Source: Cyanidioschyzon merolae (taxonomy: Eukaryota). Taken from it: a stretch of 64,000 bases of DNA. The notes under the pieces are model-generated. The model was not told the DNA's origin and did not search any database. It saw nothing but the letters and a program-made list of their open reading frames with translations. Made by a program: the position numbers and the translations under genes. Shown piece after piece: positions 1 through 64,000 of the stretch. Within the stretch, counting starts at the first letter, position 1. Each line of letters begins with the position of its first letter. The DNA lies in assembly GCA_000091205.1 (NCBI GenBank), contig AP006489.2; one strand, 5' to 3'.

Positions 1-9
1 CCCCCCATT
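1..9. repeat. single telomere-like unit CCCCCCATT (complement of AATGGGGGG) at the window edge, followed by AT-rich subtelomere-like DNA (1-600)
   Basis: Sequence begins ccccccatt; only one unit is visible because the window starts here. Bases 1-600 are markedly AT-rich compared with the rest of the window. Confidence 0.25.
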
Positions 10-1346
10 CTCCATCATCCTCATATTTTTATCTTTCTTGTATATCGGATTATCTTTCTGTATTTACCGCTTTTTATTAAAGATTTTTTGTTCCATTTTT
101 TTCTATATCTTTGTTTATAGATTGCAGAATAGATCAGTGCCGGGCGTTGCTATTATAACGGATTCGATTTTGGTACAGCTTCTTAGGTATAAGGCAGGGT
201 TTTTTTTAAATAATGTGCTCTAATCTACGTAGTATTTGGAGGCAAGCTCTGCCTGCATTTTCATAGCACCTTTTTTCAAGACTCTTTTGTCACCCTGCTT
301 TGTCTCCTTAATAATAGAGTACTTTCCGGCATGCTCCTTATATCAACTCTTTTGGCTCTCTTCTTTCTAATTGATATTAGACCAAAAATTTACCATGTTA
401 TAAATCGTTGCTCTGTACTTATTAGCACCCGTTCTAGTCTTTATATCGACTATGATTTGGATGCTTTTTCTAGGGGCGAATCCTTTTCTGTAATTTTTCA
501 TGGGATTAATCATATTTCTGTTTTCATTTCTTACATGTAGTTTATTCTTGATAATCACTCTCGCTCGTTTTCTCTTCGTTTTTTCTCTCCATGTTAGGTT
601 CGCTGTCTTGTACTTGTAATTGTACGCCTTTGCTTTTTTTTGTGGGCATCATCATACCTTACGAGGTTCTAATCGGCAATTTTCATATGTTTACACTTTT
701 GATAGTGAACCTTTCCTTTATCGTTCCTGTGCTTGAGAGGAAATCTCGAGCCGCTATAAACCAATTTTGGCTTTTTCCGCCCAGCGAAAATCTGGTTAAC
801 GTATCATATACTGTAGCAATTCTCCCGCGACTTGAGCGAGTGTATCCCATTTGGGGTACAGGGTGCTTCCCTCCGATCGAATCTCGATTGCGCGCAAATC
901 CGTTCATGAGCATATCCACATACGAAACCGATAATCTCTCACTTCGAGCATATTTCGACGGATGCCTTTGGCACCTGAGAGCACCCATGGAATTCTCAAC
1001 GATCCATGCACCTGTAGAGTTGATCGCATCTTTTTCAATCGGACCGCCTCGGATGCTGTAGCCACGGTTGGTTCTTTTCTCCAGTTCATTTTTTTGACGA
1101 CAAATGTTTCTGACTGGATTTCTCTTTTGCGGAAATCCTCTCTCTGCAAGGCACTCCGCCTTCCCTATTGGTGCTAAGATTTCGTTCTTGGTCCGCATAT
1201 CAAAACAGCCTCCCCCTGGATCTTTTTCGGTTCGGAGAATCCTACTACGAATAATACTCGTAAAAAAAGCCGCAAAGTGTCTGCAAGGCATCTCAGAGTT
1301 GGTCTCCAGTATCAGCTCTCCCCCTTCTTTGCTTCGCAGCGCATTC

Positions 1347-2964
1347 TTAGCAGGCAACAGCTATAGCATTCACGCGACTATCTTTCAGAATACGTGCTGC
1401 ACTTGTCCATACGCGGTACAGTCCTTCTGCATATGGCATGATACCTTCCGTGCTGTCAGAGCCGAGCGCTGATCCCCATATCTTGCGCAAAAGTTCAACC
1501 CGCGCAGGCCACAATACAGCATGTGCCACAGTGTGCGATGCATAGGTCCCGTAGCAACTAACAAGAATTCCGTCTACCACAAGGTGCCCTGAGCGCGTCA
1601 GCGGCGCATAGAGGCCATCACTCGTAACGAGAGTGTCAATTGCCACCACGGGGTCCGGCAGGTGCGCAGCAATGTCGAATAAGGCGTCGCCTATGCGGAT
1701 ATCTTCTGCGAAAACCGCTTCACCTACAGACGTCTCCAGTTCGAGGATCTTCTGTATGTGCTGCTCTTTCTCATGTGAAAGACTCGACACAGCTGTCATT
1801 TTGCGGCCCGGGACTCTCGGGTTCTCGTTCATCCGGTACACCAGATGCTGCCTCGTCAAGCGCAGCTCCTTCCCCGAACGCGTCTTGATCAATAGGATTT
1901 CTGCTGTGGCGCGAGTCTCTTTGTGCAACCACCCCAGAACTGTGTCCTCGACCAGTCGCCCACGTGAATCGACGCCGATTACGGTCATACCCGGGCGCAA
2001 TTCGCTTATCCGCCGCGTCTTGCCAAGACCATCAATAAGCACCGAAGCACCCGCTGGGAAGCAGACCGCAGCGCCGCCACCCACAGAAACCTGTGTAACA
2101 TTTGCTGTCGGTGAAGGCGTCACTGAGACGGTAGGCGTAGGCGTTGCTGAAGTTGTCGGTGTTGGTGTCGGTGTCGGTGTAGGTGTGGGTGTGGGTGTTG
2201 GCACAACTTTCGGAGTCGAGATCGCCACGTGACTCGCTCCACTTGGCAGGATACTTGGAACGCTACTTGTAAAATTGGTAGAGATCTTCGTCACGTTGGA
2301 TACGAGCGCGGTAGGTGCTAAGATAGAGATATTGTAGCTTGCATTCACTGCTGATGTTGCGCTGAATACACGTTGAACGTCGAGGCTGCTTCTCTCGTAC
2401 CAGTCGGCGAACCGCGAGGCTATGGACACGAAGATACTATCGCAGTTATCCGACACAGTGACGTTCGCTCCAGTTCCATTCAGCTTGGTTTCTAAGTTAT
2501 CCTGGAGAACGACCGCAACATCAACACACACGGTCTTGTTCACCACACTGACCACCGCAGAGAATGCAACACCGGCTATTGCCGGGGTAGGCGTAGGTGA
2601 CGGTGTTGCCGTCGGCGTAGGTGTTGGTGTAGGTGTCGCAGTTGGCGTGGTGTCGGTGTCGCAGTTGGTGTTGGCGTCGGTGTAGGTGTCGGTGTCGCGG
2701 TTGTCGTAGGCGTAGGCGTGGTGTGCAGTTGGTGTAGGTGTCGGTGTAGGTGTCGCGGTTGCCGTAGGCGTAGGCGTTGGTGTTGCAGTCGGTGTAGGTG
2801 TCGGTGTAGGTGTCGGCGTTGCAGTTGGCGTAGGTGTTGGTGTCGGCGTTGCAGTTGGCGTAGGCGTTGGTGTCGGTGTCGGTGTCGCAGTTGGCGTAGG
2901 CGTTGGTGTCGGTGTCGGTGTCGCAGTTGGCGTAGGCGTAGGCGTTGGTGTCGCAGTTGGCGTT

Positions 2965-2999
<35 letters not shown>

Positions 3000-3354
3000 T
3001 GCAGTTGGCGTAGGCGTCGGAGTTGCAGTCGGTGTTGCAGTTGGTGTCGCAGTTGGTGTTGCCGTCGGCGTAGGCGTAGGCGTAGGCGTTGGTGTCACAG
3101 TTGGCGTTGGTGTTGCAGTTGGCGTAGGCGTTGGCGTAGATGTTGGTGTCGGTGTCGCGGTTGCCGTAGGCGTAGGCGTTGGTGTTGCAGTTGGTGTAGG
3201 TGTCGGTGTAGGTGTCGGCGTTGCAGTTGGCGTAGGCGTTGGTGTCGCAGTTGGCGTAGGTGTTGGTGTCGGCGTTGCAGTTGGCGTAGGCGTTGGTGTC
3301 GGTGTCGGTGTCGCAGTTGGCGTAGGCGTAGGCGTTGGTGTCGCAGTTGGCGTT

Positions 3355-3395
<41 letters not shown>

Positions 3396-3618
3396 GGCAG
3401 TTGGTGTTGCCGTCGGTGTCGGTGTTGCAGTTGGTGTCGCAGTTGGTGTTGGCGTCGGAGTTGCAGTCGGCGTAGGCGTAGGCGTAGGCGTTGGTGTCGC
3501 AGTTGGCGTAGGCGTTGGTGTCGGTGTTGCAGTTGGCGTAGGCGTAGGCGTTGGTGTCGCAGTTGGCGTTGGTGTTGGTGTCGGCGTCGGTGTCGGGGTT
3601 GCAGTTGGCGTAGGCGTT

Positions 3619-3671
<53 letters not shown>

Positions 3672-4026
3672 TGCAGTTGGCGTAGGCGTCGGAGTTGCAG
3701 TCGGTGTTGCAGTTGGTGTCGCAGTTGGTGTTGCCGTCGGCGTAGGCGTAGGCGTAGGCGTTGGTGTCGCAGTTGGCGTTGGTGTTGCAGTTGGCGTAGG
3801 CGTTGGCGTAGATGTTGGTGTCGGTGTCGCGGTTGCCGTAGGCGTAGGCGTTGGTGTTGCAGTTGGTGTAGGTGTCGGTGTAGGTGTCGGCGTTGCAGTT
3901 GGCGTAGGCGTTGGTGTCGCAGTTGGCGTAGGTGTTGGTGTCGGCGTTGCAGTTGGCGTAGGCGTTGGTGTCGGTGTCGGTGTCGCAGTTGGCGTAGGCG
4001 TAGGCGTTGGTGTCGCAGTTGGCGTT

Positions 4027-4061
<35 letters not shown>

Positions 4062-4892
4062 TGCAGTTGGTGTTGCCGTCGGTGTCGGTGTTGCAGTTGG
4101 TGTCGCAGTTGGTGTTGGCGTCGGAGTTGCAGTCGGCGTAGGCGTAGGCGTAGGCGTTGGTGTCGCAGTTGGCGTAGGCGTTGGTGTCGGTGTTGCTGTT
4201 GGCGTAGGCGTAGGTGTTGGTGTCGGTGTCGCGGTTGCCGTAGGCGTAGGCGTTGGTGTTGCAGTTGGTGTAGGTGTCGGTGTAGGTGTCGGCGTTGCAG
4301 TTGGCGTAGGCGTTGGTGTCGCAGTTGGCGTAGGTGTTGGTGTCGGCGTTGCAGTTGGCGTAGGCGTTGGTGTCGGTGTCGGTGTCGCAGTTGGCGTAGG
4401 CGTAGGCGTAGGTGTTGGTGTTGCCGTCGGTGTCGGTGTCGGTGTTGCAGTTGCCGTCGGTGTCGGTGTCGGTGTTGCAGTTGCCGTAGGCGTAGGTGTT
4501 GGTGTTGCCGTCGGTGTAGGCGTTGGTGTTGCCGTCGGTGTATGCGTTGGTGTTGGTGTTGGTGTCGGTGTTGCAGTTGGCGTAGGCGTAGGTGTTGGTG
4601 TTGCCGTCGGTGTCGGTGTCGGTGTTGCAGTTGCCGTCGGTGTCGGTGTCGGTGTTGCAGTTGCCGTAGGCGTAGGTGTTGGTGTTGCCGTCGGTGTATG
4701 CGTTGGTGTTGGTGTCGGTGTCGGTGTTGCAGTTGGCGTAGGCGTAGGTGTTGGTGTTGCTGTCGGTGTAGGCGTTGGCGTTGCCGTCGGTGTATGCGTT
4801 GGTGTTGGTGTTGCCGTCGGTGTTGGTGTCGGTGTTGCAGTTGGCGTAGGCGTAGGTGTTGGTGTTGCCGTCGGTGTAGGCGTTTTTGTTGC

Positions 4893-4931
<39 letters not shown>

Positions 4932-5297
4932 TGCCGTCGGTGTAGGCGTTTTTGTTGCCGTCGGTGTCGGTGTCGGTGTCGGTGTTGCCGTCGGTGTAGG
5001 CGTTTTTGTTGCCGTCGGTGTCGGTGTCGGTGTCGGTGTAGGCGTAGGCGTTGGTGTCGCAGTTGGCGTAGGCGAAGGTGTCGGTGTTGCCGTCGGCGTT
5101 GATGTTGCTGCTGCCGTAGGTTGTACGATTATCACTTTTTCCAACCAAAACATTACCAGGACGAGCATCAACATAAAGCGAAAAGCTCGTTGGTGTCGAC
5201 GGCGTGCTGTTGTAAACCGCTTCTTCTGACTTAGTGCAGTTCCTTTCGCCATACTTGAGAAGAGATATCTATTTGTAGGCTGATTCGTAGAACCCAT
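1347..5297 (-). CDS. giant Hog-type protein: N-terminal signal-anchor, ~850-aa Thr/Pro/Ala mucin-like repeat, N-glycosylation-rich spacer, C-terminal Hedgehog/intein (Hint) autoprocessing domain
   Basis: Single 1316-aa ORF. N-terminus has a hydrophobic stretch [13 protein letters not shown] long (TPTPTA)n run follows. The C-terminal 238 aa starts with the VCFPAGASV Cys nucleophile context and has a TxxH motif in RLTRQHLV. It also has [21 protein letters not shown] (compare hedgehog [21 protein letters not shown]) and [14 protein letters not shown]. Confidence 0.8.
1350..2066 (-). other. Hint/Hog autoproteolytic module (C-terminal domain of the preceding CDS)
   Basis: Hint motifs as listed above: Cys-Phe start, TxxH, and the SCYG block. 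It is followed by an ARR-like tail (about 60 aa). Confidence 0.75.
2570..5100. repeat. coding hexanucleotide tandem repeat (GGTGTY GGCGTW on the plus strand; ACNCCN, i.e. Thr-Pro, on the minus strand) with ~650-bp higher-order periodicity
   Basis: A near-identical ~400-bp block (for example starting ggtgtcggtgtcggtgtcggtgtcggtgtt gcagttggcgtaggcgtcggagttgcag) recurs at about 2990, 3640 and 4030. All six frames are open as a compositional artefact. Confidence 0.9.
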
Positions 5298-6129
5298 TCG
5301 TTCTTTAAACCAGGAACTTTTGCGCTATACGAAAGCTGGCGGGTACCGTAAGGCTTGCCGTGTTTCCACGTCATTTTCGCGCTGTGACGCGCGAACGGAG
5401 AACCTGTACATAACGCCCATTCCGACGCCGGTGTAACGGAACGGGCGGCTGCTCCTATACCTATGCACCTATAACGGACATTTTTCTCGTGACACCCATA
5501 TGACGTGTAGACACGACAGGGGGCAGCCGACGCCGCCAATTGGTGCGATCGCCACCATCGCGGTGCACGGCGTCTCGCTCTAGCCGCCGCCCTCTGTGGT
5601 ACGGCAACGCCGTTCCGCCTACGTGCAGCGGCCGCACCGGCGCTATGAGCGCCATTGCTGTCGGTTTTGGCAGGCAGTTGGCGCACACGATAGGGCGTAC
5701 GAGACGACCGGAATATCCGAGAGGATGTATAGATAATGTATCATGGAGGTAGGGGGTTGATGGATACCGAACTGCGCACTGAAAAAACACACAAAAAAAA
5801 AGTACGAAGAATAAAATGCACATAATCGGAGAACGCTGGCCTAAGTAAACGTCTTGTCCATGAAAAAATAGAATCGGGCTCGGTGGGCGGACGTTGGTGA
5901 TCAGGCAGTCGACTGACGCGATGCGTCTCTCCGTTGAAGGAAAACGCGATCCTGATCACTTGCGTGCCGCTCTACTATACAAGTTGTATTTGCGTTAGAG
6001 ACGTAGCAAAGTACAGTTTTTCAGTTCATTTGTGCTTAAAACTTCAAGAAAGTGCAGTCACGTGTTGTTTTGCAGTATGCATCAGGGGCGATTAGAGAGC
6101 ATTCTTTTTCAAAAAAAATAACTATCAAA

Positions 6130-8261
6130 AGGAATGTTGTACAAGTGCAAGTCGACGATCCTGGAGTCCCAGGGTCACCGGCTGCCAGAAAGAACAACAA
6201 AAAGTGCTGAGTCCAGAAGAAAAGGAAGAGAAAATGAAGCAAAAAGCGGCCCCAAGTCGGAGGCGGCAGGAAAGACGACTGTACGACCATATGGTGGTGA
6301 AAGCCTGCCTCCTTAAACATATCAAGGATCCCTACGGGGAAAATTGCGAAACGCTATTAGAAATCGTGTCGAGTTGCACACCATGCGTATGATAAAGGCG
6401 TCGTCAGTACAAATGAATCCGGTGAAGGAGATGTACGGAGGCGTGACACACATGGAAACAATCGAGCCTCCCGATGAGTTCTTCGATTAGACCTCTATTC
6501 GTCACCTGAAGCTCGGTACAGAGAAAGCGCGGAAGGAAAATGAGGTAGTCCACGCTCTCCATGAAAACTTCGCGGAATTCCGCTTAAAGGGTAATCGATA
6601 CAAGGGTAACCAGGCTAGCTACAAGTACGTGGCAATGAAGTACATTACGAACCTGAAGAACCATTTGAAAGAGAACCTCGAGCGGTTCATGAAACGCGCC
6701 GTGTTTGCGCTCTCCCCAGGCATCCCTCGCAAAGGAAAAGGGGCGATGATCAATGGCATCACGAAGGATCGTAAGCATAAAGATGAGATCGAATGCGTCG
6801 ACAAGAAGGCGTCAAATGAGAGCACGGATGAGGATTCCGTCATCCGCGCGGCTATACAAGAGCATCGTGCGGTACTGGGGCTGGCGAATCCAACAGAAAA
6901 GATATCATAGTTGAAAAACGATAAGGAAAGATACTATCGCCTCATCCTGCGGTATTTCGTGTTTCTGGACCGAGAGCTCGAACGCGAGGCAGAAATGAAG
7001 CTGGGTGAAGAGACAAATGAAGAGTGGGAGAGACGGAAGGCTGTCCTAATGGGGAAGCGCTTCACCGTCGTTCCATTGTCCAATATCAAGTCACATTTCG
7101 TGACTATCGACTCCAGAATCCTTCACGGCATCATGAAGGAGATCAGTCCGGAGTTCAATGTAAGGAAGATAGAGTTCACTGGCCAAAACCGGGAGACGTA
7201 CTGGAAGAACGTCTTCCATCTCAAACGTCTCAAAGTTAACAAACGAAAGGCATTGACTGGGATGATCGAAACCGATGGAGTGGCTATGTGTGTACACGAT
7301 CGGTGGTCCAACCCATAGCGTCCAGTCCCGTCCTCGATGATGCAAGAAGATGAGAAGGAGGTGGATCCTTCGACGCCGAAAGTGCATGAGAACGACTTTG
7401 TCGTTGGCGCGGACCCCGGAAACACATATATCGTTACCGACGCAGTACCCAAGCGTGCGGAAGATGGTACTGACCGCAACTTATGTCAGAAAGATACGCG
7501 TCTGTTGAGTGTCTAGAGCGGGGTACTCTCGAGGATCGGCAATCATGAATGCGAGGAAGGAAATCAAGACATGGACTGCAGAAATGAAGGATCGCCTAGA
7601 AGCTTTGAGCGAGGTGACGAGCCGAGGAGCCGGCTTTCAAGCGTTTCGGGAATTCATGCTAGTTTGTGTTGCCTACTGGGATGCGCTGTGAGAAGCGTAT
7701 ACAAAGCCTCGGTGGGCTCGTCTGCGAATGAATCTATACTGTGGGAAACCGCGGGCATTTGCCATCTTTTTCAGTCAGTTGAGCGCTTTGAAAGAGGATG
7801 AAAGTCAGAGGCTCGTACTAGCATCCGGAGCAGGACGCTGGAAGACCCAAAAAGGGATTACGCCAGCTCCAACGACAACAACATACAAAGAGTGCGCAAG
7901 GCGTTTCGTCACGATACCCGTTGATGAGTTCCGAACATCGTAAACACACCATGAGCTGGGGTGTACACTTCAGAGAGTCGAGATGGAAAAGTGCCAGAGG
8001 AGCCCCGAGGATATACAAAAGTACGGACCGCTGACGGAGGAGCAAATGGAAAGGAGGGCGACAGTTCGAGGATTGCTTGCATCGGTCAGTTCTACTAGCG
8101 GCGGCAAGAAACGTATGGAGTTTGTGAACCGAGACTTGAACGCCGCCATCAACATCAGACGGTGTGCGATGCTGGAGAGGAGACCTCCAGAGTGGACAAG
8201 AGGGTATTTTGTGGACAACCTTTCAAAGTGTTACTATATGAGAAAGAATTGCAAGCTGTAG
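6130..8261 (+). pseudogene. decayed Fanzor/TnpB-like (OrfB_IS605 / RuvC-like RNA-guided nuclease family) gene, about 700 codons, with in-frame stops and a frameshift
   Basis: Frame 2 reads through TAG codons at 6908-6910 and 7316-7318 and continues into ...[18 protein letters not shown] (RuvC-I GIDPG-like). The frame ends at TAG 7512-7514 and continues in frame 3 (7728-8261). There it reads ...TYKECARRFVTIPVDEFRTS*(TAA 7941-7943)...GC..C (zinc-finger remnant)...KKRMEFVNRDLNAAINIRRC (RuvC-III RDxNAAxNI). Confidence 0.75.
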
Positions 8262-8644
8262 CAGTTGGCTGGTCCAAAACGGCTGCGGGGCGTCTGCACC
8301 TCAGTTCCAGAAGTTTCGTCTAGGGCGGGTTTCTCGCCACTACTTTGCACCACTCGCGGGCGCGTTTTTTTCTGGAAAGGCGTTTGTTGTCGCTGCCGTC
8401 ATCCGAAATACCAAAGCCCTCCGTAGATCCTACTCGCGAAAGGCGCAGTTCTGTGCGCTCTGTATCGCTCTTGAGGCGCTGTACTTGTTATCGTCACTAT
8501 CCGCGCACTCGGTGCCACTAAGCATACTTGTATTCTTCGCTCTAGGTTTGTTCGCTGGTGAGAGTCACTCTAGCGTTCGCGCGACCTTCAGGCAGCGCTC
8601 GCTTGCAGCTTTTCGTACCTCAACGCGAACCCTAGGACTGCACC

Positions 8645-9103
8645 ATGCTTCTGCAGAAACGTCTGCTCACAGAGCTTAGAGAGCTCCGCGAAGACCCGAC
8701 AAACTTCTGCCTGGAGCCCGAGGAAGGCAACCCACTCCGGCTGCAAGGCTACCTGCGCGGACCCGCCGCTACACCTTACGAGGGAGGCTGTTTTCGCGTC
8801 GCGCTGACACTACCGCCTGCGTACCCGCTCGTGCCACCGACAGTGCGCTTTCTGACTCCAATATTTCACCCAAACATCAACTTCCGCACCGGCGAAGTTT
8901 GCCTTGACATTCTGCAGTCGGCGTGGTCGCCAGCCTGGAGCCTTGCGTCGTGTCTGAGGGCGATTCAACTGCTCCTCTCAGAGCCGGAGCCGTCGTCTCC
9001 ACTGAACTGCGACGCTGGGAACCTGCTGCGCTGTGGTGATAAACGAGGCTTCTGGTCGATGGCGCGTATGTACACCCTGCTGCTGGCCACGAGCAACGAA
9101 TGA
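8645..9103 (+). CDS. ubiquitin-conjugating enzyme E2 (UBC fold)
   Basis: 152 aa. HPN motif and catalytic Cys are present in FHPNINFRTGEVCLDILQSAWSPA. Confidence 0.85.
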   Translation: MLLQKRLLTELRELREDPTNFCLEPEEGNPLRLQGYLRGPAATPYEGGCFRVALTLPPAYPLVPPTVRFLTPIFHPNINFRTGEVCLDILQSAWSPAWSLASCLRAIQLLLSEPEPSSPLNCDAGNLLRCGDKRGFWSMARMYTLLLATSNE

Positions 9104-11164
9104 TTATACTAGGTTCATTGCGTAGGCTCGCATAACGACCGATGTGGCAGCACCGTTTCCGCAGTTGCGGATGCGCTTCCACGAAAGATGCGCTATCCAA
9201 TTGTGTACCACATCTTTGCCAGCAGCGGTGAAGGGATGCAAGAGCGTGTACGCAATAGAGCCTGTAATGGTGGGAATGGAGGCATACATCGCGTCGCGGG
9301 TGTATGTCGTACGGTGCGGCGTCCGGGCGAGACTGCATAAAAGCTCTCGTACCCGACGCGCGCTTCAGCTGCAGTCATTATGAATTCGATATCTATGAAA
9401 GTCAAGGGCACGATCGCTTCGGCCTGTAGAGTGACGCGGGGCAATGTTCATGGCAGCAGCTAGGCGCTGTCCGGGACTTGGCCAGGTTCCCGGTTGGCGC
9501 TTTGGCAGGCCTCGAGTGAGCGCGAATACCTGGGTGCGAGCGCTTTGGAGTGGAGAACTGTAATGCACAGTTCTGGAGCTGGTGCTAGGTCTTCTGAAAT
9601 CTTATTTCGTACGTTTTGTCAGAGTTTCATGAGCACACAGCAATTCAAATTTGTTTCAAAATGGCTCTAATTTGTAAGAGCCGCTCTCTATGCGAGAAAA
9701 GCTGGCGCTTACTTCATCCGTGCGGACCGCTCGACACATTCTTTCAACCAATCATGCGCTTCCGAGACGCCAGCGAGGATTCCCATGTGCTGACTCGAAC
9801 TGCGTCAAAACGTGTGCCATTGCCTCCTTTTTTGGTTACGAATAGCCTCGCATTGATGATTCCAATAGCTGCCCAGAAAGAAGCGCATGGGGAGCACATT
9901 GCTAACTACCTGCCATTTGACAACCGATGAGCATAGTAAGCAGCACGACGACGAGCTGCAGCTTTGACAAGGATTTCATAGAATCTTGAACAAAAGTGTT
10001 CGCACGGTACCGCAAAATGTCACAGCTTATCCACATTATCCAATGACCTTATACCTCTATCACGGAAAGCCAAACAGTTTACCTACCTCGTAACCAGACA
10101 AATCGGTACTCCTGTGGCCTCAGGCGATCCGCTGCATAGCACGACTCTAGCGTCGAGTCGGATACCAAGTACAGAGAGCCACATCCTGAGATAGCCTGAC
10201 ATCAACCATGATACAGTTTTGCGTAGCGGGGATGCTGTCGCGCCCTTGCAAGGCGTTGCAATGATGCGGATTCGCGTCGCAGTCTAGCGGCTGCTTATCA
10301 TCTCAGTCAAACGAGCAACGAGGTGTCATGGCAAGTGCGCGTCTCTGGACATGTCGCGATCCAAAAGGCACAACTCCGAGGGCCGCAAGATACGCATTTC
10401 ATCCATCAAGCTCCAGCCTGGAGTTTGCTATCATGCTCGCATCCAAGTATCGCATACACGAGGAACGTCATACACTTAGGATCTTAAGAGAACCCAACTG
10501 ATGCGGATACATTGCGCAGCAGATTACAGAACTGCATGACATGCTTTTCCATAGACTAGAAGCGTGTAGCGCTATGGCTCCAAACGCATCATCTTCCGCA
10601 CGGCTTGTGCGGCCGGTTCCTATGGATTCCCATTTTCTATTGTGCGAACGCCGCTTAGAGCACGGCTTTTACGGATATACATCCACGGGCACGCCAAGTA
10701 TCCATCGATCGATCGGTCGATCACGAGGGCGAACACAAGTCGTCCATCAGAGCATGGCCGCACTGTACCAGCAGCGAGTTGCTGCTCGTCTATGACGGTC
10801 CAGACATCCTTTCGTGTCCGCGTACGCTATTCAATAGCATAAATTGAGACTAGTTCTGCAACGGACCTCGCGGAGCGTGCCACTGCAGATGTTCAGATCG
10901 TACACAATACAAGGATAACCCTTCTGCGTCTGGAGCTGCGTCAAACTACTGCTGGAACGCCGAGCCCCTGCATTCCATCGTTATACACCAGGGTCTCGAG
11001 CCTGCTCCCGAGCATGCGCTGCTTTGCAAGTGCGACAACATTCCTTCAACACTGCTAGGGCACAGAGAGTGAGAGCAGGTCAGGCTCTGACACAAACAAC
11101 CTCCGACAGCTCCTCAGGTTTCAAGCACCTCACATGTCCGTAACCTCGCGGACACCGATCGGCA

Positions 11165-11959
11165 CTATACCTGCTGTGCGAGCTCGTCTCGGAGACGACG
11201 AACCTCAGACTTGAGGCTCAAGTCCATGAACTTGTCGCCGAGCTGCACGGTGAAGCCTCCAATGAGGTCCCGATCAATCCTTGTGATCAGATCAACACGG
11301 GCATCCGGCATATCCGGATAAAAGCGTCGCTGCAGCCGCTGGCGCAAAAGAGCCAGCTGCCACTCTGTAAGCGGCACTGCACTCGTAACGACTGCCTGCG
11401 TTGAGCCCCGCTGCGCAGCGATCACAGACTGGAACGAATGCAGCACCTGCGACACGTGACTCAAGCGCCGGTTATCCGCAAGTAGATCAAGAAGTCTGCG
11501 CACAAAGACTGTTTGCACACCTGCGGCGTCAAGTAGCTTCTCGAGAGCACGCTGCTTCGCTACCTGCGAGCGCGTCGGATCCCGAAGAAACTCTTCGATC
11601 CGGGGATTCTCTCGCAGGAGACGCTCGAGCGCGTCAACGTCACGGTGGACTTCGTTCAGTTGGTTCGCCTTCATCGCGACCCGCAGCAACGAGCCCGCAT
11701 AGCGACCGGCAACACCCGTCAACTGCTTTGTCGCGGCGACTGCGCTGTTGGCGTCAGCGGAAGCCGCCGACCCAGCGCTCGTTGCCAGTCGTCTCCAGTA
11801 CGCGGCACCGTATCTCGCAAGCAGTCCCAGGTTTGATCGTACCATGACGGCGGATAACCAGGCTCGTTCCCGAGCACCGACGCTGTAGCACCCGGTTTCC
11901 GAGTTTCTCGTTGCCGGTCGCTGGTAGCCTGTAGCTGACGCTTCAACGCTGGTGCGCAC
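11165..11959 (-). CDS. mitochondrial ATP synthase OSCP (F1Fo delta/OSCP family) with presequence
   Basis: Resembles the OSCP/AtpH family along its length: GRYAGSLLRVAMKANQLNEV ... AVVTSAVPLTEWQLALLRQRL ... LITRIDRDLIGGFTVQLGDKFMDLSLKSEVRRL. The N-terminus is Arg/Ser/Ala-rich. The true start may be an internal Met. Confidence 0.8.
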   Translation of the reverse strand: MRTSVEASATGYQRPATRNSETGCYSVGARERAWLSAVMVRSNLGLLARYGAAYWRRLATSAGSAASADANSAVAATKQLTGVAGRYAGSLLRVAMKANQLNEVHRDVDALERLLRENPRIEEFLRDPTRSQVAKQRALEKLLDAAGVQTVFVRRLLDLLADNRRLSHVSQVLHSFQSVIAAQRGSTQAVVTSAVPLTEWQLALLRQRLQRRFYPDMPDARVDLITRIDRDLIGGFTVQLGDKFMDLSLKSEVRRLRDELAQQV

Positions 11960-12894
11960 TGCGCGCCGCTACTGTTTGATCGACGCGCTCGAACGAAGAC
12001 GGAGCGCTGAGCGTCATAAACTGATGTCTCAGGTACGCGAAAGTGCACTCGACTTGAGACGTTGTGGAAGCACCTGTTGACTTGTCTATTGCTCTGGAAA
12101 GTGCCTGCTACGTCCTCGAAGTGAGTTGTTCGTAATATTTTGTAAAGCATTGCGATGAGGAATAGGCGATGAGGATGCAAGGCAGCAACCGCTTCATTCT
12201 GAAGAGACTGAAGCATAGAAGGAATCGATTTCATATTGCGTACGCGTTTTGAAACCCTTTACTTTATGATGATTCTGCGGTGACCGTTGTGCTCGAATCA
12301 CTGCATCTATTGCACAACAAATGGCGCGCATTTTAGGTACGGATGCAGCATTGCCTGATATCACGGAAGGCTTCTCGTGTGCTAAGGATCACGCAGCAGC
12401 CGGTAATCTCCTTCTAGATCGATCACGACGCGCGTTCCGTACTAGGGTGTCGGAGCCCTTTTGCTATTTCGTAGCGGATCCACACAAGTGGACCATGATG
12501 ATGATACAGTGTGCGCACTGCACACGCTAGCCAGACTGCCTGCTGCGCTCTTGCGCTGCCTGCAAGCACACAGAAAGCCCTCAATCATTGACAGCGGCAA
12601 CGCTGTGACCCACAAAAAGACCAATCAAGAAATTCTGAAACCTATGAACACCGGTAAGCGTATGGTGGTCGCTTTCCAGGTCGAGCGCATTTATCGCATC
12701 ATAAAAAGCGCTCCATAGATTCCATCGATGTAGCGCTCTGGAGTTCTCAGCAATGAACACGAAAGAAGCATCGATGGGCGACACGCATGTCACGCGCGTC
12801 ACGCGATGCGAGTCGAAAGCCGCGGAGGTGCCGCAGCGCTGCGCACTTTTTCGAAGCACCAGTGCAAACGCTTCTGCGTTTACGTGCCTGCTAA

Positions 12895-14523
12895 GTGTTG
12901 CCTGCAATGAGCGCTGCCCCAGCTGTCAAGTTTTTGAATCCACACGCTGAGGTCTCCCGTCGTGGCTTGGCGTTGCACGCAAGCATCAATGCGGCGGGCG
13001 GGCTCGAGGATATCCTGCGATCGAACCTGGGGCCGCGTGGAACCCTGAAGCTGCTCGTGAGCGGTAGCGGGGAGCTCAAACTTACCAAGGACGGCGCGGT
13101 GCTGCTTCATAACATGGAGATCATTCATCCTACAGCCAAGATCATCGCAAGGGCCGCGACTGCGCAGGATGACGAATGCGGTGATGGTACCACCAGTGTC
13201 GTGCTGCTGGTTGGTGAGATCCTACGCCAGGCGGAACGACCGCTCGTGGACGGTATTCACCCGCGGCACCTCGTGGACGGGATTGAGTTGGCCCGGACCG
13301 AGCTGCTCCGAAGCTTTATTCCCAGGGTACAGATCGCCGTTGATCGCAACGACCGCGAACAGCTCGGACGGGCCGTTCGCTGTGCGCTCGCAACGAAGCT
13401 CTCAGATGACGCTTTGGTAGCGCATATTTCTGACCTCGTTGCCGATGCAGCGCTGATCGTGCATCACGATAACGAACCTATCGATCTCTTCATGGTGGAA
13501 ATAATGACAATAGAGTCGCGCACAGCGATGCACTCGAGCTTGGTGCGAGGTCTGGTTCTAGATCACGGCACGCGGCACCCGGATATGCCAAAGGATCTGG
13601 AGAACGCGTACGTGCTCACCTGCAATGTCTCGCTCGAGTACGAGAAACCCGAGCTAGGTGGCGGGTTCTTCTACTCTAGTGCAGGGCAGAGAGAGCGACT
13701 CGCACAGGCCGAGCGCGAGGCTGTTGCTCATCAAGTTGAAAAAATTTTGCGTCTGAAGCGCCAAGTCTGTGATGAGGTAGGCACGAAAGCGGGATTCCTG
13801 ATCGTCAATCAAAAGGGCATCTCGCCGGATGCACTGGAGATGCTAGCACGCGAAGGAATCATGGCGCTGCGGCGGGCAAAGCGCCGCAACATGGAACGCC
13901 TCGTTCTTGCGTGTGGCGGTACGGCTGTGAATTCCCTGGATGACCTCAATCCATCGGTGCTGGGAAAAGCGGTACGAGTCTTTGAAGAAACCCATGGAGA
14001 GGACAAATATACCTTCGTGGAGGCGCCCCCGACAGCGCGCAGCTGCACGCTCGTGCTGCGGGGCTCCGACAAGCAAACGCTGCAACAACTGAAGGATGCC
14101 GTGCGGGACGGCCTTCATACTGCCCGGCATTTCCTGGATGACGCCTATGTCGTACCCGGAGGTGGGGCGTTCGAGTGTGCAGCGTATCAGCACCTCCAAG
14201 CGTACAGCAAAACTGTCCAGGGTCGAGCACGCCTCGGTGTCCAGACCTTTGCCGATGCGCTTTTGGTGATTCCAAAGACGCTCGCCGAGAATTCCGGCCT
14301 AGACGCACAGGAAACCGTCCTGCAGATGATCGAGGCCCACGAAGCCGGGCGAACGGTGGGTCTGGATGCGCACTCTGGTGAACTGGTAGAGCCGCTCGGA
14401 CGCGGCATCGTTGATTGCTGCCGGCCGAAACGGCACGCGCTTAGTTTGGCCTCGACAATCACCACACAACTACTGCTCGTCGATGAATTGCTCAAGGCCG
14501 GACGTGATACCAGATCGAAATAG
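12895..14523 (+). CDS. CCT6: T-complex protein 1 subunit zeta (CCT6), group II chaperonin
   Basis: Contains NLGPRGTLKLLVSGSGELKLTKDGAVLLHNMEIIHPTAKIIARAATAQDDECGDGTTS. Collinear with CCT zeta over 540 aa and intronless. The likely start is the Met at 12907. Confidence 0.9.
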   Translation: MLPAMSAAPAVKFLNPHAEVSRRGLALHASINAAGGLEDILRSNLGPRGTLKLLVSGSGELKLTKDGAVLLHNMEIIHPTAKIIARAATAQDDECGDGTTSVVLLVGEILRQAERPLVDGIHPRHLVDGIELARTELLRSFIPRVQIAVDRNDREQLGRAVRCALATKLSDDALVAHISDLVADAALIVHHDNEPIDLFMVEIMTIESRTAMHSSLVRGLVLDHGTRHPDMPKDLENAYVLTCNVSLEYEKPELGGGFFYSSAGQRERLAQAEREAVAHQVEKILRLKRQVCDEVGTKAGFLIVNQKGISPDALEMLAREGIMALRRAKRRNMERLVLACGGTAVNSLDDLNPSVLGKAVRVFEETHGEDKYTFVEAPPTARSCTLVLRGSDKQTLQQLKDAVRDGLHTARHFLDDAYVVPGGGAFECAAYQHLQAYSKTVQGRARLGVQTFADALLVIPKTLAENSGLDAQETVLQMIEAHEAGRTVGLDAHSGELVEPLGRGIVDCCRPKRHALSLASTITTQLLLVDELLKAGRDTRSK

Positions 14524-16644
14524 GCACAGCTTTAGGCATAATATGGCCCTACTGATTGACGTACACGTTTCAGGCTAGTGGTCGGTGATACGGGGGTCCG
14601 TTGGACACCCACTCGAACGCATCGTTGCCCTGATGCGGATACGGCTCACCGACCTCAGCTTTAGCGGTAGTGTGGCGAGCCTTGGTGTTTGATCGCTGCC
14701 TCAGACGCAAATTACCGTCAGCACTGTCTGGATTTGACTCTGTCAAACTGTGAAGGCGCTGTTGCTCTCATCACCGTGCAGCGATCCATACCCTTGAGAA
14801 AAGCCGCACAGCCGCTAGGCGCTGTACGTTGCACGGGCCACGATCCGGAGATCGTCGAGCGTATCGTCGAATGCTGCGCTTTCCGCTGGGCAGAGCGACG
14901 GGCAGCAGCGTCCAGGCGTGATACGAATAGATTCCAGCCTCAGCGTACTTTCGCATGCTAGTCGTCTTTGGTACTGCATCGCATGGGATCGAATTGCACA
15001 GAGCGTAACTCTGGGGCAGAGCAATACACAGACGTGTTTAAGCGCGCGCTCTCACTGTGGTGCATGATACCAGCGGCTCCCCAGCTGGAGAAAAGACGAT
15101 CTGGATAGTATCGCTTACATGAGCACGCGAGCTGTATCCCCGACGGCTCGCATAACCAGATCGAGACGAGTTGACCGTCGCGCTCGAAGCATCCTTATCG
15201 ATTTGCTCGTTCGAGGCTGCGCTGTGCTTCCGAGCAATCTAGCGTCAAGCGTTCCTAATCCCGGTCAGTGCCCTGCACAACCCCAGCGCAGAGCGATGTC
15301 TGCACGCTCGCCCGCACTCGTCGCATGAACGACAACAGCGCACCGGGAGTGAATCGTGCGCCACGATAGCACCGCCTGAGTGCACTGTACATTCACAGGC
15401 ACGACTCGGATGTGAACGAAGAGCGTTTATTCGTGCTCTGGTCCATGCGCTGGTGCGTTTATACAAGAGCACGACGCGTGTTCACTGCGTGCCAAGACAG
15501 GGCTCAGACGGGAATGATGGTAGCGACGAGGACTCCGCAGTGCTCAAATCCAGCAGCTTGAATGCACTGGCTGGCATCGGATAAATGCCTCTTCAATAGC
15601 GTCATCAATGCCGCTGTCTCGACAGCTGACGCGCTCGAGTACACGATGATATTCACTGCCCGGCACCACTGCACCACAGAAGCGGCTCGTCTCCGATCCG
15701 ATATTCACAAAACACCGCATTCTGATCACGATCCAGGAGCGATCGAACGGTAACCGTGACACGGAAAACGGCAAAAGTCAGTCCATTGGTGTCATCGACT
15801 GTGGGCATGAACGTTTCTCTTCATTGGGTAGCCGCTATCAGCACTTTTCGAAGCACGCAAGATCCGCTCGGGTATAAAGAACGGTGCACGCGAACCTGCA
15901 TCAAGTGCCAGAGGCACTTTGTCTGCATCTACATGCCTTGCTCAACCCGAACCCGTTCCGTTAAAGTCATCTCTTGCAGACGTGGAACACAGGTGTTGCA
16001 TGTACGCGGCGTACCGCATGAGGAGCGCTCAGTGAAGCCTTTCTCTCATCGTCAGCCTAGATGCTACATGGTGCTTCTTGAGATGGTCTCAGACCCGATT
16101 TGTATGCAAGATAGCAACGTTGCTCAAAGAGCCAAATAGGTGCACAGATCAAACGCCTCTCCAAGCAACTGAGCATGCCCAGTGCGCTTCGGCGCGAATG
16201 CTCCCACGCCAATGCTTCGGAAGCAAGTGACCGTTCATCGACAACGATGCCGTGTCCGTGCGTAAGCCTTGCTTCTGGGATATGAACCGATCTAGTCGAC
16301 CAGCTCTGGTTAGTATCGGTCCTCAGGCCTATCATTGCAATGGCCCATATGCCCAAACAGGGCAGTCACACTCGTCATCTATAACAAGTACATCACTGGA
16401 CATGCGAACTTACGCAATCCAACCACAGGCGAATAAACGTACCGACGCATCTACGACTGTGCGCATACGCAAGCGCAAGCATCTGTCAACAAAGATATAA
16501 ATCCTTTTTCATCCACTGAAACCTGAAATGAACCCAGACATCTACGAAGGTACGCATACCCAACGGCAAGCACCAGTGAACACGGACAAGCATTGCTACC
16601 TGCGTTCGCAAGCATCCACAGCTAAAGCAAAACATCCAGTGCAT

Positions 16645-19600
16645 TCATTCATCGCTACACGAGGCACTAGACGGTACCTCGGTATCAGCACCGATGAGCA
16701 TCAACACCCATTGGCAAAGTGTCTGTAGAAGGGCGTGATTGAGCTGACGATTCTGCGCGATCTCGTCCACTAGAGCGTGCCAGAGCTTCTCCAGTAGCGC
16801 CGCATCTCCAAGCGCTTGCGCAAAGCCTGCTACCTGTTCCGCAGCGCGCGTCTCTTTGGTACGCAAGTCTTCAATACAGTCATGCGCCTCCTGCTTTCCC
16901 GCGTACAAGGCTTCGGGTGAACGCTCCGCCAATAGCGCTAGACGCTCACGCGACTGACGCGCAAGATCCTCCACACGCTCGATGATCACAGCGTCTCTTG
17001 GAAATGGGTTCTCTTGCCCAAGTGGGTCAACGCGCTCCAGCCGCATCCATAGGCGCCTAGACAACGCCAAAACCAGGAGAAAGCGCATCTCACAGAAGAG
17101 CAAGCGATCTGTTACGGGAACCGGCAGTACCCTGTGCTCAACTGCCCAGAGCGGATCGTGTTCCGATGCACCGGAGGTATCGATTCCATAGAGTGCTCGC
17201 GTAAGCGCAGCAGCAACGCGTTTCGACTCACGTTGTAGTGCAACAAGTCGGTATCCAAAGTCAAAGGGTGCCAGAAATCGTGCCCATTCAGAAGCGACAA
17301 GCCCCGTGCTATGCCCAGAAGCCGCTAGCTTCTCTGTTTCGTCCTCATTCGTAGCGACGAGTTGCTCGTACAGACTTTGGAGCCTTGCACGATCCAGACC
17401 AGACTCGTGCGCGCCCATAACGAGCAACATCCACAGGCGAGACCAGAGCGAACGTTCGTGCGGTATCGCGTGCGGTGCAGGTTCTATGTTCCACGGCAAA
17501 AGACCCGGATCGAGGATGCCATGCTGGCGCAGGTTCTTCGCACCGACATCGGGTCGGATGAGCAGTCGCACCACGGACCAGTCGCTATTGTCGATCAGGT
17601 CCGGTACTGTGGGTTCCTGCTTCGATGTTATGGATGAAGTCGCTGCCACGGCCGCTGCATCCGCCAGATGCAGACTCTCCATTCCAACAACTAGCGGATG
17701 CGGCCGCGAAGCACCGTTATCTTCGGCGTGCTCATCCTTCCGTACATTCAAGCGAGTCGTGCGCTGGCTCCCGTTGCTCACGAGCACTCCCCCAGGTGAG
17801 ACACGATCCGAGGCGCATGCCACTCTGATCCATTGATACAGATCAGCGTGTATATTTGCATCCCAGGTCCAGATGCTTCGTTCGATGCGATCAACGAGCT
17901 CCCACAAGTGCAGTGCAGTATCGATGTTGTTGCCACGAACTGCATCCAACAGAGCCTGGGCACCTTCAGTCACATTCGATACGAGCAACGCCCGCTGCGC
18001 GTCGATGTACGTACGAGCTGCCATTTGTACTGATAAACGGTCAGGCGGTGATGATGATGATGATGATGCTCTCGACCAGCGATCGCCCAGAAAACCGAAG
18101 TAGAACGGCGGGATCATATCGACCCCGTCTCCAAGCAGAAACGCTAAGCTGTCATACTGGATGGATTTGCAGCCAAGCAGATGCCATTCCAGCAAGCTGC
18201 TTCCGGATGCATCGAGCGCATTCAGCAGACCGATACTCGCGATCCGCAGGATATAGTCATCGGGATTGTGCGCTAGTCCGTATCGCAAGAGACAGAGCGA
18301 AAGTCGAAGATCGTGATCTGCTGGAGCCTGCCGCAGAAGGTACAAAACGGCAAGCAGCAGGAAACCGTTGGGTATGGAAGCGCTGGAATCCTCGGGCACA
18401 TCTCCGGTGCCGCGACTCATGCGGGACCATTGGAGCAGCACCAGCGGGGCCGGCTTCTCTAGTCGTTCTTGGGGAACGTCCGATTGTCCATCAACCGAAC
18501 CAGAGCCAGCATTCAGTGCGTCCATCCAGAATTCCACCCATATCCTATGAAGCAGCAGACGCCACTGCGGCTTCGACCAAGATAGAGTTCGCGATGCCGC
18601 TGGATCCGGATACCGCGTCCGAAGTGCAGTCCTTAGAGCACTGTATGCCGAAGCGGACCACGTCCCTGACGCTGATGAGGGAGAACAGAACGCAGCCACC
18701 CATGGCATCATGTCCAGGTGGCCACAGGCGTATCTCGCTAGTACAGCAAATGCGTCCATAATCAGCGAACATGTTAACGTAGCGCTTGCTCTGTTGTACG
18801 CCAGACGCACCAGCAATCCGGATCGATGTTGGAGGCGCTCCAGCAACTGCTCGAAACGCTGACGCAGCTCTAAGCGGGAAGCGTCAGCCGCTTCCACTCG
18901 CTCAACGCTGAGCAGTTCAATTAGACGATTCCATGCCGTCCAGTCGAGAGCGCTCGCGATAGGCGCGCACCTGGTATCAACGTTGCTTTCCAAAGTTTCC
19001 GCAAGTTCCAGATACAACCTGGCGGCCTTCTCGGCGAGGGCATCCTTGTCTGCTGCATGCGCAGCCTCTTCCGTGAGCCACGTTGCATAGCAAGCGTCCG
19101 CCATCATACGTCGTCGCTCATTGGCGTCCACCAGGACACGTCGCAGGTAGCGGGCGTGTCGCTCGTCATCAGCTGCGTCGTCTAGCCATGTAGTGAAGCA
19201 CTTGAGATGCCCATGAGCCCCCAGGACGCGCCAAAGAAAGTCGAACGCGTCACGGTCTTCGAGCATCGCCACTGGGCGCGTATCCGAGGCCTCGGCGGCG
19301 ACTCTGGTACCCGAGTCACGCTCGAAAGGCGTACTGAGCAGGTCTAGCGCCCTGTGACACAATTGTTCACTCAGCTGCATTTGAACACGAAAACGCGTTG
19401 ACGTCTCGTCTCGCGTGCAGCTGGATGCCTCTGGGTGTGTCCCGTACACTTGACGTGCCTCCGGAAGACGTCTGCGTGCGGCATACAATGGAATGAAGCA
19501 GGCTAAGACGTGCCGCAGTAGCAGGTACGCCTGCTGCGCGGTACCTGTTCCCGCCGCTCGTTTCGAACTATCCGCGCTCGCTACGTTGCCGGACATTCTT

Positions 19601-20235
19601 ACATATCTCAAGGCAATTTTTTGTGCGACCTCTGCCCTGTGACACAACAGGGCTATCACGAAACAGCGCAGTGTGGTTTCACCTCGATCGTAGGGCGCCC
19701 GTACAGAGAGTTGCTCTGCAAGCGCCGTGAGCGTGCTTCGCAGCGTCGCTGCCTGGTGCGGGTCAACAGTCGAGCTTTGGCTTCGAAAGCACACAGCACG
19801 GGGCAGGTATGGCACCAGACTAAGCAGCACTATCGATAGTATCCAAAAGCTCGACCAGTCCAGAGCAGTTTCGACGTCTGCCCGAGTGCAGTGTTCACGA
19901 AGCAGCACCTCCGCTCGCTCAAGAGCAACCGTAGTCTTCCCTTTTCTAGCATAGAAAACCAAAGTCAACGCATCTAAGTACACCTGTACGCGTGCGCTTC
20001 CTTCCGGCTGCTTCGCAGCTGCGGCTTTGGCTTCAGCGACTAGACGCAGGAACTTGCTCTCCTGGCCGGTTCCCAGAGCACCCCAGATTGGCCCCAACGA
20101 GGCGATTCTTCGTTCTATATAGAGGCTCGGCTCGGCAGTCAGGTTCATGGTGCGAGGCAACGGTTCCTGGCGTGGCCCCGCAGCGCTGATACGCAGCTTC
20201 GCTTCACTGCGAACGAACAGCTGCGACAAACACAA
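16645..20235 (-). CDS. large hypothetical protein (1196 aa, helical/TPR-like composition), function not recognised
   Basis: Uninterrupted 3.6-kb ORF with protein-like composition. No diagnostic motif found by eye. Confidence 0.5.
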   Translation of the reverse strand: MCLSQLFVRSEAKLRISAAGPRQEPLPRTMNLTAEPSLYIERRIASLGPIWGALGTGQESKFLRLVAEAKAAAAKQPEGSARVQVYLDALTLVFYARKGKTTVALERAEVLLREHCTRADVETALDWSSFWILSIVLLSLVPYLPRAVCFRSQSSTVDPHQAATLRSTLTALAEQLSVRAPYDRGETTLRCFVIALLCHRAEVAQKIALRYVRMSGNVASADSSKRAAGTGTAQQAYLLLRHVLACFIPLYAARRRLPEARQVYGTHPEASSCTRDETSTRFRVQMQLSEQLCHRALDLLSTPFERDSGTRVAAEASDTRPVAMLEDRDAFDFLWRVLGAHGHLKCFTTWLDDAADDERHARYLRRVLVDANERRRMMADACYATWLTEEAAHAADKDALAEKAARLYLELAETLESNVDTRCAPIASALDWTAWNRLIELLSVERVEAADASRLELRQRFEQLLERLQHRSGLLVRLAYNRASATLTCSLIMDAFAVLARYACGHLDMMPWVAAFCSPSSASGTWSASAYSALRTALRTRYPDPAASRTLSWSKPQWRLLLHRIWVEFWMDALNAGSGSVDGQSDVPQERLEKPAPLVLLQWSRMSRGTGDVPEDSSASIPNGFLLLAVLYLLRQAPADHDLRLSLCLLRYGLAHNPDDYILRIASIGLLNALDASGSSLLEWHLLGCKSIQYDSLAFLLGDGVDMIPPFYFGFLGDRWSRASSSSSSPPDRLSVQMAARTYIDAQRALLVSNVTEGAQALLDAVRGNNIDTALHLWELVDRIERSIWTWDANIHADLYQWIRVACASDRVSPGGVLVSNGSQRTTRLNVRKDEHAEDNGASRPHPLVVGMESLHLADAAAVAATSSITSKQEPTVPDLIDNSDWSVVRLLIRPDVGAKNLRQHGILDPGLLPWNIEPAPHAIPHERSLWSRLWMLLVMGAHESGLDRARLQSLYEQLVATNEDETEKLAASGHSTGLVASEWARFLAPFDFGYRLVALQRESKRVAAALTRALYGIDTSGASEHDPLWAVEHRVLPVPVTDRLLFCEMRFLLVLALSRRLWMRLERVDPLGQENPFPRDAVIIERVEDLARQSRERLALLAERSPEALYAGKQEAHDCIEDLRTKETRAAEQVAGFAQALGDAALLEKLWHALVDEIAQNRQLNHALLQTLCQWVLMLIGADTEVPSSASCSDE

Positions 20236-20737
20236 CGCCTGGTGCGTTGTCGCCGAAGGCAGGCCGACTTGCGAACTCCCTGTCCAATACTCGATACCGC
20301 GGCTGCTGTGTACTGCTGCAGGGAAAAAGTGCTCGGCAGTAAACCTCTATAGAAGCATTGACCTTGAACACCCGCCGCGAAAACGTAAACAAATCCTAGT
20401 TACACGCGCTCGCTCCCACTACGGTAGCAGCAAGCATCGCTGACGCTGGTACGGATGGAGCCGTCAAGGACCTTGCTTCCACGTATAGTGCATCTTCCCG
20501 GATCGATAGCGACTAGAATGACAGGACGCTTTACACACAAAAAAGAAACAGAGTTCTAAACCGAGTGATTCTTATGGCGCTTCGATCAATAACAAAATTG
20601 GGTTCATTTTGTAGTGTCGCAGCTTGTCGTCGCTAGCGCGGCATTCCTACATCCCGCCCACAAGAGCACGGATACAAGACTCGATTTCGCTATCAGCAGC
20701 GCGTGGAGTGAAGATGCCAGTCACCAGAACTACGCCT

Positions 20738-21826
20738 CTACGCACTAAAGTCGTGATCCGCTTCTCGTGCGGGAGCTGAAGCGCGTACTTCACCGTCAGA
20801 ATGGACTGCTTCTGCGGATGCTTCCGCTACGGCTTCTTCGTGGTGAGGTGTCCATTTGCTTTTCAAATGCGTGTCCGGATAGGCGTCGGCACCAACTGCA
20901 GCGCTCGATGCAGGCAACGCTGCACTGTTGCTTGCAGCGACGGGACGCTCCTGCGAAGTGGTATCGTCGACGGCGGTGGTGTCGCCTTCCCAGTCGGACT
21001 CGATGCCGTCATGCGTACCGCCGTGCTTCAGCGAATACTCATATTTGTAGCGTGTCACCGCAGCTGTCTCATCTTCCATGCGCCGAATATCCTCGATGGT
21101 CATATCGATCCATTCGTCCATCCAACAAACGAGTTTCCGATGATACCGAATGAACGTGTATTTGAGCCCGTACTTGTGACCCCACTCTTCGACCATGGTC
21201 TGAAGACCCCATTTTCGAAACTCCAGCTTACAAAGTTTGTACGCACACATCACCGGCTGTGACTCGTAGTACCAGCGCCCCGGGACAAGAGGTCCACGCC
21301 CAGTGCGACGGCTCTGCCAACTGGTGGGGTCCTCGTTCGGTTCCATTCGCGGCACCGCACACGAAATGTCTATAAAGTCAACCTGGCGTTTGCGTAGTTC
21401 GTCGTCTTTCAAGTTCAAGGGGTTCGTCTGCGTTCCAGCATCGGGAGCGTGCACGGTTTCCACGCTCAGCCGAAACTTGTCTCCAAGCCACTCGTTCGAG
21501 TACACCGTGAGGCAGTGCGGATACGCGTTCCAGCTGCGTTCGACCATTGTCAGCGCGCTCTCTGGCATAACAAAACGAACAAACGCCGGTACTTTGGACT
21601 TGAGGTAAAACACTTTCTTCGTATACTGACCGGGAGGCATGTGGTACTCGTTACAGGGGTCATCGGCCGCGTACGGTCGATTTTCTTCGATGACGAGGCC
21701 CTCGCCCGCTCGCTTTCCAGTCTCCTGTTGGGCTGCCTTGGCCACCATGTAGAGCTGAGCTCTAAAGTACTCGTCTACTGAGCACGGAAGCAGCAACCTG
21801 TACTCTTTGATAAGCATTGTGGACAA
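20738..21826 (-). CDS. phosphatidylinositol transfer protein (PITP alpha/beta family) with acidic/Ala-rich C-terminal extension
   Basis: MLIKEYRLLLPCSVDEYFRAQLYMVAKA ... YTKKVFYLKSKVPAFVRFVMPESAL ... TGRGPLVPGRWYYESQPVMCAYKLCKLEFRKWGLQ ... IRRMEDE aligns with the canonical PITP N-terminus and core. Confidence 0.88.
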   Translation of the reverse strand: MSTMLIKEYRLLLPCSVDEYFRAQLYMVAKAAQQETGKRAGEGLVIEENRPYAADDPCNEYHMPPGQYTKKVFYLKSKVPAFVRFVMPESALTMVERSWNAYPHCLTVYSNEWLGDKFRLSVETVHAPDAGTQTNPLNLKDDELRKRQVDFIDISCAVPRMEPNEDPTSWQSRRTGRGPLVPGRWYYESQPVMCAYKLCKLEFRKWGLQTMVEEWGHKYGLKYTFIRYHRKLVCWMDEWIDMTIEDIRRMEDETAAVTRYKYEYSLKHGGTHDGIESDWEGDTTAVDDTTSQERPVAASNSAALPASSAAVGADAYPDTHLKSKWTPHHEEAVAEASAEAVHSDGEVRASAPAREADHDFSA

Positions 21827-21960
21827 TCAGAGCCAGGAAAGCGGTACAGTTTCCAGCTGCCAGTGACACGAACCCGATGCGCGCTCAAACTAGAATACGC
21901 AAACCGGTAAACCACTCCAGCTACGTCAACAACTACGACTAGTACTAGTAGTAGTACTTC

Positions 21961-21990
21961 AGCTGCTGCTGCTGCTGCTGCCGCCGCTGC
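21961..21990. repeat. (GCT/GCC)n microsatellite; nearby (GCGAT)4 at ~22050-22070
   Basis: gctgctgctgctgctgctgccgccgctgc, then cgatgcgatgcgatgcgatgc. Confidence 0.9.
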
Positions 21991-22482
21991 AGTTATTGCG
22001 GATACCGGGCGTACGCGCACCCTGAGGTTAATTTGCGCATCATGCGCGCGATGCGATGCGATGCGATGCTGAGCATCCCGATCCGGCGGCCAACTGGAGC
22101 CGCTTTCAGAGCGGTGGAGGCTACTACGGATATGGCTACTATTGCTGTAGGTGACGCCTTTACGAGTGGATGTTGTCCATGGCACCTCTGGGGCACTGTT
22201 GATGTACACTGGTCTCATATTAGAATGGAAGGAGTCCACTTGAGTGACTGGGGTGCATATGCTAACCTTTGGGTTCGTACTCAGTGTCGTTCATGACGTA
22301 GTTGAAAGGCTTTTTCTCTGATATTTTCTATTGTATCCCTTTTATCTCCGGCTTTAAGTCCGCTGGGCTATTCTTCCGCACAAGCTCCATAGTCAATAGA
22401 CTCAGGACGTGGATATTGGTTTACTTCACCGATATCAGTGCTCCAGGCTCTTACCGATTAAATTCGTGCACAGGTAGTAGTG

Positions 22483-22485
22483 GTG

Positions 22486-22524
<39 letters not shown>

Positions 22525-22545
22525 GTGGTGGTGATCGTCGGCTCG
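22483..22545. repeat. (GTGCTC)7 followed by (GGT)n microsatellite
   Basis: gtgctcgtgctcgtgctcgtgctcgtgctcgtgctcgtggtggtggtg. Confidence 0.9.
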
Positions 22546-25213
22546 ATTGCCATTTCCGTCATCATCTTATACAGCCTTGGTGCGCCCATGGTATCTGTGG
22601 TAATGCACTGTGATCAGGTGTTCGCATCCATCTAGACCGTCTCCTCATCCTCCGAGCGCTGCTCAGTGGCGCATGGACGCTTGCTTCGTCGCTCGCTGGA
22701 TGTCTCCAGTTAGAACTGAGGGCTGCTCTCGGTGCCCTCACTCCATTTTGCGTCTAGTGCCTTAATCTCCGATCGCAAGTGTCTTCTGGGCGATCATTTC
22801 TGCAAGTACGCTGTCCGCTGCACATGCAAGAGCATGCGGTTCTCATTGATACAGGATTTGTGGAACGCGATTTTCTTCAGGACTGGACAAGTACTGGCAG
22901 CGAGATCCACCCTAGCAGAGACGTCATGAGGTCTCTATATTTCCATGCTCCCTTCTTGCATAATTGTGAAGCTTTCCGCATTGGTAATGACCACTGCGAT
23001 GACTCAAGCCCGTGTACAAAAACCCTTGTTCAATCCAACAGAAAAGACGCAAGCCTCAGAGAGTGGACCCCTGGAGTGTTATCATAACGATGCGACTAGC
23101 CGTTCTATCGATGACCACAAAAATAATAGGGTTTGTCTTTTGAACGGAATCGATTTCTGGATTTGAAGATTTCAGTGAATGTTCGATATCAGCGTCTGAA
23201 AAATCCTCGAATGACGATGTCGATTACTTTCTCTCGTCAATCCAGCAGCGTGATTCGCTGCGCTCACGAAGTATCTTGGAGCAGAAACGACGAACACGTG
23301 CAGAATGCGTGATCTCAATATGATTTCCATGAGCAATGGAAAACAGCGGAAGCTTGTTCATATGCATTTAATGATGGTATCGTTTACTCTATGAGTATTT
23401 TTCCGGTCTCTGCAAATCATCTTGATTCCGGTCACATAACGAATTGTAGCAGCAACGATTCGGAGAAGTCACTTCGAAAAAGCGACCGAGAATCCGAATA
23501 CTACGTATGATGCGGTCAACCCTCAATAATGCGCTTCGAATTTAGAGGCTATACATCTAAAACCGTGTGATATGAGAACCTCAAAGCGGGAACAGCTCTG
23601 TATTTGCATCTGGTAGGGTTATGGGCAAGCACCCGCTTTGCCGAGATGTCTATAGGGCTTGATCGATTCGTCTACACATACCTTGGACGCACAATCGTTC
23701 AGGAGTAGCAGGTAAGCAGGTTCGTGGATTCCTCCCATATATTCTAGTGCGCCGCACGTGGCCTCGGTTCAGTATTCCGGTCGGGACCAGGGGCTTGATG
23801 TATCCAGCAACACTGCGCATGTCCGTCCTGACTGGGAATCTGATGCACGGGGACCGTATAGAGATCGAACGGCTTTTCGGTGCCTTGTCCGGTGCCGGCT
23901 CGAGGTTGCACAAATGCGCGGCGCTTAGTTCGTCTGTGTCCTGATGCTGGAGTTTTCCTCTGGTGACGAACGCGAATGCGTCGGATTTCATTTCTGTCTC
24001 GGAGCGAACGTGTTGACGGCCCTGTTACCTACTCTGGCTACATGTTTTAGGGGCGCTTTGGTAGCGACAGCAATGCACTCGTCTGGGAACAAAGCTCTTG
24101 TACCTAGTACTTTCAGCGAAAGCTTCCAGTGCTCGAAAACACTTTCGTCTTGCGCACGACGCACGGACATTTTCAATTTCCGATATGACAAATCTTCGGT
24201 TAGTTTCCATTGCTGAGAGGTGGTTTAGAGGCAGTTACAAAAAGTTCCCTCTCAGGAGAGATGATTTGAGGCCGCGCGAGGCCCCGTTCCGTGGACAAAC
24301 TAGTATTGGCAGTGGATTTTCCAAACATCCTTCCTATGAAGCAACCTGTTGCACTGGACCACGGTACTTAACGAACATCGCACACTGCATACATTCGCAT
24401 GGATTCTAGCACTCAACTGGGGCAATAGAACGCACGTTCCTGGTTCGAGTCCCGGCACACCCGAAGAAAATCATGCGGCACACACGAACCTGCTCTAGCA
24501 TGCAACATCACGCTATGCACACCACTGCTTACCCTGTATGGCAGCGCTCCGCAAGCGCAACACCTGTCTGAGCGTGCGCGTCTTCCCAGCACCAAGGACA
24601 TCCATCACCGATCATCGAGTACTCTGAACCGCTCGATCTTCGACTGCCGATGTCACTGGAGGGATACCGTCGACGTCACCGCAGACAGCTCCCGGCATCG
24701 GGCATCGCATCGCGGCATCTGCGAATCCATCCCGCAATGATTCATGGACATAATTGGATCTTATAGGAACATGAAAAGAACAATAATAGAGACATAAATA
24801 GACACTATGGGAGCATGTATGATGCGGCGCGGTTGGCGCTCGAACTCCAGATTCGTGTCCGCTGCGAGCAGCTGCGTTGCGTCCTGCATCATCTCCAGCT
24901 GGTGGCCAAGCGTGAGGCACAACAGGAACGTTGTGCTTTCTTCGGTGCTGGCAAAGCCCGTGACGCTAGGTGACTGAAACATTCAAGAACATAACCTAGA
25001 GCCGTTTTCGCTTGCAGAAGGAACCGAGCGAGGCCTTCACGTTCGAGGACTGTTGACTCGCGGGCTTGTCGTGCACACCCCGTCCCCAGAGGACGTGTGT
25101 CAACGCCTTTCCGGGTAGTAATTTCCTGGCGAGACTTTTTCTGTCATTAATCGTGTGAGACTTGGGCTTGCTGTGCCTGTTGAAGGAGAAGCAGCAGTAG
25201 CAGCAGTCCGGGT

Positions 25214-26308
25214 ATGGGGCAGACACTGGAAAAGTGTGCGCATACGCAGCACAGCGCACCGAAGCAGCTCGAGCGCTCACATGCTGAGTCGTCACCGAGC
25301 AGCAGAGCTCGTCACTCCAACGGTGGCAACAGTAGCCCCAGAAACAGCAGTGGGCGGGATGTCGCGGGCAGTGCGGTATCGATTACGGCAGCATCCGAAC
25401 CAATAGCGGGCGCGCGCCGCTCTGCCCAGCGAAGCGAAAGCAGACGAACAGCTACCGTGCGGACAGGGGCACAGCAAGCATCCGAGGCCAGACGAGGGCT
25501 AGCATCCCCCGTTTCCAGGAAAGCTGAGAGATCCAACAAAACCAACCACTCAGTTGGTTTCAGTGCTGGTTCGCCCGAGCCGCCACCGCCACCACCGCTG
25601 ATACCGCGCCCTGGCATTGACGTCTATAACTTGCTGGATGAGGACGATGTCGATAACTCATGTCCTATATGCTTGGAATCCTACTCACACGAGAATCCAC
25701 GCATTGTAGCGTTCTGTGGGCATGCGTTCCATCTGGGTTGCATCTACGAATGGATGGAACGTAGTCCGTACTGCGCGATATGCGCACGGGCGATGCAGTT
25801 CTCCGAGCTCGCCAGTACAGAGAGTGAACGCGTGAGTCGTGAAACACGGTCGGAATCTGACTCAAGTTGGACGGTTCAGAGCGACTCGGACCACAGCAGA
25901 TCCCTTGAAAATGCCTTGGCCGAACTGGGCATTGATACGGGTGCCATATGGGGAGGCTCGGTTCTGCCGCCGCCGCCGTCGTCGTCGGTGTCGAACCCTG
26001 TAAAAAGCGTGACAGTTACTGGAGACGTGTCGCAGTCGGTGCCTGAACAGCGGCAAATGCTCCGAAGATCGTTTTCAAGACAGGGACTGCTCACTGGTAG
26101 TCATGGAGAAATCAATGAACGAGCAAATGATGACCCACTTGCAGTGGAAACGGTCGAAATGCAGGATCTGATTCAGTGGGACGAGGAGCACGACGTCACC
26201 GCGCCAGAACTTGTTGCACCGGCGCCGGTTACTGGTCTGGAGACGTACACCACAGATTCGAAGACTTGCGCGGTGCAGAATCAGGTGCTCGAGGCACAAG
26301 TCCGGTAG
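25214..26308 (+). CDS. RING-H2 finger protein (putative E3 ubiquitin ligase), Ser/Arg-rich N-terminus
   Basis: CPICLESYSHENPRIVAFCGHAFHLGCIYEWMERSPYCAICAR is a C3H2C3 RING-H2 signature. Confidence 0.75.
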   Translation: MGQTLEKCAHTQHSAPKQLERSHAESSPSSRARHSNGGNSSPRNSSGRDVAGSAVSITAASEPIAGARRSAQRSESRRTATVRTGAQQASEARRGLASPVSRKAERSNKTNHSVGFSAGSPEPPPPPPLIPRPGIDVYNLLDEDDVDNSCPICLESYSHENPRIVAFCGHAFHLGCIYEWMERSPYCAICARAMQFSELASTESERVSRETRSESDSSWTVQSDSDHSRSLENALAELGIDTGAIWGGSVLPPPPSSSVSNPVKSVTVTGDVSQSVPEQRQMLRRSFSRQGLLTGSHGEINERANDDPLAVETVEMQDLIQWDEEHDVTAPELVAPAPVTGLETYTTDSKTCAVQNQVLEAQVR

Positions 26309-27613
26309 GAAGGTCTCGAAGCTCCAGTGCAAGGTGAGTTTCAGGACGAGTAAGATTTTGAAAAGCGATCTGGAGCCGTGATGCAAGCTTACAGCACCAG
26401 CGCAGATGCTCTTTTCGAGTACGCTACACGCCCAAAGGACAGCTTTGAGGCGGCACGCACTCGACACCAAGGTGACACGAACTTGCAACAGAGAGCAGGT
26501 CCAGTGTAGTACAGCTATTCTAAACAACGGACACCAAGCTCGTCCAAGTGTAACGGATTTATTGCCGGATATATACGGCTCTTCATGTGGATACGTCCAC
26601 GTAAAGTAATCGGTGTGCTCCATGCGCATCGCGACGCAAGCGTCTGAAAAACGATAACAACACCAAAGGCAACCAATCCTGTTCGTTTGGCTGCTGCTTT
26701 CAGCCACGAAACCCAAGCGTCTTGTGCGCACGTGCGGTGTCAGCCTGACCCCGAGTGGATCCACACCAGCGTCTGCTCGTGCCACAATCCTCAATAGATG
26801 CAGGGTACAGGGTCGCGCATCGCACCTGCCAGGCTCGTGTCGACTGGTATGTAGCTATAGGGGAACGGTGCGATCACGCGAAACCCGTTCCCGTGTGAGG
26901 CTAGCTCGTCGCGACGACACCGCACCGTGTGCTGCACTCCTCTGGGAGACCTGGATGCGTTGATGAGGGCGAACGACGCACTCAAAGCACCACCGCCGGA
27001 GAGGTGCTTTACAGCACCTCCAAAATCAGCTGTACAGTAGTGTGATGCAGGGTCCGATGCAGCGCTTCATGGGAGCGTACAGCCAGACTTCAACGACGAT
27101 TTTCGTAACCAGCAGCTGACTAGCGCGCATGAATCGAGACGTAAGGGCGACCAGACGGATTCATATCCCATTGAGAAAGGTAGTCCAGGCTCGACAGGCA
27201 ACTTCGCGTCGCCGCAGTCAGCCTCGTGTAGAGCATACGACCAACGAGCCAGCGCTATGTCCGATGTAGCCGTTCGGCGCTAATCGTGCACTATCCGTCA
27301 CTCTAAGGCGGGTGTTCGAGCACCAGTCGTGCCAAGCTGGGGCACGTTGCAGACTTCGCACGCTCAGGTCACGTGTTTTTCGCACGCTGTTGCGAATGCA
27401 GCGTAAGCGAAACACTGGAGCGAGTCCAGAGCAGCGAATAATGCTCAGCGTACATTCATCTATATGCAGTGCGCTACGAAGCACCAGAGGGAAGACCCGG
27501 AAATGGCGCATGCGGACAGAGCGCCACGAGGGTGTATCTCCAAGTGGCGAACGCAGTGCTCGAGCACGGCAAGTCTAGCAGTGGCAGGTTGACAACCGCC
27601 GCACGATCTGCAA

Positions 27614-28699
27614 CTACAAGGGCTTTCGTTCTGGAACTCCCGGCGCTCGCGGATACATGCTCGGTGTTGGATGCTGCTTGTGCACGATCACGATAACCCG
27701 TCGATGGTCGTCCATATCCGTACTGCAGGCAGTTGGAGCACCGTCCGTGTCTGTGGCGACAGTACGCATATAGCGTCCGCCGTTCGCCTCTATCGAACGC
27801 ATTGCAGACGCGAGTTCCGGCCAGTGAACGTCTCCAACGGTCGATGCCTCGCGGCGATACTCCTTGGCGGCCAAGAAATATCCACCAATGCGTACAAAGG
27901 GCAAGGCAAGCTCTGAGAGTGCCGGAAGTCGGGCCACTGCACGAGCCACCACACAATCGAATGCTTCTCGCAGGGCGGGTTTGTGTGCTGCCAGCTCCGC
28001 GCGGTCCCAAATGACGCTCACGTTGGATAACTGGAGCGCCTCGACAGCCTCACGAAGCCAGTCACATTTCTTGCGCGTAGCATCAAGCAGGACGAACTCC
28101 CAGCTGGGTCGTGCAATCCCCAGGACTAGTCCTGGGAAACCACCCCCCGAACCGAGGTCCAGTAGTCGAAAATGATTGGGTGCTGCTAACCTGGGACGCT
28201 CACCAGACACTCCAGCGCATAGCGTTTCGATGATATCGACAAACCGCAAAGAGTCTACAAAGTGTTTCTCGTATACTTCCGGTTCAGTGCGGATTGCGGT
28301 TAGATTTACATGGCGATTTCGTTCTAGAAGCAAGTCACACAGCTGACTGAGGCGTCTCTTCTGCGGCGTTGATAGCAGGCGGCCCTGCTGACACCGTTCG
28401 AGGAGCCCGTCCCGCTCCGGCTGTGCAGAAGGAGCTGATCCCGCTTCACAACCTTCTCCATGGCTTGAAAAGACCCTACAGACGGGAGCAGCGTTCACAA
28501 GTGCAGACGGGCGCCACGCGACTCGCGTCCGGAAGCTTTCCACGCCCCTGGCCCGTCGCTGGAGGCAATGGTCGCTCCAACGTTGGACCGCCACCCTCAG
28601 GGCGCCATGCGAGACTCCAGTGTTGCGTAGCAGCAAGGCAGTGAAACAGAGTCTAGCGCAAGAGAGCCGTTTGCGATCAAGACCCTGAACCCTGGACAT
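27614..28699 (-). CDS. rRNA small-subunit m7G methyltransferase RsmG/GidB homologue with ~120-aa N-terminal presequence (organelle-targeted)
   Basis: NRHVNLTAIRTEPEVYEKHFVDSL ... LLDLGSGGGFPGLVLGIARP ... EFVLLDATRKKCDWLREAVEALQLSNVSVIWDRAE matches the GidB SAM-binding architecture. Confidence 0.8.
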   Translation of the reverse strand: MSRVQGLDRKRLSCARLCFTALLLRNTGVSHGALRVAVQRWSDHCLQRRARGVESFRTRVAWRPSALVNAAPVCRVFSSHGEGCEAGSAPSAQPERDGLLERCQQGRLLSTPQKRRLSQLCDLLLERNRHVNLTAIRTEPEVYEKHFVDSLRFVDIIETLCAGVSGERPRLAAPNHFRLLDLGSGGGFPGLVLGIARPSWEFVLLDATRKKCDWLREAVEALQLSNVSVIWDRAELAAHKPALREAFDCVVARAVARLPALSELALPFVRIGGYFLAAKEYRREASTVGDVHWPELASAMRSIEANGGRYMRTVATDTDGAPTACSTDMDDHRRVIVIVHKQHPTPSMYPRAPGVPERKPL

Positions 28700-29621
28700 G
28701 CGCTACGCTGCTACCGTTGAACTACCAACACACGAACGCGTAAGCAGAATCCCCGCAGGTGGAAAGTTGTTCGCGCTGGTTTCTGCCACGAAGATAGAAA
28801 CGTCTCCGCGACCTGCTGAACGCATGTTGAGGATGACCGCGTCTCACCGGAGATCGTCTACCCATGGACTTGGAACTCACTGGTATGCATTTTCGAAATG
28901 CCAAGAGACGTTGTTCTCGGAATAAAAGTAGAAATCTAGATAGCTTGAGTCATGAGGATGCGGAAGATATGCGCTCAAGTCAGATGAACGTGCATTTACA
29001 TCATCGACATCGAATGCTTCGAACGCGGCAGAGACGATACCGCAGCCCAGCGTGCCCGTCAAAGAGTCTCTCTGTATCGGTGCATGCATCCGGAGATGAC
29101 CCGAGTCTCGTAGCACTGGAGCGCGTGCCTTCGAGAACGCGTACTGGTAGCATCGGATGCGGTGATGTCGCGTCCAATGCAGGCTTTCGGTGTACTTCAA
29201 GCTGGGGCGTGTTCAAGAGCCATCAAGCCGTCCAGACTGTGTACAGCGACGGCTGCAGCAAGCGCCTGACGCAGACTCGGCATCTGAAGGCTCTTTGGAT
29301 CGATCAAGCCCTTGTTCACGAGGAAAAGCATAGGCTCAAAAAACGCATCGTCGAACAGAGCAGTACTTTTTTAGAGGAACGGTGGTGTCCGCTACCTCTG
29401 GGCACCGCGAGAGATGGAACATACGAAGGGATCCTTTGGCGGGTACGCTCATCGAGCATGTCCAATAGAACATCCATCCAGTGCTTCCTTGTCCACAGGG
29501 TGCTGCCTCGAAGCTGCTGGCACAGGGAAAACATGCACGTTGCGAGAGGAGCTGCAGGTGTACGCCTCCGGTCATTGGCAGCGTGCTGTCTACTTCCACG
29601 ACAAGGCACCGGTAGTCTGCT

Positions 29622-29832
29622 TTACAGGTACGCAGATGTAACGTAGGTCACATACGCGGGCAACAAGCGCCTGACTAGCACCAGTTCTACAGCCCGAGTC
29701 CTGTAGACCATGTTCGCAGACGCAACGTAGGCCAGATACGCAGGCACCAAGCGCTTGACTACCACCAGTTCTATGCTACAAGTCCTGTAAACCAGGTTCG
29801 CAGACGCAACGTAAGTCACGTACGCATACCCC
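29622..29832. repeat. 84-bp minisatellite, about 2.5 tandem copies
   Basis: Unit acgtaggtcacatacgcgggcaacaagcgcctgactagcaccagttctacagcccgagtcctgtagaccatgttcgcagacgca is repeated from 29725 at about 85% identity. A partial third copy follows. Confidence 0.85.
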
Positions 29833-29936
29833 AGGCATGCTTCCTCTGATCCCTGCCGACCACAGCTTGTGCCGTTTTACACTTGCTCACGTCGTACGCA
29901 CCTGAATACCGATTTTGTCATGTACATTCAAGTGCC

Positions 29937-30704
29937 TCAAGTAGTGTATTCGGGCGTGCGTTCGCTGTCGCCTCGTCCGGGGGACACCTCCAGGAGCGCA
30001 CGACCATGTGCTGTGGATTCCAGGTCCATGCAGAGTTCCTCTGCTGCTGTCGAAAGTTCGGCAGCCAAGACTTTGTACATTTCGCGCAGCTGAGCAGCGA
30101 CCGGCTCCAGCAGCGACCACTCCAAGACCGACGCCTCCTGGAGCACCAGCGGTACCGGCAACTGGCGTTCAGCGAAAGCGTCTCCAAGTCCGCCGAGTGA
30201 GAAGCGTGCAGCGAGCTCCTCTAGAACGTGTTCCAGCTCTCGTAACTTTCCCAATAGAAGCTCCGCTGCAACAGCCGGTTCCGTGTGCTGGGGAAGCGCT
30301 TCAGTCGCTGCCGCTGTACCGTTGACGGCCAATACAACACCGCTCTGGACGCCTTCCGGTGTTTGACGCATGGGCTCTGGAGCCGCACCAAACGACGCTT
30401 GAACGTCGCCCGGCTGAGGTCGACCAGTCGCCTCATCTATCCCAGCAGACTCTTCACCAGTTGAGGTCGCAGTGCTGCCCACTGGGGAGGCCTGTGGTTG
30501 TGCCTTTGCGTCAAGTCCACAAGCTACCCGAATGGAAGCGACGGCGGCGTCACCAGCGCTGCGGACAGTGGAACCCAGAGTCGCGTAGCTTAGCTCGTGT
30601 AACTGAAGCACGAGAGCCTGCGCTCGCGTTACTGGGTCCATACCGACGTCCACGAGTCGAGCAGGTGCAAGCGGTGCAGCAGTCGCTGGCGGTACGTCGA
30701 ACAA
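29937..30704 (-). CDS. hypothetical protein (255 aa)
   Basis: ORF in a very GC-rich stretch with overlapping ORFs on both strands. Coding status is uncertain. Confidence 0.3.
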   Translation of the reverse strand: MFDVPPATAAPLAPARLVDVGMDPVTRAQALVLQLHELSYATLGSTVRSAGDAAVASIRVACGLDAKAQPQASPVGSTATSTGEESAGIDEATGRPQPGDVQASFGAAPEPMRQTPEGVQSGVVLAVNGTAAATEALPQHTEPAVAAELLLGKLRELEHVLEELAARFSLGGLGDAFAERQLPVPLVLQEASVLEWSLLEPVAAQLREMYKVLAAELSTAAEELCMDLESTAHGRALLEVSPGRGDSERTPEYTT

Positions 30705-31083
30705 CTGCCGTTGCTACACCAGAGCGAGCGTCGCCGGTCGACGTGACGCCTGGGCGAGCGCTCACCTGACCTGCGCTCGCTTTCGCACCCTGGAAGCAGC
30801 CACTCGCAGTACTTCACCACTCAAGTACGTGAACGTGATGCTCTGACAACGCACGTGGCGGTAGCACGATTTTAAGTTAGATTCTGGCGTTGCAGGCATG
30901 CAGAGCCCTTGCTTGGGGAAAACTTGTCGCAGGGCAGGTAAACGCATTGAAGCACTTGAGCATTACCGTGCTCATGAGCAGCGTCCGTACAGGGCATCTA
31001 TTGCTGCGAAAATACGATGGACTAGTGCTCGGACGTATTGGCTATACAGTTTGTGGTTTGGGGGCGCAACCTGTTGGGCACCA

Positions 31084-31120
31084 GCTCCAACCAACCAACC
31101 AACCAACCAATCAAACAAAC
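31084..31120. repeat. (CCAA)n microsatellite
   Basis: ccaaccaaccaaccaaccaatcaaacaaacaacc. Confidence 0.9.
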
Positions 31121-31648
31121 AACCAGCAAGTGTGAATGCGGATGCAGAGAACGCTACGCACGTGTCGTTTCGTGGGAAGTTACGAGCATTCAAAGTGCTG
31201 ATCACATGAACGCTCGGCGCTGGCTGATACGATGCCCGACTCGAGACGTTCCGACACCTCGAGCGGGTGTGTGGGTGTCTGTGAACGTCACCCAGAGGTT
31301 GTATATCGGAAATGATGGACTTGCAGGCCGCACCGACGGCATCATCCCTATCCCTGGGTGCAATGGAAAAAAGAAGCGCACGGGTGCCCTGGATACAAGC
31401 TCCGCATTTGTCCTGCTCCTGCTCCTGCTCCTCTGTACCCGATCGCGCGACTTGTAAAAAGCAAGGCTCAGGGCAGTTGATGCAGCACCAAAGACCGGGC
31501 AGCGCGCACGTTCTCGAGCAGCACCCGAAGCGACCCGAAGCATCGTGTAGGTAGCGACTGGAGCTGCCCAGCGCACGTGCTGAGCTCGTCATTCGTCATA
31601 TCGATCGTGCTGCGCTTCCAGCGAACGTAAAGACGCTGTGTGTCTAGC

Positions 31649-33187
31649 TTACGACTCGGGCTCGCTTCGATGCAATGCTCGTACCAGAAAGCGTTGTCTC
31701 TGTTGCAGCAGTTCATAGTAGCGTTGGTATTCCGACACGCTCATACGCGCTGTATGCGCCGCTGTAATATCTTGCAGAGGAATTCGCTCACCTCCGACGA
31801 GACAAACAGCGGTAGCGTCTGCATCTGACGTAGCAAACGAATCCCCTGCCTCATCGGGTGCTTCGCTGGTGTGCCATAGCGCTTCAGAGGACGGTGCTGC
31901 TTCCGAATCGTCTGCGATCTCGAGGTCTGCCTCGGGAGCGGGACTCCAGGCAGGTTGGTAGGTGTCCTCCTTGTCAAGATTATCGTACCATGTGCCATCG
32001 GCGCCCGAGTCGACCGCCTCCTCGAAATCGACATCCGCGTAGTCGTCCTCGAATGCTTCAGCGTCTGCAGAAGCGCTTTGCTCGGCTGCGTTGCTGCTTG
32101 TGGTAAGCGTCCCAGGCTCAAGGCGGCCCGGTGCTGGTCCAGAGTGCTCAGCCGACGACTTGAAACCAGTGTGCTCTGTGGTGCGGGAGGAGGCGTTACC
32201 GAACCATGCAGGTTGTTCAGGTTGACCCTGCCGGTCCTTCGCCTGCACACCCGTCACGTGCTCCATATCCTTTGCAGAGGACCCGTTCTCCACAAGACCA
32301 GTGACCTCGACCTCGATGTCCAGCTCGTGTGAACCCAAAAATGAGTCGGCTGCACGTTCGCTCTCGGTCAGCGCAGCCTCTTCCCGTCGTGGACGTTCTG
32401 GTTGATGGGCAGCGATGAACGCACCAACTTGATCTTCGTCCATATCATCGAGCGGATGCTTGGGCGCTTCAACGACTAAACAAGCAGCGGCTGCGTCAAC
32501 TAGCGGGCGCAACTCGACTTCCACGGCATGCCGTAGTTGTCGCAAGGCGGCCAGCTCCTGGGAACGATCCACCTCGCGGACGGTGCCAGCGCAGCGCACA
32601 CCTCGTTGAACGAGCTGTGTGCACCGTAGTTCTCCAGTGCTTTCCTGTAACAGCGCAGGTACATCCAGCGCTGTATACGTCCGGTTACAGCGCTCGCAGA
32701 CGTAGTTCCCGACTGCACCGTTCGAGTCCGTGGCTCCGGAAGCGTTTTCTCGCAAACGCTCCTCTAGAATCTCTTGCACTCGATGTACTCTGTATAAGGC
32801 ATTATTCAGCACGTTCTGGTAGTCGACGTACCAGTACAGTAGTCGACGTTGCCGCACGAAAGGCGCCGCCCCGGGTCGTCGTCCCGGAAAGACGCGCTTA
32901 TACACGCGTGGCTCGCAGCGCACCATGCCACGGTCGCGTAGCTGCCACAACAGACTACGGCATTGCTTTTGATTAGCGCGGAGAATGGGCAACAACTGAA
33001 ACTCGGTACAGTACCTGAGCCGTACCAGTTGATCGACCAGGACGACCGCTCGAGCAGGAAGAAAGGTTCGCGCGTACAAACGAATGAAACGCTCGTACTC
33101 TCGCGGCACCGCGGCGAAACGATGTTTCTGATTGGACACCGACTTGACACGCCCAGCACTCGGGTCTGCCGTACAGGTGGCTGTCAT
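31649..33187 (-). CDS. general transcription factor TFIIE alpha subunit
   Basis: LRDRGMVRCEPRVYKR ... LLYWYVDYQNVLNNALYRVHRV ... YVCERCNRTYTALDVPALLQESTGELRC parallels human GTF2E1 ([22 protein letters not shown] ... [28 protein letters not shown]). It has an acidic C-terminal half. Confidence 0.75.
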   Translation of the reverse strand: MTATCTADPSAGRVKSVSNQKHRFAAVPREYERFIRLYARTFLPARAVVLVDQLVRLRYCTEFQLLPILRANQKQCRSLLWQLRDRGMVRCEPRVYKRVFPGRRPGAAPFVRQRRLLYWYVDYQNVLNNALYRVHRVQEILEERLRENASGATDSNGAVGNYVCERCNRTYTALDVPALLQESTGELRCTQLVQRGVRCAGTVREVDRSQELAALRQLRHAVEVELRPLVDAAAACLVVEAPKHPLDDMDEDQVGAFIAAHQPERPRREEAALTESERAADSFLGSHELDIEVEVTGLVENGSSAKDMEHVTGVQAKDRQGQPEQPAWFGNASSRTTEHTGFKSSAEHSGPAPGRLEPGTLTTSSNAAEQSASADAEAFEDDYADVDFEEAVDSGADGTWYDNLDKEDTYQPAWSPAPEADLEIADDSEAAPSSEALWHTSEAPDEAGDSFATSDADATAVCLVGGERIPLQDITAAHTARMSVSEYQRYYELLQQRQRFLVRALHRSEPES

Positions 33188-35344
33188 CAGCGAGCTCGTC
33201 GTTCAAGTACGGGAAGCAGTGAAAGGTTTGACGTCCTGCAAAGGCGCTGGCGGCTTTTCCGTCTCGATCGAAAGCTTCGCATGATTTGATCCAAGAATAT
33301 CTATATGTATATTTAAGTCCATTTATCTGTACTATATGGTACATGGCCGCTAACAGGCGACGCATGACGCACTGCGCGCGCCGCTGGGGCAGGGACTTTG
33401 GGAGCGCCAAAGCATCCAGGGCTGCTTTGTTGCATCGAGACCAGTCTGTAGCACGTAGTCTGGCTTTGTTTGTTGCAGCGGCGCTAGTTTCTCAACAATG
33501 GCGAGGCACCAACTGGTTGCAGACACGCCCGCGAAGGACAACTGGCAAGTTCAGTGCTCATGCTACGCTCGATCGATACATGAATTTTGGGTATTCATGG
33601 AGCATTGAACTGCTCGCTACGTTCGTGCTTGAGGTATCTACGGATATTTTAGGTCCACATCCTGGACAGTCAAGGTACAGCCAGCAGCGTTTATGGATGC
33701 GTACATGCTGTTGGGATTGCTGGTCGTCATCTCTGGGTAGCTTCTTCAACGCTCCGCTGCTGCTATTCGTGAAATCATCAGAGTCAGGACGACTCACAAT
33801 GCCCACGAGCAAGGGATCAGCACATACCGGATACCAGTATCCGTACCAGACGTAGAGGCATCTATGTTTGTCGATTCCTTGTATATATTGTGCTCAAATC
33901 ATGAACTCTTGTTCAGGTTTTCGATCTATCCATTTCAAGGTAACTGATGGCGCCGCGATTCGCACCGCTGGATGGACGACGAAACAAACTCGTTTTCGTG
34001 CTTGACGAATTGTTCGCAAGCTCGTGCCCAAAGCTCACTGAACCTGTTGCGTCCAATTATGGTCTAATCCATTAGAAAGACCATTCCTCCTCTCATTGGG
34101 ACCACTGACGCAACAGCCTTCGACAACTGCATGATATCTCTCACGGGGTACGCGCTGAGAGGCTCCCGTCGCTTCTGTGTGCATAGAAAAGCGTCTCGTA
34201 CTCGAATTTCATTCACTGCAATAATCGCTTCAAAAGATAATTGCGTCGCCGCTTTGCACGAAAGGTGCTCAAATGGATCGAAATTTTCCGACTGGTTCTC
34301 GAGCCTAGATGCTGATTCTGGTACTTGATTCATCTTGATTGGCATCGCGTTCCGTAAATCCTTTTGTCGAATGGAATAGCGTGTGCGTTCGTGTCCAGCG
34401 GGCATCGCACTCGCGAAAGGGAGCTCTCAGCAGAGGCCCATCATTGCAGGATACGGTACAGAGCGTCCAAACACAGATAGGGGCATCGCGAGGAGCCCTC
34501 GGTATTCGTCAGGGGCATGCACCGAATGATGCAGCAAGCACTCATGTGGAGCATGGCGGTGCTCGGATGAGGAGCTACGCAGGACATGCGCAAATGCCTG
34601 ACCACAGCCAGGTATCCGTTTTGCGATGAGTGCACAAATGTTGCTCAAAGAGAACCTGGAACTGGTATACGAAGCGTAGCTAGCGACTCCAATACGTGTA
34701 TGCAATGCTTCAACAACGGCTGGAAACAGCGATATCGTGACTTGAACGCCGCTATGAAAATCTTTCGGCCGCAGGAAAAGGAGCTAGAGCAAAAAGTCCC
34801 TGACATTTAGTGCTCTGCACAAGAGAGGAAACCGGAGTAGTCGCAGGAAGTGCCCGCCAGACTTGTATTTATGGCACGCGTAAGAACCGAACAAGCGAGC
34901 ATGTGTGTCCGTGCCTGGTGACTTGCGCCATTGTAGCCTGACATGGGCCTATCTCCCCTCATTTTGTACTAGTAGCAGATGAGGCGTCTCGCTCTGACCA
35001 CAGGTGCTTAGAGCCACTAGCGTTGCATCGTAGGGTACATGCGTTGCGATCTGCCTGTCCATCTGTCTGGCTCGAGTCAACGATTTGCGTGCTGGAGCAA
35101 AAGCCGGAAACCCGCGAGATGGAACGAGAATGCGGACGGGATTCCAATGCTAGCCTGCTTGCCGTGGTTGTTCCCTCTCAACGGTGCCATACACAACCGC
35201 CTCCAATCAAAAAACGTCCAAGCATCCGCGACAATCGGTAGTACCTTCAATTCCCCAACGAATTCCAGGCGACGCGAGATACGTACGCATTCCGAGACTA
35301 CAGCGTTCGATGTGAATCGCCTTTCCAACGGGCTTGTGGCCGTT

Positions 35345-37180
35345 TCATTCTCGGCTTCGCTCTGCTCCGACCGCTGATTGTGGAGCCACATCTAACAGCT
35401 CGCACTGAATAAGGTCATGGTTCTGCAGTTGCAGGCTGGCCGGTGTGTCCCAGGCGAACACTTCACGACAGTGTGGATGGCGAGTAGCACCTGCCAGCAC
35501 CGGCGGTGAGCGATGGAGGTAACGAGCATCCCAGCGACGGTAGCGAGCCGCTGTCTGTTCGGGATCAAGGCCAAGTTCGGTCGATAAAAATCTTCTGAAC
35601 ATACGCTGGAGAGGTCGATTACTCCAGATACGATAGCTCTTATGCACGTCGCCGCAGAACATCCGAATCACCAGTGGTGAGCCTCGTTCGGTCTGTTCGC
35701 CTGCCGTGTTTTGCCGCGCAGCGGATTCACTGGTCAGCATCGACGTAGGAAGCGTCGGCAACCCCGGCAAGTACAATGCAGGCACTGCCGCAAGCTTTCC
35801 ATCTTCCATCCCTGGACCCGGCATGCCAGATTCATGACGATGATTCGATGGGACGCATTCCGCAGAGCCGCGAGGCTCCAGCTCCGTGATCGGAGGCAAG
35901 CGCTGAACGTTCGCGCGCTTCAGCACCTCGTTCGGTAGACTCAGCAAGCTCTCATCGTCGATATGAAGCGCGTGGCACATGAGTGTGAAACACTTCACGC
36001 AAGCACTTGAAACGTAAATCTGTGAGCTCGGCGTAATCGTGGCGTGGAATTGCAAGCAGTTCGTCCAGCTCTGGGTCTCACGCAGCAGATGATCCGGCAA
36101 GTTCACGTCTCGCAGTCGCTCCCGAAGCTCTTCAGCACCGTACCGGGATAGTGCGACATGCAGAGCCGGCAGCAGCGAGCGGGTCGCTCGATCGCCACAG
36201 GCGCACTCGGCTCGCTCGAGTTGTCGGACAGATCGCGGCGAGGATGCAAGGCTCTCTGCGGTTTGGTATCCCGCACCTGGTGCTTTGCATCTGAGCGCGT
36301 CCATGCAATCAGAGATATCGTAATGTTGAAGACGCTTTGATAGAGCGTAAGTATCTGGGTGCGAAGCTAACGCTTCGGGTGCCGACTTGGATGCTACCAG
36401 CGGGTATTCCGTTCGAGGCGTTTGGGAGGTTCCGTTCGGAAGGATCACAGATGAGGAACGGTACTTGTTGAGCTGCTGGAGTCTCTCGGATTTCGATACC
36501 AGCAACGGTTCCCTCATCGAAGGATTCTCTAGCTCCGGTACTTGTATTCCAGCAGCGCCCTCCCTCTCTGACCCCGCCAGTCGTTCAGCAGCACTGAGGA
36601 TGGACTCAGCCGCTACGGAAGGTGGCGTCACCGGCTCCAAACGAAGGTCTTCCGGGGTCGGAAGTGCTCCACGGCCCAGCGAGAGCCGGAGCAATCGCCA
36701 ATGACGATGCCTTAACGCCGAAAATAGAACCGGATCACAGTAGCTGCACACACCAACTGTGCGAAGCTGGGAAATTATTTCCAAGCGTTGTACCTCTGCT
36801 GGATGCAGCCATTTGTTCCTTCCGACTTCAAGCAATCGTCGACACGCCCGACAAACCGCACTCGTTGGTATGGGTGGCCAACGCAGGAGCGACCTCGGGT
36901 AGGCGCTCTCGTTCGCAGCCTCCGTCCACTCTGCCCGCCACGAGCAGCCAACGCACTGTCGCTCCACGTCAACCAGCGCATAGGCTACCTGCGCAGGCGA
37001 TAAAGCGGCTCCTGTGAGCCCGCTCTCTGAGCTCGTAGGCGGCGTAAGTTCAGCGCTCTCGTCGCGTGCGCGTCCCGGGTTCGCCTCGGGTCGCCGACCG
37101 GTTCGCTTCCCTGTCGCTGCAACGATGCGCTCTTGCGCAGCGCTGCAGTCCAGGGACATAGGCGGGCGTTCCAACCGCAC
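35345..37180 (-). CDS. hypothetical protein with Cys-rich N-terminal region and C-terminal ubiquitin-like domain
   Basis: 611-aa ORF. The C-terminal PLVIRMFCGDVHKSYRIWSNRPLQRMFRRFLSTELGLD resembles a UBL fold. CxxC pairs lie near the N-terminus. Confidence 0.45.
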   Translation of the reverse strand: MRLERPPMSLDCSAAQERIVAATGKRTGRRPEANPGRARDESAELTPPTSSESGLTGAALSPAQVAYALVDVERQCVGCSWRAEWTEAANESAYPRSLLRWPPIPTSAVCRACRRLLEVGRNKWLHPAEVQRLEIISQLRTVGVCSYCDPVLFSALRHRHWRLLRLSLGRGALPTPEDLRLEPVTPPSVAAESILSAAERLAGSEREGAAGIQVPELENPSMREPLLVSKSERLQQLNKYRSSSVILPNGTSQTPRTEYPLVASKSAPEALASHPDTYALSKRLQHYDISDCMDALRCKAPGAGYQTAESLASSPRSVRQLERAECACGDRATRSLLPALHVALSRYGAEELRERLRDVNLPDHLLRETQSWTNCLQFHATITPSSQIYVSSACVKCFTLMCHALHIDDESLLSLPNEVLKRANVQRLPPITELEPRGSAECVPSNHRHESGMPGPGMEDGKLAAVPALYLPGLPTLPTSMLTSESAARQNTAGEQTERGSPLVIRMFCGDVHKSYRIWSNRPLQRMFRRFLSTELGLDPEQTAARYRRWDARYLHRSPPVLAGATRHPHCREVFAWDTPASLQLQNHDLIQCELLDVAPQSAVGAERSRE

Positions 37181-37636
37181 GAGGCACGGAGCTTCAACGA
37201 AAGAAACTGCTCAATAACGGAAACGTACGATGATTGCACCACGGGTGACGAGATGAGCGTTGCCGCGAACACTCATTGGAGGAAAAAACGCTAGTCGATG
37301 CGCCAGCGACAGCGATCGGGAAGATACTGGACATTTAAGGACATTATGTACTGGGGCTGCTGCTGCGCGATCTGCTGCGCAATGAACGGCGAGGTTGGAC
37401 CACGTAATGCGCAGCTGCGGCAACAGCCGAGGTACCGCGACGGTGATGGGGACGATACTGGACATTTTAGATCATCACGAACAGGGGCTTTTGCTTTGCG
37501 ATCTGGTGCGGTACACGACTCGACGCGACACGAACCTGGTTCACAACCTACGCAGTCGCTGCCGCTAATCGAAGCGACGTGAGTGCAACATGTCGTACCA
37601 GAACTTCCACGAACCTTAGTAGACACCGGTGTATCC

Positions 37637-39235
37637 TTATGACTGACATATTCCGGAATCAGCTTCCGTAGATTCGCTTGAATAGACGCGAAACTTCAAA
37701 CCAAGTTCGCTCGCCCGCCGTCGCAAGCACCGCTCAAACCTTGACGGTGAGAGACCAAACACCCGGGACACATGCTCCGCAAACGACTGTTCCGGTGGGC
37801 ATGACGCTCTCTGACGCATTTCTGATAGTCCTAGGCCCTGGGCTGTGATCCGCCAGGGACAGCTGCCCCAGAGCGCCGTGGTGAGCCGTTGTCGATCAAC
37901 CGCTTTGAGGACTGCACGCACGCGCGGCTGCATACGCGTCGCTGGCGGGAGTCGCCGCATGCAGAGCACAATCTCACGCCAAACCTTGTCATCGTGCTGA
38001 TTAAGATGCGGCAAGGAGTCCGCAAACCAGCCATCAGAGACGCTTTGCTGAACAGATGCTATATCGTCGGCGACCTCGCCTGTCGGTGCTGGGGCATGAA
38101 TCCCCGTCGGTACGTTCTCGGCAAGCTCTATCAGACCTGCATCCACGTGTAGCGCAGTCGCTAGAACCGTATCAAGCGCGGCTTCAAGTTCCGTTCGCGG
38201 AGACCAGTCCCGTACCTGACGCTGTATGCACGCTTCGGTAGCCGCACCGGTTGTCGCCGATGACTGTGGGGAGCCCTCCGAGCAGCGTGCCGCCCAACGA
38301 TCGCGGAGCCAGCGCACGAGCGCTTCGGGTTGCTCAATCGGGATGTCTATTGCCAGACGACGTTCAGGTGCAGACCCGCTGCGAATATCTTCCGGAGCAA
38401 TATCCCAACTGACCAAGGTACGCTCGTCGCCGAGCTTCGCTACAAGTTGATGGGCTCTCGCCACCAGCCTGGGTCGATGCGTTCGATACTCATGGTCTTT
38501 GCAATGAATGTACGGCAGGAGCAGCTCACGCAGACGGCTCATCAGGCCTCGTTGCAACTGATCCAGAAAACACAATGAATGATAGGCGTTCAGGCTGGGA
38601 TCAGACGTTTCCGCTCTCGCCTCGACAATGCCCAGGAAGACCGCAGCCGTGAGGGTGCTCGCACCAATCCGAAGTTTCACCGCTCCAGAGCCGTTCGCAA
38701 ACGCACGTGTCACGTACTGGTGATGTCGGGCGAAACGACTCGTGAGAAGTGCATGGATCCAGTGACTGACATAGCGGAGCGCTACGGACCCTGCGGTCTG
38801 TCCTACAAGGTAGGCGATGGCCTCACCGATAGCACCAAATACGATGCTGAGGTTCATCAGCTCCGTGGTGTCAGGGCTCTGCAGGTCCGCAGCAATCGCT
38901 ACACCGAGTCGCCGTCGATCCCAGAGCCGAGCGCGTCGACGCGGGCTCGCCAGCTCCGGCGCTTCCTTTCGCTGTTTTCGTTGGGCGACTCGTGCCCTGT
39001 CAATCAGACTCTGACGGGTAAAATGAACACCTGAGTCGAAGACGTCGATGCCGGTTGTTTCGTAGCTTTGTTGAACGGCATTGCAAACAGCACAAACAGG
39101 ACGACCCTCGTCGTTCCAACGGAACCGACGAGCACCACACGACCCACACGAATAAATCATTCCAGAAGGCGGAAAGAGACCCCGCAGACGAGACACCCGC
39201 CGCAAGTGCAAAGCGCTCCGGCTCGAGGAACGCAC
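37637..39235 (-). CDS. hypothetical protein with N-terminal TFIIB-type zinc ribbon (possibly an Rrn7/TAF1B-like Pol I factor)
   Basis: N-terminal YSCGSCGARRFRWNDEGRPVCAVCNAVQ is a zinc ribbon. The rest is helical with no further diagnostic motif. Confidence 0.4.
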   Translation of the reverse strand: MRSSSRSALHLRRVSRLRGLFPPSGMIYSCGSCGARRFRWNDEGRPVCAVCNAVQQSYETTGIDVFDSGVHFTRQSLIDRARVAQRKQRKEAPELASPRRRARLWDRRRLGVAIAADLQSPDTTELMNLSIVFGAIGEAIAYLVGQTAGSVALRYVSHWIHALLTSRFARHHQYVTRAFANGSGAVKLRIGASTLTAAVFLGIVEARAETSDPSLNAYHSLCFLDQLQRGLMSRLRELLLPYIHCKDHEYRTHRPRLVARAHQLVAKLGDERTLVSWDIAPEDIRSGSAPERRLAIDIPIEQPEALVRWLRDRWAARCSEGSPQSSATTGAATEACIQRQVRDWSPRTELEAALDTVLATALHVDAGLIELAENVPTGIHAPAPTGEVADDIASVQQSVSDGWFADSLPHLNQHDDKVWREIVLCMRRLPPATRMQPRVRAVLKAVDRQRLTTALWGSCPWRITAQGLGLSEMRQRASCPPEQSFAEHVSRVFGLSPSRFERCLRRRASELGLKFRVYSSESTEADSGICQS

Positions 39236-39590
39236 CTCGCTGGCGAAACCAGAGAGACAGTAGTGTCCGACCCCGGTGTCAAGCTTGGGCGCCTATGTTC
39301 AATACTAGAGGCTATGCACGACAAAATTCTGGCATCGAGCACTTTTCATCCGATGTTTCCGAACGACTTCATCTAGGGACCTTTGTAAGCCACCCGTGGC
39401 ACAACGCTGGAAACAAAGAACGACGCTGGAATCGTACGTTTGCCGCCGTGGCGCTAGACGAGCGCCTATCGAGCTGCACCTCGACGCCTGAGTTGTCAAA
39501 AGGCTTTCCATCACGCGACTTTCATCGCATAAAAGCAACCCAAGTGTCGTTTGGTGCACACAGCTCAATCAGGCTTCAACAAAGACGCTG

Positions 39591-40295
39591 ATGCTCTCTT
39601 GGCGGGCCATCACAGCCTCGTTTCCGCCTCCGGATGACTCGTGGAGCGGGCTCGCAATGCACTTGGACCGTTGTGAACAAGTGCGCCACCAGTTTCTCGA
39701 GCAGCGAACGACAAGTTCAGAGCGGCTGTTGTGGCCGCTTCATCGCATTCACTATGAGCAGAATCGATTGATTTACGAAAAGCGGTTCAGGGAGCGCACG
39801 TTGAGCAGAGCGACTTACGCTTACCTCGTGCGATACCGCATCGCTGACGGAGACCTGATCGCCAAGTGGCGCCGACGCGGTTACCGAGCGCTCTGCTCGC
39901 TCTGGGCGATATCACGGTGCACTGCGGCTCGCAGTCATGCCATCTGCCGAGTTCCGCTGCGAAAACGCCGCCTGAGCGAAGGTGCTCGTGCAGCCACGCC
40001 AGCATTGAGGCGTTTGTTCCACCCGTCGTCGGTGACCGGGTGTGTGACGTGCACCGATGACGACTGCGTCGACCCGCGAAGCAAGCAAGTACTCGGGCCT
40101 ATTTGGTTTGATGATGTACAGCCCGACTGGGAAGCGATGACACCGGCACAGCGGACAGCGACAGCTCGGAAGCTAGCCCGGAAGTCCGCGCTTTGGAGCA
40201 CCAGCGGCGACAATGCGCCTATTCCTGGAGTTTCGTCTCGGGGTGCTGGCTCTGGTGGCGACAGTGTTGCAAGTCGCCATGCGCAATATCGATAG
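39591..40295 (+). CDS. BUD31: BUD31/G10 spliceosome-associated protein with C-terminal extension
   Basis: PPPDDSW ... LWPLHRIHYEQNRLIYEKRFRERTLSRATYAYLVRYRIADGDLIAKWRRRGYRALCSLWAISRCTAARSHAICRVP matches the G10 family (human: [62 protein letters not shown]). Confidence 0.85.
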   Translation: MLSWRAITASFPPPDDSWSGLAMHLDRCEQVRHQFLEQRTTSSERLLWPLHRIHYEQNRLIYEKRFRERTLSRATYAYLVRYRIADGDLIAKWRRRGYRALCSLWAISRCTAARSHAICRVPLRKRRLSEGARAATPALRRLFHPSSVTGCVTCTDDDCVDPRSKQVLGPIWFDDVQPDWEAMTPAQRTATARKLARKSALWSTSGDNAPIPGVSSRGAGSGGDSVASRHAQYR

Positions 40296-40649
40296 CCGTA
40301 GGCAGCCTGGGATGCAGTGAACGTGCCTCGAAAGTCGCTTTGCAAAATGATTCAGTGATCGCTCCGCACACTGCACTCGGGCGCAACGATGCTTCGTGTC
40401 GCGAGCTATGGACGCGACGCCGCAGTCCTACGTCGTGAACACGATGCCTCAGACGAAATAAAGCTTATGGATCTGGGTTCGGTACCGACAATGCAACTCG
40501 AGTACTTGATAGTCAGAAAGCCTTTCCGGAGATCAGATTCGGTATCGATCAACTTGGCATTTTGTCGGTATTGGAGCTGCCTGTATCGCAAAGTGTCGAT
40601 GAGGATGCGCGTTTCGTTCATGACGCATTCGGTATCGACATTCTGTGTT

Positions 40650-42032
40650 TTACATTATGGCAACATTATCAAGGGGATTTCGGGAAACTCGACAGGTCGA
40701 GGATCGGCGCCGAGTTCCTCGCGTACGCTCGCTCTGTTGGGGCGCTTGGGGCAGCGCTCGCTGCGAAGTGTGCGAACCTGGGCTCGGTCTAGTGGAACGC
40801 TGATCCGACTTGGCACTCGTATCCTGTACGAACTCGCAGTGAGCATGGTTCAGCACCGCGCCGTGCGGCACGGGGAGCGACCTCGGTCGCGAGTTGTGTG
40901 CATCCTGCTGGGGTTTCGGAAACGGCACCTGCACGGAGTGTGGCCGATGACGGATGAAAGCGTCACTGCTTGCAGTGGCGAGGATCCAACCTTCCCGCAT
41001 TTTTCGCAGGACGGCAAGTGCCCGGAGCACTTCCAGCTGTTCGCTTGCTTGATGACCCAGGAGCTCGACGGCTTCGGCATCACTGAGCGCTGTACGCCCT
41101 CGTTCGTGGAGTGCGCAGAACAGTTTTTCATACGCTTGGTTCAGCGCATCCAGGGATGTGACTCGACGACGTAATAACAGCGGTAAGCGTTGGAAAGCCG
41201 CCTTAGCGATGGGCACGAATCCATCCATCGACCATGAATCGGGGGTATCCGCTTCGGGCTGCATGGAAGGCGGCTCATACTTGTGTGCTGCGGATGTTTC
41301 ATGTGATGCAGACTCGAATGCATCGCTGGATTTGCTATTGTTGTCGGGTTGATCGTTCTCGTCGTTTCCATCGTTGAGTACGGTAACTGGACCCGTGTCA
41401 GCGGCATCAAATACGAGGCCAGCCTGAACCATGGCTAATGGAAGCGATTCAGTAGCGGCGTCTACAAGCGACAGGTCCGGCACCGTGAACGTACCCGTTC
41501 CTGCTCCAGAACAACTTATACCATTCTGTGGCGTCTCTCCGTCCAAGCGCTCCCAAATTCGAATCGACTGGGTCATGGCCGCTTGCCACTGTCGGTAGCT
41601 CGCTCCGAACTGAGAAAGCGGGTCGGCAAGCCGCTCGTCTAGGTTTGGTGCGCGCTCCGGCAGTATCCCCTCGTCTTCCAGCTCTCGGATAGCCTTTTGT
41701 ATTTCTTCGCGATTTTTGAATAAAATGGCTTGCGTAATAGATATTAGGTCGTGTTTGAGGGCCACTGTGCGCTCCCAGTGTGCACGGAGAGCGGGAAACG
41801 CGCGCTGCAGATCGTATAGCCTTTCGATCAGGCGCACGGGATCAGGGAGCGCACGATCCCCATCACGACGCAGGAGTTCTTGAGCGACTCGATGCTCTAG
41901 CAACGATACGTCTCTCTCTAGGCGTTCCCAGGCCGCGTGTAGAGCTTCGATAGCCTCCTCCATTCGAGGCGTCGTGGGCAACCCCAGCGCGCAGCTGCAG
42001 TGCAGAGGAATTTGAATCGGCGCTGTGATCAA
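40650..42032 (-). CDS. hypothetical coiled-coil protein (460 aa)
   Basis: Long ORF. The N-terminal third is heptad-rich (EEAIEALHAAWERLERDVSLLEHRVAQELL...). It overlaps an antisense ORF that I treat as spurious. Confidence 0.45.
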   Translation of the reverse strand: MITAPIQIPLHCSCALGLPTTPRMEEAIEALHAAWERLERDVSLLEHRVAQELLRRDGDRALPDPVRLIERLYDLQRAFPALRAHWERTVALKHDLISITQAILFKNREEIQKAIRELEDEGILPERAPNLDERLADPLSQFGASYRQWQAAMTQSIRIWERLDGETPQNGISCSGAGTGTFTVPDLSLVDAATESLPLAMVQAGLVFDAADTGPVTVLNDGNDENDQPDNNSKSSDAFESASHETSAAHKYEPPSMQPEADTPDSWSMDGFVPIAKAAFQRLPLLLRRRVTSLDALNQAYEKLFCALHERGRTALSDAEAVELLGHQASEQLEVLRALAVLRKMREGWILATASSDAFIRHRPHSVQVPFPKPQQDAHNSRPRSLPVPHGAVLNHAHCEFVQDTSAKSDQRSTRPSPGSHTSQRALPQAPQQSERTRGTRRRSSTCRVSRNPLDNVAIM

Positions 42033-42621
42033 TGACTTTTTTAGGTACCACTTTTGTATCTATTGTTCCTACGGAGATAGGTTTGTCCGAGATGCCAAAG
42101 ATCGCTGGCCAGTGCTTCAAAGAATGACCTTTGAGATACCTCTATGGAACATATTGTACCTAAAGAGACAGGTTCATTTTCTATGCAAGAGGGCATTTGC
42201 CTCCACTTGGATCCATCGATTGCACGTAACGAGATCTCCTTTATGCTCCCAGGATCGATGCTACTCACCGGATAGCCGCGGGTACACCAACGTTTCTGCT
42301 TGAAAGAGTGCGGACGTCGTCTGCAGTACAGATGCTTCCGAGTTCAACAACATCCCGAAAAGCATTCCTTTAGAGAACTGGAGCATCGTCCAGCAGCCTC
42401 CGAGGCGTTAGGCATCACGCGAGCGCTCGCTGCGACCATCAACGCACACCATTGGACAGTGCACAATGCGACGCAGCTACCGCGGCGTCGTCTGCTGCGT
42501 GTGCCATGGATCATACCTCGTGCACGCTAGGTACGTTCGCACAGGGCGTCAGCTTCTCGCAAAGCGCGTACTGCTCCTGCATTCCGTGAATACGAGCGCT
42601 GCCTCAGCGCCATCCAGTGCG

Positions 42622-45600
42622 TTATCGCTGCGCTGTGCTTCCATCGTCGCTGACAGCCCGGTTGGAAGGTACGGTTTCCAGGTTCCCAGTGTCGGTGTCA
42701 CGCTGAGGATCGGGTTCTGTTTCGCGCAACAGAAAACGCACAAACTCGCGACCGAGCGATACGGCGTTCGAACGTGGCCATACGCGTCCGAGGGCTTGCG
42801 AACGTTCCGCCTCCGTACATTGGAGCATTCGCAGGAGCAGGTCCAGCGCTTCACGACGCTGGTTTGCTTTCTCGCTCAGCAGAAACACCAGCAGCAGCTG
42901 GCGGAGAAAAGGTCTGTCAACGGGTTCGTCAGCCGCTGTGCTTTCAATAACCTGATCGACATCCAAAAGCTCGGGAACAAGGGGCTCTTGCTGCTGCTGC
43001 TGCTGCTGCTGCGTATCTACGCTCCCGTCTCCCTGTTCGCCCAAAGCGAGGCGTTTTCCGCTTTCGGCATTGAAATAGACCGGGTGCTCGCTGGAGCTAT
43101 CCCCGAGGACAGGATCAATCAAAGGCCGGTATCGTTGCCTCAGCATCAGCATCTTCCACCAGTTCCGTTCCTGGGAGAGACGTGCAACTCGAGTCTGAGC
43201 CTCCTCGAGTGTCGCTCGGCATTCGGCCAATGTGTCGGTCAGCTGCGCGTTCTCCGCTCGGGCAGCCACGAGCTCTGCCTCTGTTTGTTCGAGGCGCGCA
43301 CGCAATGCAGACAACTCCGTATCTTTTTCCTGCAAAGCCAACTCGCTCCGCAGTAAACGACGCTCTATTTCGCTGAGCTGCGTGCGGTGCTGTTCTTGAT
43401 TGCGTGCCAGGGCGGCCTCGTGAGACTGCTGCATCGCCGTGAGCGCCGTCGTAAGTCGCCGTTCCCGTTCTTCAAACTCAAGCAGACGCTTCTCCAAGGA
43501 TGCCATGGACCGCTGCAGGTCCACCATCTTGGTGGACGCAGATGTCTCCGCACGGCGGCTCGCCTCCTGCTCCTCCTTGGCGATGCGCAACTGTTCGAGT
43601 GCTTGTTCGAGCGCCTCCTCCAGTGACTCTGTATTGGATTCCTGTTCTAAGCAGTGTTCACGAAGCTTCTCTACTTCAGTTTGTAGGAGGATGTACTCGG
43701 CGTGGAGTGCCTCATACCGCACAGCCCAGTGCTCAGCCTCTTTTTGAGCAGCTGCGTAACGCGCTGCGATACTTGCAATTTCGTCTTGATGACCGATAAC
43801 GCGCTCGCTTTCGTGTCCAGCACTCGGGCTAGTGCCGACATCCGAGCCCTGTACTCGCTCACTGGTGTGTGTTGCGGCCTCGACGCTTTCCTCGCGGGAC
43901 AGATGCTGTTCGGAGGCACCCGCTGGAGGTGATATCGCCCGATCGTCGGATTGTGCTGCAGTGGAGGCTGCTTCGAGACGCGGCCGCTGCGTTTCGGGAG
44001 CACTGCGCAGGTGCTCGGCGCTTGTCTCTGCGACGTAGGCGGCAGTCCGAAAAGCCATCTCGCTCTCAAAAGTGAGTCTGCTAGAGCCAGGGACGGAATG
44101 CAGTGTTCCATCCGCTGCTCGCCGACGCTCGGTGATCCATGCTGTGGAATCTTCAGCTGCTGCTAAGCGATCACAACTGCTCCCGCCAGATGCAATGGAC
44201 GCAACACCAGAGACTGGACTTTGGACGCGGGCCGAAGGCGTCGTTGAGCCTTGCCCCGGTGGTGACGAGACTCCCGGCGACTGCGGCACCTGCTCCCGGG
44301 TCATTGTTGAGTCCTCCAAACGATCCGATCCGCTATCATTGCCAAAAAACGGGCCAGCAACCGGAATACTGCTCTCTGGAAGCAGATAGGACAATTCCTC
44401 ATCAGCGCTGGCGAGCGATCCAGCCTGTAGATCAACGGTGCGCGCGTTCGAGGACGTTGCTGCAGCTGGCGACTCAACAGCAACTGAGGCACTTCCGATG
44501 CCTGGAAGCCGCACAGCAGCCACTGCGGCTGACGCCCTGTCTATCGCTGGGTCTAGAGCTGCTGCCGCTGCCGTTGGCGGTGTCATCGACCGGGTTTCAG
44601 GAGCGCGCAGCGCCTCGGGTTCGCTGGGCGAAGCGCTCGACAGCATCCTTGCATCCCGCGGAGACGAGCTCCCTGCTACCCGGGTGGATCCTTCCGAATG
44701 ACCTGCAGCGGTTTCCGTCGACATCACGGATGCAGATTCTCCTATCGCTGCAGTAATGTCTCGCGATCCCTCCGTGTCAAGCTGGGCTTCTTGCGCTTCA
44801 GATGCTGCGGCCGCCTCAGGTACCGTCGATGGTAAGGTGCTTGGGGTCAGGAGCGGCTCCTTCGATACCGCTGCTTGCGCCTCATGAACAGCCAATGGCG
44901 AAGGAGTATGGATTAAGGGCGGCTCATCCAGCACCGCTCCTGGTGACACCGGCGGCGTAGCGCTCTTTCGTGTGCCGGCTCCGGCTGCTGCAATCTTTAT
45001 TGCCAATGCTTCTCCAGTTTCGGGGGCGCTAGGTTCAGGTGGATGCTGATCGGATCCGCCATGTGCCCGACTGGACTTTGCAGAGCGAATTGGATCCGCG
45101 TGAGTACCTGTATGGAATACTTGCTCGCTGTCCATCATGGTAATCGAGTCAGTTGTCGGCATGCTCGCCTGCAGGGTCTCATCATGGCGGGCCAGGTCTG
45201 GATCGCCCTTGGCGGTGGCATCCGATATCGGCCGGTTCGCAAGCTGAGCCTGCCTCCTTGCAATCGTATTGGTTTCAGTCTGTTGTGGGCTGACGCTTTT
45301 CACAGAAGAACCTCCTTGCTCGAATGTATGTGTAGTTTCCGATGAGACAGGTGGTGCTTTTGAATCGAAATAGAACACATTGCCAGGCGCTTGCCCCTGC
45401 ACAGTAGATAGATGTGCGTGAATCGCCGCTGAACCTTGCGCTCGCTGAGCTGCCTCTTTGCATTCGAGCGGCATAAACCTCTCCATATCCGAGACAGCAT
45501 GCTCATCAGCTGGTTTCAACTTGAGCTGCACATCGGGATGTTTGCCTGGAGCAGTGCGATAACCACTAGAGTGGTCGATAGCGGCCTGTGCGTCGCCCTC

Positions 45601-46362
45601 AGGGCCTCGACTTTGCCATGCGGTTTCATTGTAGGGCGCTTGCCAAGCATCATCCGGTGAGGCACGATGTGCTACCTGCCCAGCTACCACGGACGACTTC
45701 AATGCAGCTCGTGGGCTCACTTGCCGCTCACTCACAGGTGTACCTGATGCGCGCTTCGTGGCCTGCAAGTCACTGGGCGGTGCATCTGCCAGACTTGCTC
45801 CGGCTGTCGCAGCGTTCGGACTTGCGTGGTCGGCGACCAGCGGTGCCTCGTCAGCGCTGCTTTTCACTGCCGACGCGCCCAGAGGTCGAGCACCAAGGAC
45901 ACGACGTTTTGGTCGCCGCAACGTGGACCCTGCGCCTTCTGGTTCCGCACTTACGGCCTTTGGAAGCTGGACAAGAGCCGGTACGATCGAAGCAGCTTGA
46001 CTCGAACCGTTCTCGTCGTCCGTGGTCGTAGCTGGCGATCGGTGCTCCCGCGGATACGTCTCTGTTTGCAGTTCCACTGGCCTTATGGGGTTCTTCGCTG
46101 GCTTGTTGGATCGAGTGAGGGCGTCACCCGCTCGAAGCGGTAGTACTACGCTACTCTGCAGAGAAGTTGCTTGCTTCATTGCTTTCGACACGGAAGCTTC
46201 CTCCGGGCTTTCCGTGTCATCCTCGTCTGCGACCTCGAGAGCTGCACGCGCATCCTCTAGTAACTCGCGAGCGGCTTCTGCGACCTTCTCGGCTCGTTTA
46301 CGTGCCTCAATGGCTCTGTTAAAAGCTTCCTGGCGGAGCGCTTGCCACATGAACAAGTGCAA
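42622..46362 (-). CDS. golgin-like protein: long disordered Ser/Ala/Pro-rich region, ~250-aa coiled coil, C-terminal GRIP domain
   Basis: Its C-terminal PFLRQLLLVFLLSEKANQRREALDLLLRMLQCTEAERSQAL matches the GRIP consensus (eYLKNVLLqFL...). It is preceded by LEQ/LEE heptad repeats and a Q9 tract. Confidence 0.7.
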   Translation of the reverse strand: MHLFMWQALRQEAFNRAIEARKRAEKVAEAARELLEDARAALEVADEDDTESPEEASVSKAMKQATSLQSSVVLPLRAGDALTRSNKPAKNPIRPVELQTETYPREHRSPATTTDDENGSSQAASIVPALVQLPKAVSAEPEGAGSTLRRPKRRVLGARPLGASAVKSSADEAPLVADHASPNAATAGASLADAPPSDLQATKRASGTPVSERQVSPRAALKSSVVAGQVAHRASPDDAWQAPYNETAWQSRGPEGDAQAAIDHSSGYRTAPGKHPDVQLKLKPADEHAVSDMERFMPLECKEAAQRAQGSAAIHAHLSTVQGQAPGNVFYFDSKAPPVSSETTHTFEQGGSSVKSVSPQQTETNTIARRQAQLANRPISDATAKGDPDLARHDETLQASMPTTDSITMMDSEQVFHTGTHADPIRSAKSSRAHGGSDQHPPEPSAPETGEALAIKIAAAGAGTRKSATPPVSPGAVLDEPPLIHTPSPLAVHEAQAAVSKEPLLTPSTLPSTVPEAAAASEAQEAQLDTEGSRDITAAIGESASVMSTETAAGHSEGSTRVAGSSSPRDARMLSSASPSEPEALRAPETRSMTPPTAAAAALDPAIDRASAAVAAVRLPGIGSASVAVESPAAATSSNARTVDLQAGSLASADEELSYLLPESSIPVAGPFFGNDSGSDRLEDSTMTREQVPQSPGVSSPPGQGSTTPSARVQSPVSGVASIASGGSSCDRLAAAEDSTAWITERRRAADGTLHSVPGSSRLTFESEMAFRTAAYVAETSAEHLRSAPETQRPRLEAASTAAQSDDRAISPPAGASEQHLSREESVEAATHTSERVQGSDVGTSPSAGHESERVIGHQDEIASIAARYAAAQKEAEHWAVRYEALHAEYILLQTEVEKLREHCLEQESNTESLEEALEQALEQLRIAKEEQEASRRAETSASTKMVDLQRSMASLEKRLLEFEERERRLTTALTAMQQSHEAALARNQEQHRTQLSEIERRLLRSELALQEKDTELSALRARLEQTEAELVAARAENAQLTDTLAECRATLEEAQTRVARLSQERNWWKMLMLRQRYRPLIDPVLGDSSSEHPVYFNAESGKRLALGEQGDGSVDTQQQQQQQQEPLVPELLDVDQVIESTAADEPVDRPFLRQLLLVFLLSEKANQRREALDLLLRMLQCTEAERSQALGRVWPRSNAVSLGREFVRFLLRETEPDPQRDTDTGNLETVPSNRAVSDDGSTAQR

Positions 46363-46857
46363 GTCACTGATCCAAGCAAAGCCCGAATACGAAAACAGCG
46401 CTTGACAAGCAGCACAGCGTCAAGGACAAAAAATCGGGCGTTACTGGAATGGACGTCCCTCGAAAACGTCTGTGTGCTGGACTGCAGCAACGTTGACGTC
46501 GAGTCGCCGGACTGGGTATGCAACGTCCGTGAATGTTGACGAAGACTTCATCTGGTTGATCTTGATAGACGACGATCAGTAAAGGTCGCGCAATAACTAT
46601 TGGAAAGAAGCGCTCTGGAGTGACCACGAACCGAACCTCGCAGTACGAGTGACGGGTTTTACAGTTGCGCCAGACGCTATACTTTTGCTACTCGTTGAAG
46701 GCCTGCTAGCGGATGCGAAAGGCGTCAGACATCCACTGCTCCTGTCCAGTGTTCGAAGACGACCGTGAGACGCACTATTATGCCTCAGTGCGAGTTGCAT
46801 ACCGCCGCTGTAAGCGTTCTGCTGGCGAAAGCGTGCTCGTCGAAACCTGTTGATCGT

Positions 46858-46890
<33 letters not shown>
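46858..46890. repeat. (GAT)11 microsatellite
   Basis: gatgatgatgatgatgatgatgatgatgatgatgg. Confidence 0.9.
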
Positions 46891-46895
<5 letters not shown>

Positions 46896-47130
46896 GCTCC
46901 GTCGGGGTAGGCTCCACTCGTCGCACGACCAGCGACCCCTGGTGTGTGGAGCTGTTCCGTTGGACAAAAGCCCTGAGCGGAAAAAGAGGCAAGCGAGCAC
47001 AAGGCCTGGCAAAACTTCTTCGAACCTTGAGGTTGTACGCAGATATCAGATTAAAAAGGAGCAGTGAACTGCTCGCATTCGTTCTGCCCGTCAATATTTC
47101 AGCGAATTGTTCAAAAGCATAGCCTCGAAA

Positions 47131-48317
47131 CTCCCAATCCATCCATAAGCGCTTATGGATGCATACGTCGTTCGAGGACCCCTGGTCTTTTTTTCGGAGT
47201 GGTTCGCTCACCGCTTTGCTGCCGGCACTCGTTTCGATACAGGAATCGAGGTGGTTCACGACAACCTCGAATACATATTCGTGAATTGGCCTGTATCCTC
47301 ATCCAATGCGAACGTGCAAGCCGCTGCTCTTCTGCATTCCGGAGGTATCGCATGCCGGAATCACGCATTTTCATGCCCGGAATCTTTCTGTATCGAGGCA
47401 GCGAATAAGTGCAGAAAATTCCCACCTTTACATGGGCACGAAAAGCATTTCGTCTTCGCCTGCTAGCGAATTCTGCACTGGTTCATGGCGAGTCATCACT
47501 GAATGTGTCACGTCCAACAATCCGCTGCGTTCGAATGGCCAATGGCCCTCTCGTTGTGGTGAACGACGCACTGGCATTCGACAGCATCTTGATACGTCTC
47601 ACAGGATGTGCTCGCGGGGACTCGCGTCTTTTCCTTTTGCATTTCGAACGGTCTTCGACTTGGACGTTCTCTTCGCAGCAATCGCTTCTAGTGGAGCGTG
47701 CGTCATCGCGTCGCACGATACAAGCAATGGCCAGCTCGATAGATGTCGATCTGTTTTCTTTCCTGGATTTTCATCGCAGTATTTGTTCCATCACGAACAT
47801 TACCGAGTTCCACAAATACTTTATCGAATGGAACAGTGTGCACTTGCATTTGCAGCAGAGAGCGTACGTGCCGAGAGCATCATCTGCAAGTAGCCCGTGC
47901 GTATAGGGTACGGTATCGGGCACGCAAACCGAGACAGGTATAGACAATGCCCTTCTATACCCGTCAGTAACGTGTAACAATCGATGAAGCAAGCGCTCAC
48001 AATCGACAGCATGGCTCCCCGGAGTGGCAGCATGGTGTACGCGTGCGAACATTCGACCGCAGTCGGCTGGCACCGTCGCATACGGCAAACCTCTTTCGCA
48101 TACGCAGCAGATGAGCATACCAAGCGAAAAGTAGACCGCAACGCCGACCTACGCATCCAGTGCGTCCCCCGAAGCCGGAAGCAGCCAAATACTGACTCTA
48201 ATGTTGCCGGCAACATCCTTCACCAGCTGACAAAGAAGCCGGAAGGACCAGAGCGTCCAGCGTACTACACTCCAGAGGTAAAAGAGATGACTCTGAACCA
48301 GTCACAGAAAAAAAGCC
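47131..48317 (+). repeat. 1,187-bp dispersed repeat, copy 1 (direct repeat; left boundary of the nitrate-assimilation block). Family unknown; could be a solo LTR or a non-autonomous element.
   Basis: About 99% identical to 59673-60857 in the same orientation. Starts tcccaatccatccataagcgcttatgg (contains a 16-bp palindrome ccataagcgcttatgg) and ends ...cagtcacagaaaaaa(a)gcc. The internal ORFs are not protein-like. Confidence 0.9.
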
Positions 48318-49584
48318 CGCAGAGGCTGGTGTTATTGACAATAGCCAGAGATGCCTTCGTTAAGCTGTACGCGGATATTGGCAAGGCTTTTCTTTCTCGT
48401 CATGACATTGTCACGTGTATACCATAATGTATTCCTTGCTACAAGCTTTGCGCAGCGCATTCGCGGAAGGTGCGCTTCGTTCCAGCGAAGAACGCACGAA
48501 TCGCACGGGAGTCCCGCAGAATTCCGAAAGCCGTCCCTAACCTCAGCACAGACATTCAGGTGCTCTGACGGCGCTGCAATGCACCATGTATCCCATTGAT
48601 GCCACCCGGTTCGGACTGGGGCGTGATCCCTCCCACGATTCACCTGGTGTAGTGCTTACCCCAGACGCTTGCTCTGGCGACGTGCAAGTGTCCCATGGAG
48701 GCGTGAACGCTCGTCACGGCCTTTACTGACATCGGCTCGCTGTCACAAGGACTGATGCGCTCTGCTTGGTGCTGTCCGGATCCAACAAGCAGATCCACTT
48801 TCTTAAAGACGTACGAGAGATGAATGCAGCGGGGCATTCAGAGAGGCACCAATATCACCGCTTGACGAGGCATCAGTCTGGACGCTGCCCCAGGGGATGC
48901 TACGTGCTGCCACACAGATTGCAGCGTAGGCGTCCATAGGCAGCGTCGCTTGCGAAGCGATCGATGTCGGGCATACATAAACGCTCGAGAGAAAAAAACA
49001 AATCGGTTCCCGCCATCTTCGCATGGAGCGGCGAGATGTCGTCAAGCAAAGTTCATGGAACGATTTTCCAGCCAACGTAACATCGATTACCAGCTCACGA
49101 ACCGAAAAGCGATCCTTGATATGCGCAAAGTTTGCCAAGAAGGTCAGGATGTATCTTGGCACACATTTCGGTGTATGTTGTTATGAAAAGGAAAATGTAT
49201 TTTCCTGCGCTTTTTAGTTATTTCCTCGTCACTTCGGAACATGGATATGTCGATTACGAATGCGTATGCACCCATAACCAATGAATGGCAAGACGCGTTG
49301 CAGAGAGAATCACCCGAACCCTGGAGAACCCAGGTGCACATGCCTGCGTCCAATCATCGGTCGACCGGGCACGTGCTGGATGCATTGCCCTCTCGATCGC
49401 GCTTGTACCGTCAGTTGCCTGAAGTCTATCTGATGCATGCTCCGAGGTGGCGAACCACCATCTCTTGCAGTGCATGGTGCAGCATGACGACTGCCTTGCA
49501 AAGTTAGCCGTACCACCGCATGCATATATCCTGCACATCCACATGTGCCACGTAGACTCATTCACGAAGCTCTATCTCGGATGC

Positions 49585-51291
49585 CTACGGCTTCTGAGCT
49601 GGATGCACGTCCGAAACGTGTTCCGCCTCAGGGCGTGTGCCACGATCAAGAGCACTTGTCGTTTCCACCGGTTCAATCGAGTCGCGCATGACGCTCTGCA
49701 GTGCGCCAGTATTCATGGGTTCGCCTATCGCTACGATCGGCGACATAGCCTTGTCGTCTGGCGGCTGCTCCGAGACACCAAGATCGTCCTTTTGGAGACT
49801 CAAGCGATTCAGCGCACGCAATTCTGCATCAGATATTCCAATGGTCGTCACTTTCACGGGGAGTGGCCAAAGCAACAGAAACGACAAGACTGAGATACCC
49901 AGCACGACAAAGGAGATTAGGCGAACCGCATCCGGATCGCTCATGTGGCTAAACACAAGACTGAGGGTGACGCCGCCAGTATTCCCGCCCGCACCAACGA
50001 TACCACCCACGGACCCGGTCGCGATCGGATCCACGAAGGGGACGATCGCGAAAACTGCGCCGCATGACGCCTGCGTGAAAAGGGAAAAAAGAATCAAAGT
50101 GGGTATTGCTGCACCGATGGTCGTCATCCGGGAGAAAACCAAGCAGAATACACCCTCGAGAACCAGGTTCGCGAACAACCAGAGCACACGTCCGCGCATG
50201 CTGTAGCGACGCGCAATCAGATCCGAGCCAATACCGCCAACAGCCCGCGCAAACAGGTTCATTAGTCCAAAGAGACCTGCCGCAACACCGGCTATCGATT
50301 GATCAAGGTTGAAGACTTTGTTGAAGTAAGTAGCCAGCACGTTATCCATGGTCAGCTCAACACCGAAAGAAGACGCATACAGGCAGAACAGCACATACGT
50401 TCGCGGATTTCTTGCTGCTCGCGCAAAAGCCTCGAGTGCTGAAATCGGGCGCAAGTTCCCGATTCGATAGAGATTCTTGTAGTCACCGTCTGGGCAGTCG
50501 TCGGAGAAGAAGAACAAGACCACGGCCCAGATCAGGGCCATGGTACCAGGGATCACCATCACGACTCGCCAGGCTTTTTCCTCGTCCAAACCGAAGACCT
50601 TCATCAAGTTATAGAACTGCGGCATAAGCGCATTGGTGGCGCCACCGCCCGCATTGCCCCATCCCGCTGCAACCGCATTCGCTGTTCCAATGATATTCCT
50701 CGAGAACATCAGCGCACACCAGTACTCAGTTACAACGAAGGTTGCACCAAGACCGCCGATGAAAAAACGTGCTGTGGCGAATGATGCAAAATTATACACC
50801 GTTCCGAACAGATACACCGGGATTGAGAACACCGCCAGCAGGAGCGCCTGAACACGTCGTGGCCCGAAGCGGTCCACCAGGGCACCAGTCACCATGCGCA
50901 TGAACACTGTACCTGAAAGCGCAATCGCATTCGAGTGCGCTTTGTTCGCTTTGGTCAAGTCCAATGCTTTGTCCGAGGAAATACTCGGTAAAAGCGCTGG
51001 TACCGCAAACCAACCGAAAAACGCGATGAAAAAGGATGACCATGCAAAGAAAAAGGCCCGCATATGCGGACGGTCGAAGCGCCACGGCTCCAGGCGCCTT
51101 GCCCGGTGTAGGGCATCGACTGGCAAACGGTACGAATACAGCGGAGCCGCCACCGACTCCACTTCAAGGTCTTTCCATTCTTTACTGTTCGGACGCGAAG
51201 GCCCCAGAGATGAGTCGAGGGTGTCGTCTCGGAGGAGGATCTCTTTCTCGTCCAACGCTGTAGGGACAGGTTGGCCAGCTCCCTCCGCCAT
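49585..51291 (-). CDS. NRT2: high-affinity nitrate/nitrite transporter, NNP/NRT2 family (MFS)
   Basis: 568 aa with 12 predicted TM segments. NNP signature AGWGNAGGG and GGLGATFVVTEYW are present. The N- and C-terminal tails are hydrophilic. Confidence 0.9.
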   Translation of the reverse strand: MAEGAGQPVPTALDEKEILLRDDTLDSSLGPSRPNSKEWKDLEVESVAAPLYSYRLPVDALHRARRLEPWRFDRPHMRAFFFAWSSFFIAFFGWFAVPALLPSISSDKALDLTKANKAHSNAIALSGTVFMRMVTGALVDRFGPRRVQALLLAVFSIPVYLFGTVYNFASFATARFFIGGLGATFVVTEYWCALMFSRNIIGTANAVAAGWGNAGGGATNALMPQFYNLMKVFGLDEEKAWRVVMVIPGTMALIWAVVLFFFSDDCPDGDYKNLYRIGNLRPISALEAFARAARNPRTYVLFCLYASSFGVELTMDNVLATYFNKVFNLDQSIAGVAAGLFGLMNLFARAVGGIGSDLIARRYSMRGRVLWLFANLVLEGVFCLVFSRMTTIGAAIPTLILFSLFTQASCGAVFAIVPFVDPIATGSVGGIVGAGGNTGGVTLSLVFSHMSDPDAVRLISFVVLGISVLSFLLLWPLPVKVTTIGISDAELRALNRLSLQKDDLGVSEQPPDDKAMSPIVAIGEPMNTGALQSVMRDSIEPVETTSALDRGTRPEAEHVSDVHPAQKP

Positions 51292-51439
51292 GCCGGAGTG
51301 GTCAGGACAGCGGTTTTGTGCTCAACACTTAAGTACGTTATGTATGTCGGGGAAACGCACCAAGCGTCAACTCCCCTTCCGCTGACAAGTTGTGGCAGAC
51401 ACAAAGTGCCTCTCAACTGAATGCCAAACACGAATACAA

Positions 51440-51525
51440 CGTGTGGCGCACGCATGCACCATCATGCGTGCATCGCCGTGCGCACGCATGCGATAGGTCG
51501 ATGGCGCGCGCGCGCGCGCCGCTGC
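51440..51525. promoter_or_regulatory. candidate cis-element cluster in the divergent NRT2-NR promoter: three CACGCATG(C) cores (51449-51456 +, 51463-51470 inverted, 51483-51490 +) forming a 9-bp inverted repeat, followed by a (GC)9 tract (51503-51520)
   Basis: Read directly: gtggcgcacgcatgcaccatcatgcgtgcatcgccgtgcgcacgcatgcgataggtcgatggcgcgcgcgcgcgcgcc. It lies ~150 bp upstream of the NRT2 ATG (51291) and ~650-750 bp upstream of the NR ATG. Confidence 0.4.
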
Positions 51526-52163
51526 AACCGAATCGTTGACCGTTGAACGAATACGGAGGCGTACGCCAACGCCAACAACGCATCACGCCCACACGTGCTG
51601 GACACACGATGCCGATCCCGAAATACGACGCCGCTACGCTCCTGGACGTGGCGCCAACGAACGGCTCAACAGATTCGTGACAGGAGCAACAAGAACAACA
51701 ACAGTGACATCGCGAACGTGTTTCCTAGTTCGCGTAAAAGGCAAACGTGCAGCTGTACACCAGCGTTAGAAACTGGTTGGTGAGTTTTGAGGGGCACTTT
51801 TGAGTTGCAAGCGTTTGGAGGGTTTTTTAGAATTGTGGAGTTTGCTAGTTGTTGGTTGTAGTTGCCGTTCACGGAGCTAGGGTGCGAACACGACTTGAGG
51901 GCGTGGGGTGCTCGCCAGCACTCCGTTGTCACCGTGAAAATTCTGCAAGACTGCTCGGACGTGTTTTATTAGCTCTGAGTTCTATCGTCTGTGCAATTGT
52001 GATTTTTTTTGTTAGTGAACAACGAAGAAGAAGGTGGAAAACGAGTCGAGCAATCTAGCCGAAACGTGTGACCTCGCTCTGGGACGCGAATCTTGTTCGC
52101 TGAAACGCCCTATCGTCGAAAGACTGGAACCAAGAAGAATTCAAACGAAGCTGAAGGCCGCGA

Positions 52164-55109
52164 TTGTATGCTCGCTCGTGTCGACTCTTCAGTCAGTACC
52201 CCAATTGTGGATACCTTGCAAGGTCTCGGGACTGTCTATTCACGTACCACACGATGCACACTGTACCGGAGGGCTGCAGCTCCCCGCGTGCCGATGAGCA
52301 GACTAAGCTGATGCGCCAACAACCGCATGAGAACGGCACCAAACCGGCGATATTGTCGGAAGCGAGCGCGCTGCTCGCTGCAATGAGGCACTGGGAGGAG
52401 CAGCTCGCGCAGCGCCAGCTCCCCATCGACAAGCGAGATCAAAACACACCCGACGACTGGGTGCCTCGTCATCAGGCGATGGTGCGTCTCACGGGGAGGC
52501 ACCCGTTCAATGCCGAGCCGCCACTATGTTTGCTAGATCAGGATCTCACGAGCCAGGAACTTCACTATGTACGGAACCATGGAGCAGTCCCGCATCTGAC
52601 CCTGGGCACGCACCGCATTCATATCAGTGGCCTGGTAGAACGTCCGGGCGCGTTTTCTGTAGAGGAACTGCTCGCGCTGGGGGAGCTCGTCACGATCCCT
52701 GTGACCCTCGTGTGCGCTGGCAACCGGCGCAAGGAACTCAATCAAATACGCCAAAGCATTGGTTTCCACTGGGGTGCAGGCGGCGCCTCCACGTCCTTCT
52801 GGACAGGGGTACGTTTGGCGGACGTCCTCCGTCACTGCCAAGTCTGTGAATCTCCGAAAGCCCGTTATGTATGCTTCACTGGTGCTGATGAGCCAGCGAA
52901 AGGTCCGTACGGTACTAGTATACCGCTCGCGATGGCGCTGGATCCGCACGCTGACGTACTCCTAGCGGTTGCTCAGAATGGAGCGCCTCTACATCCGGAC
53001 CATGGGTATCCTGTTCGACTTTTGGTGCCAGGATGGATTGGCGGGCGCATGGTCAAGTGGCTGTCCCATGTTGAGGTTTCAGACCGCGAATCGCAGAACC
53101 ATTACCATTTTTTTGATAATCGCATCATGCCCCCACACGTGGATAAGGAGCGCGCCGACTCGGAGAAATGGTGGTATCGCCCCGAGTACCTTTTCAACGA
53201 GCTGAATATCAACTCGGCGGTAGTGCGCCCGCTGCACGATGAATTGCTTCCGCTGCACCATGCGAGCGAGCAGCATTCCTATCGTATCGAAGGCTACGCC
53301 TACAGCGGCGGTGGCAGACCCGTCACGCGTGTGGAGATCACTTTCGATGACGGTCAGCTTTGGAATCTGTGCGAGCTGCGGCATCCTTTTGAGCCGAACG
53401 CAGCCGGACGGCAATGGGCCTGGAGTCGCTTCAGCTTCAATGCATCACTCGTGCATTTGCTGTGTTGCACCGAGTTTGCAGTCAGGGCCTGGGATAGCAG
53501 CAACAATACACAGCCGCATCGCTGGACCTGGAACGTCATGGGTATGGGCAATAATGCGTGGTACCGCGTGCGCGTCTCACCGGTACCCGATCCCGGCACC
53601 GGACGTATTTCGCTGCGTTTCGAGCATCCTACAGTGCCGGGGCCGACGGCTGGCGGCTGGATGGGTTCCAGTACTGTCCCAGGAGCGTCGCACTCGGGGC
53701 AGCAACCAGCTGTGCCTGCACCAGCAACAGAACATGCACTGCGAGACGCCCCGGAGGCGAAGCGCGACATCGCCCAAATGGCTGAGCGGGTGCAGATGCC
53801 ACCTGTGCCGAACGCAGTTGGCAGCACGGTGCATGGCTCCAATGTGTACCAACAAATGATGCGCAAAAAGACCGCGGAAAAGCTCCAGCAGGCGCAACAA
53901 CGCCTCTATACAAGCGCCCAAGTTGAGCGGCACCAGAGTGAGACCGATCTTTGGATCGTAGTGCGCGGTCGTGTCTACGACGTGACGCGCTATCTGAACG
54001 AGCACCCCGGTGGCAAGGCGGCGATCATGATGAATGCCGGACAGGATTGTACCGAAGACTTTGAGGCCATTCACTCCGAGAAAGCCTGGAAGTTGCTGGA
54101 TGACTTTTACATCGGAGAATTGGCTCCTGCTGGGTCATCCGCAGATGCGTCGCTCTCGTCGTCGCCTCATCTGGCGTATACGGACTCGTCGACGGATCTG
54201 CTGCGGGAGCAGTTCTCCAGAGACGCAGTCATTCACGCCGATGCCGCTGACGGCGCCTGTACCGAGAGTATCGATGGATGCCGCCCGGCATTAGACCCAA
54301 AGAAATGGAAGGACTTTGTGCTCGCCAGCAAGTCGTATATCACGAAGAACACGGTGCGACTGCGCTTTGCTCTACCTGATGTCAACCAAGTGCTGGGTCT
54401 GCCTACAGGGAATCATTTGCTCATTCGGGCGCGAATTGAGAACAAGAATGTCGCACGGGCGTACACACCGACGAGTCTCGGCCACGAAGCCGGCTTCTTC
54501 GAGCTTGTGATCAAAGTGTACCGCGCGGGCGCGCATCCTTCATACCCGTCTGGCGGGAAAATGTCGCAGTATCTGGAACTGCTTCGTATTGGAGACACGG
54601 TGCAGGTCAAGGGCCCACTTGGGCACTTTAGCTACGTCGGACTTGGCGCGTACATGTTACATGGACGAGCTGGAAGGGCGCGGCGGTTCGCTTTTCTTTG
54701 TGCAGGCAGTGGCATCACGCCAGCGTTCCAGGTGATGAAAGCAATCCAGGTTGAGCTTCAAGAGCATGCGAAACAGTCATCTACACCGTTTCTGGATGCT
54801 ATATACCTGGTCTACGCGAATCGAAACGAGGACGAGATTCTGCTCTTCCAGGAACTCGAAGCATGGCGCCAGTGCGATGCGCGCTTTCAGTTCTGCTACG
54901 TACTGAGTCAACCGTCGGAAGCCATTTCCAAAACGTTTCCGGAGGCTGTCGTTGGCCACGTGAATCAGGAGCTGCTGGCAGCCCGTCTACCGGGGCCACG
55001 TAGTGATCTTATTATCGGCATTTGTGGTCCAGCGGGATTTCAGGATGATGCGTGCATTCCGGCACTGAAAGCTCTGGGATATACTTCGGAACAGTTTTTT
55101 ACGTTCTAA
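52164..55109 (+). CDS. NIA: assimilatory NAD(P)H nitrate reductase (Mo-cofactor/sulfite-oxidase fold, dimerisation, cytochrome b5, FAD/NAD(P)H reductase domains)
   Basis: Mo domain: WVPRHQAMVRLTGRHPFNAEPP ... HYVRNHGAVP ... CAGNRRKE. b5 domain: LWIVVRGRVYDVTRYLNEHPGG. Reductase domain: RAYTPTS ... GKMSQYLE ... GSGITP ... GPAGF. Intronless; the likely start is the Met at 52251. Confidence 0.92.
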   Translation: MYARSCRLFSQYPNCGYLARSRDCLFTYHTMHTVPEGCSSPRADEQTKLMRQQPHENGTKPAILSEASALLAAMRHWEEQLAQRQLPIDKRDQNTPDDWVPRHQAMVRLTGRHPFNAEPPLCLLDQDLTSQELHYVRNHGAVPHLTLGTHRIHISGLVERPGAFSVEELLALGELVTIPVTLVCAGNRRKELNQIRQSIGFHWGAGGASTSFWTGVRLADVLRHCQVCESPKARYVCFTGADEPAKGPYGTSIPLAMALDPHADVLLAVAQNGAPLHPDHGYPVRLLVPGWIGGRMVKWLSHVEVSDRESQNHYHFFDNRIMPPHVDKERADSEKWWYRPEYLFNELNINSAVVRPLHDELLPLHHASEQHSYRIEGYAYSGGGRPVTRVEITFDDGQLWNLCELRHPFEPNAAGRQWAWSRFSFNASLVHLLCCTEFAVRAWDSSNNTQPHRWTWNVMGMGNNAWYRVRVSPVPDPGTGRISLRFEHPTVPGPTAGGWMGSSTVPGASHSGQQPAVPAPATEHALRDAPEAKRDIAQMAERVQMPPVPNAVGSTVHGSNVYQQMMRKKTAEKLQQAQQRLYTSAQVERHQSETDLWIVVRGRVYDVTRYLNEHPGGKAAIMMNAGQDCTEDFEAIHSEKAWKLLDDFYIGELAPAGSSADASLSSSPHLAYTDSSTDLLREQFSRDAVIHADAADGACTESIDGCRPALDPKKWKDFVLASKSYITKNTVRLRFALPDVNQVLGLPTGNHLLIRARIENKNVARAYTPTSLGHEAGFFELVIKVYRAGAHPSYPSGGKMSQYLELLRIGDTVQVKGPLGHFSYVGLGAYMLHGRAGRARRFAFLCAGSGITPAFQVMKAIQVELQEHAKQSSTPFLDAIYLVYANRNEDEILLFQELEAWRQCDARFQFCYVLSQPSEAISKTFPEAVVGHVNQELLAARLPGPRSDLIIGICGPAGFQDDACIPALKALGYTSEQFFTF

Positions 55110-56342
55110 AGCCGTTTGTTTGCGATTTTTTTCTCCCAGTGATAAGCAGAAGACTTCGATGCAGTCTCGTCGCAGTGCTTGTCATACAAGCCAATACCGC
55201 GCTGCTCGCACCAGACGTGCACCCGCAACCTTCCTCTGAGTCTACGCAGTTCGCACGCTTTACCCCAAGGTGGAAAGCGCGTCAGCCAGCGCACCGGATT
55301 CGTGCATGCTGGCCATGCGATGCCATACGCAACGCGCCCGAGCCAATGAACAGCCGACGACCGCACTCGCTGCCCAGGCACGCGTTCCTCCGTGCCCCTG
55401 GACCGCTCAGCAGCACTGGCGCTCCAGGCGGGTCCCAGAGCTTCGAACGAGCACCTACGCCGCGACCGATGCCATACGAATTGTGCAAGAGGCGTGCACC
55501 TACCAAAGTGAATCTGTATTTCCTGGAAAGCGCACGACGGCCCCATGATGGGCCATACGCTTGAAGACCGCACAAAAAATTCGGAATCTCTGCGACGTCC
55601 TGATCTCTCTCTGACGCGAAGCGCCGGCATCGCACACCGCGGAACCCGGCAAATCGTGTGGCGGCGGTAGCGCCCGGCAGCGCATCGTCAAACCGGCGAT
55701 GATCAGCATATGGCATGCCAATCAGCGACAATAATGGATCATTTAGTTCCAAAAATTACAAACTTACCATCGCTCGGTAGATCGCCGAGTCGCATGTACA
55801 TTGCGGACGATGCGCAGCCGCCGTGCGTGCAGCGACCACCTGAACGGATGGCGCAGCTGATCGACTCGCGGTGACCCGCAGCGTTCGCCGTCTCAGATTC
55901 GGAACGGAAACGGATCGGATACCGATGGACTCGGGCGTCTCTATTGCCCAAAGCTTGCCTGCGCTGCGACCATATAGCGTCGCAGCAAGAAGCGAAAACT
56001 GAGCCTCATGGCACCGACCAAGTGCTGTGTCTTTCGCTGCTGCGCGCGAGCTGTGTTTGGGCGTAGCACTGCCTAGTGTCGGCGATTTGGCTATTCCCTG
56101 GTGCTAGCGCGCTGACACAAATGAGGTGCTCTGAATTTTTACGGTCACTGAAAAAGACGGCAGATAGCCCCTTGGTCGGCGCTTCGGTTTTAACAAGACT
56201 GCCAGGAGCCCGCGGCAACTCTGACATCAGCCTCTGCTATCGGTTCCCGCCTCATAGGCTGCACCCTTGAGGAATTCGTTCCAGCACGCACCCTGATCGC
56301 GTGCTTACCCGAGAATGCTGTTCATGGATTCGCCAGCAGCAG

Positions 56343-58403
56343 CTACGATACGGGCGCTGCCGGCACCCCATCCCAATAACGTTGCGCATACGCCTCGAGT
56401 TGCGCCTTCCCAACTCGATCGCAAAAGTCTCCAAAGGACTCGTCCGGCTCGCGTGCGCTTTTCCAGAATACAAACACCGGCTCCAGGACGCGCTCCACCT
56501 GATCGTCCGTCACCCGATCGATATACGGCCACGCGAGGCGCGTCTGCATCGGGCTCCCGCCCAGCCACACCTGATACGTACAATTCGGACCTGATCCGAC
56601 GAATCCCAACTCGGCCATGTACGGACGCGTGCACCCGTTCGGGCATCCAGTCATGCGCATCACGAACGATGCGTGCGGCGAGATGCCGACTTTGGACAGC
56701 AGCTCGCGCACGCGCTGCACGTAGCGCGGCATGACACGCTCCGCCTCCGTGATCGCCGGCGGACACAGCGGCAACGCTGGACACGCCATCGCGTCACGCA
56801 TCAGCGGATCCAGTGCGGATGCTGCCGTCTCGACGCCGAACGACGCCAGCAGCGTCTCGACGTCAGGGCGCGCTGTCGCTGGCACCTGCGTGATGAGAAG
56901 GTTCTGCTGCGGCGTACATACCAGGGGAAAGTTGAAGCGATCCGTTAGGGCACGGAGTGCTTTCTTCAGCTCGTCTTTGATCCGCCCGTTCTGTACGTAG
57001 AGGCCGAAAAACCAGCGTCCGTCTCCTTGCTCGCGCCAACCCAGATAATCCTGGAAAGTCCACGGCGGCATGGAGCGTATCGACTCTAGCGCACTGCCAC
57101 CACCCACCATATACGACTTGACGAGTTCGCGGAATCGATCGATGCCCAGCCGATGCACCAGGTACTTCATCCGGGCGTTCGTGCGAACTGCACGATTGCC
57201 GTGGTCCCGCTGGGCAGCCAAGATCGCTTTGAGTGTGTCGTACAGCGCCGCTGCCGGTACGTACCCCAGCGGATCGGCAGCACGCGCGAAGGTCTCCTCT
57301 TTGTTATGAGTGCGACCCATGCCGCCGCCGACGAGAATATTGGCACCTTCCAGTTGACCCTGCGCATCACAAAAAACGACGATTCCAATGTCGTGTGTGT
57401 AGATGTCGATAGAATTATCCCCGGGAACAGTGACACCAACTTTGAACTTGCGCGGAAGGTACAGCTTTCCGTAAAGCGGCTCGACGGAATCCTGCAGAAC
57501 CTGACCACGCCCGTTATCCTCCGTCATGAGTCGTCGAACTTCGTCCATGTCCAGCTCCTTCTTCCAGTACTCGATGCTGGCGGCAAGCTCCCCATCGAGC
57601 CACAGATCCGCAAACGCGTGCGACTGAATCGCGAACAGCTCTGCCACCATTCTGGCAACGTGTCGTGCCTGCGCATACGCGGCATCGACGAAGGGCGCCG
57701 GCGGCGCGATGACGTTGCGCGAGCAGTCGCCGCTCGCACCATACAGCCCGCCGCCCGCTCGCACGATGCTCTGGACGACGGTTTTCAGATTGGATTTATG
57801 GATGCCGTGGATTTGGAACGAAGAGCGCGTCGTGAGCCGCAGCGTCTTGTTCCCATAGGTTTCACTGATGTCGTCGAGTGTCGTATACAGCGAAGGCGGA
57901 CACTCGCCGGCGGGCATTTTCAGACGGAGCATGAACTGGTATTTCTTGAGCTCCCCGCGAACACGTTGATCTCGGTTATCTTGGAGATATCCGCCATGGA
58001 ACTTGATAAGTCCGATGCAGTCATCGGAGATGAAGATCTGGTCGTTGCCCAGTTCTTCCATTAATGGGTGACGAAGATAGTCCGAGTTCAGTTTCGGCAA
58101 CTCGTATGGATTTAGCTTGAGCTGGTCGAGTGTCCCGTCACGGATTGCTTCCTCGATATGCTTCCGCGTTGTGATCGGCACGACCGTATGCTTCTTCCGA
58201 GACTGTTCAGATGAGAGGTTTGCTATGATGTTCCGCCGGGCGGTTCGGCACTGCCGTTGGCGTCGTAGTCGGTCTCGCAACAGTACCTCGGTCAACGGAT
58301 AAACGCCCGGTGCTGCGGAACCGGTGGGTGCCAAACCTCTGCGAGCGCCGACTAGAGGTTTTGCGTACGTGACGAACATCATCAGAGTATACCGCACGCG
58401 CAA
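56343..58403 (-). CDS. ferredoxin-dependent siroheme/[4Fe-4S] nitrite/sulfite reductase family enzyme. The Cys-cluster motif is SiR-like; cluster context implies a nitrite reductase role.
   Basis: LKLNPYELPK ... YQFMLRLKMPAGECPPSLYTTLDDISETYG ... LRLTTRSSFQIHGIHKSNLKTVVQSIVRAGGGLYGASGDCSRNVIAPP is typical of plant/algal Fd-NiR/SiR. The metal-site block TGCPNGCTRPYMAELGFVGSGPNCTYQVWLGG resembles plant SiR (CPNGCARPYMAELGLVG...YQIWLGG) more than canonical NiR (CPNSCGQVQVADIGFMG). Confidence 0.85.
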   Translation of the reverse strand: MRVRYTLMMFVTYAKPLVGARRGLAPTGSAAPGVYPLTEVLLRDRLRRQRQCRTARRNIIANLSSEQSRKKHTVVPITTRKHIEEAIRDGTLDQLKLNPYELPKLNSDYLRHPLMEELGNDQIFISDDCIGLIKFHGGYLQDNRDQRVRGELKKYQFMLRLKMPAGECPPSLYTTLDDISETYGNKTLRLTTRSSFQIHGIHKSNLKTVVQSIVRAGGGLYGASGDCSRNVIAPPAPFVDAAYAQARHVARMVAELFAIQSHAFADLWLDGELAASIEYWKKELDMDEVRRLMTEDNGRGQVLQDSVEPLYGKLYLPRKFKVGVTVPGDNSIDIYTHDIGIVVFCDAQGQLEGANILVGGGMGRTHNKEETFARAADPLGYVPAAALYDTLKAILAAQRDHGNRAVRTNARMKYLVHRLGIDRFRELVKSYMVGGGSALESIRSMPPWTFQDYLGWREQGDGRWFFGLYVQNGRIKDELKKALRALTDRFNFPLVCTPQQNLLITQVPATARPDVETLLASFGVETAASALDPLMRDAMACPALPLCPPAITEAERVMPRYVQRVRELLSKVGISPHASFVMRMTGCPNGCTRPYMAELGFVGSGPNCTYQVWLGGSPMQTRLAWPYIDRVTDDQVERVLEPVFVFWKSAREPDESFGDFCDRVGKAQLEAYAQRYWDGVPAAPVS

Positions 58404-58619
58404 CTATGTTGAAGGCGCTGCTCTGGCACGAGCTCGAATGGCCAGCAGAGCTTAAACGAAGTAAGGCAAAAGCCATCCTGAATTCATGCGTTCCTATCGA
58501 TCCCACGGGTGCGTGTTATCCAACGGATCACGGATCCGTTGAGCATCGCAGACCTGTCCAGTTAAGTCTATAGTTGGCTCGTTTTGAATCTCTTCGCAAA
58601 GGCGCGCAGCGTGCCCCAC

Positions 58620-58680
58620 GCGCACACGTGCCGAAGATTCGTGCGATGCCGATCCGGCCTCATAGCGGACACGTGTCGCA
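58620..58680. promoter_or_regulatory. two G-box-like CACGTG palindromes (58625-58630 and 58670-58675) upstream of the reductase gene
   Basis: ccacgcgcacacgtgccgaag and ggacacgtgtcgcaagg, 220-270 bp upstream of the ATG at 58403. Confidence 0.3.
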
Positions 58681-59672
58681 AGGAAATGCCGTGCACGCAG
58701 CGTCCTTCCCATGGCCGTTATGTACAGTATGATTCATGTTAATTGTTTTAAGTGGACAAGTCTTGACACATGCCAGTGTTCTCCAACCGTGCGCTTCCTA
58801 TCAGCGCGCGGTGAAGCATCGCTCGATTCACCTACTTCCAAGTTCCATAACCCTTACCTCTTCTTGGATATACTAGCCGCTTCATACGTTCTATCGTTCG
58901 CCGCGTGCCTGCCCTGCTGCATCTGGAATAGCGATTATAGTGCCGGTGCGGTCGTAGCACGGTTACGGAACGGCGTTGCAGTTCCACAGAGGGCGTCGGC
59001 GCGAGAGTATACATGAATATCCACACACAGACGCCTCTCAGCTATTCTTGACCGGCCGACTTCTATCGGTTTCAGTTTCTGCTAGAACACTTCCAGCTTG
59101 AGAGGCTGCACCACAAAACTCGATCGCGACAGCTCCTCGGATGTCGTCTTCAACACTGCATATCGTCGGATATTGATAGCGGCGTCAAAGTCTCGGTTCA
59201 CGAATTCCGTCTGTTCATTGGCTCAGGTGGGACTCAACAAAGCAAGGATTCCTAGAACTCGCGCCTTCTGTGCAAGCAAGGCCTCGTCATCGCACCGTCG
59301 GGAAGCACCTGTTGACGCCAATCTCCCCTCTTGTTCTTCGTATTCTTTTTCACTTGCTCTTCTTCGCTCGATGGTATGCGAGAGGAGGATTGTTTTCGTT
59401 TTTCCTTTCGCGGCAGCCGGCGACAGCGGGCCCCCAGGATCCCTGCCGTCCACGCCCGTTCCTTTCCCTTGAATTTTATTTCTCCAAATGAAAGCACTTT
59501 GAGCACATCTGCTGTACGCTGCGAGAAAGTACTTGATGACATGCACCCGGGTCTGAAACACATTTGAGTTGAACGACGGTAAGATTCATATGCAACGCTA
59601 AATTTTTTGCACCGATCCCGCCTCAAGCTATTTCTTCCGAACGTTTCCTACGATGCACAGTATAATTATTAT

Positions 59673-60857
59673 TCCCAATCCATCCATAAGCGCTTACGGA
59701 TGCATACGTCGTTCGAGGACCCCTGGTCTTTTTTTCGGAGTGGTTCGCTCACCGCTTTGCTGCCGGCACTCGTTTCGATACAGGAATCGAGGTGGTTCAC
59801 GACAACCTCGAATACATATTCGTGAATTGGCCTGTATCCTCATCCAATGCGAACGTGCAAGCCGCTGCTCTTCTGCATTCCGGAGGTATCGCATGCCGGA
59901 ATCACGCATTTTCATGCCCGGAATCTTTCTGTATCGAGGCAGCGAATAAGTGCAGAAAATTCCCACCTTTACATGGGCACGAAAAGCATTTCGTCTTCGC
60001 CTGCTAGCGAATTCTGCACTGGTTCATGGCGAGTCATCACTGAATGTGTCACGTCCAACAATCCGCTGCGTTCGAATGGCCAATGGCCCTCTCGTTGTGG
60101 TGAACGACGCACTGGCATTCGCCAGCATCTTGATACGTCTCACAGGATGTGCTCGCGGGGACTCGCGACTTTTCCTTTTGCATTTCGAACGGTCTTGGAC
60201 TTGGACGTTCTCTTCGCAGCAATCGCTTCTAGTGGAGTGTGCGTCATCGCGTCGCACGATACAAGCAATGGCCAGCTCGATAGATGTCGATCTGTTTTCT
60301 TTCCTGGATTTTCATCGCAGTATTTGTTCCATCACGAACATTACCGAGTTCCACAAATACTTTATCGAATGGAACAGTGTGCACTTGCATTTGCAGCAGA
60401 GAGCGTACGTGCCGAGAGCATCATCTGCAAGTAGCCCGTGCGTATAGGGTACGGTATCGGGCACGCAAACCGAGACAGGTATAGACAATGCCCTTCTATA
60501 CCCGTCAGTAACGTGTAACAATCGATGAAGCAAGCGCTCACACTCGACAGCATGGCTCCCCGGAGTGGCAGCATGGTGTACGCGTGCGAACATTCGACCG
60601 CAGTCGGCTGGCACCGCCGCATACGGCAAACCTCTTTCGCATACGCAGCAGATGAGCATACCAAGCGAAAAGTAGACCGCAACGCCGACCTACGCATCCA
60701 GTGCGTCCCCCGAAGCCGGAAGCAGCCAAATACTGACTCTAATGTTGCCGGCAACATCCTTCACCAGCTGACAAAGAAGCCGGAAGGACCAGAGCGTCCA
60801 GCGTACTACACTCCAGAGGTAAAAGAGATGACTCTGAACCAGTCACAGAAAAAAGCC
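59673..60857 (+). repeat. 1,185-bp dispersed repeat, copy 2 (direct repeat; right boundary of the nitrate-assimilation block)
   Basis: Collinear with 47131-48317 with ~10 substitutions and one 1-bp indel. Example differences: cgcttaTggatg vs cgcttaCggatg, gaCagc vs gcCagc, ttCgac vs ttGgac. Confidence 0.9.
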
Positions 60858-61031
60858 TGAAAATCCTCATTATGAAAATAATGGGAAAAGATTCAAACTT
60901 TAGCGCGTATGCCCTTGTTCGCAAAATGAGCCCGCTCCATTTCGTACGAACACGGGTGTCCTAGCGTATCCGCGTCCCGATCGCCTCGATTCAAATCATA
61001 AATCCTACTTCATAAACCAGGTTACCTGCTT

Positions 61032-63440
61032 TCAAACAATAGGAGTCACTGTCGCGGCATTCGCCGTCTCTTTTGAAACAGCTGCCAAGTCGAGTGCCCG
61101 GTCTAGAGCCCGAACCAGGTCTGCTGCCCGATGGAGCGGCGTCTGCGCTGGAGCTACCAGCGCGTATACCGTGGTGCCCAGCGGTCGCAGGTAGATGCCA
61201 TGCTGCTGGCGAGCAATGCTCAGCACTCGCGTCTGACGGGCTGCAAGAAGCCGCTCGTCCGCCTGTTCAGCTGAGGTCAGCGGTGTGAGTTGCACAGCCA
61301 ACACGCTTCCAATCGCAGACACCGCACCAACACCAGGTTTGGTTGAGAGCGCTCTCACGGGTGCCAGCAACGCACCGTCGAACACGCGCGTCTCCGCGGA
61401 GGTTAGCCGCTCATAGATGGAGAGGGCTGCGTTCGCCGCTGCGCATCCCGCCGGATACGCAGAGTACGAGTGTCCGTGGAGGAGAGCGTCGGCTCGCTTT
61501 TCCCCCAAAAATGCAGTAAACACCTCCTCAGACGACAGGGTAACAGCCAACGGGAGCGCACCGCCGGTGAGCAACTTGCCATATGCGGCAATGTCGGGCT
61601 CACGATCGAGAATGCTGGCACCAGTGAGGGCGCCAAGCCGCCAGAAGGCCGTGAAAACCTCATCGAAAACGACCGGGATTGCCCGCTGCCGACAAGCATC
61701 GATCAGCGCTTGTTGATATACGACGTCGATGATACGCATGCCACCGGCGCCCTGTACCACTGGCTCGAGAACCAAAGCGCCCAGTGGCATCGATTCGTGT
61801 CGCGCTAGTTCCTCTGCAATGCTGCGGTGGTACTCGCGATATCGCTCGTGACGTCGTCGCTGGGCAGCAGCGTCCAAGCCTTGCGGTGCATCTGGCTGCC
61901 AGTCACCGTTCCAGATCGCACAGTATGGCGGTTTGAGGAAAAGGCCCCGGCCTCGATACCAGGGCGTTTGAAGCTGGTTAAAGGTGGACGACGGTGAGCA
62001 GTCCATGGCGCCCAGGGTGTCCCCGTGGTAGCTCCCCTCGAGGCCGACAATGCCGACATCCGAGGCGCGTGACAGGTCGAAGAGCCCTCGTTTCTGAGCG
62101 AGGCGAAATGCCATCTTCAGACCGATCTCCATCGCAGTACTCCCGTTATCCGAGAAGAAAACACGAGACGCCCAGCCATTCCCGACGCTGTTTAGGAGGC
62201 GCTTGCTGAGCAGCCAAGCTGGCTCGTGAACGCACTCGGGGAACATAACGTGGCCGTAGCGTCCCAGCGCATTCCCTATCGATCGGTTTAGCGTCGGGTG
62301 ACCGTGTCCGACTGACTGCGTCCACCAGGAGCCGCAGCCATCGAACCAACGCTCTTGAGTGAGCTCACTCGATGACGTTCTTTTCTGTGGACTCATTCCA
62401 GAGACGTCGCGCTTGACCGATTTGATAATCGTATAATCGTCGCCGTAAGCCGAGTCAATGAGCGTCGTCTGTGCTCGCTCCTCGGATGCAGACGGCATTC
62501 GCCGTGCCTGGTGTTGCGTGAAAGGCCACCACAGCACTTGGTCGCTCTCGCGAAGCATATCTTGCCAGCGTATCGCGCGACGACACCACCAGTGTCGGAG
62601 ATGCTCTATGAATCGTTGAGCAGTTTCGTCGACGGACACCAAGCCTTGTGCTGGCTGTGCTAGAGATGCCTGCGCATGCGCATCAAAGACTCGCAAATAA
62701 GGCTCCACAATGGGCGTCTCTTCTGGGTCCAGCTGAGCGCGGATAGCGGCAGCATTGCGATCAGCGCTCTCGAGTCCGGGGCCCATGCCGAATACAATGG
62801 CCGGGACATCATAACCACGGCTTCGCAAAGCTTCATATGCGGCGAGCGTCGTCGATATACCTCCTAGTCGTGCATCGCCAACAAGGACGCCAGGTAGCCG
62901 TACCGCGCGATAAAAGTCCGCCTGGAGCGTGCCGCTGGCGCTCACCGGAGACAACACACCACCCGCTGTTTCAACCATGAACAGCGAAAGCCCTGCGTTT
63001 TTTAGTGCATTCTCGATATGCTCCAACACCGTGGACGAGTCTAGTTCGGGAGATGCCAGACCTCCCGCGGGTCGCTGGAGCGACGCATGTGAGAACGGCT
63101 CCCCGGCAGTAGCAGCTGCTGCTGCCTCCTGTGGGGAACGCGCTAGCCTCCACGCGTACAGCGTCCGGCATGAAAAAGCGTGCTCTCTGGACACATATTC
63201 CAGAGCATTTTCTGGTTCGTTGATACGGGTATCCGTTCCCAGGGCTTGTCTGAATACGAATCGAGCGTCGTGATCGGAAGGAAACCCCGTCTGCAGCGGC
63301 TTGAGGTAAAGCAGTGCTCCCCTAGCTCGGTCGCTGTCTCGCAAGTGAGCTCGGGCGAGCGCTGCACAAACCAACGTCTTTCCAACGTTGGTATTCGCGC
63401 CCCATACCTGGAAAGCGAGCCCGTAAAAGTTTCGTTGCAT
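61032..63440 (-). CDS. BIO3-BIO1: bifunctional dethiobiotin synthetase / 7,8-diaminopelargonate (DAPA) aminotransferase (BioD-BioA fusion, biotin biosynthesis)
   Basis: N-terminal P-loop GANTNVGKT...LKPLQTG matches BioD. The C-terminal class-III aminotransferase region (WFDGCGSWWTQSVGHGHP ... FDEVFTAFWRLG ... PLKLLTGG) matches BioA. It is one 802-aa ORF. Confidence 0.88.
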   Translation of the reverse strand: MQRNFYGLAFQVWGANTNVGKTLVCAALARAHLRDSDRARGALLYLKPLQTGFPSDHDARFVFRQALGTDTRINEPENALEYVSREHAFSCRTLYAWRLARSPQEAAAAATAGEPFSHASLQRPAGGLASPELDSSTVLEHIENALKNAGLSLFMVETAGGVLSPVSASGTLQADFYRAVRLPGVLVGDARLGGISTTLAAYEALRSRGYDVPAIVFGMGPGLESADRNAAAIRAQLDPEETPIVEPYLRVFDAHAQASLAQPAQGLVSVDETAQRFIEHLRHWWCRRAIRWQDMLRESDQVLWWPFTQHQARRMPSASEERAQTTLIDSAYGDDYTIIKSVKRDVSGMSPQKRTSSSELTQERWFDGCGSWWTQSVGHGHPTLNRSIGNALGRYGHVMFPECVHEPAWLLSKRLLNSVGNGWASRVFFSDNGSTAMEIGLKMAFRLAQKRGLFDLSRASDVGIVGLEGSYHGDTLGAMDCSPSSTFNQLQTPWYRGRGLFLKPPYCAIWNGDWQPDAPQGLDAAAQRRRHERYREYHRSIAEELARHESMPLGALVLEPVVQGAGGMRIIDVVYQQALIDACRQRAIPVVFDEVFTAFWRLGALTGASILDREPDIAAYGKLLTGGALPLAVTLSSEEVFTAFLGEKRADALLHGHSYSAYPAGCAAANAALSIYERLTSAETRVFDGALLAPVRALSTKPGVGAVSAIGSVLAVQLTPLTSAEQADERLLAARQTRVLSIARQQHGIYLRPLGTTVYALVAPAQTPLHRAADLVRALDRALDLAAVSKETANAATVTPIV

Positions 63441-64000
63441 CCGAGAAGCGTCCAGATCACTCAGACCGGCCGTCTGGACGGCTCTGTGGTGCGCCCGACC
63501 AAGCCTCGCAGCGCCTTGCTAGCAACCCGCCGCACGCAAAAGGAAGCCCTGTTAAAGACTACGAAAGGTCACCAGTTCTAGCTCTATCCAAGCGGGTCTG
63601 GAAACGGCTTGACCGGCCTCGGACGCAGGCGTCGCTAGACAAACGACGGTGCTGCTTCTACGGCTTCAGACTGCTCGGTTCGCAGGCGTCGCCGTCACCA
63701 GAGTCGCGGCGGTCGCCGCTGAGCCGAAGGCTTCTCTAGTGGTGGTTGCGCAAGAACCGTTTGGAAACGAGCTCCACTCGCTGACTGAGGTCACTTTCAA
63801 TGAAATGAACTTGAAGCTGTGTCCAGACTAGTGGGCGCAATCGAAGAAGAAAACATTCGAGGAAAGCGTTGATGCGCCTGTCCCGTGCATAAGACCGTAC
63901 CGGGAACTACCATAAGCTCTGGTGCACGTGTTCCTCTGCCCCAGGATCGATGCATCCAACGCCTGGCATCCACCAGTGCACGATGCGTATCGACATCCAG

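Follow-up and report, generated by a model that had tools for sequence, protein, structure and literature searches.

The window, a 64,000-nucleotide stretch of DNA, is the left end of chromosome 7 of Cyanidioschyzon merolae 10D. A single telomere repeat unit, CCCCCCATT, lies at positions 1..9 on the plus strand, is the sole copy in the 64-kb window and marks the chromosome end; on the opposite strand it reads AATGGGGGG, the telomere unit that Nozaki 2007 gives for C. merolae. The presence of a single unit at 1-9 agrees with the Nozaki 2007 assembly, in which chromosome ends have at most 2.5 telomere units. The stop codon of the first gene lies 1346 bp from this end. The gene is a complete minus-strand CDS with its stop codon (1347..5297), an intact ORF of 1316 aa, exactly as the sequence-only reading had described; all features of the gene given below lie on the minus strand. 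On the basis of gene order and description, it is very probably CMG221C (BAM79537.1, "similar to hedgehog protein"). In Dataset 8 of Plant Cell 2026, CMG221C opens the chromosome 7 gene list, and the published order CMG221C, CMG003C (E2), CMG004C (ATP5), CMG005C (CCT) continues in the window with the ORFs at 8645-9103, 11165-11959 and 12895-14523. Five more window ORFs were identical to 10D proteins. The 1316-aa product and four alternative-start versions of it gave no exact match in a 15-billion-protein collection or in the contig index. Together with the telomere unit, the published gene list confirms the claimed position of CMG221C as the first gene from the chromosome end. The subtelomeric 3' flank (556..1346) showed 94% identity to positions 2304-3095 of L007, an environmental K+H locus. 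A transposase-like neighbour gene is broken in 10D.

The N-terminal module (aa 1-61; 5115..5297) consists of a 37-aa basic region, a hydrophobic segment at aa 38-60 (window 5118-5186 in the hydropathy scan) and then QPTAAA|T. In four related loci (L001, L002, L004 and L005), 58 of the 61 residues were identical. The AAA|T site directly past the hydrophobic stretch is a candidate cleavage site. In the Plant Cell 2026 table, Phobius assigns CMG221C a single TM segment, and SignalP-5.0 makes no call. Thus, the hydrophobic N-terminus proposed from the sequence was found; it may be a "signal-anchor", as the single Phobius segment and the missing SignalP-5.0 call would allow, or it may be cleaved at AAA|T. 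If aa 38-60 were an uncleaved anchor, the product would have tethers at both ends.

The Thr/Pro/Ala tract (aa 62-905; 2583..5114) was delimited by composition, TRF and its six open frames. It comprises 844 aa, in agreement with the ~850 aa claimed, and contains 48.8% T, 36.5% P and 11.4% A, with T and P together accounting for 85%. TRF reported periods of 6, 30 and 156 nt with unit matches of 71-73%, indicating an imperfect repeat, and all six reading frames are open over the tract. This is a long Pro/Thr/Ser-rich tandem-repeat domain of the kind that characterizes mucins, and it is presumed to form an O-glycosylated mucin-like stalk. A self-offset identity scan revealed an in-frame internal duplication (2881..4060), in which 2881-3388 recurs at 3553-4060 with an offset of 672 bp; the duplication covers 508 nt with an identity of at least 97% (99.7% in the best 300-nt window) and is recent. 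Every internal duplication of the tract is a multiple of 6 nt. Near the C-terminal end of the tract, a 26-codon patch (aa 858-883; 2649..2726) lies between two compensating frameshifts; over these codons translation leaves the repeat frame, while the TP repeat itself carries on through 2649..2726 in another frame, and the patch is missing from the L002 ortholog. The earlier description had overlooked this patch. With identical QPTAAAT-based boundaries, the tract measured 846 aa in 10D compared with 217 aa in L002, the latter being a metagenome assembly in which the repeat may be collapsed. Three further environmental contigs end inside the tract. In environmental relatives, the architecture is retained, but the TP tract is shorter by a factor of about four. 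The difference between 10D and L002, together with the recent 672-bp-offset duplication, supports the repeat-length plasticity that had been proposed.

Downstream of the tract, a non-repeat middle domain (aa 906-1030, 125 aa; 2208..2582) contains seven N-x-S/T sequons and two Cys residues. After it comes a second TP linker (aa 1031-1078, 48 aa; 2064..2207) that ends with GGGAAV right before the predicted cleavage site. Both elements are absent from the sequence-only reading. The middle domain had no Pfam or NCBIfam match and no homolog in the word-index search, and no mention of it was found in published accounts of the kelch/trefoil/Hint (K/T/H) family. An exhaustive HMMER search returned three matches, which were rejected as homologs; they are summed weak matches to internally repetitive proteins and have just an NVTxSDNCD-like motif in common with the middle domain. 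The single-sequence AF2 model had a pLDDT of 37 and no recognisable fold. Nevertheless, 119 of 124 residues were identical in L002, and identity in L008 and L009 was 87%. The possibility that the middle domain is what remains of a Kelch domain after a frameshift was also rejected, because L007 has no DNA match to the window upstream of 2192 except for the TP repeat, and in L008 the middle domain occurs next to Kelch.

The 238 aa from Cys1079 to the C-terminus form the Hog domain. Its Hint core (aa 1079-1250; 1548..2063) was defined by Pfam, PDB sequence alignment, family alignment, AF2 and Foldseek. Hint was the sole Pfam match of the full protein (PF01079, E=2.5e-36, 125.7 bits against a 29.7-bit cutoff, profile positions 10-207 of 213), a match far above chance. 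A phmmer match to human SHH (E=3.6e-15) spanned CFP through SRR. The AF2 pLDDT of the Hint core was mostly 84-97, and the best Foldseek matches were the Drosophila Hh-C structures 6TYY and 1AT0 (E ~1e-11, target TM-score 0.86). The Pfam score and the Foldseek target TM-score thus bear out the proposed Hint/Hog domain. The Hint core is followed by an SRR/ARR-like tail (aa 1251-1316, 66 aa; 1350..1547) with a terminal -AC, which aligns to the SHH SRR. The tail contains an AH-x4-P-x-R motif (His1259, Pro1264 and Arg1266) whose spacing is identical to that of the SHH HPR motif, in line with the ARR-like tail predicted from the sequence, and from aa 1285 a GI..Y..LY stretch that resembles the HWY hinge. 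The tail helices were predicted by AF2 at low confidence (pLDDT 38-64). The 66-aa tail with its HPR motif and hinge is kept in all cyanidialean copies.

The catalytic residues are conserved over 19 aligned Hog and Hh sequences. Cys1079 in VCFPAGASV (2061-2063) aligns with SHH C198 and Drosophila C258, and the TxxH motif LTRQHLV contains Thr1148 (1854-1856) and His1151 (1845-1847); the sequence-only reading had staked its assignment on the catalytic Cys and His, and both are present. The TxxH His column (H82 in the alignment) is invariant, and the Thr is found in the majority of the 19 sequences; some distant Hogs have Ser at this position. The hedgehog-like C-terminal block was likewise found as claimed, with Cys1248 of the SCY block (1554-1556) at the end of the Hint core. 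Of the anticipated Cys, Thr, His and Asp set, Cys, Thr and His are present, but a literal Asp is absent and is replaced by His1125 (GWLHKET; 1923-1925), whose counterparts in the alignment are SHH D243 and the D46H His of 6TYY. Since a D303H (Hint D46H) swap in Drosophila Hh-C retained both structure and cholesterolysis, the absence of Asp does not count against the domain. In the same 19-sequence alignment, every cyanidialean copy has His in the general-base column, as do a beetle Hh and several protist Hogs; the Asp-to-His replacement is thus common in natural Hogs, and we rejected it as a novelty. Two other assignments were rejected. The protein is not an intein, as the Hint core leads into the SRR-like tail and then the stop codon with no C-terminal splice junction or C-extein, and the NCBIfam intein_Nterm score was 23.8 bits against a cutoff of 24.5. 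It is also not a bona fide Hedgehog, because the HhN "Hedge" signalling domain (PF01085) is absent from the full protein; the true Hh matches P0080 and P0082 do carry PF01085. By sequence and fold, CMG221C belongs to the Hog domain proteins (Hint plus ARR/SRR, non-intein).

The subtelomeric K/T/H family of Cyanidiales has been described before as the 'H' genes of Nozaki 2007, in Cho 2023 and as 'KTH variants: Hog' in Plant Cell 2026, and it is already published that the family is subtelomeric, has TPA linkers and carries Hogs of the non-Hh kind. Orthogroup OG0000014 lists CMG221C. Among the chromosome ends homologous to that of CMG221C is one with CME205C beside CME199C, a paralog of the E2 gene. 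The present result is therefore a correct re-identification of an annotated gene of a known family rather than a discovery. CMG221C resembles the family in its chromosome-end location, its Thr/Pro/Ala linker and its Hog domain; it is telomere-adjacent, and the 844-aa tract and the 48-aa TP(A) linker lie upstream of the Hint domain. It differs in having neither a Kelch nor a trefoil domain (a 'Hog'-only variant), in its 844-aa tract compared with 'up to 365' reported in Cyanidiococcus linkers, and in its N-terminus, where a long basic region and hydrophobic segment replace the short signal peptide of the K+H paralogs. The Hog domain showed 68% identity to 10D K+H proteins and 96% identity to environmental K+H copies. 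L002 has the same architecture at the syntenic locus. L010 is a complete SP-Kelch-TP-Hog gene with a 96.6% identical Hog, and L008 is a degraded Kelch-TP-mid-TP-Hog copy; L008 and L009 are clear pseudogenes. The K+H homology stops in the second TP linker, where the match to L007 (95% identity) breaks off at window 2192. The same Hog module thus sits behind a Kelch domain in other loci, and the match ending in the TP linker at 2192 and the module combinations of L010 and L008 show that modules are shared and support their shuffling. What is new here is the shorter-tract relatives, the Hog domain behind Kelch elsewhere, the in-frame duplication and the compensated frameshift pair.

Taken together, CMG221C is probably a secretory non-Hedgehog 'Hog' precursor that cleaves itself into the Hog fragment and a mucin-like surface coat component. 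In the scheme that we infer, from ER entry and glycosylation to cleavage, adduct, surface location and function, the hydrophobic N-terminus would bring the precursor into the ER, where the C-terminal Hog domain would fold. Cys1079, assisted by Thr1148 and His1151, would attack the Val1078 carbonyl in an N-to-S acyl shift to form a thioester, and His1125, at the position of the Hedgehog general-base Asp46, would activate the hydroxyl of the nucleophile. The nucleophile would most likely be a membrane sterol bound by the helix-loop-helix SRR-like tail, or else water. The C. merolae genome encodes sterol synthesis, predicted via cycloartenol. The 238-aa Hog fragment would thereby be set free, leaving an N-product of ~1078 aa with the 844-residue Thr/Pro/Ala stalk, the 125-aa putatively N-glycosylated middle domain and the short linker, whose C-terminus would be ester-linked to a lipid, or free if hydrolysed. 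This N-product may serve as a heavily glycosylated mucin-like coat component on the surface of the wall-less haploid cell. The family may shuffle its modules (signal, Kelch, middle domain and Hog) through recombination of the TP-coding repeats, with stalk length changing as well. The sequence-only reading had presented self-cleavage of protist and algal Hog proteins as established; for CMG221C, autoprocessing is deduced from the conserved residues, as our literature search found no experiment on cleavage or adduct for any cyanidialean Hog.

The same architecture would also allow the Hog domain only to hydrolyse the thioester without lipid transfer, so that the mucin-like N-fragment is shed as a soluble, secreted glycoprotein or held only by its N-terminal anchor. 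Hydrolysis is the default outcome for Hint domains without a productive adduct, the corresponding region of non-Hh Hogs is termed ARR because the adduct is unknown (Burglin 2008), the C. merolae sterol profile was uncharacterised in the same sterol survey that gave the predicted cycloartenol route, and the tail model is of low confidence. We nevertheless consider hydrolysis alone rather unlikely; all cyanidialean copies keep the 66-aa tail together with its SHH-type HPR motif and hinge, and they also keep a general base at position 46, which is required for transfer to an alcohol and not for thioester formation. It is improbable, too, that the length of the 844-aa tract and the frameshifted patch are reference errors and that the real gene resembles the L002 version with its ~220-aa tract. 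Nozaki 2007 reported misassembled sequence in earlier assemblies and chromosome ends finished by PCR and cloning, the patch is absent in L002, and two indels 78 nt apart could come from sequencing. However, the tract is imperfect (71-73% unit matches) with many unique variants and can therefore be assembled, each internal duplication is a multiple of 6 nt, and collapse of the L002 repeat is at least as likely; the three environmental contigs that break inside the tract suggest that long tracts exist in nature.

CMG221C could, finally, be a decaying chimeric copy in the subtelomere, with a giant TP tract that is no more than a functionless runaway expansion kept open by stop-free frames. The six open frames, the frameshifted patch within the tract, the clearly pseudogenic state of the related L008 and L009 copies, the broken transposase-like neighbour and the published H3K27me3 marking and moderate repression of the family all fit such a by-product. 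Against this, the frame is regained after 26 codons, so that the signal, middle domain and Hog all lie in one frame, and the non-repeat parts contain no stops. Compared with L002, the Hog domain showed 0 nonsynonymous and 3 synonymous changes; its omega was 0.20-0.23 (0.2 versus L010), and that of the middle domain was 0.28 versus L008, showing that both are under purifying selection. The architecture is kept at the syntenic locus, and expression is high in 10D (TPM ~830; ~812-849 in haploid 10D in the published table, with low values in both MS1 samples, to which mapping loss may contribute). The intact ORF over 3.9 kb, the restored frame, the syntenic architecture, the omega values and the published TPM show that the gene is functional, and we regard the decaying-copy explanation as very improbable.

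To our knowledge, no non-animal Hog has had its adduct demonstrated. A bolder and speculative extension of the self-cleaved coat precursor, to which we give little credence at present, is that CMG221C is the mucin of a gastric-mucus-like acid barrier around a wall-less alga living at pH 1-2. It would be sterol-esterified at Val1078 by its own Hog domain, carry a stalk whose length at full extension could reach ~250 nm, have stalk length and head modules varied by recombination in the TP-coding repeats, and be cross-linked by the trefoil-factor-like proteins that sibling subtelomeric genes encode. If so, this would be the first demonstrated lipid-anchoring role of a Hog domain outside animals, and the 25- to 40-fold gap in mapped TPM between 10D and MS1 would represent strain-level contingency expression of coat variants. 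All residue classes that Hedgehog-type sterol transfer requires are retained in CMG221C, among them the HPR motif of the SRR and a general base that is naturally His, and the gene is abundantly transcribed in a genetically tractable, wall-less and nearly intron-free alga. It thus offers a practical system in which to ask whether the ligation of sterols or lipids predated animal Hedgehog, and how surface-protein diversity is built by subtelomeric repeat recombination.

Compared with Hh-C (1AT0, 6TYY and human SHH-C), the Hog domain of CMG221C shares the Hint fold, the Cys nucleophile in a CFP context, TxxH, the YAPLT...SCY block, the helix-loop-helix tail, the HPR motif, the GI..Y..LY hinge and the lack of a C-extein. 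It differs in having His instead of Asp as the general base (as in engineered D46H and some natural Hogs), Val1078 instead of the Gly that precedes the Cys in Hedgehogs, an extra lineage-specific insert of ~30 aa and no HhN. The choanoflagellate Hoglet and nematode T-hog (Burglin 2008) are similar in overall plan, with a secreted-type N-terminus, a long Thr-rich low-complexity stretch and a C-terminal Hog; however, their Thr stretches comprise ~200 and ~70 residues, respectively, compared with 844 in CMG221C, and the CMG221C repeat is strictly TP(A). Burglin 2008 suggested convergence between the Thr-rich stretches of Hoglet and T-hog, and the likeness of CMG221C to both is probably convergent as well. 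Membrane-tethered mucins and the subtelomeric GPI-anchored Ser/Thr-rich wall proteins of fungi have no sequence homology to CMG221C but share a variable-length Pro/Thr-rich repeat stalk, a small globular domain, a subtelomeric contingency-type location and lipid or membrane tethering, for which CMG221C would use Hog-mediated esterification in place of the GPI anchor or TM helix of those proteins.

Positions 1347–5297 of the window (minus strand) contained one unbroken ORF of 1316 aa. Its product began with a strongly basic stretch (aa 1–37) and the sole hydrophobic segment at the N-terminus (aa 38–60), followed by PTAAA|TS; this segment may be either cut at AAA|T or retained as an anchor. A Thr/Pro/Ala (TP) tract (aa 62–905; T 48.8%, P 36.5%, A 11.4%) led into a nonrepeat middle domain with seven N-x-S/T sequons and two Cys (aa 906–1030), a second TP linker ending in VSVGGGAAV (aa 1031–1078), and a 238-aa Hog domain whose first residue was Cys1079 (aa 1079–1316). 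The sequence-only reading had described an anchored, mucin-like protein with a Hint domain; its motifs were all found where it placed them, but it had overlooked the middle domain and the second linker.

Five other ORFs in the window were exact Cyanidioschyzon merolae 10D proteins (BAM79543, 79544, 79546, 79552 [nitrate transporter], and 79556), and the chromosome carrying them is 584,452 bp long. Window bases 1–9 were CCCCCCATT, single copy within the window and the reverse complement of the C. merolae telomere unit AATGGGGGG; in the finished assembly, no chromosome end has more than 2.5 copies of this unit (Nozaki 2007). The inward neighbors E2 (8645–9103), ATP5/OSCP (11165–11959), and CCT6 (12895–14523) agreed with the E, F, and C genes of chromosome termini in the legend of Nozaki 2007. 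In Supplementary Data Set 8 of Plant Cell 2026, the first chromosome 7 row is CMG221C (BAM79537.1, "similar to hedgehog protein"), listed after CMF187C, the last gene of chromosome 6, and before CMG003C (E2), CMG004C (ATP5), and CMG005C (CCT). Because the neighbor order and description match, the ORF was identified as CMG221C, which the same source classes under "KTH variants: Hog" and lists with one Phobius TM segment but without a SignalP call. The exact 1316-aa product, tried with five start codons, had no match in the protein collection; therefore, the annotated CMG221C model may differ.

The Hint/Hog assignment was solid. Pfam Hint (PF01079) matched at 125.7 bits against a 29.7-bit cutoff (E = 2.5e-36; profile positions 10–207 of 213), and phmmer against PDB sequences returned human SHH (7e2i_G, E = 3.6e-15) and Drosophila Hh-C; the alignment began at CFP, took in TxxH and SCY, and extended into the SRR. 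An AF2 model of the Hog domain, built from an alignment of 21 sequences, was confident in its core (pLDDT mostly 84–97); the lineage-specific insert came out disordered, and the tail was modeled as helical with low confidence. In a Foldseek search of the PDB, the Drosophila Hh autoprocessing domain ranked top (6TYY and 1AT0; E ~1e-11, target TM-score 0.86), followed by BIL domains and inteins. A Pfam scan of the full protein found no HhN signaling domain; therefore, this is a non-Hh Hog protein and not a Hedgehog.

To assess residue conservation, the protein was aligned by MAFFT with its cyanidialean paralogs, Hogs of other protists, and true Hedgehogs. The nucleophile Cys1079, His1151, and the YAPLT…SCY block were conserved throughout, and Thr1148 was kept in most sequences, with Ser replacing it in some distant Hogs. 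At the general-base position, where Hedgehogs have Asp (Drosophila D303, Hint D46, SHH D243), the protein had His1125, as did every cyanidialean copy, one beetle Hh, and several protist Hogs. Engineered D303H in Drosophila Hh-C kept structure and cholesterolysis and broadened sterol tolerance (Zhao 2019, as summarized in PMC9163320); since the swap keeps the enzyme active, the absence of Asp is no argument against activity. The 66-aa tail carried H1259-x4-P1264-x-R1266, spaced identically to the SHH "HPR" motif (H374, P379, R381), and a 10-residue counterpart of the SHH "HWY hinge" (GIHWYSQLLY) at the matching place. Every cyanidialean Hog in the alignment (P0001–P0007 and P0075) ended in Ala-Cys (…AVAC, …SAAC, …IAAC; window 1350–1355, minus strand), a conserved Cys that falls on the supposedly discarded fragment.

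The best-supported model is that a secretory precursor processes itself in the manner of Hedgehog. The protein would enter the ER via its hydrophobic N-terminus and undergo an N-to-S acyl shift at Val1078–Cys1079; with His1125 activating it and the SRR-like tail holding it in place, a nucleophile would then attack the thioester. Once the Hog fragment was released, ~1078 aa of glycosylated N-terminal product would remain; its 844-aa stalk, fully extended, could measure up to ~250 nm. Retention of the SRR motifs, together with sterol synthesis via cycloartenol as predicted from the genome, makes a sterol adduct plausible; the main rival is thioester hydrolysis, which would free the N-terminal product with no adduct. 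O-glycosylation of the stalk is assumed; for the terminal regions, the Nozaki 2007 legend names genes for protein O-mannosyltransferase and the dTDP-rhamnose pathway, which is only suggestive.

The repeat was open in all six frames, so openness of the tract is by itself no coding evidence; the coding evidence is that the signal, middle domain, and Hog domain share one frame. The tract contained a recent in-frame duplication (2881–3388 and 3553–4060, minus strand; at least 97% identity), others offset by 180, 402, and 1074 nt (each a multiple of 6), and a compensated frameshift pair leaving 26 non-TP codons (2649–2726, minus strand). Its coding strand was almost entirely ACN, CCN, and GCN with A, G, or T as third base; CCC was absent and ACC rare (12). 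Strand asymmetry was strong across 2001–6000 (GC skew +0.30 to +0.39, AT skew −0.35 to −0.42).

Four hot-spring metagenome contigs (L001, L002, L004, and L005) were collinear with window 4800–9200 at ~95.5% identity; three ended within the tract, and L002 covered the gene from its start into the beginning of the Hog domain. L002 matched 10D at 58/61 aa of the N-terminus, 119/124 aa of the middle domain, and 105/105 aa of the Hog start (three synonymous changes), and the short linker was also present. Between common boundaries, the TP tract was 217 aa in L002 versus 846 aa in 10D, although the repeat may be collapsed in this short-read assembly. Thus, the architecture is kept at the syntenic locus with stalk lengths about fourfold apart, which supports the repeat-length plasticity proposed earlier. 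Next to the Hog gene, a 394-aa gene (6512–8261, plus strand) that is intact in relatives (L001:1832–3016, precomputed Pfam DUF8286) was broken in 10D by in-frame stops (6908–6910 and 7316–7318) and a frame switch near 7488–7513. Nothing in Pfam or NCBIfam matched it significantly (best, Cas12b, E = 0.17). By eye, its 16-residue motif and the EFVNRDLNAAINIRRC of the downstream ORF (7983–8261) resemble the RuvC-I and RuvC-III motifs found in TnpB/Fanzor-type transposon proteins.

Two further contigs, L007 and L010, carried Hog modules 96–97% identical to that of the window. L010 had a complete Kelch + Hog gene, in which a classical signal peptide is followed by Kelch repeats and then by ~290 aa of TP linker; a trefoil-domain gene (L010:253–1152) lay only ~1 kb upstream of it (Hog 96.6% identical), making trefoil and Hog members direct neighbors there. 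The L007 ORF, with Kelch repeats and a linker of ~250 aa, extended past the contig start; it had the 3′ flank in common with the window (94% identity), and homology ended at window 2192, within the short TP linker. A degraded copy (L008:4900–7886 and L009) had the order Kelch, TP, middle domain, TP, Hog, with a short first TP, several stops, a frameshift right after CFP, and P-to-R in YAPLT, demonstrating birth-and-death turnover within the family. Judged from these sequences, modules have evidently been swapped by recombination inside TP-coding DNA, with copies arising and decaying. Nei–Gojobori omega between the window and L007, L010, and L008 was 0.23, 0.20, and 0.38 for the Hog domain. For the middle domain against L008, it was 0.28 (17.5 synonymous and 16.5 nonsynonymous changes), with the noncoding flanks at 94–95% identity; this domain is therefore a genuine constrained coding module. 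It matched no known family in Pfam, NCBIfam, or homolog searches, and no mention of it was found in published descriptions of the family.

"Hedgehog protein" genes have been placed at chromosome ends (Nozaki 2007), and Hog genes are moderately repressed subtelomeric H3K27me3 targets (Mikulski 2017). The family, reclassified as non-Hh Hog, has 17 members in Cz. merolae with mostly haploid-biased expression (Plant Cell 2026). CMG221C reached ~32 TPM in the MS1 diploid, ~20 in the MS1-derived haploid, and 812–849 in the 10D haploid (Plant Cell 2026). The "Hog"-only genes CMG221C and CME205C adjoin the E2 paralogs CMG003C and CME199C, respectively, and behave alike, with TPM of ~20–30 in MS1 (diploid and haploid) and 530–850 in 10D (Plant Cell 2026, Dataset 8); this gap could reflect strain-specific derepression or reads unmapped because MS1 subtelomeres differ.

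The observation was thus confirmed and its first interpretation supported; with the gene already annotated and its family published, it is a correct rediscovery. Residual interest lies in the stalk length, the constrained middle module, the direct evidence of module exchange in TP repeats, and the test system: the alga is tractable and expresses this copy strongly, which would suit tests of what non-animal Hog domains attach. Other red algae also have Hog proteins, and Thr-rich-plus-Hog architectures are known as Hoglet and T-hog (Burglin 2008). Among the kelch/trefoil/Hint subtelomeric duplicates, Thr/Pro/Ala linkers are variable and reach at most 365 aa in Cyanidiococcus (Cho 2023), whereas the stalk here is 844 aa, far exceeding previously described linkers in length.

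Follow-up and report, generated by a model that had tools for sequence, protein, structure and literature searches.

The window considered here, i.e., the whole stretch of 64,000 nucleotides that was analysed, represents the left end of a chromosome of Cyanidioschyzon merolae 10D. It begins with CCCCCCATT, which corresponds to one copy of the telomere repeat of C. merolae (AATGGGGGG), and therefore the original prediction was right to place the locus at about 6 kb from the end of the chromosome. The region is flanked by a Hint-domain ORF ending at 5297 and by an E2 ORF (8645-9100), identical to BAM79538.1 of C. merolae 10D; between them a broken Fanzor frame, and no other ORF, was found. The plus strand from 5876 to 8382 harbors the decayed body of a CMe-1A element, delimited by blastn, nhmmer, and global alignment. 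In the nhmmer search, positions 649-3169 of the CMe-1A consensus were aligned to window positions 5876-8382 (E = 0), while blastn joined window 5899-8382 to consensus 671-3169 with 82.2% identity over 2506 columns; the global alignment of the locus to the consensus gave an identity of 81%. The alignment ends at consensus position 3169 (window 8382), and the 3' terminus (...GAAAGGCG) is a boundary that the locus has in common with dozens of metagenome copies.

The consensus of CMe-1A is 3169 bp long; according to Bao and Jurka (2013, Mobile DNA 4:12, PMC3627910), the family consists of about 150 copies of approximately 3 kb, sharing about 80% identity and devoid of terminal inverted repeats (TIRs). 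The same authors named CMe-1 the Fanzor1 protein of 734 aa encoded by its ORF, and reported that some of the copies are intact (PMC3627910). A 3.2-kb repeat with 253 copies, representing about 5% of the genome, transcribed, and carrying a truncated WSV486-like ORF was described by Nozaki in 2007 (PMC1955436); in that account every copy is truncated, in disagreement with the intact copies of Bao and Jurka. The two appear to be the same family, judging from their size, their abundance, and the Fanzor1 with which WSSV is listed in a table of Bao and Jurka (2013, PMC3627910). Publications of 2007 and 2013 had already described the family, with its number of copies and its identification as Fanzor1; the stretch 5876-8382 on the plus strand is, with a probability of about 0.95, one of the numerous degenerate CMe-1A copies scattered through the genome.

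The body opens with a non-coding 5' leader (5876-6138, plus strand), which the alignment to the consensus places at consensus positions 649-905. At positions ~641-647 the consensus carries TATATAG, and the corresponding site of the window reads TAGAATC. The leader is followed by the ancestral Fanzor1 (CMe-1) frame (6139-8323, plus strand), now broken, which was traced by codon-wise comparison with the consensus ORF and by tblastn; in the latter, the CMe-1 protein was matched to the window in segments lying in frames 3, 2, 3, and 2, with 61-81% identity. The 3' non-coding tail (8324-8382, plus strand) reaches the published consensus end in the alignment, and its last 20 nt (8363-8382, CGTTTTTTTCTGGAAAGGCG) can still form a terminal hairpin. 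Beyond it, a candidate extension of about 20 nt (TTTGTTGTCGCTGCCGTCATCC, 8383-8404, plus strand) occurs, which is also present past the consensus end in copies at other loci; the same stretch is common to the flanks of L027, L022, and L010, with divergence beyond it, and it could be either the end of the element or a shared target.

On the opposite side, a repeat of ~290 bp (5578-5868, minus strand), belonging to the 5' module of CMe-1A/TE-N2_CMe, is placed head-to-head against the body. Consensus positions 5-257 were aligned by nhmmer to window 5858-5576 (E 2.5e-25), only the 5'-module portion being present, and inverted; the 635-bp 5' module shared with TE-N2_CMe is not present at the locus in direct orientation. 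The sharp edge of the repeat at 5578 is common to more than 15 loci, and the head-to-head architecture was also retrieved in L013, L019, L022, L030, and L052/L055. The inverted module is a recurrent structural variant, and therefore the membership of the locus in CMe-1A is not in doubt.

The copy is dead: it has no intact open reading frame and represents a Fanzor1 pseudogene. The codon-by-codon alignment to the CMe-1A consensus revealed that the ancestral start codon, at 6139-6141, has changed from ATG to GTA; the ATG at 6134 lies in a different frame. The lesions downstream comprise five nonsense substitutions (AAG>TAG at 6488, GAG>TAG at 6908, GAT>TAG at 7316, TGG>TGA at 7689, and TAT>TAA at 7941), four frameshifting deletions (1 bp at ~6188, 1 bp at ~6343, 2 bp at ~7509, and 1 bp at ~8211), and two in-frame deletions (3 bp at ~6244 and 12 bp at ~7335). 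The broken and decayed ORF of the original prediction is thus recovered, with a heavier inventory of damage. Where it had counted one frameshift, the alignment gives four, besides the two in-frame deletions. Its stops at 6908, 7316, and 7941 are true nonsense codons; the TAG at 7512 is a deletion artefact, out of frame because of the 2-bp loss at ~7509, and the stops at 6488 and 7689 had been missed. The TAA at 7941 had been read as replacing the conserved Lys of a TSK motif, but the ancestral codon is Tyr (TAT), and the relatives read TSY or TTY. Finally, the conceptual translation had been carried to 8261, whereas the ancestral ORF, opening at 6139, was closed only by the TAG at 8321-8323.

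A counterpart of the locus, L016, was found in a hot-spring metagenome, and is 96.4% identical to it over 7.5 kb. Common to both are the loss of the start codon, the 6188 and 6343 deletions, and three nonsense codons (6488, 7689, and 7941); L016 keeps GAG at 6908 and GAT at 7316, has not undergone the deletions at ~7509 and ~8211, and has a private 1-bp deletion at 8178. Lesions are, therefore, still accumulating neutrally in the locus. Among the 72 related metagenome loci (L001-L072) found with P0001 as query, a near-complete ORF was retained only in L001.

The catalytic motifs can nevertheless be read on the plus strand of the window, and the three motifs originally described were confirmed in position and order. 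The RuvC-I motif, of 15 residues, spans 7397-7441 in frame 2 (Asp codon 7412-7414). The canonical RuvC-II strand site (7812-7841) reads LVLASGAGRW (VVAYGAGRW in the consensus), with Gly for Glu, and the relocated RuvC-II Glu is embedded in the block TYKECARRFVTIPVDEFRTS (7881-7943, frame 3; Glu codon 7926-7928), whose motif extends to 7940 and is followed by the TAA at 7941-7943. The RuvC-III motif FVNRDLNAAINI (8121-8156, frame 3; Asp codon 8133-8135) is the sole stretch touched by the Pfam profile PF07282 (E 0.19). It is known that Gly or Pro in place of the canonical RuvC-II Glu marks the "rearranged catalytic site" of Fanzors (PMC10530073). In the family alignment (P0001 numbering), these positions correspond to D484, G623, E656, and D725; D484, E656, and D725, encoded in the window by the codons at 7412, 7926, and 8133, are nearly invariant.

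The identification of the locus as a Fanzor/TnpB-like nuclease gene proved correct on the basis of the match to the CMe-1A consensus, of a family profile, and of a fold search. The stop-masked translation matches 60 database proteins (best E 4e-280, 60% identity, 94% of the query), and a profile constructed on 20 relatives of the locus retrieved the characterised Fanzor1 proteins SpuFz1 (E 8.7e-16), PpFz1 (5.8e-15), and GtFz1 (5.9e-8). The fold was assessed not on the broken sequence of the locus but on P0001, the closest near-intact relative, which is 60% identical to it. An AF2 model of P0001, moderately reliable (pLDDT 73; TM 0.4-0.5), has Fanzor1 structures in all of its top seven Foldseek matches in the PDB (E 3e-15 to 1.7e-11, probability 1.0). 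The motif set and the homology are far above chance.

The curated libraries, on the other hand, are silent. In Pfam and NCBIfam searches, the stop-masked translation gave nothing significant, the weak contact with PF07282 included; Pfam gave nothing significant on the intact CMe-1A consensus either (E 0.52), and a search of the single sequence against PDB chains returned noise only. The zinc ribbon (CxxC...CxxC) expected between RuvC-II and RuvC-III is absent from the CMe-1 clade, which reads TSYTHHELGC...LLALVS, and because of these missing cysteines Pfam misses even the intact consensus; in the family alignment, only the distant P0060 keeps them and passes PF07282. This failure on an intact sequence implies that the library is unable to decide for the CMe-1 clade, and the Pfam search put forward in the original prediction as a way of refuting the assignment would have misfired. 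The assignment is based, therefore, on homologue-derived profiles, on the fold search, and on the published consensus. The missing zinc ribbon is a departure from the typical Fanzor1 pattern, and Bao and Jurka still class CMe-1 as Fanzor1. As a caution, a zinc-ribbon-less Fanzor1 clade is invisible to Pfam-style profiles even when its ORF is intact.

By analogy with SpuFz1, GtFz1, and PpFz1, the protein of the active ancestor would belong to the TnpB/Cas12 lineage and would have cut double-stranded DNA under the direction of an RNA. Its single RuvC active site would have been composed of the Asp of GADPG, the relocated Glu of VDEF, and the Asp of NRD, and its guide would have been non-coding and produced by transcription of the element's 3' end.

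A vestigial omega-RNA scaffold had been proposed at 8200-8400, and a stronger version of this idea is that the protein part is dead but a "ghost" omega-RNA locus persists at 8200-8404 and supplies the intact Fanzor1 copies with a guide in trans. Omega-RNA loci without protein are known in S. punctatus (PMC10432273), an 8-bp hairpin is still possible in the terminal 20 nt, ending at the shared boundary, and the last 132 nt of the consensus have a stable fold (z -3.4; z -2.0 in the near-intact L001). In the window copy, however, the last 150 nt fold no better than shuffles (z +0.37), and the long CAGTAGTGG/CCACTACTG stem seen in the consensus is broken up. Rfam, searched at a permissive threshold over 5300-8700, gave no match; RNAalifold on 46 3' ends found practically nothing in the way of a common structure (about -3 kcal/mol); and the counting of pairs of the consensus structure in the 46 copies gave 81% paired cells, not above the level of shuffles (166/500), and covariation was absent. 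A hairpin scan with free shift was biased by the choice of the best among many registers, and only the cases at shift 0 were relied on. Moreover, the 3' region diverges from L016 at the same rate as the rest of the element. The proposed scaffold is, therefore, unsupported in this copy, and a guide RNA still acting in trans from this copy seems quite improbable.

The possibility that the locus is still a working gene, with introns, programmed frameshifting, or readthrough bypassing the lesions, can be evaluated by comparison with other copies. The repeat family has been reported as transcribed (PMC1955436) and the three catalytic codons are intact; however, the start codon is lost and nine disabling lesions are spread along the frame, introns occur in only 0.5% of C. 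merolae genes (PMC1955436), and the lesions are not conserved, since L016 carries sense codons at 6908 and 7316, the indels at ~7507, 8178, and 8212 differ, and other copies bear other lesions. The divergence from L016 is 3.6% inside the element vs. about 2.5% in the flanks (the latter obtained by subtraction), which also speaks against a working gene; this explanation is hardly credible.

Hardly any room is left, likewise, for a bacterial-type TnpB (IS200/IS605 or IS607) gained by horizontal transfer instead of a eukaryotic Fanzor: even though TnpB is the ancestor of Fanzors and the only Pfam stretch touched is a Cas12f1-like TNB domain, the best matches of sequence and fold are all Fanzor1 (Fanzor2, Cas12f, and other Cas12 having E >= 0.02), the ancestral ORF encodes 734 aa with a basic, NLS-like N-terminus, the RuvC-II Glu is relocated, neither a TnpA nor a serine recombinase ORF lies nearby, and the element is a multicopy nuclear repeat in a eukaryote.

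The decayed CMe-1A copy, besides, shows no trace of a mobility partner. The serine recombinase suggested as a possible partner has no ORF between 5297 and 8645, and the same is true of TnpA; tblastn with three DDE_3 transposase proteins from the relatives matched neither the window nor the consensus; no cargo was found in the locus; and at the ends of the element no TIRs or direct repeats were detected, only short chance-like pairs. The hexamer TTTGTT was considered as a target-site duplication and dropped, because a matching 5' flank is absent at the window copy. A Helitron-like reading, to which the hairpin at the 3' end, the T-richness of the flank, and the many truncations at the 5' side had pointed, was not adopted, no Rep/Hel protein having been seen.

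A different indication comes from the relatives. P0049 and P0054 are located directly downstream of a DDE_3 gene, and at L074 and L075 imperfect inverted repeats of 30 nt enclose both genes. In L070 and L025 the 5' module is followed by a DDE_3 remnant, and strain 10D has eight "class II" elements. Since the most similar intact relatives adjoin a DDE_3 gene, the likeliest origin of CMe-1A is from a Tc1/mariner-type DDE_3 transposon, of which it would be a non-autonomous derivative, the link being an indirect one. It is tempting, and rather doubtful, to go further and regard CMe-1A as a deletion derivative, devoid of transposase, of a DDE_3 Fanzor1 transposon in which the conserved 3' stem CAGTAGTGG/CCACTACTG and the terminal hairpin of 8-10 bp would form a red-algal omega-RNA scaffold, the ~20 nt that several independent copies share downstream representing a common guide or target. 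If this were true, a repeated T-rich target might have been reached by RNA-guided homing, to which CMe-1A would owe part of its spread, and its recurrent juxtaposition with the ~290-bp 5'-module repeat might reflect that targeting.

In annotation, the locus is better treated as a pseudogene of CMe-1A, to be masked, than called as a gene. Its value as a discovery is small, the family being already published and the copy inert; the DDE_3 partner in the nearest intact relatives, the recurrent head-to-head module, and the stable fold at the 3' end of the consensus are leads toward the omega-RNA of red-algal Fanzor1 and the mechanism of its mobilisation.

The closest term of comparison is the published CMe-1A. 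The two agree in host, ORF, and motifs; from position 649 to the 3' end, nucleotide identity to the consensus is 81-82%, a divergence that fits the ~80% reported for the ~150 copies, and both are without TIRs. The differences are that the locus has about 290 bp of the 5' module inverted and lacks the direct 635-bp module, that its ORF is broken whereas some of the published copies are intact, and that about 20 nt past the published 3' end are common to the locus and to some other copies. The repeat of Nozaki (2007, PMC1955436) agrees in size, truncated ORF, and dispersed distribution, the equivalence being deduced at the level of the family and not copy by copy; the TnpB/Fanzor relationship was not recognised in that paper.

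The nearest intact full-length relatives are P0049 and P0054 (37% and 31% identity, respectively, over 96-99% of the query), which have in common with CMe-1 the ZnF-poor TxYTHHE motif; unlike CMe-1A and the locus, they have the DDE_3 gene immediately upstream, with the imperfect TIRs seen at L074/L075. Carriers of the Tc1/mariner type, such as PUl-1/2 of Pythium (Bao and Jurka 2013, PMC3627910), also bear Fanzor1. SpuFz1 (8GKH), PpFz1, and GtFz1 show the same catalytic layout, D..(G)..E..D, with the Glu in an xDEaxTS block, and a length of 600-750 aa; however, sequence identity is only 12-14%, they possess the CxxC...C(x)nC zinc-ribbon ligands that are absent from the CMe-1 clade, and they are characterised nucleases, whereas the window copy is a pseudogene. 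With bacterial TnpB (IS200/IS605, IS607), lastly, the element has in common the RuvC nuclease ancestry and the expected placement of the guide RNA at the 3' end; TnpB is a prokaryotic protein of about 400 aa, with a mostly canonical RuvC-II Glu and a TnpA partner, and the locus differs from it in all these respects.

The 3169-bp consensus of the CMe-1A repeat and its 734-aa Fanzor1 protein, CMe-1, were taken from the supplementary files of Bao and Jurka (2013) and aligned to the window. blastn placed consensus positions 671-3169 on window 5899-8382 (82.2% identity), and nhmmer extended the match back to consensus 649, i.e., window 5876. The locus (5876-8382, plus strand; ancestral frame 6139-8323) is thus one copy of CMe-1A, a repeat with ~150 copies in C. 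merolae, each ~80% identical to the ~3-kb consensus, which lacks terminal inverted repeats (TIRs), has no defined TSDs, encodes CMe-1, and shares its 5' 635 bp with the non-autonomous TE-N2_CMe (PMC3627910). Nozaki et al. (2007) had described 253 copies of a transcribed 3.2-kb interspersed repeat, representing about 5% of the genome, whose truncated ORF shows weak similarity to white spot syndrome virus WSV486 (PMC1955436). Since Bao and Jurka list a Fanzor1 in this virus (PMC3627910), we infer that the two repeats are the same. The locus is a pseudogene copy from a repeat family that was described in 2007 and placed in Fanzor1 in 2013.

The window opens with CCCCCCATT; its reverse complement, AATGGGGGG, is the telomere repeat found at all 40 chromosome ends of C. 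merolae (Nozaki et al. 2007, PMC1955436). The ORF just downstream of the locus (8645-9100, plus strand) matches BAM79538.1/XP_005535824.1 of C. merolae strain 10D at every residue. These two observations together identify the window as a chromosome end of this species; the telomere unit also bears out the predicted distance of the locus from that end (~6 kb). Past this single unit, positions 1-1000 are AT-rich (GC 0.39 vs. ~0.55 elsewhere), with a pyrimidine-rich plus strand. The region 1347-5297 (minus strand) harbors a 1316-aa ORF in which Thr-Pro/Ala-Thr-Pro repeats fill ~1000 residues ahead of a C-terminal Hint module of the Hedgehog/intein type (Pfam PF01079, E 3.5e-38); the GC and AT skews, extreme at 2-5 kb, are due to the Thr-Pro repeat. 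On the other side, the gene at 8645-9103 (plus strand) encodes a peroxin-4-like ubiquitin-conjugating enzyme (E2), whose strain 10D paralogue, BAM79402.1, differs by one residue. This paralogue fits the duplicated subtelomeric blocks with an E2 gene disclosed by Nozaki et al. (2007, PMC1955436), and the CMe-1A pseudogene may have been duplicated along with it at another chromosome end.

The lesions of the ORF were positioned by aligning the window to the consensus. On the plus strand, the ancestral ATG (6139-6141) is now GTA, and the frame leading to the ancestral TAG (8321-8323) is disrupted by four frameshifting deletions (1 bp each near 6188, 6343, and 8211, and 2 bp near 7509) and five nonsense substitutions (6488 AAG>TAG, 6908 GAG>TAG, 7316 GAT>TAG, 7689 TGG>TGA, and 7941 TAT>TAA), besides two in-frame deletions, of 3 bp (near 6244) and 12 bp (near 7335). 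The original prediction had listed four stops and one frameshift; those at 6908, 7316, and 7941 are real, but the TAG at 7512 lies outside the reading frame, being the product of the 2-bp deletion, and the TAA at 7941 does not replace the Lys of a TSK motif, this residue being Tyr in the CMe-1 family. Just upstream of RuvC-I, a 75-80-bp unit coding KHEEKKEADPATQEVQENDFVV (consensus 2117-2196, window ~7336-7411) is tandemly repeated from one to six times across the copies in 72 related metagenome loci (L001-L072), representing a coding minisatellite; several units are present in P0001 (the best database match of the locus) and one, with a 12-bp deletion, in the window.

Among the 72 metagenome loci fetched, a near-complete ORF was seen only in L001. 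Another, L016, from a hot-spring metagenome, is collinear with window 4695-12179 (96.4% identity) and encodes the same E2 protein; it may represent either a close relative's orthologue or a subtelomeric paralogue. L016 and the window have in common the lost start, the deletions near 6188 and 6343, and the nonsense codons at 6488, 7689, and 7941; L016 retains GAG at 6908, GAT at 7316, and the bases that the window lacks near 7509 and 8211, and carries a 1-bp deletion of its own at 8178. Within the element, the two differ by 103 substitutions over 2845 nt (3.6%), compared with ~2.5% in the flanks (by subtraction from the alignment totals), as neutral drift predicts. On this comparison, the locus is still decaying.

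The 3' end of the locus coincides with that of the consensus (...GAAAGGCG at 8382), a boundary common to dozens of copies. About 20 nt beyond it (TTTGTTGTCGCTGCCGTC..., 8383-8404) are shared with copies at the unrelated loci L027, L022, and L010, after which the flanks diverge, so that the true 3' end of this subfamily may lie near 8404; the stretch may belong to the element as its actual end, represent a target used in several insertions, or be a guide-like segment. In some copies, it is complementary to the GGCGGCAGCG that immediately precedes the terminal hairpin. On the 5' side, the body begins at consensus ~649, and the locus has no directly oriented 635-bp 5' module; a ~290-bp piece of this module (consensus 5-257) lies inverted at 5578-5868 (minus strand), head-to-head with the body and with a sharp edge at 5578 that is common to many loci. 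The same architecture, with equal spacing, is found in L013, L019, L022, L030, and L052/L055, whose 3' flanks differ; it is a structural variant of the family rather than a local accident. The ~290-bp repeat, found in the window at 5578-5868 (minus strand) and 58831-59000 (plus strand), corresponds to the initial ~257 bp of CMe-1A/TE-N2_CMe and behaves as a separate unit: at independent loci it repeatedly occurs head-to-head with the CMe-1A body, at a constant spacing of ~20 bp from its start, and also just downstream of CMe-1A 3' ends (L019, L032, L004, and L031). A second, more damaged CMe-1A relic lies on the minus strand within 58764-59600; consensus 764-1060 (at 59600..59287) and 2809-3088 (at 59298..59023) remain, the middle having been deleted, and its RuvC-III region still gives tblastn matches at 42-57% identity. 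It adjoins, at 58764-59006 on the plus strand, another copy of the 5'-module repeat (consensus 15-256).

The flanks, in which TIRs or a serine-recombinase partner had been proposed as worth searching for, yielded neither: no terminal inverted repeats exist at the locus, and no other ORF lies between the Hint-domain and E2 genes, hence no TnpA, serine recombinase, or cargo. A possible origin is suggested by the relatives. P0049 (699 aa, 37% identity, 96% query coverage) and P0054 (630 aa, 31% and 99%), among the nearest intact full-length ones, are both immediately preceded by a DDE_3 transposase gene (L073 3674-6411; L074-L077); that of P0054 has a faint HTH_Tnp_Tc3_2 match, pointing to the Tc1/mariner type, and the two genes are flanked in L074 and L075 by an imperfect inverted repeat of 30 nt. 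Remnants of DDE_3 are also found close to CMe-1A copies in Cyanidioschyzon-like contigs (L010, L056/L058, L025/L070, and L046/L050), in L070 and L025 ~320 bp after a 5'-module copy and on the same strand. No DDE_3 gene, remnant, or bracketing inverted repeats were found within the window. These neighbors fit the mariner-borne Fanzor1 class of Bao and Jurka and suggest that CMe-1A is a transposase-less derivative of such an element.

In characterised Fanzors, the guide RNA derives from the 3' non-coding region next to the right end (PMC10432273, PMC10530073). The terminal 132 nt of the consensus give a folding z-score of -3.4 (0/200 shuffles as stable) and form a long stem between CAGTAGTGG, within the ORF end, and CCACTACTG, past the stop, plus an inner and a terminal hairpin. 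About 20 of 46 copies terminate, right at the 3' boundary, in a perfect hairpin of 8-10 bp, which exists in two versions one G-C/U-A exchange apart. RNAalifold retrieved no consensus structure from the 46 3' ends, and pair counts gave no covariation beyond shuffles, as expected if copies decay neutrally after insertion. A structured 3' RNA in the ancestral element is plausible, if unproven, on this folding. The z-score is -2.0 in near-intact L001 and +0.37 in the window copy, where an Rfam search of the 3' end gave no match; the vestigial omega-RNA scaffold suggested at 8200-8400 is not recognisable.

As regards the protein, the protein-like sequence and three motifs first noticed from the DNA alone are present in the six-frame translations (7397-7441, 7881-7940, and 8121-8156). 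The stop-masked translation matched 60 database proteins, the best being P0001 (752 aa; E 4e-280, 60% identity, 94% query coverage), a level that excludes chance. A profile of 20 relatives (alignment A1), searched against solved chains, matched the Fanzor1 proteins SpuFz1 (8GKH, E 8.7e-16), Parasitella PpFz1 (5.8e-15), and Guillardia GtFz1 (5.9e-8). An AlphaFold2 model, made of P0001 and not of the broken locus (pLDDT 73.3, pTM 0.59), had Fanzor1 structures as its top seven PDB matches (E 3e-15 to 1.7e-11, probability 1.0), with Fanzor2 and Cas12 proteins only at E >= 0.02. Consensus match, profile, and fold agree that the Fanzor identification was right; some of its details were wrong.

NCBIfam gave no match to the stop-masked translation, and Pfam only PF07282 (Cas12f1-like TNB) at E 0.19, at the NRDLNAAINI stretch. 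Since the intact published consensus protein also fails (E 0.52), this silence is a property of the clade, not an effect of decay: the CxxC...CxxC zinc ribbon of the model, between RuvC-II and RuvC-III, has lost its cysteines, becoming TSYTHHELGC...LLALVS in the CMe-1 clade (A1; window 7935-8120). Only the very distant relative P0060 retains them and clears the Pfam threshold; a partial set is left in relatives further off (THH...WC...H), and P0052 retains CTSC. In A1, the Asp of GxDPG is nearly invariant, the canonical RuvC-II position is Gly (AYG), the Glu of VDEF follows 33 residues on, and the NRD Asp is present; Gly and later Glu correspond to the Fanzor "rearranged catalytic site", which has Gly or Pro in place of the canonical Glu and an alternative Glu ~45 residues downstream (PMC10530073). 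The CMe-1 clade differs from SpuFz1 in lacking the zinc-ribbon cysteines, which SpuFz1 maintains as CxxC...CxxxxC.

Follow-up and report, generated by a model that had tools for sequence, protein, structure and literature searches.

Nitrate assimilation genes and their neighbors

The window (the whole 64,000-nucleotide stretch of DNA analyzed here) comes from chromosome 7 of Cyanidioschyzon merolae 10D. Three nitrate assimilation genes are physically adjacent in it, all inside 49585–58382. These are an NRT2-type nitrate/nitrite transporter (NRT; 49585–51291, minus strand; BAM79552.1; Pfam MFS_1, E = 8e-22; exact protein look-up), numbered CMG018C in PMC4549557; a 951-aa nitrate reductase (NR; CMG019C, BAM79553.1; 52254–55109, plus strand; exact look-up); and a 679-aa protein encoded by CMG021C (56343–58382, minus strand; BAM79554.1; exact look-up). 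The NR ORF (52164/52254–55109) encodes all five NR domains, in the order Mo-co, dimerization, cyt-b5, FAD, and NAD (Pfam). BAM79554.1 is named ferredoxin sulfite reductase (SiR) at NCBI and contains the Pfam domains NIR_SIR and NIR_SIR_ferr; CMG021C is called NIR in PMC4549557, and its assignment as nitrite reductase (NiR) goes back to Imamura et al. 2010, as cited in PMC6400420 and PMC4549557. We refer to its product as a predicted SiR-like nitrite reductase, with the NiR role taken from the literature and domains of the NIR_SIR type.

To the left of the cluster lies BAM79551.1 (42622–46350, minus strand; exact look-up), which we call golgin-like because its UniRef name is "GRIP domain-containing protein." To the right lies the bifunctional BioD-BioA gene (BioDA; BAM79556.1; 61032–63440, minus strand; Pfam AAA_26 and Aminotran_3, look-up), whose number, CMG023C, is given in the supplementary table of PMC11376382. 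The original prediction placed only three genes between the repeats described below. All three nitrate genes are confirmed by Pfam; "only" is too strict, as a hypothetical gene, CMG022C, is annotated between CMG021C and BioDA (PMC11376382). None of the 12 ATG ORFs at 58.4–61.0 kb matched an NCBI-accession protein in an exact look-up seeking CMG022C. Rfam and ARAGORN found no structured RNA or tRNA in the whole window.

Two near-identical direct repeats bracket the cluster

The cluster is flanked by a left repeat of 1186 bp (47132–48317, plus strand), which is non-coding, and a right repeat of 1185 bp (59673–60857, plus strand). Self-blastn and MAFFT confirm that the two are collinear and in the same orientation around the nitrate genes, as originally described. 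They differ by seven substitutions and a 1-bp indel in an A-run (99.3% identity), so the earlier estimate of ~99% identity stands, with seven substitutions rather than about ten and with the left copy starting at 47132 rather than 47131. The two starts are 12,541 bp apart, and 11,355 bp separate the copies. Identity falls sharply at both repeat ends, and this ~1.19-kb pair is the only long repeat between 44 and 64 kb. The internal palindrome CCATAAGCGCTTATGG, also noted earlier, is perfect in the 10D left copy and unique to it; all other copies examined have C at 47156.

Near-identical repeats carry a general risk of misassembly, and an assembly duplication in the 10D reference had been raised as a possibility. 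Two independent metagenome contigs nevertheless reproduce all four junctions: L001 (ENA) spans the golgin-like gene, the repeat, and NRT, crossing both junctions of the left copy, while L002 (JGI) spans BioDA, the repeat, and the SiR-like gene, crossing both junctions of the right copy and carrying one full and one partial repeat copy on a single contig. The copies are also told apart by their seven substitutions and one indel, and the 10D genome is a finished sequence (PMC1955436). The repeat pair is not an assembly artifact, and we see almost no chance that the duplicated 1.19-kb block belongs to the reference assembly alone.

The repeat belongs to an older non-coding family

The direct repeats, which we call copies C (left) and D (right), have older relatives in the window. 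Sensitive blastn and alignment identified copy A (22543–23562, minus strand, inverted; 54–59% identical) and copy B (33599–34784, plus strand; 54–58% identical), both non-coding; copy B scored 165–183 bits vs a maximum of 35 bits in 40 dinucleotide shuffles. The family thus has at least four copies in the window, between 22 and 61 kb, with a unit of ~1.2–1.4 kb. Homology between B and C aligns 33599–34784 with 47058–48239, and so extends to the left of the 99% block; this part of the family unit (47058–47131, plus strand) is present in copy C and missing from copy D. Within it, a 27-bp block, GGAGCAGTGAACTGCTCGCATTCGTTC, is common to copies C and B (z = 9.8 vs shuffles). When the flanks of the copies were compared by local alignment against shuffles, C-left with B-left was the sole significant pair, and the flanks of copy D had no significant similarity to those of C, A, or B. 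Copy D looks like a left-truncated duplicate of copy C, a direction that we favor because of this one significant flank similarity.

The direct repeat does not code for protein and is one unit of this older family, whose copies are dispersed. ORFs in the unit had no Pfam match, tblastn matches between copies fell in several frames on both strands with no frame conserved, and codon periodicity was not significant overall, in agreement with the earlier statement that the repeat has no protein-like ORF. RIP-like mutation of the family was rejected, with ts/tv ~1 and no CpG depletion. A MAFFT flank identity of ~45% had first suggested a gene-conversion tract within in-situ paralogues; the 99% block as such a tract inside two old paralogues was rejected by local-alignment scores vs shuffles.

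We consider it very improbable that a mobile element (an LTR pair, a TIR element, or a composite transposon) carries the nitrate genes and has the repeats as its ends. Such an element could account for near-identical, same-orientation units of ~1.2 kb flanking a gene set and for older, diverged unit copies elsewhere in the window. The unit, however, spans TCCCAATCC...AAAAGCC, without TG..CA termini or terminal inverted repeats, and its ORFs contain no transposase, integrase, or RT domains (Pfam). There is no target-site duplication at the outer junctions of either copy, as had already been noted and as the junction sequences bear out. The genes inside are those of the host and are syntenic across three genera (see below), and LTR retrotransposons were not detected in the genome of C. 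merolae (PMC1955436). An exact 24-mer scan of metagenome contigs placed the near-identical unit at this locus only, diverged members being outside the reach of a 24-mer, and a viral-contig scan gave no match to the repeat. Of the two element types originally suggested, the solo LTR does not survive, lacking TG..CA ends and a target-site duplication and with ancestral host genes as the interior. The non-autonomous element would agree in part with a non-coding unit from an older dispersed family with at least four window copies.

A cassette-minus allele in natural populations

The repeats had been proposed as a substrate for pop-out by homologous recombination that would leave a solo repeat, and a cassette-minus allele with a single repeat had been suggested as something to look for across strains. 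Metagenomes contain just such an allele: 12 contigs from 12 samples (L011, L012, L015, L017, L021, L024, L025, L027, L029, L032, L033, and L035) link the golgin-like gene to BioDA via exactly one repeat copy. These contigs align to window positions 64000–59673 and from 48317/48314 downwards, the overlap amounting to exactly one repeat; their boundaries lie exactly at 47132 and 60857, and the outer flanks are unchanged. Longer contigs also hold SKA2 and BUD31 along with the golgin-like gene. The missing interval of 12,541 bp (placed here at 48318–60857, although either repeat may be the lost copy) comprises the 11,355-bp cassette plus one repeat. Eleven other samples have the cassette, and no sample gave both allele types among the contigs retrieved.

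The deletion allele is known from assembled short-read metagenome contigs, and the 1.19-kb repeat exceeds typical short-read insert sizes. Solo contigs could therefore be artifacts from cassette-bearing genomes, in which the assembler entered the repeat from the BioDA side and left it on the golgin side. One contig (L023) has the reciprocal pairing, from the SiR side through a repeat to the NRT side, which suggests that the opposite mis-pairing may occur. L023 could itself be an assembler mis-pairing, since the two copies in that strain are identical over 895 bp, and such an error might in principle also yield false solo contigs. Yet the 12 solo contigs come from 12 samples and three pipelines (newer JGI, older JGI, and, for L015 and L035, Logan), and wherever a sample has the cassette, the same JGI pipeline gives contigs broken at the repeat. 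In the cassette-bearing samples, contigs end 127 or 141 bp into the repeats (JGI/ENA), and the BioDA contigs L016 and L034 also break inside the repeat. L010, a Logan contig with the cassette, ends 30 bp into the repeat, in line with a small k-mer and with the break that a true two-copy repeat should cause. The separation of the two allele types by sample, and variants in the solo repeats that are seen in no left or right copy, also argue against misassembly, which we regard as unlikely. These observations support the occurrence in natural populations of repeat-to-repeat deletion of the whole nitrate pathway, with junctions at the repeat boundaries.

Sequence variation among repeat copies

Variants are shared between the two copies of a strain. 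At 47342, 47506, and 47545, the two copies of 10D agree with each other but differ from those of the L001/L002 strain, which likewise agree with each other; polymorphisms common to both copies probably reflect gene conversion. The solo repeats carry variants of their own: one type has 47136G, 47431T, and 47436A, and another has an inserted AAG. The right-end A-run has at least seven A in all solo repeats, as in the left copies, and six A in both sequenced right copies. The solo repeats do not look like clean left-L/right-R chimeras, and the copies are mosaics. A simple crossover accounts less well for the A-runs than does single-strand annealing with patchy mismatch repair, or homopolymer instability.

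The solo alleles include three or more repeat types, and three or more of the flanking haplotypes on which they occur are also found with the cassette. More tentatively, and with rather less than even confidence, we suggest that the deletion is recurrent and that a sexual C. merolae population maintains it as a presence/absence polymorphism that follows the local supply of nitrogen (ammonium-only vs occasional nitrate).

The cluster predates the repeats

Both Cyanidiococcus yangmingshanensis (L019) and Cyanidium caldarium (L038) have the series SET/RRM-BioDA-SiR-NR-NRT-next gene, with the cluster at the same locus and in the same order and orientation as in 10D. The N-terminus of the golgin-like BAM79551.1 has 68.5% identity to the start of the 1211-aa gene after NRT in Cyanidiococcus. 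The spacers are short, 508/963 bp in Cyanidiococcus and 421/507 bp in Cyanidium, and nhmmer found no family element in the spacers of either. This shared synteny without repeats indicates that the cluster is ancestral and that the repeats arrived later.

The opposite order of events, in which a solo-repeat site came first and gained the cassette afterwards, through lateral transfer or by a circle undergoing Campbell-type integration, would make the repeats an integration footprint. A circle of repeat plus cassette entering a solo repeat would yield exactly such sharp-edged direct repeats, a circle-type junction is present in one contig (L023), and nitrate clusters have been transferred in other eukaryotes (PMC6400420). 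We nonetheless judge this history very unlikely: an ancestral solo site is contradicted by the cluster at the same locus in the two repeat-free genera, and a repeat-bearing circle presupposes a cassette already flanked by repeats. Lateral arrival is also opposed by composition, with the cassette genes (GC 0.55–0.59, GC3 0.62–0.69) within the range of the flanking genes (GC 0.57–0.59, GC3 0.55–0.64). The original prediction had offered an insertion footprint, a laterally mobile cassette, and a comparison of composition with the flanks; conserved locus, order, and orientation contradict the first two, and the deviant values expected of a transferred cassette did not appear.

Proposed history and mechanism

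We propose that the NRT-NR-NiR cluster has long occupied the site between the golgin-like gene and BioDA and has been inherited vertically. Once Cyanidioschyzon and Cyanidiococcus had split, a non-coding element of ~1.2 kb, copy C, would have come to separate NRT from the golgin-like gene. Of this element, 1,186 bp would then have been duplicated into the SiR-BioDA spacer as copy D, the likely direction given the flanks, and the cluster would therefore have become bracketed by direct repeats. Exchange between copies C and D, probably gene conversion, may hold their identity at ~99%. Recombination between the copies would remove the interior, whether by intrachromosomal crossover, unequal exchange, or single-strand annealing after a break, and would leave one repeat joining the golgin-like gene to BioDA, with NRT, NR, and the SiR-like NiR gone. 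From what is established about the pathway, cells without NRT, NR, and NiR should not be able to use nitrate, and we infer that deletion carriers should be nitrate-non-using. In Cz. merolae 10D and Cc. yangmingshanensis, intrachromosomal recombination between direct repeats is known to remove the cassette that they flank (PMC13353863). Nitrogen in sulfuric hot springs is mainly ammonium, not nitrate (PMC13200283).

Taken as a whole, this account of an ancestral cluster, later repeats, and repeat-mediated deletion in nature is one that we hold with high confidence. It builds on what was observed, namely the repeats, the cluster, synteny in two other genera, the natural deletion allele, and the polymorphisms common to both copies.

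Significance

The genome of the model alga C. merolae is considered nearly free of redundancy, yet among its few long repeats is one that encloses a whole nutrient pathway. Judging from environmental DNA, wild populations vary in having the nitrate pathway, and the locus provides a specific mechanism, open to testing, by which nitrate use could be lost in acid springs dominated by ammonium. Among 10D variants that resist chlorate or do not use nitrate, we predict that the 12.5-kb deletion will be frequent. The deletion also calls for caution in engineering with the NR, NIR, or NRT promoters or at the nitrate locus. If the L023 junction is real, an excised or duplicated cassette also exists, and recombination via a single repeat could in principle restore the pathway. 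The repeats that flank the nitrate cluster are not evidence of lateral mobility.

Comparison with known systems

The family resembles the interspersed element of Nozaki et al. 2007 (PMC1955436; 253 copies on all chromosomes, average 3.2 kb, with a truncated WSV486-like ORF) as a dispersed, C. merolae-specific, intergenic repeat family. Compared with that published description, its ~1.2–1.4-kb unit is smaller and lacks a conserved ORF, and the two may be distinct families. As in solo-LTR formation, a pair of flanking direct repeats is reduced to a single copy with loss of what lay between, but here the repeats lack TG..CA ends and a target-site duplication, and the interior consists of ancestral host genes rather than gag/pol.

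Eukaryotic nitrate assimilation gene clusters reportedly undergo patchy loss or transfer, as described by Slot and Hibbett in 2007. Ocana-Pallares et al. 2019 (PMC6400420) also treat such patchy loss and transfer. Like those clusters, the one described here groups NRT2, NR, and NiR and is present or absent as a unit. It differs in having no sign of transfer, with synteny that predates the divergence of three cyanidiophycean genera, and in being polymorphic within a species, with a visible mechanism.

Human microdeletion/microduplication loci formed by non-allelic homologous recombination (NAHR) are similar in their ~99% identical direct low-copy repeats, gene conversion between them, recurrent deletion, and breakpoints inside the repeats. 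NAHR between low-copy repeats is expected to give a reciprocal duplication; here, that product is hinted at by one ambiguous contig (L023). The scale is also much smaller, in a unicellular alga with a haploid-diploid life cycle.

A close parallel is the engineered removal of markers or cassettes via direct repeats in 10D and Cc. yangmingshanensis (PMC13353863; Takemura et al. 2018 as cited there), which involves the same group of organisms and the same reaction, with one copy left. Here, in contrast, the repeats are natural (1.19 kb, 12.5 kb apart), a three-gene pathway is lost, and the product is wild rather than lab-selected. Deletion through homologous recombination between direct repeats is a known mechanism, of which the locus provides a new example in nature.

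Direct repeats flank the nitrate assimilation genes

Two stretches, 47132-48317 (left copy) and 59673-60857 (right copy), lie in the same orientation; their 1186-column alignment contains seven mismatches, plus a 1-bp gap within an A-run. Identity drops sharply at both ends, and a self-comparison of the window shows this to be the single long repeat pair within 44-64 kb. The original prediction thus described and placed the repeats essentially correctly, including the 1-bp indel, but its "about ten" substitutions are in fact seven.

Based on Pfam and exact matches to C. merolae 10D proteins, the cassette between the repeats encodes an MFS transporter that is the nitrate transporter NRT (49585-51291, - strand; BAM79552.1, CMG018C), a nitrate reductase (NR) of the five-domain eukaryotic type (52254-55109, + strand; BAM79553.1, CMG019C), and a NIR_SIR enzyme that is ferredoxin sulfite reductase (SiR; 56343-58382, - strand; BAM79554.1, CMG021C). 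All three are known nitrogen-regulated nitrate genes (PMC4549557). The same look-ups identified a BioD-BioA fusion (BioDA; 61032-63440, - strand; BAM79556.1, CMG023C) on one side, and exact protein look-up identified a golgin-like, GRIP-domain protein (BAM79551.1) on the other. The hypothetical gene CMG022C, annotated between CMG021C and BioDA, is C. merolae-specific and is reported to show the strongest up-regulation of any gene upon E2F knockdown (PMC11376382); in our search for it, none of 12 tested ATG ORFs in the spacer 58404-61031 matched an NCBI protein.

Pfam recognises no ORF in the repeat, Rfam and tRNA searches gave no match, and hallmarks of an LTR or TIR are missing; for lack of LTR hallmarks we reject the suggestion that it is a solo LTR. 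A sensitive search found two further family copies in the window, at 33599-34784 (+) and 22543-23562 (-), with bit scores of 135-183 (shuffled queries, ≤35). The three lineages are mutually ~54-55% identical across ~1.2 kb with just 11-13 gap runs, a ts/tv of ~1, and no consistent reading frame. The left copy stays homologous to the 33.6-kb copy for 74 bp past the 99% block, while the right-copy flanks match nothing; from these alignments, the right copy appears to be a duplicate of the left one, truncated at its left end. The near-identical unit was confined to this locus in a 24-mer scan of metagenome contigs. A candidate for comparison with this family is the 253-copy WSV486-like element of Nozaki et al. 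(PMC1955436). The 22.5-kb copy alone carries a 48-bp CACGAG/CACCAC-type simple-repeat insertion (~22.3-22.4 kb; alignment A2 columns 1125-1172).

The window holds other repeats. Part of the SiR-upstream spacer (58801-59298) is 65-69% identical, inverted, to 5578-5782 and 8023-8296, both within a 5.9-kb stretch poor in ORFs (5298-11164). These sequences form a second family of old, dispersed, non-coding repeats. A 1316-aa ORF (1347-5297, -) contains a 2.5-kb array of degenerate 6/30/156-bp, GGTGTT-like tandem repeats (2587-5107) and would therefore encode a highly repetitive protein. An 84-bp unit is tandemly repeated at 29625-29826 (2.4 copies, 82% identity), and upstream of the golgin-like gene, a (GAT)n microsatellite (46857-46892) differs in length between nearly all compared strains.

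The duplication is reproduced in metagenomes

Many metagenome contigs, 99.2-99.5% identical to the window, encode exactly this NRT protein. Contig L001 reads NR-NRT-repeat-golgin-SKA2-BUD31, and contig L002 reads BioDA-repeat-SiR-NR-NRT before entering a second repeat, so all four repeat junctions are independently reproduced. Other cassette contigs stop 127 or 141 bp (JGI, ENA) or 30 bp (Logan) into the repeats, which is the expected behaviour of a genuine two-copy repeat in de Bruijn assembly.

A cassette-minus allele

Using BioDA protein-variant look-up and the metagenome-contig scan for a 24-mer from the repeat, we gathered 12 solo contigs, in which BioDA leads through one repeat straight into the golgin-like gene, from 12 samples (L011, L012, L015, L017, L021, L024, L025, L027, L029, L032, L033, and L035; newer and older JGI assemblies and two Logan assemblies). 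Each aligns to 64000-59673 and from 48317 (or 48314) downwards, and the two matches share precisely one repeat; the golgin-side flank abuts the repeat start and the BioDA-side flank the repeat end, with no added bases. L027, the longest of them, extends from SBDS to beyond BUD31, with BioDA, the repeat, and the golgin-like gene in that order in between. Cassette-bearing contigs came from 11 other samples, and no sample had both allele types among the retrieved contigs. In cassette-bearing samples, BioDA contigs (L016, L034) end at the repeat without read-through.

Three sequence types occur among the solo repeats. One carries variants absent from every left or right copy (47136G, 47431T, 47436A), and a second has AAG inserted into its terminal A-run, a variant likewise absent from both. 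Altogether, we judge the cassette-minus allele, known from assembled metagenome contigs, to be real; the proposal that the repeats serve as a recombination substrate is thereby borne out by a natural deletion allele. Our literature search found no paper on these repeats or on the cassette deletion.

The cluster is ancestral at this site

Outside the species, the nearest BioDA relatives are in Cyanidiococcus yangmingshanensis (63% identity) and Cyanidium caldarium (52%). Both neighbourhoods read SET/RRM-BioDA-SiR-NR-NRT-next gene; in Cyanidium, SKA2 follows that next gene, and in Cyanidiococcus, the start of the next gene is 68.5% identical to the golgin-like N-terminus. The BioDA-SiR/NRT-next-gene spacers measure 508/963 bp and 421/507 bp in the two relatives, compared with 2.6 and 3.2 kb in the window, and the repeat-family profile gave zero matches to either. 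GC and GC3 of the cassette are inside the neighbouring-gene range. From the shared synteny and the short, repeat-free spacers we conclude that the cluster is ancestral here, that the repeats came later, and that the cassette-minus allele is derived, by deletion. With the same cluster at the same site without repeats, we reject the alternative reading of a mobile cassette with the repeats as its insertion footprint.

Exchange between copies and mechanism of loss

At 47342, 47506, and 47545, the two 10D copies agree with each other, and the two copies of the L001/L002 strain agree on the alternative base; other variants scatter as a mosaic across left, right, and solo copies. Such shared and mosaic variants are the pattern expected of gene conversion. 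Four of the seven substitutions distinguishing the 10D right copy fall within 117 bp (60122-60238, equivalent to 47581-47697). Those equivalent to 47581 and 47697 occur in no other examined copy, and its 47627A and 47656G are also found in several solo copies.

Deletion boundaries that run exactly repeat-to-repeat point to homologous recombination, by which the cassette would have been lost between the direct repeats. The right-end A-run has at least 7 A in all solo copies, as in left copies, and 6 in the two sequenced right copies, a pattern that weakly favours single-strand annealing with patchy mismatch repair, or homopolymer instability, over a single crossover. Contig L023 (Ga0209012_1005188) joins 52228-47132 to 60857-56541 (NR-NRT-repeat-SiR upstream-SiR), the reciprocal junction expected of an excised circle or tandem duplication. 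It matches the L001/L002 strain at 100% identity; because the two repeat copies of that strain do not differ across 895 bp, assembler mis-pairing could equally explain the contig.

Solo alleles have at least three flanking haplotypes per side, and their BioDA-side haplotypes also occur in cassette-bearing contigs, including SNPs ~110-130 bp from the repeat. The deletion is either recurrent, or old with subsequent recombination; meiotic recombination and heterozygous diploids are documented in this species (PMC13353863). In sulfuric hot springs, the main nitrogen source is ammonium, not nitrate (PMC13200283), which would relax selection on the nitrate pathway. Homologous recombination of the kind proposed for the cassette loss has been demonstrated between engineered direct repeats, both in Cz. 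merolae 10D and in Cc. yangmingshanensis (PMC13353863). The cassette loss is a new natural case of a mechanism that is well known, and the model organism it occurs in allows direct testing.

Follow-up and report, generated by a model that had tools for sequence, protein, structure and literature searches.

The divergent CmNRT-CmNR promoter

The window, a stretch of 64,000 nucleotides of DNA from the red alga Cyanidioschyzon merolae (contig AP006489.2), carries three genes of nitrate assimilation (Table 1), and the published C. merolae primers for CmNRT, CmNR and CmNIR have exact matches in it. In a homologue search, the closest named homologue of CmNRT was the Cyanidiococcus nitrate transporter, and the nearest homologues were cyanidiophyte. 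Together with the primer matches, this rules out a green-algal nitrate cluster of the prasinophyte (Ostreococcus) type. CmNR has the Pfam domains Oxidored_molyb, Mo-co_dimer, Cyt-b5, FAD_binding_6 and NAD_binding_1; its ATG was set by primer NR(9)Rgfp (Fujiwara 2015) and is thus the start used experimentally. A first-pass annotation, made from the sequence, had described a bidirectional NRT2/NR promoter, and the Pfam assignments bore this out, with an NNP/NRT2-type transporter on one side and a full eukaryotic nitrate reductase on the other. It had also given this promoter a length of 870 bp, ending at 52163. That position is merely the start of a TTG-extended NR open reading frame, and the CmNRT-CmNR intergenic region extends from 51292 to 52253, that is, over 962 bp. 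No Rfam match to a structured RNA was found in 46000-61500, and a search for short transcript-like contigs that would place the NRT transcription start gave genomic contigs only.

The 8-mer CACGCATG had been reported three times in this promoter, in +/-/+ orientation, at 51449, 51463 and 51483. All three copies were found as described, each within a 9-mer, the whole triplet spanning 51448-51490. The 9-bp perfect inverted repeat, with arms GCACGCATG and CATGCGTGC, was recovered as well: copy 2 pairs with copy 1 across a 6-bp spacer and with copy 3 across a spacer of 10 bp, or of 8 bp in some haplotypes. Copies 1 and 3 have the 12-mer GCGCACGCATGC in common, and similarity around the copies extends no further than 9-12 nt. 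A GC tract does lie beside the triplet, but its strict repeat is (GC)8 and not (GC)9. The hexamer CGATAG, at 51492, stands between copy 3 and this tract, and copy 1 reads CATGCA at 51453-51458 in this strain. Triplet and tract are enclosed in a patch of alternating purines and pyrimidines of about 75 bp, hereafter the block, which is located 158-228 bp upstream of the CmNRT start codon and adjoins a Myb-core box, directly on its CmNRT-gene side. Read in the NRT orientation, the block holds six ATGs, one of which opens a 166-codon out-of-frame ORF running from 51455 down to 50955.

Table 1. Genes, sequence features and published amplicon at the nitrate assimilation locus (positions in the window; a dot marks features listed without strand)
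Feature	Position	Strand	Remarks
CmNRT (CMG018C), NNP/NRT2-type nitrate transporter, 568 aa	49585..51291	-	Pfam MFS_1; published primers match
Patch of four alternating purine/pyrimidine runs of 14, 11, 16 and 16 nt (block)	51446..51519	.	Triplet and GC tract inside
Copy 1 of 9-mer GCACGCATG	51448..51456	+	Contains 8-mer CACGCATG at 51449-51456
Copy 2, inverted; + strand reads CATGCGTGC	51463..51471	-	8-mer reverse complement CATGCGTG at 51463-51470
Copy 3 of GCACGCATG	51482..51490	+	8-mer CACGCATG at 51483-51490
(GC)8 tract	51504..51519	.	With flanking bases G(GC)8C, 51503-51520
Myb-core box CGTTGACCGTTGAACG, candidate CmMYB1 site	51534..51549	.	Tandem TCAACGG/TCAACGA on NRT strand; in ChIP primer R2, amplicon #2
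CmMYB1 ChIP-positive amplicon '#2', CmNRT promoter	51534..51676	.	Primers CmNRT_ChIP_F2/R2 match exactly (Zhou 2022, PMC8962646 supplement)
G-box module CACGCCCACACGTGC...CGATGCCGATCC	51584..51618	.	Also in CmNIR promoter, same orientation
CAACGGA Myb core, NR-proximal	51922..51928	-	-332 from NR ATG
CmNR (CMG019C), nitrate reductase, 951 aa	52254..55109	+	Pfam domains; ATG from primer
CmNIR (CMG021C), sulfite-reductase-like nitrite reductase	56343..58382	-	Pfam NIR_SIR, NIR_SIR_ferr; ATG from primer NIR(9)Rgfp
Perfect inverted Myb-core pair CAACGGATC-acg-GATCCGTTG	58521..58541	.	CmNIR promoter
CmNIR copy of G-box module	58617..58655	.	Includes CACGTG at 58625; second CACGTG at 58670-58675

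Departure of the block from chance and its variation

The 8-mer CACGCATG is not over-represented in the window, where 4 copies were found compared to 4.78 expected, the fourth lying at 12782, upstream of a CCT chaperonin gene. Its clustering is what stands out: nowhere else in the 64 kb does an 8-mer occur three times within 45 bp other than in tandem, and random windows of that length (Markov-1) contained 0.03 such clusters on average. With three perfect 9-mers within 43 bp, it is a homotypic cluster in the sense of at least three copies within about 100 bp, above chance. Alternation was equally marked. The densest alternating 100-bp window of the 64 kb is the block itself, with 57 bases covered (the random maximum being 39.5 +/- 4.6, and none of 200 random windows reaching 57), and the two longest alternating runs of the 64 kb are both inside it. 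Its runs are of the kind regarded as Z-DNA-prone, namely uninterrupted CG-rich alternation over about 12 nt or more. When alternation and composition were taken as given, the triple occurrence of the 8-mer still had P = 0.022, and that of the 9-mer P = 0.005. Head-to-tail copies with length polymorphism, the mark of a microsatellite, characterize the GC tract alone; the triplet has mixed orientation and unequal spacers. A role as cruciform or hairpin was rejected, the DNA fold of 51440-51525 being no more stable than shuffles (-28.3 kcal/mol, shuffle mean -30.6, z = +0.92). We conclude that the block is real and non-random.

A non-random block may still be neutral repeat debris, that is, the mutational by-product of an unstable GC-rich, microsatellite-prone stretch, devoid of regulatory role and generated by dinucleotide slippage together with quasi-palindrome correction by template switching. 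We consider this explanation unlikely, though a serious contender. Alternating runs are abundant, the 64 kb carrying 102 of at least 10 nt, and the same organism has a related GCAC/GCGT-type repeat in non-promoter DNA: a (CACG)n stretch, roughly 14 units long, with ATGCGTGCAC behind it, between two convergent genes (L016, 6710-6815). Simple slippage, however, cannot give the mixed +/-/+ orientation, and alternation plus composition do not make the triple a likely event (P = 0.005-0.02). Nor do the copies stem from one recent duplication, since they have no flanking similarity beyond the 9-12 nt mentioned above.

Variation was followed in environmental contigs encoding an NRT protein identical to CmNRT. 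All three 9-mers were unchanged in every one of these contigs, while the spacers varied. Three polymorphic events fell in 51446-51492, all of them in spacers and all abutting 9-mers; the chance that all three would miss the 9-mers is (20/47)^3 = 0.077, which makes for a weak argument. This sparing of the 9-mers, which debris would not predict, is a weak hint of constraint on the triplet. One of the polymorphisms is a 2-bp GC indel at 51480-51481, abutting copy 3, and another 2-bp GC indel is found at 51504-05. In haplotypes L001 and L002, a C to T change at 51457 removes the CATGCA of copy 1. The GC tract is length-polymorphic, and in all environmental contigs it is shorter and interrupted by T (for example GCGCGCGTGCGCGC), so that an unbroken (GC)8 occurs in this strain alone; the instability of the tract and the two GC indels are as expected of debris.

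In a pairwise promoter alignment with Cyanidiococcus, the block had no counterpart in sequence or position. A neutral origin therefore keeps its plausibility, because the block is unconserved in the sister genus, its GC tract is length-polymorphic and its fold is no better than shuffles. The orthologous NRT promoters nevertheless carry top-percentile alternating patches too, which argues against debris. In Cyanidiococcus, no 100-bp window of the 21-kb locus alternates more densely than one in the NRT-proximal promoter (99.9th percentile); in Cyanidium, the corresponding promoter reaches the 98.4th percentile. The GC tract lies at nearly the same distance from the NRT ATG in C. merolae (-228) and in Cyanidiococcus (-231), next to a Myb core. 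Conservation of the alternating property in NRT-proximal promoters and the matching place of the GC tract likewise hint, weakly, at constraint.

Motifs shared by nitrogen-assimilation promoters

The first-pass annotation had proposed the triplet as the nitrogen-status cis-element. CmMYB1, or another nitrogen-responsive factor, would then bind CACGCATG and relay ammonium repression and nitrogen-depletion induction to NRT and NR. Much of the setting held: the divergent promoter is regulated by nitrogen, the homotypic cluster in it is statistically unusual, and a CmMYB1 ChIP signal lies nearby. The triplet as the element itself was not supported, and we regard this role as very improbable. The exact 8-mer was present in only one of nine nitrogen promoters and showed no enrichment. 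It was absent from CmNIR and from CmAMT (the promoter of the latter was taken from a metagenome contig with both published CmAMT qPCR primers), from six Cyanidiococcus and Cyanidium promoters (NRT-NR, NIR, AMT), and from the Galdieria NRT and NIR promoters. Two observations had been named in advance as speaking against the proposal, absence of the motif from other nitrogen-regulated promoters and equal frequency in random intergenic DNA; the former was made and the latter was not, the motif not being common in other intergenic DNA.

Relaxed versions of the motif fared no better. Matches with at most one mismatch occurred at about the background rate (0.9 per kb), and sub-k-mers of the 8-mer ranked 67 to 129 in an unbiased k-mer screen, with P = 0.008-0.13 against a Bonferroni threshold of about 1e-5. 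The heptamer GCGTGCA/TGCACGC, considered as a conserved core, was found in five of the nine promoters (P = 0.009, rank 69) and was rejected after multiple testing. On the side of the proposal, loose relatives of the motif occur in other promoters, namely AACGCATG at -110 in CmNIR, AATGCGTGC at -297 in Cyanidiococcus NRT and CGCATGCGCATGCG at -113 in Cyanidium NRT.

The same unbiased screen placed CAACGG at rank 1, with 24 occurrences compared to 2.9 expected (P ~1e-14) and all nine promoters represented. Its extension CAACGGA was the only 7-mer present in 6/6 promoters, where the null expectation is 0.01 such 7-mers. An independent check on three AMT promoters gave 9 CAACGG compared to 0.72 expected (P = 8e-8). 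In the Galdieria NRT and NIR promoters these boxes occur in pairs, and the 10-mer CCGTTGAACG of the C. merolae Myb box occurs again upstream of CmAMT and of Cyanidiococcus NRT. Overall, (T)CAACGG(A) was the only motif common to all nitrogen-assimilation promoters examined (Cyanidioschyzon, Cyanidiococcus, Cyanidium and Galdieria).

Type I R2R3-MYB factors recognize CNGTTR (that is, YAACNG), another class of MYB sites being the AC elements. The CAACGG boxes match the type I site, whereas the triplet resembles neither class, and no MYB core (AACNG/CNGTT) is found in GCACGCATG or in the GC tract. No published CmMYB1 binding motif was found in the accessible literature; motif enrichment, combined with general MYB biochemistry, suggests that CAACGG is the CmMYB1 site. 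A CmMYB1 regulon of NRT, NR, NIR, AMT and GS under this R2R3-MYB factor is described in Imamura 2009/2010, as cited in PMC4620153 and PMC8962646. Of the published ChIP amplicons (Zhou 2022, PMC8962646), the positive #2 contains one Myb box, whereas the negative #4, at 50805-50924, contains none. Amplicon #2 is 44 bp from the triplet and 15 bp from the end of the block. The triplet is therefore inside ChIP resolution, and CmMYB1 or a partner could still contact it, because ChIP-qPCR on sonicated chromatin cannot separate sites 44 bp apart.

The published constructs bear on the same question. CmNIR and CmAMT are CmMYB1 targets without the triplet (PMC4620153). CmNIR is under the same nitrogen-source control and was the strongest of three reporter promoters (Fujiwara 2015, PMC4549557), an 800-bp NIR fragment being sufficient for ammonium-off/nitrate-on control (PMC4549557). 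In addition, the NR(-800) fragment starts at 51454 and cuts copy 1, yet is still regulated. The triplet is most likely not the nitrogen-status element, since it is absent from co-regulated promoters, which work without the block; this last point is also what would be expected of debris. From the motif content of these promoters, the nitrogen-status role is better matched by the (T)CAACGG(A) Myb-core boxes.

A second shared feature emerged from the comparison of the C. merolae promoters. The CACGTG palindromes annotated at 58625 and 58670 upstream of a reductase gene are indeed there, both upstream of CmNIR. The first is part of a G-box module of 35-39 bp, which gave the highest-scoring local alignment when the NRT and NIR promoters were compared; 0.5% of shuffles scored as high. 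CACGTG alone was rejected as a shared nitrogen element (three of nine promoters, P = 0.055), and so was a GATA control of the fungal type, HGATAR, the CGATAG beside copy 3 included, being not enriched in cyanidiophyte promoters (13 compared to 9.2 expected).

Role of the block and comparison with known systems

We give a probability of about 55% to the following reading: the block is a species-specific, NRT-proximal auxiliary element, and nitrogen status is read by the Myb-core boxes, most likely not by the block. The (T)CAACGG(A) boxes would sense nitrogen status through CmMYB1. The block, with a presumed auxiliary function, might act as a homotypic site cluster for a putative dimeric factor or, equally, as an alternating purine/pyrimidine spacer that would keep the region between activator and start open and absorb negative supercoiling from divergent transcription.

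Alternatively, CmNRT transcription could start at the block or slightly upstream of it, which would make the block part of the core promoter or of the 5' leader. It would then work either as initiator-region sequence or, if transcribed, as a structured leader with many upstream AUGs, through which translation is controlled. The three C. merolae promoters have an alternating run, or an ACGCAT-like sequence, about 20-40 bp past the last Myb box and 110-200 bp from the ATG; a start site would be expected at such a distance from an activator site. The amplicon just upstream of the block was termed 'proximal promoter' (PMC8962646). If transcribed, however, the six ATGs and the 166-codon out-of-frame ORF would strongly inhibit NRT translation, yet NRT is well expressed (127th most abundant mRNA), and a structured leader would fold better than shuffles, which the block does not. 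We hold such an element to be quite improbable.

A bolder and doubtful extension of the auxiliary reading is that a Z-DNA-prone patch is a conserved partner of the Myb boxes in cyanidiophyte NRT promoters, by property and position and not by sequence. To this patch, C. merolae would have added three palindromically arranged GCACGCATG sites for a putative red-algal factor conferring NRT/NR-specific control. An example of such control would be the nitrate-cluster-specific repression that separates NRT/NR/NIR from AMT/GS in CmNDB1 mutants.

On its own, the triplet is probably a minor trait of this one species. Its examination yielded two testable results, the candidate CmMYB1 site (T)CAACGG(A) and the NRT/NIR G-box module. 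The CmNRT, CmNR and CmNIR promoters are the standard inducible/repressible switches in C. merolae genetics. According to a 2025 paper (PMC12770821), neither functional elements nor structure had been mapped for any endogenous promoter of this alga. If confirmed, the Myb boxes and the G-box module would permit rational trimming and tuning of these promoter tools and define an ancient red-algal nitrogen cis-code.

Several known systems can be set beside the block. The RY/Sph element CATGCATG is the site of plant B3-domain factors, and the palindrome YGCGCAYGCGCR is that of NRF-1/EWG in animals; both have a palindromic core of the CATGC or GCGCA type, which the triplet resembles. The unit of the triplet is CATGCG and not the CATGCA of RY/Sph, and the one CATGCA, in copy 1, is lost in the two haplotypes mentioned above. 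B3-domain and NRF-1/EWG factors are not known from red algae. Promoter Z-DNA-prone tracts, such as (CG)n and (CA/TG)n, are found upstream of transcribed genes. Like them, the block is CG-rich and alternates perfectly over each of its four runs; it has divergently transcribed genes on either side, a setting in which negative supercoiling is expected. It differs from them in that its three identical 9-mers exceed what alternation predicts, and in that its (GC)8 is strain-private.

At the level of the whole promoter, the niiA-niaD region of Aspergillus nidulans is a bidirectional nitrate promoter with multiple NirA and AreA/GATA sites. Like the C. merolae region, it is a single control region of about 1 kb, with several short, partly palindromic sites, serving a divergent nitrate-assimilation pair. 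The C. merolae pair is NRT/NR, and it differs by its factor families and motifs, GATA not being enriched. The CmMYB1 regulon is the system in which the block actually resides: the promoter is the same, the ChIP-positive amplicon is adjacent, and block-containing fragments are off in ammonium and on in nitrate or nitrogen depletion. The block nevertheless fits none of the MYB site classes and is missing from the other promoters of the regulon that were examined, whereas CAACGG is common to them.

The nitrate cluster in the window

The flanking ORFs confirm that the promoter lies between a nitrate transporter gene and a nitrate reductase gene (see the table). The nearest named homologues of the transporter are those of Cyanidiococcus yangmingshanensis (80% identity) and Cyanidium caldarium (62%), and are not green algal. 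Two published sets of C. merolae primers match the window exactly and so identify it as C. merolae: those used by Zhou et al. 2022 (PMC8962646) for ChIP on CmNRT, and those with which Fujiwara et al. [quoted passage not shown] Since the primers fix the NR start codon, the intergenic region covers 51292-52253 (962 bp); the NIR start codon is fixed by them as well.

Coordinates of genes, Myb boxes and neighbouring features
Feature	Position	Strand	Remarks
CmNRT (CMG018C), MFS/NNP nitrate transporter	49585-51291	minus	ORF domains and published primers
CmNR (CMG019C), complete eukaryotic nitrate reductase	ATG 52254		domains and published primers
CmNIR (CMG021C), NIR_SIR-type reductase	ATG 58382		domains and published primers
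Myb box CGTTGACCGTTGAACG	51534-51549		inside ChIP primer R2
Myb box CAACGGA	51922-51928
Perfect inverted Myb pair CAACGGATC-acg-GATCCGTTG	58521-58541		NIR promoter
Myb boxes, L016 (metagenome contig with CmAMT)	8236-8299
Myb box, L011 (Cyanidiococcus locus)	~9333
Myb boxes, L012 (Cyanidium locus)	9572-10000
Myb boxes, L020 (comparison contig)	4775-4800
Myb boxes, L021 (comparison contig)	4670-4790
Myb boxes, L022 (comparison contig)	5903-5937; 10838-10855
NRT/NIR module	51584-51618; 58617-58655		35-39 bp
1186-bp direct repeat	47132-48317; 59673-60857
1316-aa ORF	1347-5297	minus	C-terminal Hint (hedgehog/intein-like) module
Short tandem repeats (GTGCTC)n, (CCAA)n, (TGA)n	22486-22525; 31087-31112; 46858-46892
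220-aa ORF	46597-47259		contains the (TGA)n run

The whole NRT-NR-NIR cluster is flanked by the two copies of the 1186-bp repeat (99.3% identity, 12.5 kb apart), which has no Pfam or Rfam match. The repeat would not fit into the shorter intergenic regions found at these places in Cyanidiococcus, and each copy therefore seems to be a C. merolae-specific insertion. Elsewhere, a long stretch of tandem repeats (units of the GGTGTCGGTGTC type, as read on the plus strand) precedes the Hint module of the 1316-aa ORF and accounts for the strong GC skew between 2 and 6 kb.

Clustered copies in an alternating patch

The first-pass annotation had described three copies of an 8-mer, CACGCATG, followed by a (GC)9 tract. 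The copies (the 'triplet') are in place, at 51449 and 51483 on the plus strand and as the reverse complement at 51463, and a repeat search recovered perfect 9-bp inverted repeats (GCACGCATG/CATGCGTGC, spacers of 6 and 10 bp) as well as a 12-nt direct repeat (GCGCACGCATGC). The tract is present as G(GC)8C, the strict repeat being (GC)8 at 51504-51519 and not (GC)9. Over the window the 8-mer is not over-represented (4 copies, compared to 4.78 expected; the fourth, at 12782, lies upstream of a CCT chaperonin gene); what is unusual is its clustering. All other 8-mers of the window with three non-overlapping copies inside 45 bp belong to tandem repeats, and such clusters arise at 0.03 per 64 kb in Markov-1 random windows.

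Triplet and GC tract are covered by a single description, that of a patch of alternating purines and pyrimidines. Region 51446-51519 contains four perfectly alternating runs (14, 11, 16 and 16 nt), including the two longest of the window, and is its densest patch (57 of 100 bp, compared to a random maximum of 39.5 +/- 4.6; none of 200 random windows reached this value). Alternation recurs in orthologues, whereas the sequence does not. In Cyanidiococcus, the 100-bp window with the most alternation in the 21-kb locus lies within the NRT-proximal promoter (99.9th percentile), with ATGCGTGCACG and GCGCGCGCAT around a Myb box, and the Cyanidium NRT promoter carries CGCATGCGCATGCG (98.4th percentile). 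The GC tract is found at -228 in C. merolae and at -231 in Cyanidiococcus. With run lengths and composition taken into account, a triple 8-mer is expected by chance with P = 0.022 and a triple 9-mer with P = 0.005, so that three identical copies are not accounted for by alternation alone. The single-strand fold of the block was not better than that of shuffles (z = +0.92), which gives no specific support for a cruciform. Near CmAMT, between two convergent genes, ~14 units of a (CACG)n microsatellite precede ATGCGTGCAC (L016, 6710-6815); GCAC/GCGT-type repeats thus arise in non-promoter DNA of C. merolae too.

All environmental contigs whose NRT protein is identical retain the three 9-mers; their intergenic region is 98.1 to 99.4% identical to that of the window. 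Adjoining polymorphisms (51457 C/T, 51462 T/C, and, at 51480-81, a 2-bp GC indel by which one 10-bp spacer becomes 8 bp) place 3/3 events in 20 spacer bases and none in 27 motif bases ((20/47)^3 = 0.077), and the sparing of the 9-mers is suggestive only. Uninterrupted (GC)8 was found in the window strain only, every environmental contig having a shorter tract with a T interruption that keeps the alternation. A neutral origin of the block is a less likely alternative.

An ORF of 166 codons (51455 down to 50955, minus strand) has its ATG in copy 1 and overlaps the CmNRT start in a different frame. This ORF is probably spurious, and would be relevant if the NRT transcript began upstream of the triplet; a core-promoter or leader role of the block seems quite unlikely.

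Motifs shared among nitrogen-assimilation promoters

Nine promoters were compared, namely the NRT-NR intergenic, NIR upstream and AMT regions of C. merolae, Cyanidiococcus and Cyanidium. The first two were taken from the window, L011 and L012; the CmAMT promoter came from the metagenome contig bearing both published CmAMT qPCR primers, and AMT orthologues from a homologue search. The triplet had been proposed as a candidate nitrogen-status cis-element. An exact copy of CACGCATG was present in 1/9, and with one mismatch it occurred at about the background rate (0.9 per kb). In an unbiased screen of all 6-mers and 7-mers against a species-matched background, its sub-k-mers ranked 67th to 129th (P = 0.008 to 0.13; Bonferroni level ~1e-5). 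When the NRT-proximal regions of C. merolae and Cyanidiococcus were aligned pairwise, the Myb box and GC tract aligned, whereas the triplet had no counterpart, and no copy of CACGCATG was found in the NRT and NIR promoters of Galdieria sulphuraria. Of the two refuting conditions that the first-pass annotation had named, absence from the other nitrogen-regulated promoters was observed, but a high frequency in other intergenic DNA was not. We conclude that the block is real and non-random, private among the promoters examined to the NRT-proximal promoter of C. merolae, and most likely not the shared nitrogen-status element; that the triplet should nevertheless play this role is very unlikely.

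Both CACGTG sites noted earlier, at 58625 and 58670, are present, and one falls within a module common to the NRT and NIR promoters. This module, CACGC(C/G)CACACGTGC...CGATGCCGATCC (also written CACGCsCACACGTGC...CGATGCCGATCC), is collinear and faces the same way with respect to both genes; its alignment score was reached by 0.5% of shuffles. It is absent from the CmAMT promoter, and may be linked to the nitrate-cluster-specific control seen in CmNDB1 mutants. GATA sites were not enriched in the nitrogen promoters examined. CTGTACA/TGTACAG occurred 7 times, compared to 0.48 expected, in 5/9 promoters (window 51753 and 58721; L011, L012 and L020 promoters).

Myb-core boxes

The only 7-mer found in all six NRT-NR and NIR promoters was CAACGGA/TCCGTTG (null expectation, 0.01 such 7-mers). 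Across the nine promoters CAACGG/CCGTTG ranked first, with 24 occurrences compared to 2.9 expected (P ~1e-14), and was present in 9/9. The three AMT promoters, which were added once the motif had been chosen and therefore provide an independent check, had three copies each (9 compared to 0.72 expected, P = 8e-8). Usually two to three (T)CAACGG(A) boxes were found per promoter, in every NRT-NR, NIR and AMT promoter examined of Cyanidioschyzon, Cyanidiococcus and Cyanidium, and also in the Galdieria NRT promoter (163 bp; CCGTTGG and TCAACGGA) and NIR promoter (TCAACGGAATCTCAACGGAA), where 4 of the locus's 10 copies fall in 440 bp (P ~5e-5, by arithmetic from the counts).

Published data could be placed on this map. 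With 800-bp upstream fragments of NR, NIR or NRT, sfGFP was off in ammonium and on in nitrate, NIR being the strongest and NR the weakest (PMC4549557). By primer mapping, the NR(-800) fragment of that study begins at 51454, so that copy 1 is truncated in a fragment that is still regulated. The CmMYB1 ChIP-positive 'proximal' CmNRT amplicon #2 (PMC8962646) maps to 51534-51676, which places it at a distance of 15 bp from the GC tract and of 44 bp from the triplet; amplicon #4, which was negative, corresponds to 50805-50924. No binding motif for CmMYB1 was found in the accessible literature, and a 2025 paper (PMC12770821) states that none of the endogenous promoters of C. merolae has structural or functional information available.

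The role of shared nitrogen-status element fits the Myb-core boxes. The likeliest single reading (probability about 0.55) is that the block has an auxiliary, promoter-specific function, as a site cluster for a putative factor and/or a Z-DNA-prone spacer, the nitrogen signal being read at CAACGG. We infer that CmMYB1, an R2R3-MYB, binds CAACGG, and (T)CAACGG(A) is a candidate CmMYB1 site. The core matches the type-I MYB site CNGTTR/YAACNG, which is the established specificity of c-Myb and of plant R2R3-MYB proteins.
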